This document shows, one piece after another, positions 1-64,000 of a DNA stretch of 64,000 nt (the stretch's first letter is position 1; every line of letters begins with the position of its first letter). The stretch is from Ylistrum balloti (lineage: Eukaryota): contig NW_026781872.1 in the NCBI RefSeq assembly GCF_031769215.1, forward strand, positions 434,001-498,000, written 5' to 3'. Under the pieces are notes generated by a model. It saw nothing but the letters and a program-made list of their open reading frames with translations. It had not been told where the DNA came from and ran no database searches. The position numbers were made by a program, and so were the translations under genes.

Positions 1-530
1 CTTTAGGGGATCTAACATTTAATGTAGCTAATTCAAAGCTCAAAGTTTCTTCTCCTTGTTTAGATCTTAAGTTTTCAGTTCACAATTTACTTACTGATAG
101 TACAGGTATAGTGCTGGCGCTTTGTTTAGGGATCAAACGTGATTGGATTCACACCGAGACAAAAGTTGATTTGTTCCAGCACTATAATGTTGGTACCTTC
201 CTAGTAATAAATTTCATTTTAATAGTATGCGGGGGCCTGTAGGGAGATGTTTTGTTTTAGTATACTTATACAATTATAGCATTTGACTTACACTCCCTTT
301 TTCTCCAAATACAAAAAGATGTCACTGTTGTATTGTAACCCAACAGTGTCTCAATATTTTCCTTAGCCCGGAAGAAACATTACACAGACTTGTATATATT
401 GTTTAAATGTTTCACATGTGTATAAAATATGTTGACAAGATATAGCGTTAAACATAAATCGTTCATGAGATGAAAAAAAAAGAGGAAAAAATGTATAGGT
501 TCCGTTATGGTATACTTTGTATTTATTTGG

Positions 531-1190
531 GAACATGACCTTACTTACTTGGATTGGCCAAGTTTTACGTGGCGGGTGTCGTCTATGAAGCAGACGACGC
601 TTACTTTTCCGGAATACCTGGTCCTTTTTTCCATACCTTATTTAAGGTGCTTCCGTTTAAATGTTTCCTTTCTTCATTTGTAGACTTGAATCCATCCCAA
701 ATTTGTTCTTGATCATGATTTGTCTTTAAGTAAAAATACATTTATTGACCACGTCCACCGTATATATCCACCAGAATTGGAAATTCAAACCACAACAGAC
801 TATTGCACATCCGCCGCTTTTCTCGATCCTACAAAGAAACCAAAATGGACACCTTTCTATCATGCTGTATGATGAACGTTGTGATTCCAATTTTCTTATT
901 CTTCCTTTTCCATTTCTGGATAGTAAAAACTTTGCATCTCCAACCTATGCTATTTATTGTTATCGTTATCACGATTTCCCTGCAAGAATCCGTCAACTGG
1001 CGCACAAACTTGTAACATAGAATATCGAAAGGTGCAGGTTGATGAAAACAATGGGGAGGTTTTACAGTCGTCATAGTGATTTCTTTGATAAATTACATTT
1101 CTTTGAGCGATATGAAGCTGGACGTATTTGATGATCGTTGCTTGCCGGTTTTGTTCCGTTGCCTGATATATTGTTTTCTGTTGTTCACAT
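531..1190 (+). mobile_element. Decayed Penelope-like retroelement (PLE): 3' terminal motif (531-624) followed by RT C-terminal/thumb remnant (about 695-1080)
   Basis: Broken-frame translation IYPPELEIQTTTD..SAAFLD, LYDERCDSNF..FPFLDS, KLVT..RLMKTMGRFYSRH resembles the invertebrate PLE RT thumb (YPxELxIKDTT, LYDKRDDFNFxIVNFPFL). Confidence 0.75.
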
Positions 1191-3250
1191 TATTAAACAT
1201 TTATTGAATTTGAATTCTGATAATGATTATTTTGACATGATAGCATTTTCTTGTTTTTCGTAAAAATGTGGGTATTTTCTTTGTTGTTTGGTATATGAAT
1301 GTGTAATTCATTCATGTCTTGTACAAACTCACAATATATTTGATTGATTCAGAGCACCGTTTATGTAGATATTCTAAATAATTGTATTTCCAGAAACCAG
1401 CTTCCATCTAATCAGTTGCTTAAGAATTGAGAAATTCTACTGGAGTTTCTGTTATAGATTATCGATTAGTTGCAGATAAATCATGTTTACAGATTACCAC
1501 TGTGTTTCCAAAGGAAATATTTAAGAGCATTCTTGCATATCTCCCCCAATAAAGATGAAGGTGGGTGTGAAGAGTATCACGGGGGTGTGAAGAGTATCAA
1601 ATGGTAACGAAATGGTCACTGTATATACACACAATGACATAAACACATGGACATATATTTAGATGATTTCAGGTAGCCTGTTACATCACTTTTTTCGGTA
1701 CCTGGTTAGGTTCAGCATATATTCGCAAATGTCTCCTTGAGTCTTATACATTGACAATTGCGATGAATGCGTCTCATATGAGAATGCCTCATACAACTTT
1801 TTATGGACTGTGAGAACTTTTCTTTTCTTTTCGAGTTATTACCTTTAGCGTGGATAATTGACTAGGAAACCAATCAAGTTCAAACGTAGCACAATTTGTT
1901 TAGTACCTAAATTCACTTCTAGGGAGATGTAAGCAATACATATCAGAAACTTACTTAACCGGGCAGAGTTATAAATCTTTTGATCACGCAATAATATATT
2001 TTATCTTTCTATATATCTTACTTTTTGGTGTCATGTCTAGACATAACAAATCTAAGTCATTGACAGACATCGGTGAACAAGCGGCCTTCTCTATAATCTA
2101 TACAACGTCTTAAATATTCTCAATTCATAAAGGCAGAAGACTCCTTTATTGCTATAAAAGACAGTTAAACAGTCTAACCAACCAACCTAAAATAACCCTG
2201 ACCGTTACTAGGACATTTATCACCGAACAAAAAAAGGATAACGAGTAGAGTGTACCAGGCTGAGCCAGGAACCTGTCAATTCAATTAGGAAGCAAAGCTA
2301 GAATACTAGATAATGATATAAATGAAGTTGGTATTAGATAATTCCGTGACGTCAAAACCCCAGAGTAATATATGGTGTCAGATGGTATCAAATATAGCTC
2401 TCCATATCACGGAATGGACCTGTGTATCAGTAAAAAAATCCACAGCATATTTCATTTTAATTTCTAATTAACACGTGACCAAAAATTGGCATGATTAATT
2501 ATTGTACGTGTTTTTTTGTGAACCTAACCTAAAACACCACTGTCGGTAAGGGAAATAACATAATGCATATGCAGATCGTTTCTCAATCTTCACATTGTTT
2601 TCTTCATATACAGTTGTGATGTAGAATATCTATTTAAACCTGACAACAAAACAACAAATGTGTTTGTGAAAATTCATATCCGTTTTTTAACTGATGTGGT
2701 GTTTCGCGCTTAAGTTAGGTTATCTCCTGTACCAACATCGATTGAGTTCTCTCATATGTGCCCAGATAGGGCGGAACGTTAACAGTTTGAAAAATGATTT
2801 GCAGCCTTCCAATTCGTTATCGGACGCGTATTTATATAATCAGAGATTTCAAACATTCTAAGACATTTTCGTTTTCCTGTAATTTCGTTATATTTTTATC
2901 GTATAAATGAATTCACAATGGATTGGATTTTATTTATGATAGGTGTAGATTTCATGTATTCACCACATGTACCTGATACACCTCAACACTGATAGTCTCA
3001 GATGACTTTATCTAAATAACTAACCCGTTCCTGTGACCAATATGTATAAAGTGCCGGGCATAAAATGACAGTAATGTAACGGGACGGTGCTGTTTCATAT
3101 TTAACGATTCAGTACATAAACTCTCCCATAAGTACAGTACATTTTCATTAAAGCGCATACGATAAGAGCTGTTGGTTACATCATGCGAAACAGTACTAAA
3201 CAGTTCTAAACTGTCAATGATAACCATATCATTAACATGCAAAATACAGA

Positions 3251-4530
3251 GTAACATATAGTAACATATAGCTTGTTAAATCAGAGGGAGAATACATAAC
3301 ATATAGTAACATATAGTAACATATAGCTTGTTAAATCAGAGGAACAGTACATTACATATAGTAACATATAGTAACATATAGCTTGTTAAATCAGAGGAAC
3401 AGTACATTACATATAGTAACATATAGTTACATATCGTTTATTAAATCAAAGAAACAGTACATTACATACAGTAACATATAGTAACATATAGTTTGTTAAA
3501 TCAGAGAAACAGTATATTACATATAGTAACATATAGTTACATATAGCTTGTTAAATCAGAGAAACAGTACATTACATATAGTAATATATAGTAACATATA
3601 GTAACATATCCCTTAATATATGGAAACATATAGTAACATACAGCTTGTTAAATAGGAGAAAGAGCACAGAGCATATAGTAACATATATTAACATATAGCA
3701 TGTTAAATCAGAGGGATAATACATTACATATAGTAACATATAGTAACATATTCCTTGTTAAATCAGAGAAAGAGTACATACCATATAGTAACATATAGTA
3801 ACATATGGCTTGTTAAATCATAGAAAGATTACATAACAAATAGTAACATATAGTAACATATATTACATACAGTTACATATAGTAAAATATTCCTTATTTA
3901 ATCATAGAAACAGTTCATAACATATAGTAACATATGGTAACATATAGTAACATATAGCTTGTTAAATCAGAGAAACAGTACATAACACATAGTAACATCT
4001 GGTAACATATAACCTGGGGAGGGAGAATGCATAACATATAGTAACATATAGCTAGTTAAATCAGAGAAAGTACACAAAATATATAGTAACATATACCTTG
4101 TTAAATCAGAGAAAAAACACATAACACATAGTAACATATAGTAGCATATAGTATCATATAATTTGTTAAATCAGAGAAAAAATACATAACATATAGTAAC
4201 ATATAGTAACATATAGTTTGTTAAATCAGAGGGAGAATACATAACATATAGTAACATATAGTAACATATAGCTTGTTAAATCAGCGAAACAGTACATAAC
4301 ATATAGTAACATGTAGTAACATATAGTTTGTTAAATCAGAGGGAGAATACATAACATATAGTAACATATAGTAACATATAGCTTGTTAAATCAGCGAAAC
4401 AGTACATAACATATAGTAACATGTAGCTTGCTAAATCAGAGGAAGTGCACATAACATATAGTAACAGATAGTAGCATATTGTTTGTTACATCGGAGAAAT
4501 AGTACATAACGTTTAGCAACATATAGTAAC
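3251..4530. repeat. Compound minisatellite built from the 10-mer GTAACATATA plus a GCTTGTTAAATCAGAGAAACAGTACAT module (composite unit about 47-57 bp)
   Basis: Read directly. Runs of 1-3 GTAACATATA alternate with the TGTTAAATCAGAG module more than 20 times. Confidence 0.95.
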
Positions 4531-4927
4531 TTCTTATAAGTGTTTTCAGCTGAAAAAAAAATTTCCGATAGAACAAATTTGATAAGTTTGTTTATATTCA
4601 TTATTGAATACGATATTCCACGGAGTCCCGATAAATGCATAATTACCTCACTAATGAAGGAGATCCCTACCAAACTTGTCGGACTGACCATATATCACAC
4701 AATTTTTGCAGTTATATATAATGCTTGAGTCCGATCATGCTTTGAGTGCGCAAAGCACATGTACTGATGAAAACGGCACGGAGAACCTTCTCAGACATTT
4801 TGGCGTACTTTTCGTTTCGTTGATGTAGCGTCGTGTTCACTGTTCTCATTTGAAAGCACGCTATTTTTAGGAAAATAGTCTTATTGTCAAGCTATACACT
4901 CGATCGTCCTGTATGGTAAAAAATCAG

Positions 4928-5070
4928 GATTAGATATTTGAGACCCATGCCTATTCATTCGAAGATAGATATTTGAGAGTCATACCTATTCTTTCGGAGA
5001 TAGATATTTGACAATCATGCCTACTCATTCGGAGATAGACATTTGAGAGTCATGCCTGTTCATTTGGAGA
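4928..5070. repeat. 35-bp tandem repeat, 4 copies
   Basis: Consensus GATAGATATTTGAGAGTCATGCCTATTCATTCGGA is repeated four times with mismatches. Confidence 0.85.
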
Positions 5071-5729
5071 TCATTGGTTGGTAACATCAGCTCTACATCC
5101 CCACTATATGGTGTTAACATGTAGTTGTCCAATTAATAACCAAGGTATTTCCGATATCACGATTTTCTTGTCAGATGTCGGCAGCTGACAGACAAACTCC
5201 TGACATTAGAATTCGAGACATGCAGATTGGAGAAGGTCACGGAAGTTTTATGATCGTCATAATGCTCTCAGCGGGAATTATTCTTATTCCTTTTGCGATA
5301 TGATGTCCGTTGTGACTGGTGCTGTTCAGTTAGCGGGAAAACCTGATATTTTTCTCCTTTTACGTTTTCAGCAGTCTCCGTGTAAATATTTCTTTTATTA
5401 ATATTTTGCCCTAGTTTTATTTTGTTTGGATAATCAGGTTGTCAGTATTGTCTTTGTTGTTTTCGTAGCCCTAACCAAGAGGAGACCATTATTGCTACCA
5501 CTGCTTACTACTGAAGGACGCTCAAAACTGTGAACCTGTTACCGTCTGAACTAAAACTGGTTGCTACTAATGCTAAACATTATATTATGATACATGTACC
5601 GAAACAACACACATTAAAATTCCACCAAATAGTGTATCCAAATTACGAGTTTGTTTGATGAAACATAAAAATCAATTAAAATTACCTTCTTAAGATCAAT
5701 ATTGAGAAAATGTCGCTTTTCTTTCACAG

Positions 5730-8700
5730 GTACAGTCATTTGTCGTATCAGCCCCTAACGACACGATTACAGAATCCAGGACGTGGTTGGTCCGAGGAGT
5801 ATTCTATCAGCGCAACTAATTTCGATCCTGTTCAGGTGAGATAATAACGTTTCGTCAATAAATATCAATAGTTTTCGTGTAAGTATGTACGTACAACAAT
5901 CCTACAATCTTGCTTGTATAGGTTTCAAGCTTGTCCAAGAAATATTGTATAACTTCAGTTCATTCCAATAGTGGTACGGATCTGATTATACAAACATGGG
6001 TTTAGATCTTAAAAAACACCATGTAAACGATAACAGATACAATATTTTCATATCCACATTTCTTCAAACTTTCTCCTAAATTACTTCTTCCTTGTTATTA
6101 CAAAATCTGTTTAGTGTGATTACGAGGAAACAGTGTAAATGACCTCGCCATATCTGGATAGGAACTTCTTAACAGAGGTCATAAGATAACATGACTTCGG
6201 AGATTGGCATGAAAGTAAAGCTGGTCTATAAATCGTACTTGATATAATTAGTAAAATAAATCATTTTTAAATGTTTAAGATAGTTACGTTTTCGAAGAAG
6301 TCTTTTTTCATCTTTTTTTTTTTTTTTTTTATTTTTTACTTATTTTACACTTATATTGAAAATTGTCATAGTTAGCGATTTGATCACCATACGAAATAGA
6401 TTTGGGTCGCCGTTACCCCTTCCGAGATTTTGTTCTCTGACCTTCCTTAGTCTCCGTCAATGTGATCACTTTTATGACACTAAATGACGTTACTATTAGG
6501 ATTCTGAATATCTATCTACATAATAACCCTAGGTATCTTGATATTTTCATTTCTATCCTATATGTGCTGCTCTTGTGCTTCGTGTTCAATTCTGTGTGTC
6601 CGTCTTGATCATGAAAACCTGGCTGTTGCGTGACGAAAATATCATGTCCAGTAGTTATATGATGTTATTTAACGTATTTGAAATGACTTATTTTACAGCT
6701 AATCCAACTGGACTCACTGCGTCTCACTACTGGCAGCACTTTAGTACATCGGCATTACACCCTTGAAGACTTCAAAACTACACCAATATCTCCCAACTTT
6801 TTAGAGAGAGTAGAGAAGGATTTTGCGACCATCAGAGAGGCCGGTTTTATGGTTGTCCTGAGATTTAGTTACAAGAAAGGACTGATGGGAGAGGTAGGAT
6901 TTCTCAGTATGTGTGAAAGCGGAATATTCGCCACATGCAATCTGGGCTGCTTGTATTATAGGTGATTTACGTGATTATGTGACTGAGGTGTTTGATAAAC
7001 AATCAGTGCACCAATCCGTCGTATTTGTAGTATTTTAAGCTAACGATACAACGCTAGATACTAGTTTTAAGTTGATTAATCATATTCAAAAAGAAATTCA
7101 GACAAATCAGAATAGGTTTTTACGATGCTTGAATTTTTGTATCATTCGATATATGCTTTGCAACAATAAATACACGATTAATTACCATCTATTTAATTGT
7201 AAATGAGTAAACGATCGCTTTGCTTGTGTGTTTAATGATCAATAAAATACAAACGCAACACCAAACATAAACTGTGTCAAGCATATTAGGAAAAGTTAAC
7301 AAAGTAAGGTGAATATTAGTATGTTTTACAGTTTCTACAATAACATTATTTCACCACAGTCTCTCAGTGGTGTTAAAGCTGACAATGCAAATTAAGAAAG
7401 TTAATTTTGAAATAAAGAATGCTTTTGTCTCCCAAATGCTTAGAAGTTCCCTTTGATATCTTCCGGTCAGTGTATCTAAGGCAGTGGTCGACAGTGTAGT
7501 ACAAGCCTTGCTTGGAAACGAGTACGGGCATCCCGGGGTACGGGCATCCCGGGGTATAGCCGTCTTTAAACCTGTCAAACCGGTTTACATTTCAATATTG
7601 ATCGCCCGAAGTTAAACTCACCTGTATATATTATATGAGTACAATTACCCGTGACCCAAAAAGAGTGCACTCAACTGAGAACCTGAGGACTTTGAAGTTG
7701 CGTGAAAATGATCAGTACTTCCCAGCTATACACAATTAAAAATATATATATATATAATTCAACTGATAACACAACAAACTTCCAGTAGTCCATCCCAACA
7801 CACGTGCATATGCAACACATTAAAGTAACGACCAATTTTACTATGTCACTATAGTGCTTGAAAAATGCTGTATAACGACTATTTTTTATTTATGTTTCAC
7901 AAGCTTGGTCGTGTAAATGTTTTACTAGTAAAACAAAGGGGTGGTGATCATGACCTCGAAGAAAATAAATGGAAACAGGAAAACTTAAAACGCAGAAATT
8001 TATGTCTGTACCATGGAAAAACAAGATAGGGTTTGCCGTAGTTATTCATTTATTGTATTTGCATGTTTTCCTCCAAAACACACGACTAAAGATGTGCAAT
8101 TTGTAACTTTATTGATGTTAAATTCGGTTATTTTGCTAATGTTATTTATGTCTGAACAACATATATAGATACGTGTTCAATGTCGAATTCCATGTCGAAA
8201 TCCAACTTCATCGGTCATTCGGAAGACAAAATGAAAGCGAGTAAATGTTCTTATGCATTGTACCAATTAGTTGCGTTGCGCCGTCACTGAATAATGATAA
8301 CTGTTCGCAGGCCTGATATACACTAGGATACCTGTACACGTTTCCAAGCAAGACTGGGACTACAATGACCGTAAGCTATCGTTAGTTTAGGGTCTCGGAA
8401 GTATTCTATGAAAATATAGAAGGATTTTTTTAAACTTGAATTGTCAGCTTTAGTAGTATTTCTGACCATCCCCAGGGACAATATGGCGACGCCACCAAGG
8501 ATATCATGAAAGTTCACATTTCCCAGCTGAAGCCGCTATTCTGGAACTATCGTGGTATCATATTAGCCGTTCAAGCAGGCTTTATCGGAACATGGGGTAA
8601 GCCGCTTTTTAAGCCTAAGATTTTTTTTTTCAACTGAAAATTATGCATACCATTCGGTGAATATGCAATTTCCTGTGCTTTCATGTTTCATCAATCGTCG

Positions 8701-11700
8701 TGCGCCTTCCGCAATCTTCCTTCAAACTTCTTCCAAACAAATTTGGTATGACGCATAATGGGAAGAAGGCAATTATTTGCTAAATAAATTAAGTAAATTT
8801 TATCATGGTTAACAAGTGGACGGGATAGAAAAGGAGAAATTCAAAAATGTGTGTGTGAATATGGAAATTATCTACATGTTTGCTATAAAAAGGTACTCAA
8901 TAACCATGAAAATGGGTAATTAGATAATATTTTCATTAAACCTCTTCTCTGAAGATAAAAGGATGAGCACCAAAGGAAGAATAATTACATTTGGTCTGAA
9001 ATCTCTCTGGTTAAGGGCAGTGGTGTTTGTAAGAAATATCCTCTTCCTTGGAAATGTTTGAAAACAGGTCTTATTGGAAATTTGCTAGTTGTTTGATTAT
9101 CAAAGTGATAATATTTTCCCTACCTGAGTGTCTGCTGTCAGATGACTGAACTATCGGTAAGGTGATACCACATTCGGTCATATTTTACTGACAACTGACT
9201 TCAATCGTCCTGGTAGATTGTACATCTATGTTGTTCGCCCTGCTATACTACCATTAGGCTGTCACAACCTATTTTCAATCTCTCGATAAACCAGAGTTGC
9301 CAAAACACATTTTCAGAAAATGGGTTACTTTAGCCATGCAAGCAGTCATCGCCCGTCAGCATCAGATTGTACAATATCTTAAACTATCTTTCTTTTTTAC
9401 GTTCAGGCGAATGGTATTATACAGATCATTTCGGATACCCTCCACCTTTGAACTCTGACAACTACAAAGATCGTCGTGAAATTGTTGAAAGCTTACTTGA
9501 TGCTGTTCCAGATGATCTGTAATTATTGTTTTTTTTATATGTGTATAACCGTTATTTGTGTACAAATACATGCCCAATGCTATCTGCTATAAACTTTTAA
9601 CGCTTTTTATACTTCGTCTATCAAGGCTATCTTTAATTATGATTTTACCGTGCTTAATTAAATTTTGTAAACGAGAAAATACATCTACTGGACAAAACAA
9701 GTGAAGGATCATAAAATGTTACGATGAGAAGATGATATATTGCCTTTATTTGTATCCCCAACTTTCTTCAAAGTGGTGGCAATAACGGATAGAAGGGCAT
9801 CCCGATGGTATGTTATACCGTACTGACAAACTTCGATGGTGTTAAAAAGATTTATGCTGGATTCTGCTGAAATTCTTGGGTTTGATTTAAGTTATTCTCA
9901 AGCTGAGATTTCGTAATATTTTTGACATTTTTGCATAGTTTAACCAAGGGAACCATGCAAAGACATGTACGTGATATGAAAGAGGCACGGGAGTCACTCT
10001 GATTGTGGTCTAACAATTATTCAAATCTCTGTTTTTGTGAATACGTTACGAGATATTGATACAATATGTACTTGTTATCTGCTCTTGTTAGCAACGAACA
10101 CAAATAAATCTGTATGTTTCTTGCCTTTATTGATTTCAATATATGTAAACTGTAAAATGTTTTCTTTAGGTTTTTTTAACATCGAAGTTGCTTTCATTTC
10201 ATGATCTTCATCTGATTTGTTCAGATTGTTTTCATATCTTTCAAAACAAAACCCATTTCATATTTTGCTTATTTACATTTCATTCATTTAAACGTATCAC
10301 TTAATTAAATTGTATGAATCATCAGAACGTGAAATCTGAAATCGTATGTCAGTTTGTTTTTTTCTCTTCCAATAAAGTCAAATTCAGCTCCGAGCACCAG
10401 TATTTAAACGTGAGATGTATAGCTATCAACCTACTTCCATCGTTGACCTGTTGCAATACAACAGAAAGCGAAACGTGAAATCACGTATAGGTGAGTAGAA
10501 AAAAGACATTAGATAGTACTATGTATTATTGTATAACTAAACAAGTTGTTTCAAGCGAAATCCCTAAATGTTATTTAGCATGGACGCTGTGTTTCATGAA
10601 TAGTATGATTGTAACAAGAAATGTAATTGCAGTGCTATCAACATACTGAAGACTGTCGATAAGCTTAATCTTAATATGTATAAAACAGCAGTACGTGTAG
10701 GTATGTTTTTTATCTAGAGTTGGATATCAATCGAACATGTGGATGACATGTTTAAGGTTTCATTTTAAAGGTCACCATAACGACTGCTTCCTGGCCGATT
10801 CCACAGACCGCGGCACATACTCCAATTTCAACGTTGAGTTTAACTACATGCGAGAGGACACGACACATGTTATCATGGGCGGCGAGACATGCGCATTAGA
10901 TAATGAGAGAGGCAGGCAAGACGGTCATGACTTAAATGACACATAATATTAAAAATGTTCTTGATAAATTACTATTATTAATTTGACCAACGTAGTTATT
11001 GCCTTTTACATGGAGGAATAAGCAATAGGTTGTATTGAAGCTGTTCTGTTCAATTATTCAAACGATCAAATAATGTCTTCATTACGATGACGGCATATAT
11101 GTAATCAATCATATCCCCAGGGTATATATCATTGTACAGACAGAACATATATGATACATAATGATAATTATCGGTATTTTTTTATTTTCCAGAACATTAC
11201 ACTGATCTTAGAATATCCCCAAATTTTCGGCTTTTTCGGAGTTTTGTTGCAACACACATTTACTGAATTACAGTTTGAAAGAAATGATTGTTCTCCCTTA
11301 CATTGGTAATTGGTAAGCAAATGCATAATGATCATTGCAGACATGTTTGCTCAAATGCTGAACAAGAACTTGAGGCACTCCACTTCACCTTCCTATCTCA
11401 ATCCTACCATAAGGCAGTCCTTTCAAACTGGACAACAGACGGTTGTTATGATTTATTCGCAGCTAAGCTGGGATACACAATGGCTCTTGTAGAGGTAAGA
11501 CTCATACAAACGACTAGAATTGAATTTTAAAAAAGCTTGTATTGATTGAGTTTCAGGTTTTGATACACCTTTTAGTTATTGGAAACACAACTCTATTTTA
11601 TCTTGTATCACTCTTCCCTATTTTTAAAGTATTTATCAGTAAAATGCTTTGAGACGTATTCACATTACCTGTGTATGTGTGTGTTCCCATTCATCTTGCA

Positions 11701-14700
11701 TCAAGAATTTTGCTTTTTATAGTGTCTTTAACATGTTTCTTTTTTGTCGTTACATATGAATGTTCTAGTGTGATTTATCTTTCATAATTTACTGTTTCTG
11801 TGTAATAGCAAAACTATTTAATTATTTTGTGCTTTTAAGGTTTCTTATTAAGCCTCAAGTTGATGGTAACTTGCCGTAAACAAAAGAATATATTCTGTTT
11901 ATAAAATTTGTTGACATATTTACATTTAAAGGCTTCTCCAACACAATGAAAACATCACACAGAGCATTATTTGATCGTCATTAAGTACGGTGAAATAAAA
12001 TATTTTAAGTATTTTAATTTTTTCGTTGCGACATAAATTTCGATATTTGCATTGTCATGGCATTTGCCAACAGAGGTTATTACATCCTCTCTCCAAGATT
12101 TACATGACAGATAGGATGTCTGCAGATAAGGTGTCCAGTAGCTTTATCCTGGTGTGCAAACGTTATTACATTTCCTGTTTACAAAAAGAACTAGGTTTGT
12201 TTGATAACGAAAGAAACCCCACCTTTACATCATGCAATCTTTTAAAAAGTAGAAACACTAGCTAATCATGCTTCGGGAGTTTGTTTATACATTATATGGA
12301 AACGAACCTCATCCATTTATACTGGATCCATAAATCTCACAAGAATCCATATAAACAAGGTTTTATCGCTGGCCCGTCTAGCTGTTCAACCAAACCTTTG
12401 TCAGAACTACCAATCACCATTCTAAGTACTATCAAGTCTGTATTACAGTGTCATTGGGATTTTGTTTACTCAAGGAAAGGAATTGATAATATGTGGATTT
12501 TGAGGAATTCCAAAGAAGTTTTTGAACAATCTTCATCACCCTATTCCAAATACATTTATGGTATTCGAGCATTTGATTGTTTCACCCAGTACACCACCAT
12601 ACCCTATTCTAAACTTAAGGACAAAATCATTAGTTATCTTGTTATATCCTTCTCCACTAAAGGAGATTGACGGTAAAATATATAGTTGAGAACTATACTG
12701 AAGTGTATTTCGTAAAACAAATACGTCAAAATCAAACAAAAATAAATACACGAAGAACGAAATCATAAAAAAATGATCGAGATTTTGTTTGAAACCATCC
12801 TCGTCGAATGTGGTGGTAAAACCTATTGGGAACTAACTGCTCCTTTTTGTAGACCAACTTGTTTTTGTTTTCATACGAGGCTGAAGTTATTGAAGAGCAT
12901 ATAAAATATGTCACAAAGAGTTTAATTACTCTTTCAAATCAATTGATGACGTCTTGACTTTAAATAACAAGAAACGTATTGACCAAAGCTTTATGATAAA
13001 TGTAATGATTTCAATTTCCCTAATGTGAATTGCCCATTTCTGGATAGTAACTCCCTTCATTCCCAACCTGTGGTATTAACAAGTCATAGTTGATTCAATA
13101 TTGAAGTGACTGTTCCCATTTTCGCGATGGTCGTGCAAGAAGTCGACAACTGACGGACAAACACGTAACACCGGGTTTCAAAAGACGTATTCGTTATAGT
13201 GATATCATTGGGAAACATGCTATTTCTTTGTGTGATTTGAAGTATAACGTCTATGTTGATCGTTACTTTGCCAGCTGGTTCTATTGTTGTATATCTTGCT
13301 CTCATTTGAGAACGTGACATTACTTACATGGAACGACCAAGGTTTGTATTGCTGGTTTCGTCGATGAAGCAGATGAAGCTTACTCTTCAGGAACACAGGG
13401 TCTTATTATCCTAGTACTTTTGCAGGAATATCGGTGCAAATAATTATTTTGTTCATTTTTGTGACCCAGTGGCATGGAATTTGAGTTTGGATTATGATTA
13501 GGTTGACATGTTGGTATTTTCATTATCTTTTTTACATAATACATAATGTTTTTATATCAGATGATTCCAACTACACGCATGAACCTGTCTTTATCCTTTT
13601 CAGAGTGTTCTGCCCGATACTGTTGTTCGTGGAGGAGAGTTTTCTTATTACATATTATTGAGAAACAATGGATATGCGGCACCTGCCAAAGATATGAACG
13701 TGTACCTTGTTCTCATGTCGTAAGTTTTTTTATATCTGCATCATTTAGTTTGGTTGTTAGCTTACTGCCCTATTTGTTCTAGTATAATAAACATTCGTTT
13801 GTTATTTGCCTGTACATTTTCAATGTTCGATAATATTTACCTTAATGAGCCTATGATGTAATAAAGATGATTCGTTTTAAGGTCCACAAACGGTATCTAC
13901 AAGGTTCCCCTAGAAACTAACACTCGATTGTGGATACCAAACAAAGACATTGTTCTCCGAGGAAGCGTCGAGGTTCCCCGCTCAGTAACCCCCGCCTCTT
14001 ACCAGGTACGAACAAACTATCGCTTCTGATTGACTTCCAATTCATTTTGTATATAAAAAGTCTACATCTGTCTATTCAAGACGGATTTCTATTTATTTCT
14101 TCATTATTTTATCTTCATTTAAAATGTGTAGATTTCCGTCTTTCTTTTATTATTTCAATATGAAAATATGAAAAAAATTGTCAAATATTATATCACCTTC
14201 TACCATTTTGACATGTTTAGCAAAATGCAATTTTCAATTCCTTGTAGTTGTATCCGTCTTAAATACCGGCATTCTATGGGCTGATGTACCCAGCAAACAA
14301 CAAACAAGACAAGTATTGTGAAATTTTTATTGTAGATGTGGATGGCTATTGGTGACAAACAACTAACTGAGGAGTCCGACTACTACGTCCTCTTGGCCAA
14401 CAATATGGTTCCATCTCCAGACATGGGTCTTAACAATCTGACTCATCCCATCACCGTATGTATGACAAAGAATTCAGATTATGGTGTGTTTGATAGGCTC
14501 GATCGTTGAATGGAACGCATATGTTTTTGTACTATTTATAATGAAGTATATTTACGAAATGAAACATTGAATACACACAAGTATACGAGGAAATCTTCGC
14601 CGAGAGGTTTGCCCTCTTCGCAGCAAATTTAGAACTCCTCATTTTTGTCCAGTATTGAACTTACCCTGTAAAGTAAATACACTTTAAAGTCACATATAAT

Positions 14701-17700
14701 CCCATTATATTTTAGCGTATCTCACTAGAGACAGCAAACTAGCGTAGTCATTTTCACAAAATATCTTATGAACAGAAAATATGAATTGAATCAGATATTT
14801 AATTGCTTTGATGCGTTTTCACAGACACAACCCAAGGCATTCGTCCTCCTAAAATTATATTTGTGAGAATGCTAAACCCCAGATTAAGAAAAGCATAGTT
14901 ATTCTCTTATTTGCAATATCTCCTATAGGTGGTAGAGGGAACGCCAGTGGTAACTTCAAATTGTCCATCCTTCGAGCCATGGAATCCACCACAGTTCGCT
15001 CGTCACCCTAGAATCTTGGGTAAGTTACGATGAATGGAACCCCAGAAATTGTATTGTTAACAAAATATCTATTATTGTTTTTATATCTTGTATGGATTTA
15101 TTACAATTGTCTATTGACGCAAACGATTATTACACGTTCTGGCCACGAATATGCTTCAAGAGCGAAAAGATGTTCAGGTTTAGATAAAAGTTTAGATAAG
15201 GGAAAAGCGGCAATAACTCAGATTAAAACAATACAATCTTATTATTCATGAAATGGTGTCAGCTTGGTGTGACAATGATATAGAGTAATTTTATTAACCG
15301 TGCTAAAGAATCAATACAGAGTACATTCTGACACGGAACAATATCAAACATGCCTTATTTAAACATATACCTGATCTATCAAGTGTCCTTAGATTGCAAA
15401 TAAACTTTCCACTATGACATGTGCGAATTTTTTCATATGGTTGAATAAATTTCAAGTTATTTGAATATTGCAAAAATCTGTGTCTTTATTTTGTTTGCAA
15501 TAATCGACAACGGTTATATCTTAATTCAAATGTCTTAATATTGAAAATGAAGGATTAAATCGTAATGGAATAGCAGCAGTTTAACAGCTGTAAAGTTGTA
15601 AAAAGCTGATGAGATAAATCCATCCTTAATCGGTGCTTAAACATTATTACATGACCATTTTTATATCACTTCCCTTATCAGTCCGAGAGTCCTAAGTAGG
15701 GATGTTATATCAAAATGGTCATATAATCATCTTTTTATCAAATATTCGTTATCTTTAAAATAAACAAACCACACAAATCAATTTTTTCTTAACTCAACAT
15801 TACAACAGCGATGACACACTATTTACTGATATTCATAGATACATATACTGAGCTGTTTACGTTCGCAGACGACAGATGCGTTTATCACTCATAAGGGAAA
15901 CCAATCCGTAAACGGCACCATTCCGAAATTTAAGTTGGGATCTAAAAAACTTTTATAGGAAACAATTTTAAAAAACGTATTTCTTCCAGGCCAATAATAT
16001 TTATGTTCAAATCAGACAGCTATAAGAGGAAGCGGCAAAATACACAAATTTGAGAGTGGGTGTGATATCACCCGGATAGGTATCAACTTGTGGGAATGCA
16101 CATTTATCACGCATTGTGTTAAAAGTGTTAAAACTATATACGATAATGTTTCAGTATCGCATATAGTTGATAAAATATCACTTACATATGATATCTTTTC
16201 ACTGTTATCAGGTAATGATATTCTTTGATGTGACATTACATGCTCTCTCATTTTTGGGAATCTACAGAAGTAATATAATAGTGATAGTTTTCTGTTCATG
16301 TTTAGTTTTGTTGTGCGGTTCTGAATTTTTTGCAGTTGTGCCTTCATCTAGTACATACTGTTAAGGAAAAAACTATGAAACTTCATTCCAGAAAGCAACG
16401 CTTGTTTGAAAACGAGAGTATTAAATCACGATTTCGAAGACTCAACCTCGTGGTCAGGACTTTGGAACGGTTTCCACTACCGTCAAGACGCCGCGCAAGC
16501 TTACAGTGGAAGCGGGTATATCGAGGTGGTAGACACACCTGAGGGAGGTGGTTCCTACCAAGCATTTACCTTCTTTGACAAACCGACAGTTAAGTACGTA
16601 TACTTGATATAACATCATTTGTTTTATTCTTCTTGCACTGTATCATGGATCTTAGTCAAATTCTTCCTTTTCATATTTTGTCCTAGTTTCATTAAATCCG
16701 TGTTTGAATAAATATTTCATCGATTTTTTTAAAAAAAATTTCCTGGTCAATCCCCTTTTTATTCATACTCCATAGAGTGTTGTTTGGGGGATTTTTTGTT
16801 TGATTGTTTGGTTTGGTTTTATTTTTGTATTTTGGTCTTTGTTCGACCTTTCAGTCGTTGAAAACAGAACAACACAATCACATCTGGGATGCTGAAACCG
16901 TGATATCGAAATAAAGGGTCATTTGAAATGAAACAACTTTATGCTTATACAAAAGACCCAATTTTTAAGGATACAAATATATCACCACTTTCTCCATACA
17001 ACATTGTTTCCGAGCAGATACTAGAATACCGTATTAGAAATCAGCCCGGTATGAGTAATTGTAGAAAATAAATTCCAAATAAAATAAGAACGTGAGGTCA
17101 CTAATGTTTCAAAATTTAAATCTTCATTTCATGGTTTAGCAGTGACAAAGAGAATTTTTAAAAAATCAATAAGAAGTCAGATTTAGATACTGTAAAGCCA
17201 AACAAGGAATTCATAGTAATCATACAACTATTTCATTCTCTGAGGACTCATTGGTGACGCTAAAGACCTTAATCCGGGGGGAACTGCGAAAAATAAAAGA
17301 AAATGCTATGGCTCCAACAATCAAGTTGATCATTTTAGTAGACGAAATGTCGAGTCTTGTCGGTCAATTTTAGAGTATTTCCAATACTGTGTTGTTGATC
17401 ACTTCAATAGGTTAGTTTTTTATTGTAAACCTAGCACTTGAACATTTCATTAATACTGTGTTTTACTTGTCCACAAATGTTGCAATAAGAAAAATAATGA
17501 CATATTGATTGCATTATAAGTTGGGATCGGACTTGAATGTCTTTATATTATGTTTGAATTGTATGTTTTCATTATCAACGAGTATTAGAAATCCCCTGCG
17601 TGAATGTTGGAAATGTTGGCTGGTTAAATCATTATTAGAAATGTGTTAGAAATATTATTGCGTAAAATATTGGAAATGATAGATGTTTTATTGGCATCGT

Positions 17701-19134
17701 ATATGATTCAATATTCGTTAAAATATTACATAACATTTGATTCTATCTTTGAAATGAAATTTCGAATATGTACTAAAATCCACATGTTTATTCGACTAGT
17801 ATCAATTACCTTTATTTGCAGTCTAACAAGAATGGCAATAAAAGCCTGGGGAAAACATAGCGGATCTGTAGGCATGGGCAGTACCAATTTCAGTTTATAC
17901 TGTGACGTCACGGTAAGCGCGTTTTACAACTTTACAACACGAGTCATTGTCTGCTTTCAAATAAATAATCATAATTGTGCTTCCATTTATAAAGAACCTC
18001 GGATTTTCGTGATTTTATTTAATCCACGATGATAAAATTTGACACATCGAAAAGAATAACAATAATCTACTAAGTGTATGTAAACTATATTGATGATAAT
18101 GAGTTTGTAATCCGCCATCAAAAACGTTCATTTGAAGTGATTTCTGTCATAATGTCTGACATTTAAAATATCAATCAAAAAGATCATATACCTCATTTTT
18201 GTCATTGGTTTGATAATGTAAATGTCATTAATTTATCATTCTATTGTAATGTAATAATGTGTAAAACGTTGTAAGTTAACTTCGTCTTTACAGTTACAAG
18301 ACGAATCTGGAACATATGGATTAAACAGGCCATTCTTAGGTGGACAACAGGGAACTACCTGGAACAGTGTTATAGTTACAATTGATCAACCTAAGGTGAT
18401 TATAAACTGTTAAAATACACAGTGATTTCAGATACAAGTTGTAACGCGAATGCTCAATGCTGAGGAAACGGTTATACAATTGGTCATATATATAGGTTAG
18501 ATGTACAAACCCGAAATAATATTATATATATATATTGTGGGAAGAGAGTTTAAGTTTAGTAATGGTTTTGTTAGGTTGGAAGAATTTTTACCGAATTTTC
18601 TTTTATCTTATTTTTATTTTATTTGGTTTTATAGAGGAAAGACGGGATTAAGTTATAAAACAACTGGTGTCATAACCCCGGAACAAGACCTAAATAGATG
18701 GCGTATTGGCAAAGCAAAATTCTAGTCATTATTTTATTGGGATGAACGAATGTTGACTTAATGTTTAAATCAGTAATTGTTTCGGGTTCAAATTTGCATA
18801 AATCAGTGGGAACAAGTATTGGAACAGGGATGAGTCTTTGATCAAACAAGTGGGCCAACACAGGTTATATGGCCTGTCTCTCCTTTTGTTTTCTATAACC
18901 TACACATATTACATGCTGAAAAGGATAGTCGTTACAGAATGTATGACATAATGCATTAAGTTTTTGTTTTAGATTGGATTTTTCTTACTGATATTTTTTC
19001 CATTACAGGGAATCCGGGCAGTAACATGTTACCTTCTATACAAGGGATATAATGGAGGTTCAGCATACTTTGACAAGGTGGACGTTTGGCTTCTCTCTGG
19101 AACCACCGGGTTCGAAGAATGTCAATACACATAA
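5730..19134 (+). CDS. Multi-exon DUF4874 + DUF4832 domain protein with C-terminal CBM4/9-like domain (putative glycoside hydrolase); 5' end not located
   Basis: Exons: 5730-5835, 6699-6893, 8476-8596, 9407-9518, 10378-10490, 10771-10915, 11341-11494, 13604-13719, 13882-14005, 14336-14455, 14929-15019, 16392-16593, 17822-17912, 18294-18395, 19009-19134 (TAA). All junctions are AG/GT except one GC donor, phases are compatible, and the joined frame is open for about 638 codons. Motifs recognised from DUF4874/DUF4832 proteins: NPGRGW, TLVHRHYTLEDFKTTPIS..DFATIREAGFMVVLRFSY, HISQLKPL..AVQAGFIGTWGEWYYT, QIQLRAP, GHHNDCFLA..DRGTY..GGETC, LHFTFLSQSYHKAVLSNW..GC..KLGY, LRNNGYAAP, TRLWIP, VLLAN..GLNNL. 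The family call is from recalled motifs, not a database search. Confidence 0.85.
10914..10921 (+). other. Non-canonical GC 5' splice site (GC-AG intron 10916-11340)
   Basis: CAG|GCAAGA. No GT donor is available in the needed phase 2 before the in-frame stop at 10944-10946, and this junction joins GGETCALDNERG to RHVCSNAEQEL in frame. Confidence 0.75.
12030..13405 (+). mobile_element. Decayed Penelope-like retroelement RT region inside intron 7 of the DUF4874/DUF4832 gene
   Basis: Collinear RT motifs with frameshifts and stops: ADKVSSSFILVCKRYY..LQKELG; LYWIHKSHKNPYKQGFIAGPSSCSTKPLS; NMWILRNSK; IRAFDCFTQYTTIPYSKLK; a PIGTNC-like/SYEAE segment near 12830-12890; FKSIDDVLTLNN (catalytic DD near 12945); YDKCNDFNFPNVNCPFLDS. 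The shared 3' motif follows at 13310-13403. Confidence 0.88.
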
Positions 19135-20431
19135 ACACAAATAATGTTTTGATTCTATTAAAACCTGAAGATAAAATCTATAGAATATTACATTTGCCAT
19201 CCAAATACGGAGCAATGAAACATCTTAATTCTGAAATTCTTGATGTCACGCCCGCATCATTTTGAGTATGTCTATAAGATACTATTTTTGTACATTAATT
19301 CTTATGTTTTCAGATCACATAATGTTATCAGGTTGACTGTAAGATCATTATACCTATACATATGTTGTTTAAATTAAACAGAAACACAAATTATAGATGG
19401 TTTTCAAGCAGTTTTCATTATTTGTATGGATAAACAAACCTGCTCCAACACTCTAAAACGTTGTTGGCATTCCCTTCATATGATATGTCTATAAAAAAGG
19501 TGGATAGTGTCTGCAACGAGATCGTCTCTTTAATTATTTACATTGTTTCAATCCGTCATTCATATGATAACCCTTACTTTGTTCAATAAGAAAACTTTAT
19601 ACCCTTATTTTCTATAGAAGTATTCATGCAAAAACGGGTTCAATATATGTTTTAATTGTTCAAACAAATGGCAAATATGTTGATTAAAAACGACAATGTA
19701 CAGTTGTAGCGTACTCTAAAATATGTAACGTAAATATGACGTCACTTAAAAAAACTTGCGTCGGTAGAGAAACCGAAGAATTATACAGGTTGGTCATGGA
19801 GTATAAATTCATGGCATATTCATGTTCATTTCAATCAATACCACGTAAATTTGTATTGTAATAAATAAAGGTCTGTTTTACCATTTCAAAGCGTTATTTC
19901 TTTTATGAAGTAAAACAGTTTAGATCTTTTATCACGATGTTTAACCCTATATAATTCATTTTGGCATTAGCTTATACTGTGATAATTATATGTCGGTCGC
20001 TCGTAATTTACGTAATATTTTAGTACTGTAGGTCACAAGTTATACTATACAAACACCACAGTGCACTACATGGTTCGGTAGAAATGTAATGCAATCAGTC
20101 TCAGGATGTTTCCTATTATTATTTCATAACTAAAATACTTCATACATTAGAATTTAAGGAGACATGTTACCTATTTTGTTTTTCTAATTCTGCAAAATGT
20201 AAACGAAAGCAGCTCACATATTAGCAAAAGACTGGAACATATTGTCAGTGTTTTTTATATACCATAGTCTAGCACCTGATCGATTGTGCGATGTTTTTTC
20301 CCTTATGTTAAAAGCCCTGTCTACAGCATATTATGAGTAATTAATCTTTTTTGTACCTATTACAAACATGTATTGACTCAACCTTTTACTTTCACACAGG
20401 AAAATATTTATATTTGCATTAATATATAGAT

Positions 20432-20630
20432 ACAAACATGCATGCATGCACCCTCATATACATGCATGCAAACACACATACATATTCACGTACATACATG
20501 TACATACTCACATGCCTACTTACACACATACATACCCACACTTATTTATACATATATATACACAAACACACATACAGAAGTATACAATTAAATATAGAAC
20601 ACATATTAGTTACATATTGAGAGTATAATT
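20432..20630. repeat. Degenerate (CA/TA)n microsatellite
   Basis: ACACACATACATATTCACGTACATACATG-type low-complexity tract. Confidence 0.8.
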
Positions 20631-21599
20631 ATGATACAAAGAAACATGCATAAAAACTTTATATATACACACAAACATATGCACATGTGCACGCATGAAT
20701 TGACCGAGGTACATAAGAAAGCACGCATGCTTATACATTTGAACAGACAGTAATATACCTTCATACCATATAACCCTATTTATTTAGAGTACATGCTGGT
20801 AAATTCAAATTCTTCGCACCTTACTTATAGGATACATATAAATATATACATATATTTAAGTTGTAATTGCTAAAAAACATAAGTAGAATACATTTTGTTT
20901 GCATATCAATGTACTGATACCTTGTTCCACTGCCAATGTTTTGCCTAGAATCTTATTTATTTATTGTGTCATATGAAAAAAGAAAAAAAAAAGATATGTT
21001 GAGGTTTCACAGTTTAGATATTTATCCGATAGACAGTCACTGTTTTCAGCTATGGTTTCATCTTGACTCATAGAGGATATTCTGTAATATTATTGACTTT
21101 ATACTTTCTTATATTTTCTAAATGCTATTTCATCATGTATTTATCAGTAATTTGAATTTTAAGATAGATTTCGCTGAAGACTGTAGCAGAAGACGGAGAG
21201 AAAGGAGACAATGTCTCTGTTGGATCCCAATTCTGTGTACAACTCGCACAAAATAACCCAGGGTAGTATAATATATGCTCGATCTAATGGCAGATGGAAA
21301 CACTATGTTTTTAAATGAATAGAAATGAAACAACAAAATAACTCTTCTAATAAAACCGTGTTAAATGTTTTGATGCCGCTAAATAAGAAATTCTTAGGCT
21401 TTCTCATTTCAAACGAAATAAAACAAAAAATGATAACTGAAAAAATATTAACAAGGACATCAGCGAAATGCTGAAAGGACAAATGTCAAAACCTCTTACA
21501 GCAAAAAAATCGAAACACCTTTCAGGGAAATGTAATCAAAATACCTTTGAAAGATATCTGTTGAATACAAAAAGAGTGGATTTCCGGACCAGTTCAAGA

Positions 21600-22220
21600 A
21601 ATTGAAAAAATGAGGCACTTTCCAAAAAGCTGTGTCCCTTTGTTATCAAAGAGCTGATCAAAATGGGTCATAAAGGCCTTCCAAAGTCGTTTAACTTCAC
21701 TTTCAGATATATGATTTCTTAATTCATGAATTGGAAACCTAGAACACAACAGACCCCTCTACATCAGCCGCTTATATCGACCTGTTCCTACATCAACAGC
21801 TGTTTAAGTATGATGATTTCTATTTCCTTATTGTGAATTTTCCATTAGCAACCTCCCTGCATTTCAAATCTACGGTGTTTACATGTCACAGTTGATACAA
21901 TATTCAGGGGCCTGTTAACATTGTCACGATTTTAGTAATGGAAGTCGTCGACTATGGACATACTCGTAACTTAGGGTCCCAAAATATGCAGGTGCAGGTG
22001 AATGTTGTGGGAAATTTTCCGGTCGTTTTAGTGGTATCCTTGAGAAATATACTACAATTCTATACGATATATATAGTGGACATGTGTGATTGTCGTAAGT
22101 TTGCTTGTTGGTTCTGTTGTTGAATACCTTGTTCTCGTTTGATAGCGCGGTATGACTTACTTGGATTGACATGATAGGTGTCGTCGATGAGGACGCTTAC
22201 TTATTCGGGATTCCTTGTCT
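21600..22220 (+). mobile_element. Decayed Penelope-like retroelement 3' remnant between the convergent DUF4874/4832 and GT31 genes
   Basis: KSFNFTFRY, HELET*NTTDPSTSAAYIDL, YDDFYFLIVNFP, YGVYMSQLIQYSGAC, plus the shared 3' motif at 22152-22219. Confidence 0.78.
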
Positions 22221-23961
22221 GTTTTTTAACAATACCTTTTCAGTGGTCTTCGTGTTAATCATAATAATCATGCAGACATGTTGTTATTTTTATGGGTTTT
22301 TGTCGAAACTCCCATTGAAATGTAGCTGAATACATCTGGATTGCTAGTCTTACTATTGAGCTTAAGTAAAGTATTGTAGCTCAATCGGGAGGAAAATGGC
22401 TTGCCAAAGTGAAACGTACAATGACCATTCTATGTTTCTTGACAGGACTTTTAATCCAGCCGTTGAAGCAAACCGTGTAGAATCAATATCCATGAATAAT
22501 ACTTTGAATTACTCGGGTATGGATAGAGTATGTTCAGGACCTGACGTTGAGCCAAGCGGTTCGAGAAGAATGTATAGAAAGCATTTACATAAAGCACTAT
22601 ATCAATAAGATATACTCAGATAAGGACTATGCGTTTCTAGGATATGAACATATATTGCTCAAAGCGTGAAATGTAATTTTTAGATTTTCCGGCCGCAATT
22701 AATTTGTATAACAAGTCAGAAAAAAGACAGAAAAAAACAAAAGAAATCATTCATAGTACATCTTACTAATAAAGTCTTGATTGTCAAACAAGATCATAAG
22801 TCTAGATATCACAATATTTCATATCTAAAAGATTGCCAATACAATTGGGTATATCATCTTTAAGTACCAATAATGTTTATAAGATTACATTTAAATGCAA
22901 AGTTTATAAGGGATATTGAACAGACGTACTTAAACTTTGAAATACAATGTATTTTGAACAAATTGGTTGTTGGTACATGTAAACAATAACACAACGTTTA
23001 GAGAATATTATCTCCTTTGCAACAAATTCACTAACAATGGCATTGTGAAATATATTTTTCTTTATTGAAATTAAACCTGCATTGTTTTCATTCAAATAAG
23101 ATACCAAACAGCCGGCAGTTCTTTTGAAACTAAAACTTTCGTTTCTCACTTTTTAATAAGGGCGAGCCATGGCTATGGACATATCTGGTGACAATTCCGT
23201 TTTTTCAGAACACGTTTCCGCTCTTCAGGCCCAGGTTCTTCTTTGCTTCGATTGACAGATTTCCAATTATCCAACCATTCAAACAATTATTTCACTGTTT
23301 CAGGTATGCATCCCCAAAAATTGACGTTATATATTTAATAATGATTATTATACTTCTTACATAGAAGGCAGCATACTTGCCGTTTACCATGTATTATTTG
23401 TCCAGTATCAAACAACACCTGCCGCGTAATTCATTCATATCAAGCTATCATCTAACAGCCATATTTTACTTGATGTCTTTAGTCATTAATGAATACAGAC
23501 AGGCACAGGTTTAGCGGTTGTTAAGTAAATCAGGTCTCCTTTAAGACGGACACGAATCTTCTGTCAAAACATTCCAACTAAAAAAGCGCTTGAATTATTC
23601 ACTATTTTGGTATGCACACTTATCCATATATATACATAATATGAATATTTTGATATGCCTTTTCGAAATATTTATTTTTGGAAATGATATAACACGAATC
23701 GACATTATCAAAGGTTTGAAATGTCAAACGTTGATTTCGTTGAGTAGAACTCGTCAAACAAAACGTGATCAAACGTTTAACTGATCCTTGGAAATCACAA
23801 ATTCTCTCCGCTCTCCGCTCTACACTGATAACCATAAAACGTGAGTTGCGATGTTTATCGTTTTTTTTCTATTCAAGGAACATTCTTTTTTAAATTTTGT
23901 AATTACTGGAACAATAATATGTTACATATATTTTAAACCTATAGCCGATGGTATCTGGCCT

Positions 23962-24477
23962 ATTTTTTTATCCTTGTCTGTTCATGTATTTACACTGAAA
24001 AGTGTATAATATCTAGAGTGTTTTTTATCCTTGTCTGTTCATGTATTTACAGTGAAAAGTGTATAATATCTAGAGTGTTTTTTATCCTTGTCTGTTCATG
24101 TATTTACACTGAAAAGTGTATAATATCTAGAGTGTTTTTTATCCTTGTCTGTTCATGTATTTACACTGAAAAGTGTATAATATCTAGAATGTTTTTATCC
24201 TTGTCTGTTCATGTATTTACACTGAAAAGTGTATAATATCTAGAGTGTTTTTTATCCTTGTCTGTTCATGTATTTACACTGAAAAGTGTATAATATCTAG
24301 AGTGTTTTTTATCCTTGTCTGTTCATGTATTTACACTGAAAAGTCAATAATATCTAGAGTGTTTTTTATCCTTGTCTGTTCATATATTTACAGTGAAAAG
24401 TCAATAATATCTAGAGTGTTTAGATATTTACATTGAAAAGTCTTTAATATCTAGAGTGTTTTTTTATCCTTGTCTTT
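23962..24477. repeat. 57-bp minisatellite, about 9 copies, starting about 40 bp downstream of the GT31 stop codon
   Basis: Unit GTGTTTTTTATCCTTGTCTGTTCATGTATTTACACTGAAAAGTGTATAATATCTAGA. Confidence 0.95.
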
Positions 24478-24514
24478 TAAGTACACTTAAAAGAAACACA
24501 TGAACGGTTTTGTT

Positions 24515-26692
24515 TCAAACAGTTTTATTGAAAGCAGGTAATTTAAATATATTAAATCTATTCCAGAAACTGCGTTTTCGATCTATCAACTTTGTTGTGT
24601 TTGAAATGACAATTTTCCGTGACAATGGACATTGATTGTGTAGTAATCTAGAGGCAATATGGGAACACTCATAAACAAAAGAGTCTTTCTCTTTTGAATC
24701 AAAAAAACTATCATGTCGTGGAATGATTTTTAATTTTTTTGCTACTATGCCCAAGTAAACATCATCAATGCTAAGATATTTCACATAGGGAAATGCAATT
24801 TGGAATTTCTGAGCAATGTCATATGATACAACGTAAGCTCCGCCATTTACATATGTTGGCAGTTTGTCAAAGGGATACTCATCGTCGTCAAGACTCCATC
24901 TGTGGCCTTTTCCGCGGTAAGGGATTTGATCTTTCATTACATTTCCAACATACAAATATCGTTGTTTGGGAATGCTTCTTAAATATAGAAGTAATCGTTT
25001 CCTATTGACATAGTAGTCATCATCCAGAAACAACAGCAAGTCGACATTGGTACACCTTTCAACTGCCCAGTTAAACGCCATGATGGTTTTCAATGTGTTG
25101 TTTTTATAATGGTCAATGAAATTGGCCTGTAGAATGTCACCATATTTTCCGCTTTCGAGATGTACATCTGACTGAATAGTGCCATGTAACCCTAGCCCTA
25201 GAAGAAATACTAAATTTTGTTCCATATTCTGTTTCAATGTTAGTGTAGAGTTCCATAATTGCCGAATTGCTTCCCTTTGCTCAAAGTTTTTCACATATGA
25301 TTTAACGAGAACAAGGATGTTTTTATTGTATATTTTACTTTGTTTGAATGAACATTCTCTAGGGATATGAAGCCATTTATAACGGAAAAAGTTGATAGCA
25401 TTATATCTGTTTTTGAGCTTATTTCTTAGTCGGCCATTAACGAACGCCTGCATGTTAATTCTTAGTGGATAAGAAAAGTTGTGATCGAAAGACATGTATG
25501 TCTTAGTATCAATAAATTTGATGTTTACATTTTGTATGTTTCTCTCTTCCAAATATTTCTCCATTTTATCTCTAAGGGCAGTTATTTCCCTTTTAATACG
25601 TGCTAAGGTACAATTCTCTATAACTAGCTTTTCCGCTTCGTGGGAACATTCCTTCGCAAAAGTATCTACAAATATTGTATCGAGTCTACTTTCATTCTTT
25701 GGTAAAATAGACAGCTTCTTTGCCACAATTCCGAGGTAGACGTCATCAATACCTAAGTATCTTACAAAAGGGAACGCCAATTGGAATTTCTGCGCAACGT
25801 CACTGGACACGACAAATGCCCCGCCACCTACGTATGGTGGAAACACATTGTAAGGGTACTCATCATAACTAAGGTACCATCTCTCGTGTTTTTCCCGATA
25901 GGGCGGGGCGTTCACCGCAAGACTGCCAATGTATATATCAGTAGGCTTCACACGTGTTAGATCCGTTAGATAAATAGCAAGATTATCATACTGTATATGG
26001 TAGTCATCATCGTGAAAGAGGAGCAGTTCAGCTTGTGGACATACAGACCTAGCCCAATTAAACGCCATAATTGTTTTTATTGTATTGTTCAGATAGGCGT
26101 CTACGAAATCCTCCATAATTATGTCTTGATAAAGTGTTATTTCCTGATCAATGTGCCAGCGTTTTATTATCATGTTTTTGCTGTATGTTCCGAGAATGAA
26201 AAATTTCGACATATAAGGATACTGGATCTTTTCCCATAACATCCGAATCGCAATTCTCTGGTCAACATTGCCTATGTAAGACTTCACCAAGACTAATATT
26301 GATTTCTGCCTTCTTGGTTCGGTCGGAAGGTTACATGATGTCGGCTTCGCCAGATAATGAAACGGATGTGCGTTTATGGCAGATATTGGTATATGTTTGC
26401 CATGATCAATTGCGTCATTGATCAAAGAAACTAAATTTAAATTCATAGGGTAGGTAAAGTTCTCGTCATAATTCAAGTATTTCGTTTCATTGCTAGTGTA
26501 ATTAATATTCGGCGAGAGTGTAGGAACTTCCTCTATCCTTAACACATCCGGTATAGCTTCCTCTGTAACTTGTATGAGGTCGTAACGGGACATAGAAAAG
26601 GACAGTTCAAGCAGTATACTTCCCACAGCAAACACAACTATCACAAGAAGTAGTTTTAATATTTCCCAATGTCGGGGACGTTTGGTCTTCAT
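24515..26692 (-). CDS. GT31 beta-1,3-glycosyltransferase (beta-1,3-galactosyltransferase/brainiac-like), type II membrane protein with two tandem catalytic domains, 725 aa, single coding exon
   Basis: Uninterrupted 725-aa ORF with a basic N-tail (MKTKRPR) and a hydrophobic TM segment at about aa 11-31. GT31 motifs occur twice: LVLVKSY..R.AIR..W, NNT.KTIMAFNW, DDDY (aa 228-231 and 557-560), YP...P.YV.GGA.VVS, IDDVYLGIVAKKL. A 5'UTR intron acceptor (TTTCTGTAG, minus strand) puts the exon start at 26751. Confidence 0.95.
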   Translation of the reverse strand: MKTKRPRHWEILKLLLVIVVFAVGSILLELSFSMSRYDLIQVTEEAIPDVLRIEEVPTLSPNINYTSNETKYLNYDENFTYPMNLNLVSLINDAIDHGKHIPISAINAHPFHYLAKPTSCNLPTEPRRQKSILVLVKSYIGNVDQRIAIRMLWEKIQYPYMSKFFILGTYSKNMIIKRWHIDQEITLYQDIIMEDFVDAYLNNTIKTIMAFNWARSVCPQAELLLFHDDDYHIQYDNLAIYLTDLTRVKPTDIYIGSLAVNAPPYREKHERWYLSYDEYPYNVFPPYVGGGAFVVSSDVAQKFQLAFPFVRYLGIDDVYLGIVAKKLSILPKNESRLDTIFVDTFAKECSHEAEKLVIENCTLARIKREITALRDKMEKYLEERNIQNVNIKFIDTKTYMSFDHNFSYPLRINMQAFVNGRLRNKLKNRYNAINFFRYKWLHIPRECSFKQSKIYNKNILVLVKSYVKNFEQREAIRQLWNSTLTLKQNMEQNLVFLLGLGLHGTIQSDVHLESGKYGDILQANFIDHYKNNTLKTIMAFNWAVERCTNVDLLLFLDDDYYVNRKRLLLYLRSIPKQRYLYVGNVMKDQIPYRGKGHRWSLDDDEYPFDKLPTYVNGGAYVVSYDIAQKFQIAFPYVKYLSIDDVYLGIVAKKLKIIPRHDSFFDSKEKDSFVYECSHIASRLLHNQCPLSRKIVISNTTKLIDRKRSFWNRFNIFKLPAFNKTV

Positions 26693-29600
26693 TTTAGTAG
26701 TTTGTTCAATCTCCAGTCACGGTACCCTCGTTGAGTCGATGGATGATCCACCTACAGAAACCGTAAAAACAATATAGATTATATGGGCTCATTTTTTCAA
26801 AAAATAGATAGATAAATAAAATGTTAAAATCAAATTTATTATTCTTCCACTTAGCATTAATTCCCCACGATGTTTTCAACACGAATTGATTTTATAGTGA
26901 AAATAGTCCAATAACACTCATTATAGTATTTACTACGAATGTATAAGAAGACTGGTCTTAAGTTCTACTAAGGGACAAAAGACAAGAAGGCAAACTATAA
27001 ATGATGGCTGGTCTATAGTTTTGAAGCCTAGCCAGCGCCAAAAATATACAGGAGGTTATCCCTAAATTAAGTGATGTTGGCCACACCATTGCAAAACCAT
27101 GTCTATGTCTACGACTGATAATAGTCAGATATCCAAGTCATTTCCTAGTTTTCATTAAGGACTATGAGGAAGCATTTTGGCACTGTCCCAATTCTGAGAC
27201 ATACTAAGGTCTTCATAAATCTTAGTAACTACTCAATATTTTACGCTTATAATTGTGATTGTTCATTGTCAGTATGTGATCAGATGTGGTATCCTGCAGA
27301 ATTCATTATGATACCAAACCAGTGAATATAAAAACTGACAACAAGAGCATGATTAATATTGGCATCTATGCATCTAATCTCGAAGTGAATCCTACCTCCA
27401 CAACGTCGGCGGCCATATTGCCTACTGCAGAAATACAGACGGTCACCGTGTGAAGTGTAATATCCAATAAGACTTACTGACATTGCTGTCAGAGTCCTGA
27501 ATTCTTATGACATATGTACAAAATATTTGCAAATGTAACTTATATATTCCAGTTTTATCAAGTGTAGGCATACAGTAGTTAGTAAAGTCTGTTAATTTAT
27601 TCATATTTTCCAAGGCCTCAAGGGCTTCATTCTTACAAAATAAATACATTTGTGGTTAAATTTGTTGACTTTTGTAGTTACAAGAGTGTAAAATCAATTT
27701 TACATGAAAAATAAATATGACAGAAACTACAGCCCGCTCACAAAAGTGATGCATAAAAATCCTTTCAGGAGATATAACTTAATTAATAATCAACAAATAA
27801 TGATATGTCTGATTGTAAGTTTCTGTTGCCTGTTAGCTGCTTCATCTGACATACATAAATGTGTATCTAGTTGCTTGAATTAACAATATTGATAAGTTGT
27901 TGCTATACTCAATTTTGGAATGTAAACAAATGATGTAAGTTATCACTACCTGAATCGAAAACATTTATTGATTTATATATCAATATGTTGTTGTTTTAAA
28001 TCGAACGTGGCAATTATAAATGCGGATAATACTACTACACGATGATCATACAAAACCGAGCCAAAAATCGTTTCGTTGATGCTGTTGTCTTGGCTTTTTG
28101 GGTTCGTTTTCTTTCCTTTGTTTGGTTTTCTATTGGTTTTGTTATTTACTGATCCTTAGGTTCAACATTGGTCTCCAAAGTATTTAATGAAATACACATT
28201 AATTATATATTCATATACTTACTGTTCTTATCACTGTTCTCTTAACAGATCACAGATGCTGAATCAAGTTGTTCGTTTATGAATCTTGAAATGTGTTATT
28301 TGTACACAGAACGGATGGATGAAAAAGAATAATTGTTATTTACTTACCTTGCTTTTATACTTGAAGCATAATATCCATACTTAAATTGCCTGTGGACGAA
28401 CTTTCCAATAAGATATCTGGACAGCAAACACAAATTTAAACATAAACGTATGACATACCTGCTGATTATATATACATATATATAATAGATTAAGAATAAC
28501 TACATGTTAGAACATAAATTAAAATGATCATTTGTATGATACCACTCAATAATTAAACGACTTTATGACACTGACGCGTATTTCATCGACCAATAGCTTT
28601 GATATAGGCGTTTAGTTGACAATAGAACAAAAGGATTAATAGTGGGAAGCTTACAGATCTTATACTGATACTCCTAACTGAAGGACGCTTACCCAGGGAG
28701 CCATACAATAACAGATCTAATGACAACGATAATGAACGTATGCCGCTGTTAGGGAGATTAGGCTTTGCAATTCGTTTGATATTATCCAAAAATGGAGCTG
28801 TAGATATGTTATTTTAACATTAGAATTCGTATTAACCACCTGTTGTCTCGCACTCTGTGTCCTTATCTATTGTACTTAATTCTGCAGATAGCAATTAATA
28901 CAACCTTAATCTATCAAATTCAAAAGAGGTACATCTTAATACAGAATGACAGCCTGCGTTCAGTACCAACATAACGCAAAGCAAGGTAATAATTAATATA
29001 TAATAAAATATTAGTAAGAAATATGACTGTTGATGCATAAGCCGCTCCTTTGTAGTGAATGCTAAAAAGTTGTTTATTCACCATAGTAAACGATAACTTT
29101 ATAATAATAGATTAAAATTAGATCATATATAATCAGATTTATCATTTTTACGCAGTATGGAAAAATAAATGAAAAATGACAGGAATGGCAAACTTTATAG
29201 TGAAAGGAATTGCTTGATTTAGCGTGAAAATTGGGTAACGCATGACTTCCTCAGTTTTCATCAAAGTTGAGAAATGAGCGAGCACTGAGGAATGTAGCCA
29301 CTAGGGATGATACTTAATGTTTTAAGAGCGTAAGTATTTACTGAACCATACTAGTATAAAACCATTTTGCTTTAATCTTAATTTGACCTCGGGTTACAAA
29401 ATATGGCTGGTTCGTTATTGTCCTAATGTTTGGTATGGTTTCACTTTGGTTATCAAAAGACAACAACACAATATAATCTGCGATTCCTCATCAAACTTGA
29501 GTAATTACAAAGGGAGTTGAATTCAAATATCACGCGGGAGTTCGTATTTGTCAACAGATATTTACATGCTATCAATTAATACATAGAAAAACAATTAATT

Positions 29601-31543
29601 TTTGCGGTTCGCGTCTCACGCATTCAGCCACTTGTTAGCTTAAATATAAACTATATCTGCGATTTTTAATAGAAAAAAATAACCCACAGAAATAGCTAAT
29701 TGATATACAAGTATTTCACTTCTATGACAATTTACCTCAAACAAGTTGAGAAATGAACTTGTTTGAAGTTATCTCATGCTTCATAAAGTAATGGTGTAGC
29801 TTGCTAGGCAAAACGCAGATCGAATATCTCATATCTGCTTGTACATACTGACAACCTACATTTGTCCTGTTGACATATATATACATATTCTAATTGAAAA
29901 TATTTTATCGCGGAAGACATTTTAAACTGATAATGATCTGAATGTATTGTTACAAACGCCATGTATATTTCATTTGGTTAAATGTACAACAATTATCACA
30001 TATAATTAAAATACGACGATGGGCTTAGTTTAAGACACTGACATTTACATGGACCGTTTCTTCAATAAGTTGAGATATTGATAGATAGCTTAGCACATTA
30101 GTATTAAAGATTAAACATTATAGCTTTGTTCACAAGATACGTAATGTTATTTAAGCGCAAAGCAAAATGTTTTGTACCGACAATAAAACGTTCTAAAACC
30201 CAGAGTCCATGGCTTGCATGCTACGTTTTCATTCGTTCGAATAGTGGCATGACATTTGCTTTTAAGAGCAAGTCAATAAAAGGGTTGAAAAAGACTGAGA
30301 GATTATCGACCCATACTTCTTTTTTGATTGCTTGTGAAAAAATGAATCATCAAAAGAAGTTTCGGGTGTCAGGTAACATGATTAAGTTTTTATAGATTTT
30401 TTATGTTTTAGTACAATATACGTATTGTGTGAGAAAAAGGAGAATTCTCAAAAACGTTTCGATTGACTGGATCACTGGATTCAGGCCCAGGTAACAAAAA
30501 TAGGTCATGCATACACCGCCAATAAATCAGGTTAGATATATATGAACAAGCCGTGAAAACTGACACCTGGTAAAAACAGACAAAACATCGATATTAATAA
30601 TTCAATCAATGTTATTATTTCAGGATCATCTGGAATCAAACCATCATTAACGCATTTACACTTAGCAATATCCCTTTAAGTAATAGCACAGGGATTTGGC
30701 ACCAATTCCCGATCCACTGTTCACGTGTATGTGATACAGTGACAAGGTGCCTGGGAGAAGGAAAAACACATTTTTTTCTCAATTCTGTTTTTTGTTATTT
30801 TAGGGTCCACAGATCTTAGTGACACGTACATTACTTGGTGTTAGGCGGATATTTATAATCTTTCATACTGCCATCAGCTTAACCTAACGATATCTTCTCC
30901 ATCCGTATTGATAGTTGCTCACTGATGTATCCGTATCCTAATTTAGAGGAAATACATACGGATTTCCTAGGAAGTGCTTGATAGACCGTTCCCGAATTTA
31001 GATATACACATGTATGTATTGCCTTTCAACAGAGAAACAGTATAACTCATCAAAAAATGTTTACAGAGATAGGCTACCTCGTTCCCTAGCTGTGACAGTC
31101 ACGTTTTGTTACTGATCAGCTGAAACAAATGGTAAATGCCTTTACGAGAAGTTTGTGTTGATGTTTAATAGATTATTATCAATATGTTGGTTTTTTTCAT
31201 GTAAAATTTTATGAAATTTGAAAATTAGGTTTGTAATCTAAATTCCTCATCGTTTAGGGGTAGACTGATGTTGTAAATGGAAGAGTGGAATGTCGATACG
31301 GAGTCATCGTTGATTCTGCATTGTTAACACGAAGACTGTTTTCATTACTTGTAGATAATTGAAAAACAAAAAACATGAAAACATTTTCAGAACTAAACGT
31401 GTTTTGAATTTAAGTTTTGAAATCTTTCCAATTGCATACGAATAATGGAACAAAATTATTTTATTTTTTTAGCAACGTTATTATCACAAACATACAAAAT
31501 TCCAAAAACAGAACAATAAGTAATGAAATATAAGTAAAGTAAA

Positions 31544-34500
31544 GTTAACATAGTATTGGTAGTTACACGGGGAAGTTACCATAGAATTGGTAGTTACACG
31601 GGAAAGTTACCATAGAATTGGTAGTTATACGGGAAAGTTACCATAGAATTGGTAGTTATACGAGAAAGTTACCATAAAATTGGTAGTTACACGGGAAAGT
31701 TAACATAGAATTGGTAGTAACACGGGAAAGTTAACATAGAATTGGTAGTTACACGAGAAAGCTACCATAGAATTGGTAGTTATACGAGAAAGCTACCATA
31801 AAATTGGTAGTTATACGAGAAAGCTACCATAGAATTGGTGGTTATACGAGAAAGCTACCATAGAATTGGTAGTTACACGGGAAAGTTAACATAGAATTGG
31901 TAGTTACACGGGAAAGTTAACATAGAATTGGTAGTTACACGGGAAAGTTAACATAGAATTGGTAGTTACACGGGAAAGTTAACATAGAATTGGTAGTTAC
32001 ACGGGAAAGTTAACATAGAATTGGTAGTTACACGGGAAAGTTAACATAGAATTGGTAGTTACACGGGAAAGTTAACATAGAATTGGTAGTTACACGGGAA
32101 AGTTACCATAGAATTGGTAGTTATACGGGAAAGTTACCATAAAATTGGTAGTTACACGGGAAAGTTAACATATAATTGGTAGTTACACGAGAAAGTTAAC
32201 ATAGAATTGGTAGTTATACGAGAAAGTTACCATAAAATTGGTAGTTACACGAGAAAGTTACCATAGAATTGGTAGTTACACGGGAAAGTTAACATAGAAT
32301 TGGTAGTTACACGGGAAAGTTAACATAGAATTGGTAGTTATACGGGAAAGTTAACATATAATTGGTAGTTACACGAGAAAGTTATCATAGAATTGGTAGT
32401 TACATGGGAAAGTTACCATAGAATTGGTAGTTACACGGGAAAGTTAACATAGAATTGGTAGTTATACGAGAAAGTTACCATAAAATTGGTAGTTACACGG
32501 GAAGTTAACATAGAATTGGTAGTAACACGGGAAAGTTAACATAGAATTGGTAGTTACATGAGAAAGTTACCATAAAATTTGTAGTTACACGAGAAAGTTA
32601 ACATAGAATTGGTAGTTACACGGGAAAGTTAACATAGAATTGGTAGTTACACGGGAAAGTTAACATAGAATTGGTAGTTACACGGGAAAGTTACCATAGA
32701 ATTGGTAGTTACATGGGAAAGTTAACATAGAATTGGTAGTGACACGGGAAAGTTAACATAGAATTGGTAGTTACACGGGAAAGTTAAAATAGAATTGGTA
32801 GTTACACGGGAAAGTTAACATAGAATTGGTAGTGACACGGGAAAGTTAACATATAATTGGTAGTGACACGGGAAAGTTAACATAGAATTGGTAGTTACAC
32901 GAGAAAGTTACCATAGAATTGGTAGTTATACGGGAAAGTTAACATATAATTGGTAGTTACACGAGAAAGTTATCATAGAATTGGTAGTTATACGGGAAAG
33001 TTAACATAGAATTGGTAGTAACACGGGAAAGTTAACATAGAATTGGTAGTTACACGGGAAAGTTAACATAGAATTGGTAGTTACATGGGAAAGTTACCAT
33101 AGAATTAGTAGTTACACGGGAAAGTTAACATAGAATTGGTAGTTACACGGGAAAGTTAACATAGAATTGGTAGTTATACGAGAAAGCTACCATAGAATTG
33201 GTAGTTATACGAGAAAGTTACCATAAAATTTGTAGTTACACGAGAAAGTTAACATAGAATTGGTAGTTACACGGGAAAGTTAACATAGAATTGGTAGTTA
33301 CACGGGAAAGTTAACATAGAATTGGTAGTTACACGGGAAAGTTAACATAGAATTGGTAGTTACACGGGAAAGTTACCATAAAATTGGTAGTTATACGAGA
33401 AAGCTACCATAGAATTGGTAGTTATACGAGAAAGCTACCATAGAATTGGTAGTTACACGGGAAAGTTAACATAGAATTGGTAGTTACACGGGAAAGTTAA
33501 CATAGAATTGGTAGTTACACGGGAAAGTTAACATAGAATTGGTAGTTACACGGGAAAGTTAACATAGAATTGGTAGTTACACGGGAAAGTCAACATAGAA
33601 TTGGTAGTTACACGGGAAAGTTAACATAGAATTGGTAGTTACACGGGAAAGTTAACATAGAATTGGTAGTTACACGGGAAAGTTAACATAGAATTGGTAG
33701 TTACACGGGAAAGTTACCATAGAATTGGTAGTTATACGGGAAAGTTACCATAAAATTGGTAGTTACACGGGAAAGTTAACATATAATTGGTAGTTACACG
33801 AGAAAGTTAACATAGAATTGGTAGTTACACGGGAAAGTTAACATAGAATTGGTAGTTACACGGGAAAGTTAACATAGAATTGGTAGTTATACGAGAAAGT
33901 TACCATAAAATTGGTAGTTACACGAGAAAGTTACCATAGAATTGGTAGTTATACGGGAAAGTTAACATATAATTGGTAGTTACACGAGAAAGTTATCATA
34001 GAATTGGTAGTTACATGGGAAAGTTACCATAGAATTGGTAGTTACACGGGAAAGTTAACATAGAATTGGTAGTTATACGAGAAAGTTACCATAAAATTGG
34101 TAGTTACACGGGAAGTTAACATAGAATTGGTAGTTACACGGGAAAGTTACCATAAAATTTGTAGTTACACGAGAAAGTAAATATAGAATTGGTAGTTATG
34201 CAAAAGGTTACCATAGAATTGGTAGTGACACGGGAAAGTTAACATAGAACTGGTAGTGACACGAGAAAGTTATCATAGAATTGGTAGTTACACGAGAAAG
34301 TTACCATAAAATTGGTAGTTACACGGGAAAGTTAACATAGAATTGGTAGTTACACGGGAAAGGTACCATATAATTGGTAGTTATGCAAAAAGTTACCATA
34401 TAATTGGTAGTCATACGAGAAAGTAAATATAGAATTGGTAGTTATGCAAAAGGTTACCATAGAATTGGTAGTTACACGGGAAAGTTAACATAGAATTGGT

Positions 34501-34565
34501 AGTGACACGAGAAAGTTATCATAGAATTGGTAGTTACACGAGAAAGTTACCATAAAATTGGTAGA
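31544..34565. repeat. 31-bp minisatellite, about 97 copies
   Basis: Unit TAGAATTGGTAGTTACACGGGAAAGTTAACA in head-to-tail copies with no spacers. Confidence 0.98.
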
Positions 34566-35482
34566 TGCACATGTGAAAGCAGTAATATTTATCCCTTTAA
34601 CTTTAAGTTGACTTCGAAACAATAGGGTAACACCTTTTTGAGAATTGTATGTATATTAATGCATGTATTGCCGTATTTCCAAGACTGCCATTAATTCAGA
34701 CTAGAAGTCAGACTGTATAACGTAAATACTTCCCCACCCCACTTCAGTTACTTATCAAGTATTTGTTTCAAGGTGATGCTCTAGTTATGCATGTGATTCG
34801 TTGTATACGACAACATTACTAGCCTCCTGATGTTGCATGAATACATAAAATGTGATATTTCAAAGAATGATTACCGAGTTACAATCTAGCTATTTATATT
34901 CTCAGCGTGTCTACCACGGTCTGGACGAAAAACTGAACAAAAAGTGACAAATACCGGAACTTAATAAGAATACTTGTTCATGTTTTTTCATTTTGCCTTA
35001 AATCTTAGCGGTAAACGTTTAACGAATTGAAATATTAAGATCAGATTGGAACGTCTTTATGTTCTTCACGGCAGGATTATGAGAAAAAGAAACGTATCAA
35101 CGACCTATTTTTTTCAGATGTTTGCATTCAACATAAATATTTACAGAATATCAGTATAAACACAAGAACAGACATCCCTTCTAGATCAAATGATGTTTGA
35201 TGTCAAATCTATTATAGAGTGTTTTATTCACAAGACTATGTCATGTTAACAGCGCAAATATGTAGAATCTAACACCCAGGGATATTCTCTGCTGATAAAC
35301 TATCACAGGAAATTATCCAAGAAATGAAAACAGTGGAAATACATCTGTATGATCAATTGTCAAGTTGATGGATGTTGATCGTTATTTTCGTGATTCTGAT
35401 CGCTGTAATCCGTCACCTAACGTTAACAAATATAGACGGGTCCATAGAAATGTAATGGTAAGCGTAAGCTCTGCTATCGTAG

Positions 35483-37118
35483 TTATACAGTGGGCATTGG
35501 AACACTGAAGACTTCATTGTCATGCCCAGCATTGTGGACTGAAAAATTAGATTGCATAATAGGGTTCTGCAATCCGTTATTGTTGCCTTGTTGTAAACTA
35601 TAGGACTGCATTGGCAGTGGTTGTTCTTCTGATGTCCTGACACCCATATCAAGGAAAACATCCCTCGACCAACCAAAGATCTGAAAGTAAATCGTATACT
35701 GATATAGGGTTATTCTAATGGTCACACACTGCGTCCTATTTTTAGATGTATTCAGTGTTCTGTGCGAGGTAGTTATACCTTTATCGTTTTCATCTTACGT
35801 ATATTTCAAATTCCAGATTTTCAATGACCAGTCGTTATTGTACCCGAGTTAGATATATCATAGCTGTCCTTTGTTTGTAGAGTTTCGAGAACCAGTTGTT
35901 TTAGAAATTTTGCCACACGAAATGCTAAGCTATCGTGTCATGATTCTAATATTTCAGTGTGACGGCACTATAAAAGCCTCAACAGGCGACTCATCATATT
36001 CTTCTTCTATTTTGTAGTTATCTGGTGCTGTAAAAACCCGTAGAATCAAAATGAGATAATCGCATTAGTGGTTTTGATCTACAGAATAATTATCTTTGAA
36101 ATGTTACCATTATTAGGCAAATGGCTAGACCGATAACAGCGCCACCTATGACGTCTGTAGGATGATGTTTGTTGTCCTGAACACGGGTCAAACATATGTA
36201 GATTCCAGCACCTACTAGAAAGGTCTGAACGGATGGTCCTATTATCCGCATGTACAGTCGCCATTGCAATTGTTGTCGGAAACGGATATCCAAGTAAATC
36301 TATGGATAAAGATTTTCTCCTGTAGATCAGAGTAATCAATTTTATAGTTATAGATATTATCTAATACTATTTACCAACTGAATATTGCAACCATTGAAAA
36401 TAATAATAAAGAAGTCTTGTAGTACAGAAATTTGCAAATGAATCCGTTATCACTTGCCTCAAAATAAATGTCGTTATGTTTTTTGCATCAATATATATTC
36501 AAGTTTGCTTCATGTATTTTTTATGAAAATTTCTTTTCTTATGACTTTTAAAAAAGTAAACCAAATACACAAAGTTATCAATCATAGTTTAGGTGAACAA
36601 CTTCATTGTGCGCAGTCTGACTTTTAGAAAACATCTGATATGAGAGATGAAAACCCTTGATTCAGTAAGTAAACATTATAGGTACCAATTTATTGTTGTT
36701 GTACTGTGAATGTTGTTTTACACATTTTTATTAGTTTTACCAAATGTTTGATTCAAAGGGGAAGCTTTCTTCGCTTAAGTCAGGAACTATAGAATAAAAT
36801 AGACAAAATAAAACGAAAACAATTGTAAAACAAACTTCTACATTCTATGAAATTGGGGTAAAGAGATTTACCCGGAGACTGCCGAAAAAATGTAACGATA
36901 TAAAGAAAACATAGATATAGGAATATAGATGTCAGTATATATATATATATATAGGTATAGATATAGGAATATAGATGTCAGTATATATAGATATATATAT
37001 AGGTATAGATATAGGAATATAGATGTAAGTATATATATATATTATAGGATAAAGATGTCAATATACATAGATATAGGAATATAGATGTCAGTATATATAG
37101 ATAAAGGAATATAGATGT

Positions 37119-37153
<35 letters not shown>

Positions 37154-50662: not shown

Positions 50663-52664
50663 CATCTCTCAACATTTTTTCAGGGGAGAGCACTCTTTAC
50701 TTAAGAATGTCAAGGTCTGGATTGAAATAAAACAAACAAAGTAATGTAGTTATAGTATTTCATTCCATGTCATTTTCACAATAAGGACAGAAACTGATGA
50801 TGAATATATTCACATACAATCTATTTATTACTTACAATATTTATGATATATAGGAAAAAGGTATATCACAGAAAATAAGGATTTGCACTATTCACTTACA
50901 CATCAACAGAAAGTTTGACCCAAAAGCTGAAACTTTGATACAATTTTCTGGACAGTGGTTTTATATCTAATGGTTGTTTTAATGTTTGAGATTCATTTGA
51001 AGTAACGTTCTAAAATAAACAAAATCTTTACAAAAAAAAAAAAAAAAAAACCAACAAAGCCTGCTTAGTTTTACTCCATTTATCAGGAAAAATGATTGTT
51101 TACATATGATGTTACATCAATGACATTAATGTTTTCATGTTATATCTCAGTTTTATTAAGAGTTTTTCTTAGTTGATTCTCAACAAGGTATAAATACATA
51201 TATAATTATATTCGGAAATTCAATAATTAATTTGACATAAGTCTATGTCATATATAATACAATGCACTTCCGTCATTTTCATTGCACTTCAAATAACTTC
51301 CTCGTCAGAATTGAATTTTGAAAAGAGTTTTAGGAATGAGAGTATAGATATACAATTCCTGTATCAAAAGGAATCTTAGCTTTAACCCAGCCAAAACATT
51401 TACAGAACACAACCCATGTCCAGAACATAGCCATTAAAAATCTGTCTGTGCAAATCATATAAACAGTGATTCTCATAAGGTGCATAATGGTATTTTATGT
51501 GTAAAACAAAAGTACAAAAGTTTGGTGGAAGATGATAACATATTATGATCTTACTGTTTTCTTTCACCTTTAAACAAAACAAGAAATATGTATCTCTACT
51601 TCAATAAATATAATACAAATGTGCCTTGGTGGATTTATAAGCATTCTTATAAGCTTATATCAAATATGCTTGAGTGTCTTGCATTCAAAGATTAAATTAT
51701 TCAAAAACTGTCAATAGAATTAACCTAAAAGCTAAGAAATCTAAGTATCTGGTGCAAAATATCTGGCATAGTATGAAGAAAAACTATAAAAATGATAGTG
51801 CAAGTTCTGATGTCATATTGTCTGCTACAAATTTACTCAAACGCACTTTATGTTGCAAAAGAAAAAATCATAGAAATGTTGTTTATAACTGACTATACAA
51901 TTTTTGCCTGATTTGAAACATATTTGCAGACTGGTATGAATATGGAACCTTTATTTACAAACTATATACAATGTTTTTGTATTAACAAGTAGCAGAAAAT
52001 ACAAAACAATAACACCGTCCATATCAGAACTCTTTTAAATTGTATAAATAGCACAACTTTCTTCCATTTTGTTATTCTCTTTTTTTTTTTTTTTGTAGAT
52101 TTTTTTGGGTGTGATGGGGTGGGGGGGGGGGGGGGGAGGGTAAGATATTTCTGTAAGAAATTACATCATGATATTTTGTGTAACAGAATTTACATTAAAG
52201 CATATTATTTTCTGATCCATTTATTCTCTTATACTGCTGCAAATAAGTTGTGACAACATTATATGTTCACAATCTGACTGGAGTAATTCCAGTGATAAAA
52301 CTTTTAAATAATGATGTTTATCAATTTATAAATCCATGAAAGGCACATCTTGGTTCCTTTCAGCAGCATAACAATACAAATCATTTCATGTGTCCAGATA
52401 GGACATTGAAACATTTATCACCTAATATGGTGTTGAAGATATATATGGTACACACACCGGCCATTTAATGCTGAAACTGATTCAATAGTATGATTTGTTA
52501 TCACAATCTGGTACACATGATCTTCTGTAAATGTTCATAAACTGTTCTTAATTCAAGAAGCATTGTAGGATTTGCAATAAATCCTGTAATCAAACAGAAT
52601 AATGTTCCTACGAGAGTTCATTTAGAATTTTTTGAATTGACCAATCACAGGAGTTGATACATCT

Positions 52665-55600
52665 TTAGCCCATTGATACTTGTAACATGTTTGGTGGTTT
52701 ATTCCGTATTGACATAGTAGGAGTGCCCGGAGATTTCCTGAAGCTTGGTTGTGGCTGTGACATCGCAGTTTCGTAAGTTTTCTAAAATATAAAATTATGA
52801 AAATAAGAAACATACGAATGAAATATTAGCTTTTCACTTGATTATTCAAGTCTTTTTCATACAGTTACAGAGTTACATAAAAACTTTTTCCTCCCTATAT
52901 CCAACATGACAAAGAAAAAAAGTAAACCTATGATTTTTTTATTTGTTTATTAACATGTACTGCAGTTCAGTAAGTGTTTCAAAAGATTATCATATTATAC
53001 AAAACCTATTTCTTTTTTCAGAAAATGCCATTACCAATCAGTAGTTTCCTTCCTTGCTAGGAAACTATCAAACACTTTGTCATGATTTTGGGCAATGTCA
53101 ACAACACTGGTAGTTTGAACTCTGATTTATTTTCACAAGCATTCTGCATGATTTTGTATAATTAGAACAGGTCCAACAGTATCTATTTAATTATATCTGG
53201 ACTGAAACCAAATGTTTATCATATAGAAAATGTTTCATGAGGAAAATGCTACATAACCCTAAATTCACCAATATCTATATTATTAGCATGATGATTATGG
53301 GTGATGTCAATCTACGAGTCAATTATCTATAAACATTTTTGAATTTCCAAAATATAATGGATGTTTCAATCTCAAGATAAATGTAATTCTGGACTGATGA
53401 AAAATAATCTGAAAAAGGTTATACATTTAAATATTGACAAAAGCCAAGTTCATGATCCAATTTTTTCAATCAGTAAAATATACTTACTCTTCGCTGAGTC
53501 CTCATCTGAGCATTATAGAAGGCTGCAGAGTCTGGGTTATTCATCAGCAGTTCCATCTGGAGGCGGTCAAACTTCTCATGTTCATCTTCAGGCTGTATAA
53601 GTGGAGATCACTCTTAATAAATGTTTCTTACTTGACAGACCAGCATTAATAATGTGATAAGTTAGCTATGGTAGTGTACCTTACTCCGGTAATCTGCTGA
53701 TTTCTTTATCATTCCAACATCTGTTGTGTCCCTTATCAACATTCTTCAAGTACTACATCAGACAGACTGTTTACTTCATTGTATGACATGTCTCCAATTT
53801 AACATTTAAAACACAACAAAATGGTCCATGTACAATAAAATGTTATCATGGTTAACATAGGCTTTTTATTACTATATTACAGTGCATTTTTGTGATCATT
53901 GAAATTAAAACCAAGTTCAAAATGTTGCTCACGATGAATGTTTGTGACAGGTTCTAATTGTAAAAAGAAACTCTTGCCTTCTAGCATTTCGGTAGACAAA
54001 GTTATCTTTTGCTCAAATAGTGGATCAGAAAGCAAAGGATGGTAGGTTTAATGACTGGTACAGACACTATAGCCATTTTACAATTAGTGTTGTAGACCAA
54101 TCTAAGTGTAAGCTAGAGAAGACTGAGAGGCATCAATGGAGTAGGATACTCTGTGATGATGTGGTCTTCAGGGGCAAACACATCAGAATTGAATACAGTG
54201 GCAGGTTTTAAGGGTATAAAGATATGGTCGCCTTCTTGTTTCTTACAATTCAGGGATTTCTCAAAGGTCACTGAAGACTTAAGCCAGAGGTTGTGTGTTT
54301 GATCCCCAGACACGCTACTCTTTTCTTGTAAAATATTTGTTGAAATTCAGGCTTTCACCAGACATACTTGTATTGTATGACAGATAAGACTTACGATTGT
54401 ATTTGGATTAAATGGTAGCTGTACTCCGGGTCGGACCCCATGACCTTGGGCTATGCTTGTCTGTGCCTCATCAGATGGTCCAACAAAACTCTCAGAATAC
54501 CAATTGTCAAATTCTGCAAAGCAAGCAAATCTTGTCAGTTCTTTAACTACATGGATTTAGGTCTTTGGTTTTTAGAATACCATACTTAGGGGGAAAAAAG
54601 AAAACTTAATGAAGAAGTGTTGTTGGCACTGTTCCACCAGGAATAACCAAATATGCCACACACTTACCATGTACCAAGATGTGTCCACACTGTTCCACCA
54701 GGAATAACCAAACATGTCACACACCTACCATGTAACAAGCGTTGTTGGCACCGTTCCACCAGGAACAACCAAACATGTCGGACACTTACCATGTACCATG
54801 TGTTGTTGGCACTATTCCACCAGGAATAACCAAACATGTCACACACCTACCATGTACCAAGCGTTGTTGTCACTGTTCCAACAGGAATAACCAAACATGT
54901 TGGACACTTACCATGTACCAAGCGTTGTTGTCACTGTTCCAACAGGAATAACCAAACATGCCACACACTTACCATGTACCAAGCGTTGTTGTCACTGTTC
55001 CAACAGGAATAACCAAACATGCCACACACTTACCATGTACCAAGTGTTGTTGGCACTGTTCCACCAGGAATAACCAAACATGTTGGACACTTACCAAGTA
55101 CCAAGCGTTGTTGTCACTGTTCCAACAGGAATAACCAAACAGGTCACACACTTACCATGTACCAAGCGTTGTTGTCACTGTTCCACCAGGAATAACCAAA
55201 CATGCCACACACTTACCATGTACCAAGCGTTGTTGTCACTGTTCCACCAGGAATAACTAAACATGTCGGACACTTACCATGTACCATGTGTTGTTGTCAC
55301 TATTCCACCAGGAATAACCAAACATGTCGGACACTTACCATGTACCAAGCGTTGTTGGCACCGTTCCACCAGGAATAACTAAACATGTCGGACACTTACC
55401 ATGTACCAAGCGTTGTTGTCACTGTTCCACCAGGAATAACCAAACATGTCACACACCTACCATGTACCAAGCGTTGTTGTCACTGTTCCACCAGGAATAA
55501 CTAAACATGTCGGACACTTACCATGTACCAAGCGTTGTTGTCACTGTTCCACCAGGAATAACCAAACATGTTGGACACTTACCAAGTACCAAGCGTTGTT

Positions 55601-58600
55601 GTCACTGTTCCAACAGGAATAACCAAACATGTTGGACACTTACCATGTACCAAGCTTTGTTGTCACTGTTCCACCAGGAATAACCAAACATGTTGGACAC
55701 TTACCAAGTACCAAGTGTTGTTGTCACTGTTCCAACAGGAATAATCAAACAGGTCACACACTTACCAAGTACCAAGCCTTGTTGTCACTGTTCCACCAGG
55801 AATAACCAAACATGTTGGACACTTACCAAGTACCAAGCGTTGTTGTCACTGTTCCAACAGGAATAACCAAACAGGTCACACACTTACCATGTACCATGTG
55901 TTGTTGGCACTGTTCCACCAGGAATAACCAAACATGTCACACACCTACCAAGTACCAAGCCTTGTTGTCACTGTTCCACCAGGAATAACCAAACATGTTG
56001 GACACTTACCAAGTACCAAGTGTTGTTGTCACTGTTCCAACAGGAATAACCAAACATGTCACACACCTACCATGTACCAAGCGTTGTTGTCACTGTTCCA
56101 CCAGGAATAACTAATCATGTCGGACACTTACCATGTACCAAGCGTTGCTGTCACTGTTCCAACACAAATAACCAAATATGCCACACACTTACCATATACC
56201 AAGATTTGTCCGCACTGTTCCACCAGGAATAACCAAACATGTTGGACACTTACCATGTACCAAGCGTTGTCGGCACTGTTCCACCAGCTTCTGGCAATAC
56301 TGTACTTCTGCCTTCAAATTTTTCAGTTCCTCAAAATCATTTTTGTATTGCAGTTTACAATCTTTGAGACGCTTGATCTCAAAGAACTCTTCTTCGCTGA
56401 TAATGACATCGCCCTCCTCGTTATATTGTGGTCCTAAACATGGAAAAAACTTACGGGTTAACAATGACAGGGTCCAGACAGATTTCACAGTTTGTTGTAT
56501 TATAGTTCTAAACACTGACCTATTGATGTGCTAATGTGATATCATGTAATATCAAGGTAAAGACGTATATTGCATTATTAGAAATAGCACTTAATTTCTG
56601 ACAAAGGATGATGTCGTTCTCTAATGGTGTAATACCTTAAATATATCCCATGAAACATTATATAAATAAACTGGAAAAGTAATTTTGTTCCCTCGAATTT
56701 ATCTCATACAGGGGTGATTTTTAGCCCTCACTCCCCCCCCCCCCACCTCTTGTTTTGGCTAAAGTCCAAATCTATTAAATACATAAATCTTTAATTTACC
56801 ATCCCAATACTGTCCATTTATAAGAAAGCATAAGTTTAATGACTTATTTTAGTTTTTATCTTAATTAAGTTTTTATCTTAATTAAGTTTTTATCTTAATT
56901 AAGTTTTTATCTTAATTCATCAAACAAAAAAACAATTCAATCAAATCAATACTTAGGGCAATTTTCATTTCACACCAACTTTTCAGAGATTTTATTGAAA
57001 ATTAAATGTATTGAATAGAAAGGCTACAATGAAATAGAAATAGGTAAAGGGAGTTAACTCTGATTACCATTATCTTCTCTTTCCATGCGATACTTTTCCA
57101 ATCGTTCTCGTGTCTTGTCAATCTCCACCTTGTTGGCATTCACCTGTCTCGCTAACTCTGCATAGGACTGCTTCTTGGAGTTCAAAATTTCTGAAAAATT
57201 AAATGTGGGAAATCTTTCAAATGCAATCCTAAGATATTAAGACTAAATCATTTTACATCAAAAACCCTGGCTTGAATTTTAAAAATTTGTTGGAAAACTC
57301 TTGTAGTAGACAAAAATTCATCACATCAAATATAAAAATCTTGAACATCAACAAGTAAAGCTTGGACAATATATCTTTATTATAAGCAGATGTTACATGG
57401 ACTTTGTTTCCTCCACTGGGAATCAATATTAACAGTCCGGACAAGTCTGTGAAAATGGCTTGTGATTGGTATCAACCAGGACTAGAGAGTCAGTGAAATC
57501 CAGCTGTATTGAAACTTCACAACACTTTTGCTGGCTATTCCATCTTTTGGTTTTCTCCATTACTAGACACCTAATTAATACAGTCCAATGTTGAAAATTT
57601 AAATAAAAATACAAAGATATCTCCAGAATATAATCATAGCTGATATATTTGGAAGAAACTCTTTCTGCAAATATGCCATGAAACCCAGCAGCAGTAATCA
57701 AGGTATTTCCCAGTAGGTCACTTGCCATTATATTATAAAGTACTTTTAGAAAACAAATTATTGCATACATGCCAGGGAATGTAGATCTGAAAGTCCCTTA
57801 CGTTTATTTTCTGTTAGTACCCTGTTGATCTCACTGCCACGGTCAGCTTTGAACTCCTCAAATGCTTCGGTCCTGGGGGGTGGGGTACTCGTGAGGATCT
57901 TGTCGGCCCGAGACACACCTGAGATGCTGGTAGGGGTTGGGACTTCTCCATCCCGGTCATCCCTCTTCTCACGCTCTGAGGGATGTGGAGACTTAATGTC
58001 CCTCTCTCCCTTGGCACTCTGTGAGGGACTACTAATACTCTTTCCTCCCACCGGACTGTAAAAATAATCAACTTTATAGATACATAAAGATTATGAATTT
58101 TATATCCTACCACAAAATGCCATGCTGACAAAATCTCTGACCATTTATGAAGTAAAAGCAGTCTTAAATGGAATGGGTGAAACAGAAATGAACAATGGAA
58201 TGGGTGAAACAGAAATGAACAATGGAATGGGTGAAACAGAAATGAACAATGGAATGGGTGAAACAGAAATGAACAATGGAATGGGTGAAACAGAAATGAA
58301 CAATGGAATGGGTGAAACAGAAATGAACAATGGAATGGGTGAAACAGAAATGAACAATGGAATGGGTGAAACAGAAAATAATGATGGAATGGGTGAAAAA
58401 GAAATTATCAATTTAATGTCTGTTTACTGCAAACAGATACATAATAATGTACAACTTTACATCTAGATGACTAGCATGTTTCTTCACATCTTAAATCTTG
58501 ATATTAAATTAAGGCTTGTAAGCAATCAATTCATATTTACACAAAAAATGAGAGTATTGGTAGTACTGTTTTCTATCCTCTATTTTAAAGTCCAGATGAA

Positions 58601-61600
58601 CATCATAGAGACGTCTTGATGGCAATCTATAAAACAGTACAAGTAAGCCAGGTATCAGCAGTACGTTTTCTCCACTCTGAGAACTGATACCACCAGAAGT
58701 GTTTCTTGTAGGATTTTTAGAAGATGGCAGTTCTAGGTCTGATGACCCATCCTTTACCTGCCACAGTTACCACCACTAGATTTCCTACACTTGGGTTTTC
58801 TATTTTATCAAAAGGTAGGCAGGCATGAAATCTTCCACAAGTATTGAGACATAACTCCATCTCTAAATCTGTGTTGGTTTCGGACATTGTGTCATGGTCT
58901 GATGTAACTCCATCTGGATTGTCACTGAGTATTGGAGATGACGAAAATTCCAATTAAGCAGCTTTTTAAAATGAGTTTGATTTATTTGCAAGTGTACATT
59001 TGATTAACTATTTTGAAACTGTATTAATTTCTATCTATTTTAGAGGGTGCTATACCTTTTTAATTTTTTTCTTCCAATGTATCTAAGTTTTATTTACAGT
59101 GTGTTAGGTTTACATGTTTGTCTTGTATTCTTGTGTAAGTGTAATCATTAAGTGTAATATGGATAAAAGCAAACATTTGGTCAGGAGAGCTTCTAGAGTG
59201 TAAATAAGAATAGTAAGAGAGCAAACAGGACAGAAACAGATACCTTTTTGTGTCACGTCCAGTGCGACTCTTCCTGTCCTTTTCCCTTTCTTTCTTTTTG
59301 AGTTGAACCACAGATGAGGGATCAGCTTTAGCCACTTTTGGAGCCATTCCGACACCGAATCCCTGACCGTCTGGCTCACCCACCAATGTGCCATCATCCG
59401 TTATAGCAACACCCGCCTTCACAGGTAAAATAAAGGGATCACTTAGCAACACAATGCATGTGATACAAGTTTTCATCATCAGATTTAAAATGACTGGATC
59501 CAATTATAATGTATTAAACCTAGGGATGAAGTCCAATATATAAACTCCACCCTACTCTATCAAAGAAACAAGCACCACCCTATCTCCATGCCAACTCTCT
59601 AACTGCCATAAATCCTCCCAATATAGATCCTATACAATCACCCTTCTCCCTCCTGACAGTGCTGTCTATATATGACAGTGTGACTTACCTGTTGAGCTGT
59701 GACAGTGTGACCTACCTGTTGAGCTGCCGCTATAGCAGCAGGGTCAGTCCTGTCTATAAGGGTGAATTTCTGTCTTAATCTCTCCTCTACATCTCTCTCC
59801 ATTTGTCTAAAAAACACAGCAGATGTATAATAGTATACCAAGGACAACATCAGTCTTGTAATATCTGAATGGATCTCCTGATAAAAAATGCATGTGACCA
59901 ATACATAATTCTATCCTCAACAAACTGACATATGTTTTTAACAAAACCTAACTTTATCACAAAAAGTTACCCGCAAAAAAGTACCCATAAAAAGTTATAC
60001 ATTTTCAATACCCACAAAAAAGAAGACCTTTTCAATACCCACAAAAAATATGTTTTCATCAGAAACCGTTATACCTTTTCAATACCCACAAAAAGTTATA
60101 CCTTTTCAATACCCGCAAAAAAGTTATACCTTTTCAATACCCACAAAAAATTATACCTTTTCAATACCCACAAAAAAGTTATACCTTTTCAATACCCATA
60201 AAAAGTTATACATTTTCAATACCCACAAAAAAGAAGACCTTTTCAATACCCACAAAAAAGTTATACCTTTCAATACCCATAAAAAATTATACCCATAAAA
60301 AATTATACCTTTTCAATACCCACAAAAAAGTTATACCTTTTCAATACCCATAAAAAATTATACCTTTTCAATACCCATAAAAAGTTATACCTTTTCAATA
60401 CCCACAAAAAAGTTATACCTTTTCAATACCCACAAAAAAGTTATACCTTTTCAATACTCACAAAAAAGAAGACCTTTTTTTATCTTTTTCTTTCATTTAA
60501 ATAGTCAAGATCACCTCTGATTGTGTAACTTTTTATACCTTTTATTTTTAAGTATTAGATTGGAACCCTGGTCAGAAATGGTTCTAGCATTTAAAGTTAC
60601 AAAACATTTGTACCTAAATATTTGTACCTTTTTGTATATTTTTTTATATGGGCCAATGTAATTTATGAAAGCTTGTGTTCCAGTGTTTTATACGTTACCG
60701 AGACAAAACAACATTAACTTACAGATAGATATCTCGGAATCCTTCAAAAGTTCCCTGTATTTGTCTGATGTTTACGATCTGTAACATAAGGAAATATAGG
60801 GATTGATTTAAAGTCCATCTAACAACAGAAAAAGGTAAAACAAATATAGACGTACCCATACATCAGCAGTAAACCATATGGGATATAGATATTGGTAGAT
60901 GTGACACTTGAAAATCAAAAAGTATCTGTATAAAGTTAAACTGTTTAAAAGTAACATATTACTCACGTCAATTTCTTCCAGTGAACCTTCCAAGTAACGC
61001 CTGACTTGCTGCCGTATCTCATATCTCTGTTGCTCTGACAGAGGCTCATATGTGATCTGAGTCCGGTTTGTCTGTTACAGTTATAAACAAGTGGTAGTTA
61101 TCTCCCCTTGATAAGCAATGGTATATAATGTTAAAGTCAGGTTCAATCAATGTACAGTGTTTTAAGCCAGGTAATAAGCATACCTACAACAAATGCTCTG
61201 TAGAAATGTCATCATGTGATAAATCACGAACCGATGTAATAACTCGTCCCAAATTTCTGAGGGGATAACATTTTTACTGTTTCTTTGGGTACTGAAATGA
61301 TCCATGAAATAATAAGATGTGTTTCGATATTAGTCATGGTTCAGTAAGATTAGAGGTACAGGCTGCTGACAGAGTAATACTGTCACTAGTCGACCCAGTC
61401 TTGTTACTAAAGGATATTTTGACAATTTCATTCATATGGAACTGATTAAATGGTATGTGATACAGATTGTTTGTTATCTGGTACAGAACACCTTCATACA
61501 TATATTAAATTGATTATCATACTAATGTTTGGCTGTTAAATCAGAAATCACATATTTGAACAATTTTATTTTGGGTCATGAGAAATACTCTCAAAATAAG

Positions 61601-63121
61601 ATATCAACTTGTACCAACATTAAGAAATTTCAATTAATTAGAATTTAATTATTTTCCTCAAAGTGAAAATTGAAATTTAATTATTTCTCTTTACGTGAAA
61701 ATTAAGAAAATTTAAACCCCTGGAAATAATCAGCTCTGCAGTGTTTTCCTCAAGCACCCGAAGAAGAAATTTCTTTTTCTTGCCTTGTGGATAAATTAAT
61801 AAGATTTGCCATCTACAGAACAAGTACTATGATGAAGTCATCTAACAGATTAAAGTGAGACATTTGATCATTGGTTACAGATATAGCAATATCTTCTCTA
61901 TACTTTTTAAATCTCATTTCATTTCAAAACTGAAAGAAAAAAATGACAACTTTTATATGTAAGATGAGGATGAGTAATTATATATTTTACTTTTGAGCTG
62001 CCAAGCTTGTCTCGAAGGGAAGTTACATATCAAAGCCATCATACAGTCACAATAATTTATATATAACTTTATAATCTAAAAGTCTTCCATCTTAGACTCA
62101 AATTTCCAACCTCACCCTGAATATGGTGAATGTTTCATATCCGAGGCCCCAACTCACATACTTGCCAATTCTCCCTAAAACAGGAGGGAGATTACTGTTT
62201 TTGACTGCCAATTTAGATCTATCAGTAAATAATATAAACATTAATTGTTCAAAATTTCAGAGCCCAAGTAACAGATCTAACAAAATAAACAGATTAGTAT
62301 ATAATGTTTTAAGGTACAAGTTTGTATCCTATGAAGATTCTAAAAGTATGTACGGAGGACATGACAGAATTCTGTTGGTCTGTACTCACCAGGGTGTCAT
62401 GCATCGCTAATTCATTCTTCAGATGTAGTATCTCTCTCTGTAGTTTCTTAACCAATACCTAAAATACAAAGAAATGTCACAATTTTATACAGAAATTTTC
62501 TCTGTTTTAATCATGATTAACAGAATCTTTTTTTCAAACAAAGTCTGATCATTTATTGAATCACCTAAACAAAATAATACATTGTCTTCTGCCCGCTAGA
62601 ATCAGAATTTTGTTTTAAATTTCAGGACATGTGATTAAATTCTTGTATCTGAATGTAACCAAATTGTAATTAGTTTCTTTCGTATACCTGTATATATAAA
62701 GTTATGGTATAATAGTCCTTTAGACTTTTACCGGCTATCCATAATACAAAGAATGTTGGTAAGAAATATTTATATGTTGTTAATTATTCTATTGCTGATG
62801 ATGTGAATGCATAAAGGTAAAATATGTTGGAAACATTAACAAGCAGCACTGACCTTCATATCCAATACCATATATGCAGTGGATTTTTGCACATTACGGA
62901 AACAGAACACAGACTGAGACATAATAACAAAACAGTATGATCACTTACACTTAAAAAGAATTAATCAACGCTAAAAAATTTATCATATTCTGGAAAATAA
63001 ACTAATCCACTTGGTATAATATCAACAACTTTGTATTACTTACCGCTGGGTCATAGACCTCATTAACGGACGGCTCACTCGCAACACACATCATCCTGGT
63101 GGCAAACCGCAATGTTGATAC
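52665..63121 (-). CDS. KIF9: Kinesin-like protein KIF9, 3' portion (end of motor, stalk, tail); gene continues past the window end
   Basis: Exons (minus): 63121-63044 (VSTLRFATRMMCVASEPSVNE), 62458-62390 (LKNELAMHDTL), 61071-60967 (TNRTQITYEP..QVRRYLEGSLEEID), 60778-60723 (IVNIRQI), 59806-59716 (KFTLIDRTD), 59416-59244 (LVGEPDGQGFGVG), 58055-57802 (AFEEFKADRGSEINRV), 57190-57068, 56433-56254 (EEFFEIKRLK..AEVQYCQKLVEQCRQRL), 54513-54395 (EFDNWYSESF), 53592-53488 (EDEHEKFDRLQ..PDSAAFYNA), 52781-52665 (TAA). The total is 1470 nt with all phases compatible. These motifs match KIF9 tail segments as I recall them. Confidence 0.93.
54613..56287. repeat. 61-bp minisatellite, about 27 copies, derived from a KIF9 exon end plus 5' splice site
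   Basis: The minus-strand unit is 34 nt of exon (CTGGTGGAACAGTGCCGACAACGCTTGGTACATG) plus 27 nt of intron (GTAAGTGTCCAACATGTTTGGTTATTC). The first copy is the real exon-intron junction at 56254/56253. Confidence 0.97.
56851..56918. repeat. 17-bp tandem repeat, 4 copies
   Basis: AGTTTTTATCTTAATTA x4. Confidence 0.9.
58169..58402. repeat. 27-bp minisatellite, about 8-9 copies, in a KIF9 intron
   Basis: GAATGGGTGAAACAGAAATGAACAATG tandem copies. Confidence 0.95.
59950..60478. repeat. About 28-bp minisatellite, about 18 copies, in a KIF9 intron
   Basis: GTTATACCTTTTCAATACCCA(C/T)AAAAAA tandem copies. Confidence 0.95.
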
Positions 63122-64000
63122 CTGTAACACACATTACATCACTCAAACTGTGTCAACCATGCTTTAGGCCCAGGCTTCGCAGGGCTTTAAGTCTGCATAT
63201 ATCATGGGTGGGCTTATTACTGGACATGGGCTTACTGTTGAGTAAATATGGTATTACAGTACAACATGCTTAGCCCTCAAAACACTGTAAACTACAAAAA
63301 CGTTAATTATTTATGATTGTTATCAATACTGAATAACTGATGAAGTTTGTGAATATCATACCACTGTATCAACACTCAATTTCATAACCATTAAACATGC
63401 ACAAAAAAGTAAAGAATTCAAAAAGTCAAAATGGTTTTTTTTGTTTAGTTTCCCTCTATCTTAGAGCTGTTACCTTTCTTATCCTGTTGAAATATCAGTG
63501 ATTTAGAGAAATATTTCCCAACAAATGCAAATCCGGAAATATCTGATGAAAAATCATTATCACAGAATATCTAAGGCCACTAACATCCAACTTCAGTATT
63601 TACCTTGAAGAACTGATGAATTTTTAATCTATTTGTTTTGGGCACTGTAGCCATGGCAACATGGGTTGGATTATTGTAGTTCATTAACAAAAACACCTGA
63701 GTTAACAAAGCCAGTAACACACAAGATAATACCTAAATGAATTCCCACCCCCCCCCCCCCATAAATGAATAGTATAGTCTACATCAAGGAGACAGAGCAT
63801 TCCATTACCATCCACTAGGTTTAGGTTGATGTAATATACATGTATCATGTTTAACCAACTGTTGGACAGTGCTGATCAAATATTAAAGGGGCTCTGCCCA
63901 TAAAATTGTTAAGTATCAAGACTATTCAAACCAATGCTGTATCCCAAGGGATGTATATCGTGAGAATCATCACAGTTATTTATAGCCATAGTGTGAAATA

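What the first reader, a model, noticed from the sequence alone, without database searches (positions are those of the whole stretch)
5730..19134. Intron-rich animal gene encoding a bacterial-type DUF4874/DUF4832 putative glycoside hydrolase
Seen: the ORF track shows only scattered fragments of this gene, but 15 exons splice into one open frame of about 638 aa with all DUF4874 and DUF4832 signature blocks in order. Known: these are uncharacterised domains mostly encountered in bacteria, often paired and predicted to form a glycoside-hydrolase-like TIM barrel plus a beta-sandwich. Inference: this is a fully domesticated (14 introns) carbohydrate-active enzyme of unknown substrate, acquired by ancient horizontal transfer or patchily retained. 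It could act on algal or microbial polysaccharides in digestion or immunity. It is the best candidate for undescribed biochemistry in the window.
Basis: partly seen in the sequence, partly recalled or inferred. Interest (0 to 1): 0.8.

Follow-up and report, generated by a model that had tools for sequence, protein, structure and literature searches.

The report
Ancient animal DUF4874/DUF4832 glycoside hydrolase gene
A scallop gene of 17 exons encodes an intact, strongly conserved, probably secreted enzyme of a mostly bacterial sugar-cutting family; shared introns with abalone, tubeworm and amphioxus show animals have carried it since before the protostome-deuterostome split, and its substrate is still untested.

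Summary
Fifteen GT/GC-AG exons (window 5730-19134, + strand) splice into 638 aa. These are identical to residues 50-687 of RefSeq 'uncharacterized protein LOC132543518 [Ylistrum balloti]'. Two more 5' exons, including the signal peptide, lie 11 and 55 kb left of the window.

The protein matches Pfam DUF4874 (137 bits) and DUF4832 (162 bits). It models as a (beta/alpha)8 barrel, a beta-sandwich, a linker and a CBM16/61/22/4-like jelly roll. It keeps both family-invariant glutamates, E191 and E303.

It is under strong purifying selection: dN/dS is 0.06 against Pecten maximus, and 1 (synonymous) of 43 variants in a second individual falls in an exon.

All 27 animal homologues (molluscs, siboglinid annelids, amphioxus) form one clade (99/96). 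Scallop, abalone, tubeworm and amphioxus share 9 of 10 catalytic-region intron positions. The intron-bearing gene therefore predates the bilaterian split, and any bacterial transfer is older than that.

The substrate is unknown. My best guess (about 0.35) is a Pel-like alpha-1,4-GalNAc/GalN microbial exopolysaccharide. The only tested family member disperses Pel aggregates, and relatives adjoin pel loci in Flavobacteriia and a Nitrosomonas MAG.

This is a new member of a known kind. An amphioxus homologue was already published as a bacterial transfer.

The parts
5730..5835 (+). Exon 3 of 17, the first exon inside the window. It enters in phase 2. It encodes YSHLSYQPLTTRLQNPGRGW..., where DUF4874 starts (N64 codon at 5773-5775).
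   Evidence: Acceptor ...tttcacag|G at 5729/5730 and donor GTGAGA at 5836. Identical to P0105.
6699..6893 (+). Exon 4: DUF4874 profile positions 21-78, barrel strands beta2-beta3.
   Evidence: Pfam 44.9 bits on this open stretch alone. Junctions.
8476..8596 (+). Exon 5: DUF4874 positions 77-122. It ends inside the G190 codon of the GFIGTWG|EW motif (phase 1).
   Evidence: This intron position is shared by scallop, abalone, tubeworm and amphioxus.
9407..9518 (+). Exon 6. It opens with the family-invariant E191 (codon GAA at 9409-9411), the candidate acid/base residue in the loop after beta4.
   Evidence: E191 is invariant in 84 family members. Codon position.
10378..10490 (+). Exon 7: end of DUF4874 (P234) and start of DUF4832 (R263).
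10771..10915 (+). Exon 8. It carries the GHHNDCF motif (H267-N268-D269 at 10776-10784) and GGETC with the invariant E303 (GAG at 10884-10886, end of beta7), the candidate nucleophile. It is followed by the only GC-AG intron.
   Evidence: Pfam 43.7 bits, invariance, donor GCAAGA, strand assignment.
11341..11494 (+). Exon 9: DUF4832 positions 52-116, strand beta8 and the last barrel helices.
   Evidence: Pfam 42 bits. Junctions.
13604..14455 (+). Exons 10-12 (13604-13719, 13882-14005, 14336-14455): the beta-sandwich that packs on the barrel (about residues 360-486). DUF4832 ends at N466.
14929..15019 (+). Exon 13: linker carrying the motif C-P-x-F-x-P-W-N-P-P-x-x-x-R-H-P-R-I-L, conserved in molluscs. 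The model confidence is low here.
   Evidence: Alignments A2 and A3. pLDDT is below 50 for residues 525-557.
16392..19134 (+). Exons 14-17 (16392-16593, 17822-17912, 18294-18395, 19009-19134 with stop TAA): the C-terminal beta-jelly-roll, a carbohydrate-binding-module-like domain. An AATAAA signal lies at 19157.
   Evidence: Model of residues 495-687 has pLDDT 74. Foldseek's best matches are CBM16, CBM61, CBM22 and CBM4, target TM 0.62-0.69. All 4 introns are shared with Haliotis. dN/dS is 0.036.

Best explanation
The gene is functional and vertically inherited in Ylistrum balloti (LOC132543518). It encodes a probably secreted, modular glycoside hydrolase of the DUF4874/DUF4832 family.

Shown here: the intact 17-exon reading frame; both Pfam domains; a confident (beta/alpha)8 barrel plus beta-sandwich model; retention of the family's invariant E191 (loop after beta4) and E303 (end of beta7); strong purifying selection; and a single animal clade with shared introns, so the gene existed with its introns before protostomes and deuterostomes split.

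Inferred: the two glutamates carry out acid/base catalysis of glycosidic bond cleavage in a cleft on the barrel. The C-terminal CBM-like jelly roll, added in the mollusc lineage, tethers the enzyme to a polymeric glycan. The short hydrophobic N-terminus (MLLGGVCLLTTQVES) is a signal peptide.

My most likely substrate is a Pel- or galactosaminogalactan-like, partly deacetylated alpha-1,4-GalNAc/GalN exopolysaccharide of microbial biofilms. On that reading the enzyme would break up microbial matrix in feeding or in surface and symbiont defence. I give the substrate assignment about 0.35. I give the general statement 'active secreted polysaccharide hydrolase of pre-bilaterian age' about 0.85.
For: Gene model and identity to P0105.
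Pfam scores: DUF4874 137 bits and DUF4832 161.6 bits, against cut-offs near 30.
Structure: mean pLDDT 84, above 90 over most of the barrel. The barrel (residues 65-360) aligns with GH5 and beta-amylase structures at Z 14-15, rmsd about 4 A, about 10% identity.
Conserved residues: E191, E303, G184, G187, W189, R232 and others are invariant in 84 sequences, and H267-N268-D269 are at least 90% conserved. The scallop keeps 80 of 88 columns that are at least 85% conserved.
Selection: pN 0.094 against pS 0.67 versus Pecten maximus, omega about 0.06. In an independent DNA run, 1 of 43 differences falls in exons and it is synonymous (binomial P 0.004).
Single animal clade: UFBoot 99 / SH-aLRT 96, found in 100% of 200 bootstrap trees, with topology amphioxus,(tubeworms,(molluscs)).
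Introns: 9 of 10 catalytic-region introns, plus the phase-2 intron before exon 5730, are shared in place and phase across scallop, Haliotis, Ridgeia and Branchiostoma.
Substrate lead, published: recombinant SIR_1591 (TIM barrel plus DUF4832, encoded in the Streptococcus intermedius pel operon) disperses Pel aggregates as well as PelA hydrolase does (PMC12345266). DUF4832 genes are contiguous with pelDEADAFG in streptococci and clostridia (10.1101/768473).
Substrate lead, found here: the flavobacterial proteins that are among the closest bacterial hits (35% identity) lie next to a pel-like operon of PelF-like DUF3492+GT4, PelG-like, GH114 and DUF2194. This holds in at least 14 of 80 fetched loci. 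A Nitrosomonas MAG has the gene beside two GH114 genes, PelG (511 bits) and PelF.
Against: No enzyme assay exists for any animal member. No RNA run of this species was served, so transcription is not shown here.
The pel linkage in Flavobacteriia could be inherited synteny, because an unrelated upstream gene (DUF294) is conserved as well.
The one myxobacterial and one Marinoscillum locus I scanned against Pfam showed no pel genes. tblastn with the five flavobacterial pel-block proteins found none in the Kribbella, Nonomuraea, Streptomyces or Chloroflexi loci either. A rumen Ruminococcus member carries a dockerin in a cellulosome (PMC7480376). Substrates may therefore differ within the family.
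I could not place SIR_1591 in the tree because I had no reference for its sequence.
The scallop differs from the family consensus at K135M, D176G, N332S and R359T. Some of these may line the cleft.
E191 sits nine residues after strand beta4, not at its very end as in classic clan GH-A. The mechanism (retaining or inverting) is open.
Confidence: 0.4

Rival explanations
1. It is a digestive hydrolase for a dietary algal, plant or detrital polysaccharide other than Pel (for example a galactan, mannan, xylan or glucan), secreted in the gut or digestive gland of filter feeders and grazers.
For: The holders are grazing and filter-feeding molluscs and amphioxus. The nearest structural matches of the C-terminal module are CBM16, CBM61 and CBM22, which bind beta-glucan or mannan, beta-1,4-galactan and xylan. 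One family member is a cellulosomal protein in a rumen consortium. The barrel's best structural neighbours are GH5 beta-glycanases.
Against: Adult siboglinid tubeworms, which keep two to three copies, have no gut (established knowledge). The amphioxus homologue was reported as highest in notochord rather than gut (PMC13350694). No tested family member acts on such substrates. Fold similarity at 10% identity says nothing about specificity.
Confidence: 0.25
2. It acts on one of the animal's own glycans (mucus, extracellular matrix or shell-matrix glycan) in tissue remodelling rather than on microbial material.
For: It has been retained under strong constraint for more than 500 million years in unrelated body plans. 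Notochord expression is reported in amphioxus. Its neighbours in other genomes are glycan enzymes: GT29 in Branchiostoma and GH18 in Ridgeia.
Against: It was not seen among the 120 best hits in vertebrates, arthropods, oysters or mussels, which is odd for a core housekeeping role. No animal polymer of the Pel type is known. The neighbouring genes are not conserved between phyla.
Confidence: 0.12
3. It is a recent or lineage-specific bacterial transfer into scallops, or bacterial contamination of the assembly.
For: The family is overwhelmingly bacterial: at least 3403 proteins at E <= 1e-10 and 588 confirmed loci in bacterial genomes. Identity to Flavobacterium proteins (35%) equals that to other animal phyla. 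A 2026 paper lists the amphioxus homologue as a bacterial transfer.
Against: The gene has sixteen spliceosomal introns. Orthologues with the same 17-exon plan occur in Pecten and in three further scallop genera. A 6963-base contig from an independent DNA run spans exons and introns. The animal clade has 99/96 support. Nine of ten introns are shared with amphioxus.
Confidence: 0.02
4. It is a non-catalytic lectin-like or decaying gene.
For: A paralogue in the same genome has lost both glutamates, so the fold can survive without catalysis.
Against: The window gene keeps E191, E303 and HHND. It has no stop or frameshift, and omega is 0.06.
Confidence: 0.04

Closest known systems
Streptococcus intermedius SIR_1591 (TIM barrel + DUF4832, encoded in the pel operon; mBio 2025, PMC12345266)
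   Same: It carries the same Pfam DUF4832 signature and the same two-part plan of a (beta/alpha)8 barrel followed by a beta-strand domain. The authors report the same structural neighbours (beta-amylase, beta-galactosidase). It is extracellular.
   Different: It is bacterial, membrane-anchored, 468 aa, and has no CBM-like tail. Its N-terminal half may be of the GH42-like type seen in Bacillota clusters rather than DUF4874. I had no reference for its sequence and could not align it. Its Pel-dispersing activity is shown, whereas the scallop protein's activity is not.
Amphioxus 'DUF4832P-like' (Commun Biol 2026, PMC13350694); the paper's gene accession is not in the passages I read. The Branchiostoma proteins used here are P0113, P0227, P0228, P0230, P0231 (LOC109484404), P0235 and P0237.
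   Same: The Branchiostoma proteins belong to the same animal clade. They have the same domains, and P0227 shares 9 of 10 catalytic-region introns with the scallop gene.
   Different: The amphioxus proteins lack the CBM-like tail and carry a Cys-rich N-terminal stretch. The paper treats the gene as a transfer from bacteria into amphioxus. The shared introns and clade found here place the origin before the protostome-deuterostome split.
Flavobacterium T9SS-sorted DUF4874/DUF4832 proteins (e.g. L020:7941-9563, F. cauense)
   Same: The catalytic region is 33-37% identical, all invariant residues are shared, and the proteins are secreted.
   Different: They have no introns. A T9SS sorting domain replaces the CBM-like tail. 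They lie next to a pel-like operon.
Clan GH-A glycoside hydrolases (GH5, GH42) and GH14 beta-amylase
   Same: Same (beta/alpha)8 barrel (Z 14-15), with acidic residues after beta4 and at the end of beta7.
   Different: There is no sequence-level relation: no PDB hit by sequence or by profile and no weak Pfam hit. Rmsd is about 4 A. E191 lies in a loop nine residues beyond beta4.
PelA hydrolase domain (GH166), Ega3 (GH114), Sph3 (GH135)
   Same: A possible shared substrate class (alpha-1,4-GalNAc/GalN polymers) and TIM-barrel catalytic domains. GH114 genes are neighbours of the bacterial relatives.
   Different: These are different families, and no GH114 HMM match to the scallop protein was found. 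The resemblance is functional, by inference only.

Membership tests
Pfam DUF4874 (PF16173) | HMM score above the gathering cut-off (30.1 bits) | tested here: met
   137 bits, residues 64-234, profile positions 1-157 of 159. Exon-level hits.
Pfam DUF4832 (PF16116) | HMM score above the gathering cut-off (29.2 bits) | tested here: met
   161.6 bits, residues 263-466, profile positions 1-216 of 216. Exon-level hits.
DUF4874/DUF4832 enzymes | The two domains in this order, forming one (beta/alpha)8 barrel plus a C-terminal beta-sandwich | tested here: met
   AF2 model: eight strand-helix units over residues 68-355, then a sandwich over 360-486, with pLDDT above 90.
DUF4874/DUF4832 enzymes | Family-invariant residues (GxWGEW glutamate, GGETC glutamate, HHND) | tested here: met
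   E191 and E303 are invariant, and H267, N268 and D269 are at least 90% conserved, in 84 sequences; all are present in the scallop.
DUF4874/DUF4832 enzymes | Glycoside hydrolase activity | not testable with these tools
   Only SIR_1591 has been assayed (PMC12345266).
Clan GH-A (4/7 superfamily: GH5, GH42 ...) | Acid/base Glu at the end of beta4 and nucleophile Glu at the end of beta7, with detectable homology to a member family | tested here: inconclusive
   E303 ends beta7 (strand 300-304), but E191 lies nine residues after beta4 (strand 178-182). GH5 structures score Z 14-15. There is no sequence or profile hit to any solved chain and no weak Pfam hit.
GH114 / GH166 Pel and GAG hydrolases | Match to the family model | tested here: not met
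   Only DUF4874 and DUF4832 are reported for P0105 at E <= 0.1. GH114 matches the neighbouring bacterial genes, not this family.
Pel-active hydrolases (functional class) | Cleavage of alpha-1,4-GalNAc/GalN polymer, or a gene linked to a pel locus | not testable with these tools
   Linkage is seen for bacterial relatives in Bacteroidota and a Nitrosomonas MAG and is published for Bacillota. An animal gene has no operon context.
CBM_4_9 (PF02018) and related jelly-roll CBMs | HMM score above the cut-off (25.9 bits) | tested here: not met
   No hit for the scallop tails. The abalone and Gigantopelta orthologues score 12.5 and 14.3 bits. The fold is alike: CBM16, CBM61, CBM22 and CBM4 at E 4e-8 to 1e-5, target TM 0.62-0.69.
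Horizontally acquired animal gene | The animal clade nested inside the donor group on a rooted tree | tested here: inconclusive
   The animals are one side of a branch (99/96), but the tree is unrooted. The bacterial range is far wider.

The most novel reading that the evidence does not exclude
Molluscs, siboglinid annelids and amphioxus share a secreted enzyme, held since the bilaterian ancestor, that cuts Pel- or galactosaminogalactan-type cationic biofilm matrix. It would be an animal 'biofilm dispersin' used in feeding, surface defence or symbiont control. In molluscs it gained a glycan-binding module, and in scallops it spawned a catalytically dead, possibly lectin-like paralogue.
Probability: 0.25. 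Interest if true: 0.75.

Novelty: new member of a known kind. Interest (0 to 1): 0.5.

Why it matters
The DUF4874/DUF4832 family has thousands of bacterial members, no solved structure detectable by sequence, and only one assayed protein. The animal branch is intact, strongly constrained and old. That makes it a good target for finding what the family does and why a few marine lineages kept it.

The shared introns also correct the published picture of the amphioxus gene as an amphioxus-specific transfer. If the Pel-type substrate holds, this would be an animal-encoded enzyme against a widespread bacterial biofilm polymer. That would interest host-microbe biologists, and such enzymes could be useful anti-biofilm reagents.

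Tried and rejected
RNA evidence. Two index searches, one with the 5.9 kb stretch and one with a 202-base exon, found only one run. Laying it on the stretch showed it is DNA of another individual, with one contig spanning exons and introns. Splicing and tissue profile therefore remain untested here.

Solved structures. Neither the protein nor an 84-sequence profile hits any solved chain in the catalytic region. Only the T9SS tails of the bacterial rows match.

Whole-model Foldseek. It gave only low-TM multi-domain matches to modular GH30, GH5 and GH98 enzymes. I used the exhaustive aligner and a separate model of the tail instead.

Family scans. Pfam on the C-terminal 193 aa found nothing significant. 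NCBIfam has no model for the protein or for the unknown genes of the pel-like block. Lenient Pfam scans for weak GH5 or GH42 hits found none. Intronic open frames had no Pfam family and only trivial tandem repeats.

Rejected readings. Contamination, a pseudogene and a scallop-specific transfer are rejected; see the rival explanations.

Steps I could not do. (1) I could not measure the E191-E303 distance, because model coordinates are not readable in scripts. (2) I could not place SIR_1591 in the tree, because I had no reference for its sequence. (3) I could not retrieve the annotated protein of the C289 paralogue, because exon-sized queries cannot reach full-length proteins. (4) I could not check the cnidarian, arthropod, echinoderm and vertebrate counts in Table 2 of PMC13350694. 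No such protein was among the 120 best hits to an animal-clade profile. (5) I did not hand the spliced protein to any tool as letters; I used P0105, which is identical over all 638 residues.
Full report
WHAT IS THERE

The window is G000:C15:434001-498000 of a 648.5 Mb, 34% G+C genome. Six-frame HMM searches of the whole genome found DUF4874 and DUF4832 matches at only two loci. One is the finding's span and the other is on contig C289. Open stretches on the + strand between 5680 and 14026 match the two Pfam models piece by piece and in order.

I searched one exon (window 6702-6881) against 1.84 billion representatives. This returned a 668-aa scallop protein, P0001, 71% identical over that exon. 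P0001 aligns collinearly to 15 pieces of the window. A word search with P0001 then found P0105, 'uncharacterized protein LOC132543518 [Ylistrum balloti]', whose exons are 86-100% identical by raw tblastn.

Fixing the splice junctions gave 15 exons with 13 GT-AG introns and one GC-AG intron. Their 638-aa product is identical at 638/638 positions to P0105 residues 50-687. The contig recorded for P0105 is 637,439 bases long, the same length as C15. The window therefore lies in the Y. balloti RefSeq assembly.

THE 5' END

Exon 5730 begins in phase 2. P0105 residues 25-52 map to C15:422776-422859 and residues 1-26 to C15:379167-379244.

- The nearer exon starts right after an acceptor (…tttcag|TTTGCC) and has no ATG.
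- The farther exon holds the ATG and ends …GGTG|GTAGGT.

Pecten maximus has the same 17-exon plan, with the same phases (1, 2) and two long first introns. Orthologues start MGALCFSIVLACLFTTQVES. In Y. balloti the hydrophobic stretch is MLLGGVCLLTTQVES, counted from Met21. I infer that this is the signal peptide and that the acidic first 20 residues of the RefSeq model may not be translated. This is inference only.

THE PROTEIN

The full protein passes both Pfam cut-offs: DUF4874 137 bits over residues 64-234, and DUF4832 161.6 bits over residues 263-466. An AlphaFold2 model built on an 84-sequence alignment has mean pLDDT 84. It shows four parts:

- eight strand-helix units over residues 68-355;
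- a beta-sandwich over residues 360-486;
- a poorly ordered linker, about residues 515-557;
- a C-terminal beta domain.

No solved chain is related by sequence or by profile. An exhaustive structural comparison aligns residues 65-360 with GH5 enzymes and beta-amylases at Z 14-15, rmsd about 4 A and about 10% identity. The barrel is glycoside-hydrolase-like but has no close solved relative.

Across 84 family members, E191 (GxWGEW, loop after beta4) and E303 (GGETC, end of beta7) are invariant, and H267-N268-D269 are nearly so. The scallop keeps 80 of the 88 columns that are at least 85% conserved. It differs at K135M, D176G, V177I, N332S, R359T, G441A, L447M and I462V.

The tail (residues 495-687) has no significant Pfam hit. 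The abalone and Gigantopelta orthologues give sub-threshold CBM_4_9 hits. Modelled alone (pLDDT 74), it is a jelly roll closest to CBM16, CBM61, CBM22 and CBM4. This agrees with the scan's separate note on this module.

IS IT A LIVING GENE?

- Against P. maximus, pN is 0.094 and pS is 0.67. dS is saturated, so omega of about 0.06 is approximate. The tail is even more constrained, at 0.036.
- The only public run holding this DNA is a DNA run of another individual. One 6963-base contig spans exons and introns. Of its 32 substitutions and 11 indels over 5951 bases, only one lies in the 972 exonic bases, and it is synonymous (V412 GTT>GTC). The binomial P is 0.004.
- No RNA run was available, so transcription is not shown here.

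ORIGIN

Hits to P0001 and to an animal-clade profile include the following animals:

- four scallop genera;
- two unionid mussels;
- limpets, abalone, Gigantopelta, Littorina and Batillaria;
- the tubeworms Ridgeia and Lamellibrachia;
- three Branchiostoma species.

The rest of the 120 best hits are bacterial, mainly Flavobacteriia, actinomycetes and a myxobacterium.

A maximum-likelihood tree of 88 sequences and 479 columns (LG+C20+F+G4) puts all 26 animal proteins, plus one unlabelled Logan protein that nests with the littorinid snails, on one side of a branch. Support is UFBoot 99 / SH-aLRT 96, and the grouping appears in all 200 bootstrap trees. The order is amphioxus,(tubeworms,(molluscs)).

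As independent evidence, I mapped exact exon structures for scallop, Haliotis rufescens, Ridgeia piscesae and Branchiostoma lanceolatum. On a common alignment, 9 of the 10 introns in the catalytic region coincide in phase in all four species. Six fall in the same column and three within five columns in gapped regions. The phase-2 intron in front of exon 5730 is shared by amphioxus and abalone. All four tail introns are shared by scallop and abalone.

The gene therefore already had these introns in the common ancestor of chordates and lophotrochozoans. Scallop-specific or amphioxus-specific transfer is excluded. A still older transfer from bacteria remains plausible, because the bacterial range is vastly wider (at least 3403 proteins, 588 confirmed genomic loci). 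The tree is unrooted, however, so this is not shown.

A 2026 paper lists the amphioxus homologue among eleven transferred genes and notes homologues in other invertebrates (PMC13350694). The clade and the intron map here refine that reading.

FUNCTION

The only assayed relative is S. intermedius SIR_1591, a TIM barrel plus DUF4832 protein encoded in the pel operon. It disperses Pel-dependent aggregates as well as PelA hydrolase does (PMC12345266). DUF4832 genes are contiguous with pel genes in streptococci and clostridia (10.1101/768473).

I looked at the neighbours of the bacterial relatives fetched.

- In Flavobacterium cauense, the T9SS-sorted DUF4874/DUF4832 gene is convergent with an operon. 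The operon encodes a PelF-like DUF3492+GT4 protein, a weak but full-length PelG-like protein, GH114, an unknown 656-aa protein, and a 1290-aa DUF2194 protein. DUF2194 is the family named as a domain of Gram-positive PelA (PMC7890745).
- The same block adjoins the gene in at least 14 of the 80 fetched loci, all Bacteroidota.
- In a Nitrosomonas MAG, the gene is followed by two GH114 genes, a clear PelG (511 bits) and PelF.

With the published cases, this links the family to Pel-type loci in three phyla.

Several caveats apply.

- The flavobacterial region is syntenic as a whole.
- The one myxobacterial and one Marinoscillum locus I scanned against Pfam showed no pel genes.
- tblastn with the five flavobacterial pel-block proteins found no match in the actinomycete or Chloroflexi loci.
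- A rumen member is cellulosomal.

I therefore give about 0.35 to a Pel- or galactosaminogalactan-like substrate for the scallop enzyme. I give about 0.25 to another dietary glycan and about 0.12 to an endogenous glycan. Gutless adult tubeworms keeping several copies, and the reported notochord expression in amphioxus, argue against a purely digestive role.

VERDICT

The gene is already annotated (as uncharacterized) and its family is known, so it is a new member of a known kind. This work adds:

- the exact model;
- evidence of constraint;
- the pre-bilaterian age, from shared introns;
- the fold of the mollusc-specific tail;
- a testable substrate lead.

Noticed in passing
G000:C289:385200-390750 (L007:5208-10000 and L008:1-750), + strand: A diverged paralogue (25-48% identity per exon) keeps the phase-1 intron inside the GxWG|EW motif but has lost the catalytic residues. 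It reads GFLGRSG-C-WYEPS where E191 should be, GFFRDCLPG in place of GHHNDCFLA, and IMGGRTC in place of GGETC (E303 becomes R). The matched exons are open. It may be a non-catalytic glycan binder or a decaying copy. Its introns hold long tandem peptide-like repeats.
   Followed up: partly
L020:13495-15465 (- strand), with counterparts in 13 other Bacteroidota loci: A conserved 656-aa protein with no Pfam or NCBIfam family sits between GH114 and the DUF2194 (PelA-type) gene in the flavobacterial pel-like operon. It is an uncharacterised component of that system.
   Followed up: partly
G000:C15:379167-379242 and 422778-422859 (left of the window): The RefSeq model's first exon lies 43.5 kb before exon 2. 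It adds an acidic 20-residue N-terminus (MSVVGDKLESDDVTLRLDEY) that other scallops lack. Translation may start at Met21.
   Followed up: partly
window 10916-11340: Intron 8 of the gene has a GC donor (GCAAGA). It is the only non-GT donor among the 14 introns inside the window.
   Followed up: no
P0113 (Branchiostoma floridae LOC118421762), alignment A2 columns 60-300: This model repeats about 100 residues of the DUF4874 region (…RSEGHTLIFRYYVLDLFVHSDISASFLTNLQDDLENARVAGVKIIPRFCYT… occurs twice). It is either a tandem exon duplication or an annotation or assembly artefact.
   Followed up: no
P0002 (1147 aa, metagenome contig of 67.8 kb): A single protein carries two complete DUF4874+DUF4832 units in tandem. 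The two halves are each other's nearest relatives in the tree.
   Followed up: no
L009:10638-12920 and L010:1-1417: The homologues' neighbours are glycan enzymes: a GT29 sialyltransferase next to the Branchiostoma lanceolatum gene and a GH18 chitinase-family gene next to the Ridgeia gene. This arrangement is not conserved between phyla.
   Followed up: no
window 14929-15019: The linker exon encodes a motif conserved across molluscs (C-P-x-x-x-P-W-x-P-P-x-x-x-R/K-x-x-R-I/V-L/F). It is partly recognisable in tubeworms, although the model is disordered there. Its role is unknown.
   Followed up: no

What the first reader, a model, noticed from the sequence alone, without database searches (positions are those of the whole stretch)
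24515..26692. GT31 enzyme with two complete, diverged catalytic domains in one exon
Seen: stem plus catalytic region is duplicated with a period of about 328 aa (aa about 72-363 = nt 26479-25604; aa about 399-690 = nt 25498-24623). Both halves keep the Y..NF.YP stem motif, the DDD metal-binding motif, GGA.VVS, IDDVYLG and the terminal ECSH...C. There is only one TM anchor. The acceptor-side segments differ (APPYREKHERWYLSYDEY vs QIPYRGKGHRWSLDDDEY). Known: GT31 enzymes normally have a single catalytic domain, while two-domain GTs in other families act as bifunctional or processive polymerases. Inference: the enzyme may perform two sequential beta-1,3 transfers or extend a chain, making a lineage-specific glycan or glycolipid.
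Basis: partly seen in the sequence, partly recalled or inferred. Interest (0 to 1): 0.75.

Follow-up and report, generated by a model that had tools for sequence, protein, structure and literature searches.

The report
Scallop enzyme with two GT31 domains
A scallop gene encodes, in one uninterrupted reading frame, a membrane-anchored sugar-transferring enzyme with two complete and conserved catalytic domains of the same family (GT31). Similar uncharacterised multi-domain GT31 proteins turn out to have arisen repeatedly in marine invertebrates.

Summary
Window 24515-26692 (-) is one 725-aa ORF. It has one N-terminal membrane anchor and two Pfam Galactosyl_T (GT31) domains that are 44% identical (E 8e-78).

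Both halves keep the DxD motif, the Gly-rich loop, the xED catalytic Asp, a probable metal-binding His, and four cysteines at matching positions.

It is not an assembly join. A genomic contig assembled separately from a public run (possibly the same sample) spans the ORF with SNPs only. A syntenic 726-aa ortholog exists in Argopecten irradians. Both halves are under equally strong constraint there (dN 0.137 and 0.151, with synonymous sites saturated).

At least 15 double-GT31 proteins exist in scallops, in several paralog groups. In three groups one half has lost DxD and the His. In this gene's group both halves are intact.

Tandem GT31 proteins are not unique to scallops. Independent arrays occur in mussels, Mya, echinoderms and hemichordates, including a single 2123-aa ORF with seven domains.

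The only characterised precedent I found is human B3GLCT, whose extra domain is inactive.

The two-active-site reading is plausible but untested. Donors, acceptors and expression in this species remain unknown.

An earlier scan note had already identified this genome as a scallop.

The parts
24515..26692 (-). Complete coding ORF, 725 aa plus stop. No intron is needed.
   Evidence: It is colinear with the 726-aa Argopecten irradians ortholog P0001: 75% identity, 100% coverage.
26597..26662 (-). The only membrane anchor, about aa 11-32. It gives a type II signal-anchor topology.
   Evidence: Hydropathy scan. The AF2 model has a helix at 8-35.
25604..26479 (-). N half, aa 72-363: stem plus a GT31 GT-A catalytic domain.
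   Evidence: Pfam. The model aligns to B3GNT2 with Z 26, rmsd 3.0-3.2 over 263 residues, and to B3GALT5 with Z 25.3.
26003..26011 (-). DxD motif of the N half (D228-D229-D230).
   Evidence: It aligns to the DDD of B3GNT2. That DDD is D245-D247, with D247 a metal ligand (PMC7948508).
25742..25750 (-). xED motif of the N half (I315-D316-D317). D317 is the predicted catalytic base.
   Evidence: It aligns to the IDD of B3GNT2 (I331-D333). D316 and D317 are invariant in 14 double proteins.
25640..25642 (-). H351 in ECSH, the probable C-His metal ligand of the N half.
   Evidence: Profile and structure alignments place B3GNT2 H376 and the matching B3GALT5 His within 2 residues. The S-H lines up with SSHG of single-domain relatives. 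Inconclusive.
25499..25603 (-). Linker, aa 364-398. It has a conserved basic K/R-R site (R368 invariant) and a predicted long helix at 362-383.
24623..25498 (-). C half, aa 399-690: a second stem plus GT31 GT-A catalytic domain, with no anchor of its own.
   Evidence: Pfam best stretch 471-660. Structure matches span 400-689.
25016..25024 (-). DxD motif of the C half (D557-D558-D559).
24761..24769 (-). xED motif of the C half (I642-D643-D644). D644 is the predicted catalytic base.
   Evidence: D644 is invariant in 14 double proteins.
24659..24661 (-). H678 in ECSH, the probable C-His of the C half.
   Evidence: Inferred by homology with H351.
24518..24622 (-). C-terminal tail, aa 691-725. It is the least conserved part.
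   Evidence: 49% identity to the ortholog, dN 0.36. Relatives carry a hydrophobic segment at this position.

Best explanation
This is a genuine, conserved scallop gene. It encodes a type II Golgi-type membrane protein with two complete GT31 (B3GALT/B3GNT-type, Pfam Galactosyl_T) GT-A domains in tandem.

Origin (inferred). Within a scallop-specific GT31 clade, a stem-plus-catalytic unit was duplicated in tandem and fused. The downstream copy lost its own anchor. The linker keeps the basic stretch that follows the domain in single-domain relatives.

Function (inferred, not shown). In this paralog both domains are working metal-dependent inverting beta-1,3-glycosyltransferases. Each has its own DxD, Gly-rich loop, catalytic Asp and probable metal His. 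One polypeptide therefore carries two active sites. The most likely use is two different beta-1,3 additions on the same glycolipid or glycoprotein glycan.

My rough odds:
- Real, intact two-domain protein: about 0.9.
- Both sites active: about 0.65.
- Two different, consecutive reactions: about 0.4.
For: - The ORF is uninterrupted, with two Galactosyl_T domains.
- A genomic contig of 7173 nt, assembled separately from a public run, spans 24449-28500. It carries 7 SNPs in the ORF (4 synonymous, 3 not) and no indel there.
- The ortholog in A. irradians sits at a syntenic locus next to the DUF4874/DUF4832 gene.
- Against that ortholog, fourfold-degenerate sites differ at 62-64% while codon positions 1+2 differ at only 13-16%. 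dN is 0.137 for the N half and 0.151 for the C half.
- All 7 proteins of this paralog group keep DDD and ECSH in the N half. All 6 whose C half is complete keep them there too; the seventh, P0011, breaks off before the C-half DxD.
- Other paralog groups replaced DxD (LNDN; DDS/ESI/EDM; KDG) and usually the His as well. These residues are therefore free to change when not needed.
- The C half has no signal anchor of its own. It nevertheless keeps 4 conserved cysteines and glycosylation sequons, so it must enter the secretory pathway as part of the fusion.
- The fold matches B3GNT2 and B3GALT5.
- A poly(A)-tailed 2.67-kb transcript contig encodes a two-domain relative in one piece (L003).
Against: - There is no activity, donor or acceptor data.
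- No RNA run is on record for this species.
- The C-His assignment is off by two residues in automatic alignments.
- The acceptor loop HV2 is not more diverged than the rest of the domain. There is thus no specific signal that the two sites differ in substrate.
- In three sister paralog groups, and in human B3GLCT (PMC13597200), the second GT31 domain is non-catalytic.
- B3GNT2 works as a homodimer (PMC7948508). A fusion could therefore merely fix a dimer.
- The AF2 domain arrangement is unreliable (pTM 0.49).
Confidence: 0.6

Rival explanations
1. One catalytic domain plus one acceptor-binding or scaffolding pseudo-enzyme domain, as in human B3GLCT. One half presents or holds the substrate and only the other transfers sugar.
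For: - B3GLCT is the one characterised enzyme with two GT31-type domains. Its N domain is inactive yet essential for substrate binding (PMC13597200).
- Scallop paralog groups B, C and the P0014/P0056 group kept a conserved second domain after losing DxD.
- Many domains in echinoderm and hemichordate arrays also lack DxD.
Against: - In this protein and its whole paralog group, both halves keep DxD, the Gly loop, xED and the His.
- B3GLCT's dead domain lost all of these.
- dN is equal in both halves.
Confidence: 0.2
2. A covalent dimer. Both halves catalyse the same reaction, and the fusion only stabilises a dimer that single-domain GT31 enzymes already form.
For: - B3GNT2 is a stable homodimer with active sites about 35 Å apart (PMC7948508).
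- The acceptor loops of the two halves are no more diverged than the rest (hand count).
Against: - The halves are only 44% identical, and each version is conserved separately across species. This suggests separate roles.
- Sister paralogs became asymmetric.
Confidence: 0.15
3. A polyprotein. The precursor is cut at the conserved basic site in the linker (R-I-K-R at 365-368). This would release a soluble C-terminal enzyme that uses the N half only to enter the secretory pathway.
For: - R368 is invariant in 14 double proteins, and K/R-R is present in most linkers.
- The C half has no anchor of its own.
Against: - The same basic stretch follows the domain in single-domain relatives, just before their C-terminal hydrophobic segment. 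It looks inherited rather than a dedicated cleavage site.
- Several orthologs lack the full R-x-K/R-R consensus.
Confidence: 0.08
4. An artefact or a dying gene: an assembly join of two tandem genes, or a fusion with one decaying half.
For: No RNA evidence exists for this species.
Against: - A separately assembled contig has the same uninterrupted ORF.
- A full-length syntenic ortholog exists.
- Both halves are strongly constrained.
- At least 15 two-domain relatives exist in five or more species.
Confidence: 0.02

Closest known systems
Human B3GNT2 and B3GALT5 (single-domain GT31, Galactosyl_T type)
   Same: Each half has the same GT-A fold (Z 25-26). Each also has the same landmarks: DxD, Gly-rich loop and xED base. 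The protein has type II topology.
   Different: Those enzymes have one domain per chain, and B3GNT2 pairs as a homodimer. Here two diverged copies (44% identity) sit in one chain. Identity to the human enzymes is only 24-29%. Donor and acceptor are unknown.
Human B3GLCT (two GT31-type GT-A domains; PMC13597200)
   Same: A tandem of two GT31-family GT-A domains that arose by internal duplication and are joined by a linker.
   Different: B3GLCT's domains are Fringe-type and about 25% identical. Its N domain has EEE in place of DxD, no xED and no C-His, and is inactive. Here both domains are Galactosyl_T-type and keep all landmarks. The origin is independent.
Two-GT-A bifunctional enzymes (LARGE1/2, CHSY/CHPF, COLGALT; bacterial K4CP and heparosan synthase)
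   Same: One polypeptide carries two GT-A domains. In the polymerases, two active sites alternate to build a chain.
   Different: Their two domains belong to different CAZy families or use different donors. The whole-model structural match is poor (rmsd about 20 Å). Here both domains are GT31, and no polymerising activity is known.
Uncharacterised multi-Galactosyl_T proteins of other invertebrates (Ptychodera flava XP_070542326, 7 domains; Saccoglossus; Mya arenaria, 3; Mytilus coruscus, Holothuria, Patiria, Antedon, 2)
   Same: The same architecture principle: tandem Galactosyl_T domains behind one N-terminal hydrophobic segment, often within a single ORF.
   Different: These arose independently, because domains group by lineage in the tree. 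Many copies lack DxD. None is characterised, and I found no paper describing them.

Membership tests
CAZy GT31 / Pfam Galactosyl_T (PF01762) | Profile match above the curated threshold | tested here: met
   278.8 bits against a cutoff of 23, in two stretches.
CAZy GT31 / Pfam Galactosyl_T (PF01762) | GT-A fold like solved GT31 enzymes | tested here: met
   N half: B3GNT2 Z 26.0, rmsd 3.2 over 263 residues; B3GALT5 Z 25.3. For the C half, structure matches span 400-689, and it gives sequence matches to B3GALT6 and B3GNT2.
CAZy GT31 / Pfam Galactosyl_T (PF01762) | DxD metal-binding motif | tested here: met
   DDD at 228-230 and 557-559. The N copy aligns to D245-D247 of B3GNT2.
CAZy GT31 / Pfam Galactosyl_T (PF01762) | xED motif with the catalytic base, and a Gly-rich loop | tested here: met
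   IDD at 315-317 and 642-644. GGG at 289-291 and GG at 617-618.
CAZy GT31 / Pfam Galactosyl_T (PF01762) | C-terminal His that binds the metal (C-His) | tested here: inconclusive
   H351 and H678 lie 2 residues from where the B3GNT2 and B3GALT5 His is aligned. They line up with the His of single-domain relatives if a 3-residue gap is allowed. The His is lost together with DxD in the degenerate halves, with two exceptions.
CAZy GT31 / Pfam Galactosyl_T (PF01762) | Inverting beta-1,3 transfer from a UDP-sugar | not testable with these tools
   Needs an enzyme assay.
B3GLCT-type tandem GT31 (one inactive domain) | Extra domain lacks DxD, xED and C-His | tested here: not met
   Both halves of the window protein keep them. 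The feature is met in scallop paralog groups B, C and P0014/P0056.
B3GLCT-type tandem GT31 (one inactive domain) | Fringe-type (PF02434) domains | tested here: not met
   Fringe is only a weak secondary hit (37.8 bits) under the Galactosyl_T match.
Bifunctional two-GT-A glycan polymerases (LARGE, CHSY, K4CP type) | Two domains of different GT families or donor specificities | tested here: not met
   Both domains are GT31 Galactosyl_T. Donor specificities are unknown.
Bifunctional two-GT-A glycan polymerases (LARGE, CHSY, K4CP type) | Alternating addition that builds a repeating chain | not testable with these tools
   Needs assays with two donors and product analysis.

The most novel reading that the evidence does not exclude
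The two intact GT31 sites use different donors or acceptors and act in alternation, for example a GlcNAc then a Gal beta-1,3 step. That would make this the first GT31-GT31 dual or chain-extending synthase. It would also be one example of a recurrent, undescribed class of invertebrate enzymes that string 2 to 7 GT31 domains on one membrane anchor as a glycan assembly line.
Probability: 0.2. Interest if true: 0.75.

Novelty: new variant of a known kind. Interest (0 to 1): 0.5.

Why it matters
The GT31 review I read (PMC8022947) reports no partner domain for animal B3GALT/B3GNT-type enzymes. The only studied tandem GT31, B3GLCT, has one dead domain.

A tandem in which both copies look active would give a natural system for asking how glycosyltransferase fusions create new glycan-building capacity. 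The scallop paralogs strengthen it, because one or the other copy has independently gone catalytically silent. The independent arrays in other phyla, up to seven domains, widen it further.

It also flags a set of lineage-specific glycans in bivalves, echinoderms and hemichordates whose makers are unknown.

The practical value is modest until activity is shown.

Tried and rejected
- **RNA evidence for this species.** The run search found only one holder, and it proved to be genomic contigs. Expression here is untested.
- **Classical dN/dS per half.** Synonymous sites between the window and A. irradians are saturated (NG86 dS above 2 or undefined; YN00 failed). I report dN and fourfold-site differences instead.
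- **Single origin of the second-type domains.** The AU test for one clade gave p 0.053. This neither rejects nor supports it, so the apparent swapped domain order in group B stays unresolved.
- **Donor prediction from structure papers.** The B3GalT5 structure paper is not in the library. I make no donor call.
- **Source species of the Logan runs** SRR27895284 and SRR18313975. No paper mentions them.
- **Domain arrangement from AlphaFold2.** pTM is 0.49 with 14 sequences, so the inter-domain geometry was not used.
- **B3GLCT structure.** It did not appear in the PDB copy searched, so the two-domain geometries could not be compared.
- **Assembly join or pseudogene.** Rejected.

Operator limits were respected. 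Read laying was given 5,501 letters. No N stretches were involved.

Full report
**1. The observation**

Window 24515-26692 (minus strand) is a single ATG-to-stop ORF of 725 aa. Pfam finds two Galactosyl_T (PF01762, CAZy GT31) stretches, E 3.2e-83. A weak Fringe hit lies underneath.

Residues 72-363 and 399-690 align over their full length: 44% identity, 61% positives, E 8e-78. The period is 327 aa.

Both halves carry the same features:
- the stem motif Y..NF.YP;
- DDD (228-230 and 557-559);
- the Gly-rich loop (GGG 289-291 and GG 617-618);
- IDDVYLG (315-321 and 642-648);
- ECSH...C (348-361 and 675-688).

The protein has exactly eight cysteines, four per half at equivalent places. It has eleven N-glycosylation sequons. 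Only one segment is hydrophobic enough for a membrane helix, at about aa 11-32.

**2. Is it real?**

- *Second assembly.* A public run, which proved to be genomic contigs, holds a 7173-nt contig covering 24449-28500. Within the ORF it differs by seven SNPs and no indel. Four SNPs are synonymous. The other three are E382K, D602G and R692G. An assembly join is therefore very unlikely.
- *Ortholog.* The best database hit is a 726-aa protein of Argopecten irradians: 75% identical over 100% of the length. Its locus is flanked by a DUF4874/DUF4832 gene, as in this window.
- *Constraint.* Against that ortholog, fourfold-degenerate sites differ at 62-64%, which is near saturation. Codon positions 1+2 differ at 13% in the N half and 16% in the C half. 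dN is 0.137 and 0.151 respectively. Both halves are thus strongly and about equally constrained.
- *Secretory entry.* The C half has no anchor of its own. It still keeps cysteines and sequons that only make sense in the secretory pathway. It must therefore be made as part of the fusion.
- *Expression.* No RNA data exist for this species. A 2.67-kb contig with AATAAA and a poly(A) tail from another run encodes a two-domain relative, P0014, in one piece.

**3. The family in scallops**

At least 15 proteins with two Galactosyl_T stretches were found. All the named ones come from Pectinidae: Argopecten, Mizuhopecten, Pecten and Ylistrum. Their alignment shows these paralog groups:

| Group | Members | DxD status |
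|---|---|---|
| This gene's group | window ORF, P0001-P0005, P0011 | DDD in both halves (P0011 breaks off before the C-half DxD) |
| B | P0006, P0008, P0012, P0013 | N half reads LNDN |
| C | P0007, P0009, P0010 | C half reads DDS, ESI or EDM |
| P0014/P0056 | P0014, P0056 | C half reads KDG in P0014 |

The His of ECSH is usually lost together with DxD, giving ECSD, RCPR or ECPD. So metal-binding residues decay when a copy stops needing them. Their retention in both halves of this group, over a divergence that saturated synonymous sites, is the main argument that both sites work here.

A careful domain tree puts all halves of the doubles, together with some single-domain scallop genes, in one clade (92/88). 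The N half of this gene sits in the slower-evolving subclade and the C half sits outside it. A test for a single clade of the second-type halves was borderline, p-AU 0.053. The exact history is therefore open, including why group B has the conservative domain second.

Single-domain relatives end in a basic stretch followed by a hydrophobic C-terminal segment. The linker of the doubles keeps the basic stretch, with R368 invariant. This fits a fusion of two adjacent genes that deleted the tail segment of the first and the anchor of the second.

**4. Structure and catalytic landmarks**

Sequence and profile searches of solved structures give B3GALT5 (E 1.7e-52 with the profile) and B3GNT2 (E 1.9e-45) as the closest.

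The AlphaFold2 model has mean pLDDT 70 and pTM 0.49. It shows two GT-A domains joined by a helix at 362-383. The N half aligns to B3GNT2 with Z 26 and to B3GALT5 with Z 25.3.

Landmarks were mapped using the B3GNT2 paper (PMC7948508):
- The DDD aligns to D245-D247.
- IDD aligns to I331-D333, where D333 is the catalytic base.
- The Gly-rich loop aligns as well.
- The canonical C-His (H376) lands two residues before H351. That assignment is probable, not certain.

It is about as diverged between the halves as the whole domain (about 49% against 44% identity, hand count). It gives no special sign of different acceptors.

**5. Beyond scallops**

A full scan of 1.84 billion representative proteins gave 8671 hits. 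Many have several matched stretches. Look-ups and Pfam scans identified the following:

| Organism | Protein | Galactosyl_T domains |
|---|---|---|
| Ptychodera flava (hemichordate) | 2123 and 2159 aa | 7 each |
| Ptychodera flava, Saccoglossus | others, including P0061 and P0066 | 4 |
| Mya arenaria | 1090 aa | 3 |
| Mytilus coruscus | 723 aa | 2 |
| Holothuria, Patiria, Antedon, Anneissia (echinoderms) | 639-965 aa | 2 |
| Sergentomyia (sand fly) | 633 aa | 2 |

The 2123-aa Ptychodera protein is one uninterrupted ORF (L005:1989-8372).

In a quick domain tree all scallop domains form one clade (98*). The domains of each other lineage group with each other, or position by position within a phylum. 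Tandem GT31 arrays therefore arose several times independently. By a crude motif scan, many copies lack DxD.

I found no paper describing proteins with several Galactosyl_T domains. The GT31 review reports no partner domain for animal B3GALT/B3GNT (PMC8022947). The only studied GT31 tandem is B3GLCT, whose N domain is inactive but needed for substrate binding (PMC13597200).

**6. Mechanism**

*Shown:* a conserved single-anchor protein with two intact-looking GT31 domains.

*Inferred:* both are active inverting beta-1,3-transferases, so the protein has two active sites. I favour two different consecutive additions. The halves are old, only 44% identical, and separately conserved.

Rivals that remain open:
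- A B3GLCT-like division of labour.
- A covalent version of the B3GNT2 homodimer.
- Cleavage at the basic linker site.

Donor sugars and acceptors cannot be read from the sequence.

**7. Verdict**

This is a new variant of a known kind. However, a GT31 tandem with both sites apparently intact is not described in the literature I could search.

Interest is moderate.

Noticed in passing
window 23964-24421: A 57-bp unit repeated about 8 times (97% matches) lies just downstream of the stop codon. In the public genomic run this stretch has 30-45 times the depth of its surroundings, so it is probably a dispersed or satellite repeat family.
   Followed up: partly
P0006, P0008, P0012, P0013 (N half); P0007, P0009, P0010, P0014, P0056 (C half): Scallop paralogs of this gene have lost DxD, and usually the ECSH His, in one half. 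The lost half differs between groups, while the rest of the domain stays conserved. This looks like repeated conversion of a GT31 domain into a pseudo-enzyme.
   Followed up: partly
L005:1989-8372 (Ptychodera flava, CM083803.1): One uninterrupted ORF of about 2123 aa carries seven Galactosyl_T domains. By a crude motif scan, only three of them keep DDD. A second such protein of 2159 aa exists, and the four domains of P0061 (Ptychodera) and P0066 (Saccoglossus) pair position by position in the tree.
   Followed up: partly
P0015-P0024 (single-domain scallop GT31): These relatives end in a basic stretch followed by a hydrophobic, Cys-rich C-terminal segment. They may therefore have a second membrane segment at the C terminus, which is unusual for GT31. 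Hydrophobic tails also persist in group C doubles.
   Followed up: no
P0091 and 11 cluster members (Mya arenaria); P0102 (Sergentomyia): The three Mya domains, and the two sand-fly domains, are nearly identical to each other (branch lengths 0.03-0.17). Either the internal duplications are very recent or these are assembly or model artefacts. Mya has many near-identical gene copies on three chromosomes.
   Followed up: no
P0187 (Mytilus californianus, 1283 aa): This gene model joins a reverse transcriptase/RNase H region to a two-domain GT31. It is probably an annotation merge with a retrotransposon.
   Followed up: no
Mizuhopecten yessoensis contig of 1,685,528 nt; A. irradians chromosome of 39,156,874 nt: Several double-GT31 paralogs lie on one contig or chromosome: P0005, P0009, P0025 and P0056 in Mizuhopecten; P0004 and P0010, with the single-domain P0015 and P0047, in Argopecten. 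The ortholog of this window's gene lies on a different Argopecten chromosome. No member of this gene's own subgroup was seen in Pecten, Mizuhopecten or Ylistrum.
   Followed up: no
window 26752-26760: A pyrimidine-rich tract ending in AG lies about 60 nt upstream of the start codon and looks like a splice acceptor. This suggests a separate 5' untranslated exon. It rests on visual consensus only.
   Followed up: no

Follow-up and report, generated by a model that had tools for sequence, protein, structure and literature searches.

The window analyzed here is a 64,000-nucleotide stretch of the genome of the saucer scallop Ylistrum balloti that carries exons of the KIF9 gene on its minus strand. 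One KIF9 intron is occupied by a tandem array whose repeat unit joins the end of the preceding exon to its 5' splice site. The features of this region are as follows, in the direction of transcription.

56254..56434, minus strand: KIF9 coding exon, residues 667-726 of XP_060063157.1 (from translation, with PDB and RefSeq matches)
54615..56287, minus strand: 61-bp minisatellite, with unit 1 lying across the exon-intron boundary (from TRF and the unit register)
56248..56256, minus strand: authentic 5' splice site ATG/GTAAGT, cut between 56254 and 56253 (from the sequence and the RefSeq junction)
54666..56192, minus strand: 26 decoy donors, GT at 56253-61k and 56252-61k, k = 1..26
56189..56191, minus strand: in-frame TAA met on read-through of the first donor (ORF 56189..56515)
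54667-54666, minus strand: last decoy donor, 152 nt from the acceptor
54514..54614, minus strand: unique 3' tail of the intron, with acceptor AG at 54515-54514, a pyrimidine tract and a candidate branch site
54395..54513, minus strand: next KIF9 exon, EFDNWYSESF...NPNTI, residues 728-766 of XP_060063157.1 (100% identity to RefSeq)

The gene had been named as KIF9 in the initial annotation, and this identity is borne out by two matches. The exon at 56254..56434 aligns with residues 643-699 of the solved KIF9 chain 9ijj_c in the PDB (E 8e-16), and the RefSeq KIF9 of Y. balloti, XP_060063157.1, is 100% identical to the four exons compared with it, each taken separately. The conserved exon end reads QKLVEQCRQRLV here and QRLVDQCRHRLL in 9ijj_c. 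Such conservation, extending from scallop KIF9 to that of vertebrates, shows that the repeat derives from the exon and not the exon from the repeat.

TRF reports the array as a minus-strand minisatellite at 54615-56287 with a period of 61, 27.4 copies, 89% matches, 0% indels and a score of 2555. The initial annotation had described a KIF9 exon end plus donor repeated about 27 times in 61-bp units, an observation that proved correct in every checkable detail; its start at 56287 stands, and its end needs only the trivial correction from 54613 to 54615. Cut in register from 56287, the array yields 27 full units; the remaining 26 nt, at 54640-54615, form a partial 28th unit. The copies run head-to-tail without indels or phase breaks across the 27 units (TRF and unit list). 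All 27 full units in the register list have the composition originally proposed, namely 34 nt identical or nearly identical to the exon end, encoding LVEQCRQRLVH, followed by 27 nt of intron that begin with GTAAGT or GTAGGT. The donor is G/GTAAGT in 21 units and G/GTAGGT in 6, followed in each case by 21 further intron bases.

Unit 1 (56287-56227) contains the real junction at 56254/56253. The GT is intact in all 26 of the decoy donors that follow (20 GTAAGT, 6 GTAGGT) and is lost in 0 of the 27 full units, which extends to the whole array what had first been said of the copies then read. The 13-mer ACATG/GTAAGTGT of the authentic donor is present in 15 units, 14 of which are decoys. Mean pairwise identity between units is 89.6% (mean difference 10.4%), and the most divergent are the edge units 2 and 27. 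Higher-order repeat structure was looked for across lags 1-13, where the mean inter-unit difference is flat (5.1-7.1). When a 611-bp array query was compared with the species' own 648.5-Mb genome, only the array itself was recovered. A dispersed satellite or transposon-borne repeat was considered and ruled out, as other loci of the genome hold no copies.

The host intron (56253-54514) is 1740 nt long, and the array stops 99-100 nt short of the acceptor AG, in keeping with the earlier statement that it fills nearly all of a 1.74-kb intron and ends about 100 nt before the acceptor at 54514. The candidate branch site, CTGAC, was read by eye about 21-25 nt upstream in the intron tail. A point against sole use of the first donor is that, in classical competition experiments, the donor nearest the acceptor is sometimes favored, and its use here would give a workable 152-nt intron.

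The repetition itself, together with a weak CAG in each unit that could serve as an acceptor 22 nt before that unit's donor, could be taken to indicate recursive splicing, in which the intron would be removed stepwise, unit by unit, via regenerated splice sites. Ratchet-type recursive sites need an AG immediately before GTAAGT. However, the GT is preceded by ATG or TTG in every unit and never by AG. The CAG inside the unit lies behind a purine-rich stretch, and splicing to it would yield introns of 39 nt, which are too short. The proposal that the array is a recursive-splicing substrate fails on this anatomy, and we see almost no chance that it is correct.

The array is also present in other individuals. 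DNA short-read contigs from four other samples, representing two studies, enter it from both flanks; they cover the intron tail and stop some 30 nt past the array border, at 54644. Summed word depth in the array is about 1.5x that of the flanks in sample X3 and about 1x in the others, a depth that does not equal copy number. It is extremely unlikely that the array, or its length, is an assembly artefact. Short-read contigs break within the array and cannot span it, and the figure of 27 copies rests on the assembly. However, both array borders are present in four independent samples, short interior contigs match unit variants at 99-100% with a word depth above that of the single-copy flanks, and the 27 units proceed without indels or phase breaks.

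The RefSeq protein junction, ...RQRLVH/EFDNWY, requires splicing of the first donor to the acceptor at 54514. Tegillarca, Pecten, Mizuhopecten, Argopecten and vertebrates share this colinear junction. The intron position is common to metazoan KIF9: dozens of genomic read-through ORFs go on with G.. past the exon end, and spliced metazoan KIF9 sequences go on with EF[DE].W. Moreover, the three exons downstream of the array are intact and conserved.

Use of any other donor would introduce a stop codon. Reading past the first donor reaches the TAA at 56191-56189, as had been pointed out, and the accompanying claim that any downstream donor gives a premature stop held up in a frame check of every decoy by local translation. 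Splicing from decoy 2 generates a TGA right at the junction, and the TAA is included with each of decoys 3-27. For every decoy, the premature stop precedes three exon junctions. Any product of decoy use would probably be degraded or truncated. Structural masking of the decoys was evaluated and set aside, because the donor 9-mer has a local-fold accessibility of 0.017 at the true site and 0.001-0.053 at the decoys, which is no useful difference.

Comparison with other pectinids indicates that the array is young and restricted in lineage. Third-position (silent) divergence between the Ylistrum and Pecten exons is 32%, versus the 10.4% mean difference between units. The orthologous introns of Mizuhopecten (676 nt) and Argopecten (744 nt) hold no array copies, and the 250-nt intron of Pecten holds one decayed extra copy with a 4-nt deletion in its donor (score 32 versus a shuffle maximum of 24). 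The initial annotation had raised the presence of the array in sister species, and this single decayed copy is all that these three relatives provide. A third copy in the Pecten intron, noticed by eye, scores 14 and does not rise above shuffles, and the intron tails of Ylistrum and Pecten do not align significantly (score 15 versus 21 at the 95% shuffle level). A G-to-A change at a CpG, possibly convergent, is common to the Pecten copy and the Ylistrum array, and the two have different unit borders.

Selection on the decoy donors was examined and rejected, because the donor columns show no excess conservation. The donor 9-mer carries 12 differences versus 15.9 expected, and so is conserved no better than the rest of the unit. 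The donor GT has 0 differences versus 3.5 expected, a result that carries no weight since 34 of the 61 unit columns are invariant.

Similar arrays occur in KIF9 of other bivalves. A mytilid mussel has an independent array of 16 donors, with units of about 106-116 bp, seeded on the same KIF9 exon end, and six mRNA-derived ORFs of 835 aa from this mussel read ...CRQKLIQ/EFDKWY, the canonical junction formed with the first donor. KIF9 of Mytilus californianus has three junction-spanning arrays, including one of 58 bp x 7.8 at an acceptor junction, and two copies of the region in this species carry 1 and 4 units. In Mizuhopecten, the acceptor of the same KIF9 exon is amplified (70 bp x 7.1). That acceptor junctions in relatives are amplified with equal ease argues for a mutational process that is junction-blind.

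Among eight bivalve KIF9 loci, 7 junction-spanning arrays were observed versus 2.9 expected from random seeding. Given this roughly twofold excess and the presence of several arrays at this single exon, chance alone is not an entirely satisfactory account of where they sit. A local mutational hotspot, meaning that the region around this exon is prone to junction-spanning tandem duplication, would account for the recurrence in scallop and mussel, and would be compatible with the neutrality of each array. The exon has been struck on its donor side in Ylistrum, Pecten (decayed), the mytilid mussel and M. californianus, and on its acceptor side in Mizuhopecten. In an unbiased scan of four other loci, 2 of 5 junction-spanning arrays fell on this exon versus about 5% expected. 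However, the cases are few and their selection was in part post hoc, the mytilid array having been found by a search with this very exon. Ostrea, Pinctada and Tegillarca are without arrays at this exon, and where arrays do occur their unit lengths (61, ~48, 50, ~110 and 70 bp) and borders differ, with no shared motif seen. We therefore view a hotspot as possible but unlikely.

Our preferred interpretation, to which we assign a probability of roughly 80%, places the array among the intronic minisatellites that span an exon boundary, the 'mirage' or F7-IVS7 type, with the exon-proximal donor in use and the decoys unselected. A 61-bp segment, made up of 34 nt from the end of the KIF9 exon and the 27 nt of intron that follow, would have been duplicated in tandem and, through slippage or unequal exchange, expanded to 27 copies in the Ylistrum lineage. 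As the real junction lies in unit 1, the exon remains intact and the copies are intronic, as 26 identical or nearly identical decoys. The spliceosome would then take the exon-proximal (most upstream) donor, and the whole array would leave with the intron. The decoys would have been kept because the array is young and homogenized, not because they are selected. From the RefSeq model and analogous systems we infer that donor 1 is used exclusively, or almost so, in Y. balloti in vivo; a word search for transcript fragments crossing the junction found none from pectinids. Of the three readings offered by the initial annotation, first-donor choice is thus the one favored, by the donor used in the RefSeq model, the intact downstream exons, the canonical mussel mRNA ORFs and the F7 precedent (PMC1557585), whereas the rheostat and recursive-splicing readings are not.

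Judged by its arrangement, the KIF9 array is evidently a member of an already described class that includes human F7 IVS7, IFI6, CBS and LMNB2 and the amphioxus mirages. In the F7 IVS7 minisatellite (37 bp x 5-9), only the most upstream donor is used, as has been shown experimentally (PMC1557585). Its kin are IFI6/6-16 (25 pseudo-sites), CBS IVS13, LMNB2 and PDGF intron 4; LMNB2 and PDGF likewise use only the most upstream donor, and IFI6 and CBS use the first one or two pseudo-sites beside the true donor (PMC1557585). By analogy with these last two genes, leakage to decoy 2 or 3 is plausible in KIF9. As in the F7 type, the first KIF9 monomer lies across the exon-intron boundary, with a series of identical pseudo-donors downstream of the true one, and F7-type copy numbers (up to 25) and units (37-100 bp) fall in a comparable range. 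Unlike F7, the present case is in a mollusc gene, the exon part of its unit is 34 nt rather than 4 nt, and its donors are strong (GTAAGT) rather than weak (GTGGGT).

The amphioxus mirages are boundary tandem duplications in Adh3 and the globin genes BflGb6 and BflGb9, where 5' and 3' boundaries are both affected, units are 81-100% alike and regular splicing is undisturbed (PMC3087553). They resemble the KIF9 array as minisatellite-like duplications of an exon-intron boundary in an invertebrate, with less homogenized edge units. However, the amphioxus arrays so far described comprise 2-6 units of 10-160 bp versus 27 units here, and the KIF9 case recurs across several bivalve families at one orthologous exon. 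The tandem donors GYNGYN and acceptors NAGNAG also present duplicated splice signals that compete for one partner. Those sites are separated by 3-12 nt and frequently both active, with small in-frame changes as the outcome, whereas in KIF9 the spacing is 61 nt and the sites are out of frame and seem to be silent.

An alternative proposed at the outset is that the array acts as an unproductive-splicing rheostat, in which some transcripts use decoys, gain a stop and are degraded, so that copy number tunes KIF9 output. In its favor, each of the 26 decoys is intact, 14 of them match the true donor's 13-mer exactly, the premature stop that each brings in lies ahead of three exon junctions, and some pseudo-sites are used in human IFI6 and CBS (PMC1557585). 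Nevertheless, we consider such a role very unlikely, because the array is missing in Mizuhopecten and Argopecten and decayed in Pecten, its donor columns lack excess conservation, acceptors and other junctions are struck by the same type of array as would fit a mutational by-product, and the mytilid analogue gives canonical mRNA. Regulated unproductive splicing relies on an alternative site conserved among related species, and the decoys here are not so conserved.

It is more improbable still that the reiterated donors serve as a landing pad for U1 snRNP, which would aid recognition of the upstream exon or shield the intron from premature cleavage and polyadenylation. The array does present 27 strong U1-complementary sites within 1.7 kb, but the idea is drawn only from general U1 biology and none of the present results suggests it. 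The same protein is made in relatives whose intron is 250-750 nt long and array-free, comparable acceptor-side arrays are devoid of U1 sites, and the donor columns are not preferentially conserved. Thus, a boundary-spanning minisatellite that is neutral, and tolerated rather than regulatory, is the most likely interpretation of the array.

A single locus of this sort carries little weight, and what modest value it has comes from comparison. A single exon of a conserved ciliary kinesin has acquired independent decoy donor or acceptor arrays in at least three bivalve lineages, and the protein is still colinear. These cases suggest that the strict exon-proximal splice-site choice shown in human F7 also holds in molluscs, and that bivalve genomes constitute a large natural collection of splice-site 'experiments'. 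Such arrays could be mined, together with RNA data, for the rules of splice-site choice. To call the KIF9 array a natural experiment on that choice, as the initial annotation did, is fair, but the experiment has already been done with human F7 (PMC1557585).

Two broader proposals, which together we rate as quite unlikely, are that bivalve exon-border minisatellites exceed random seeding and have a hotspot at the KIF9 exon, or that some arrays leak into decoys and permit heritable, copy-number-dependent tuning of expression. If the exon-border excess were true, it would implicate a mutational process linked to exon-intron junctions.

About 23% of the 64-kb window is minisatellite. A second, small case of a duplicated exon end plus donor is present in KIF9 itself, as revealed by TRF of the gene (gene coordinate x corresponds to window coordinate 74001-x).

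59673..59726, minus strand: exon end with its donor, duplicated in tandem, 27 bp x 2 (TRF 27 x 2.0, 96%)

Its donors, at 59715 and 59688, are in frame with each other, and RefSeq takes the first (AAAQQ/AGVAI).

The array lies on the minus strand, across the border between a KIF9 coding exon and the intron that follows it, and its elements are these:

56434-56254, minus strand: KIF9 coding exon, ending ...CATG and followed by GTAAGT
56253 to 54514, minus strand: intron holding the array
54615-56287, minus strand: 61-bp array of 27.4 copies, reported by TRF as a single array with 89% matches and no indels

When the register is cut from 56287, the array resolves into 27 full 61-bp units plus a partial one of 26 nt, wherein each full unit comprises 34 nt matching the exon end, a donor, and 21 more intron bases. 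The sequence G|GT is present in 27 of 27 units, with the donor hexamer GTAAGT in 21 and GTAGGT in six, and an exact copy of the 13-mer of the true donor is found in 15. Downstream of the array, a unique intron tail of 99-100 nt carries a pyrimidine tract and the acceptor. Reading through unit 1's authentic 5' splice site (donor 1) leads to a TAA at 56191-56189; among the decoy donors of the later units, use of decoy 2 creates a TGA at the splice junction and use of decoys 3-27 includes the TAA. The initial annotation's account of the array, its donors and its stops is borne out throughout by TRF, the unit register and this frame check.

The array itself was the only match when a 611-bp portion was searched against the species' own genome (648.5 Mb). 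Logan contigs from four DNA samples of two studies enter the array from both flanks; they stop at 54644 on one flank and at 56213-56241 on the opposite one. Inside the array there are numerous short contigs that match it at 99-100% and have elevated word depth, the picture expected of a collapsed tandem repeat in a short-read graph. The upstream KIF9 intron has an indel polymorphism around a poly-G stretch (56669-56745): in three of four other samples, 75 bp are missing and a lone T stands in their place.

The host gene codes for a conserved ciliary kinesin. The exon matches the solved KIF9 chain 9ijj_c over residues 643-699 (E 8e-16), the match reaches the exon end (QKLVEQCRQRLV vs QRLVDQCRHRLL), and the end of the motor domain is located upstream at 63130-63002. 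For Ylistrum balloti, the RefSeq protein XP_060063157.1 shows 100% identity to the four exons compared from the window and reads ...RQRLVH|EFDNWY, the product of joining donor 1 to the acceptor at 54514. Every orthologue is colinear with this annotated product, and the conserved exon end marks the exon as the repeat's ancestral source. When the exon was used in an all-against-all protein search, 200 matches were obtained, and the full-length bivalve proteins were reached via a Tegillarca KIF9, with the scallop cluster following from there. Many of the matches are genomic read-through ORFs that have G.. exactly where spliced proteins have EF[DE].W. Because both diverge at the same point, the intron position is old and conserved.

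Arrays that straddle splice junctions also occur in KIF9 of other bivalves and at a second KIF9 border in Ylistrum:

Mytilid L008 (ENA metagenome-derived contig), 6151-7920, 1.77 kb: exon end plus donor GTATGG, 16 donors
Mytilus californianus L012, 40619-40820: 50-bp x 4 on the same donor as the Ylistrum array, in one copy of the region; the other copy has a single unit
M. californianus L012, 17814-17896: 39-bp x 2.1 on the next exon's donor
M. californianus L012, 18638-19091: 58-bp x 7.8 on the following exon's acceptor
Mizuhopecten yessoensis L010, 19080-19578: 70-bp x 7.1, acceptor plus the orthologous exon's initial 28 nt, 94% matches
Ylistrum, 59726-59673, minus strand: 27-bp x 2, another KIF9 exon end plus donor

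The mytilid, whose KIF9 is 91% identical to that of M. californianus, carries an independent array seeded on the same exon end with a period of about 106-116, and GT is kept in 14 of its 15 decoys. This array is also present in L006 and L007. L008 holds a separate 82-bp x 32 array with 99% identity (9731-12402), and the annotated gene range of L012 includes the 3' exons twice (16746-17835 and 40452-41913), either as a tandem duplicate or as a haplotig. The three arrays of M. californianus involve donors and an acceptor, and that of Mizuhopecten puts seven decoys upstream of the true acceptor. In the small Ylistrum repeat, GTAGGT comes first, with GTAAGT 27 nt downstream. Use of the second donor would lengthen the protein by nine in-frame residues; RefSeq takes the first. 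No junction-spanning arrays were found in Ostrea or Tegillarca KIF9, none was detectable by TRF in Pecten KIF9, and in Pinctada KIF9 there is no more than a trivial repeat (12-bp x 2.1) at one acceptor. Of 51 non-redundant arrays across eight KIF9 loci, 7 lie over a junction versus 2.9 expected by random seeding, a modest excess in a count that takes in the discovery case.

Repeats of this kind are known, and the KIF9 array is a large, young and lineage-specific example. Human F7 IVS7 has exactly the same architecture, with a 37-bp VNTR whose first monomer lies across the exon 7 boundary, and further human cases include IFI6/6-16 (25 pseudo-sites), CBS, LMNB2 and PDGF (Borensztajn et al. 2006, PMC1557585). 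In F7, the most upstream donor alone is used, and the pseudo-sites are functional yet outcompeted by a 5'-to-3' scanning-type choice, whereas IFI6 and CBS also make use of the two closest pseudo-sites (PMC1557585). The invertebrate counterparts are the amphioxus "mirages", which affect both boundaries and leave splicing undisturbed (PMC3087553).

Six intron-free 835-aa ORFs in mytilid transcript contigs (2.8-3.2 kb) match the genomic exon of L006 at 100% and that of L008 at 98%. All read ...CRQKLIQ|EFDKWY, and this canonical junction indicates that, decoys notwithstanding, the assembled mRNA comes from the first donor. In Y. balloti, donor 1 is very probably the one used, in keeping with the robust first-donor choice that the initial annotation weighed against two other proposals. 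One of these, a copy-number rheostat of unproductive splicing, is unsupported: per-column differences reveal no selection on decoy donors (12 differences from consensus in the donor 9-mer versus 15.9 expected), and GT is invariant across units, yet so are 34 of 61 columns. The true donor and the decoys cannot be told apart by predicted accessibility. The other proposal, that the array is a substrate for recursive splicing, is likewise unsupported and runs contrary to the anatomy, as AG precedes GTAAGT in no unit.

The orthologous scallop introns are as follows:

Pecten maximus, 250 nt: one decayed exon-end copy
Mizuhopecten yessoensis, 676 nt: no array and no exon-end copy
Argopecten irradians, 744 nt: no array and no exon-end copy

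Against the Ylistrum unit consensus the copy in Pecten reaches a score of 37 (shuffle maximum 22), and against Pecten's own junction 32 (shuffle maximum 24); its donor has been destroyed by a 4-nt deletion. In the pectinid-like contig L005, the intron's first 70 nt contain no exon-end copy. The mean difference among Ylistrum units is 10.4%; between Ylistrum and Pecten, the array-bearing exon is 32% different at third codon positions. The expansion or last homogenisation thus dates from well within the Ylistrum lineage. Units 2 and 27, at the edges, diverge most and are similar to each other, as tandem arrays commonly show.

Minisatellites make up about 23% of the 64-kb window. Junction-spanning arrays involve both donors and acceptors. 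Most simply, small tandem duplications would arise at a high background rate, with their products tolerated at exon borders. About ten large arrays are present, including 3250-4530, 23964-24421, 31541-34564, 36909-38577, 43776-44877, 46338-50662, 54615-56287, 58167-58412 and 59982-60468. The 4.3-kb array at 46338-50662 is built of 65-bp units with higher-order periodicities of 130, 184 and 498, begins immediately after unique sequence at about 50662-50720, and on the minus strand reads ...ACATAAT|GTAAGT in each unit. It may be a further array seeded on a donor, as part of the next gene on the minus strand.
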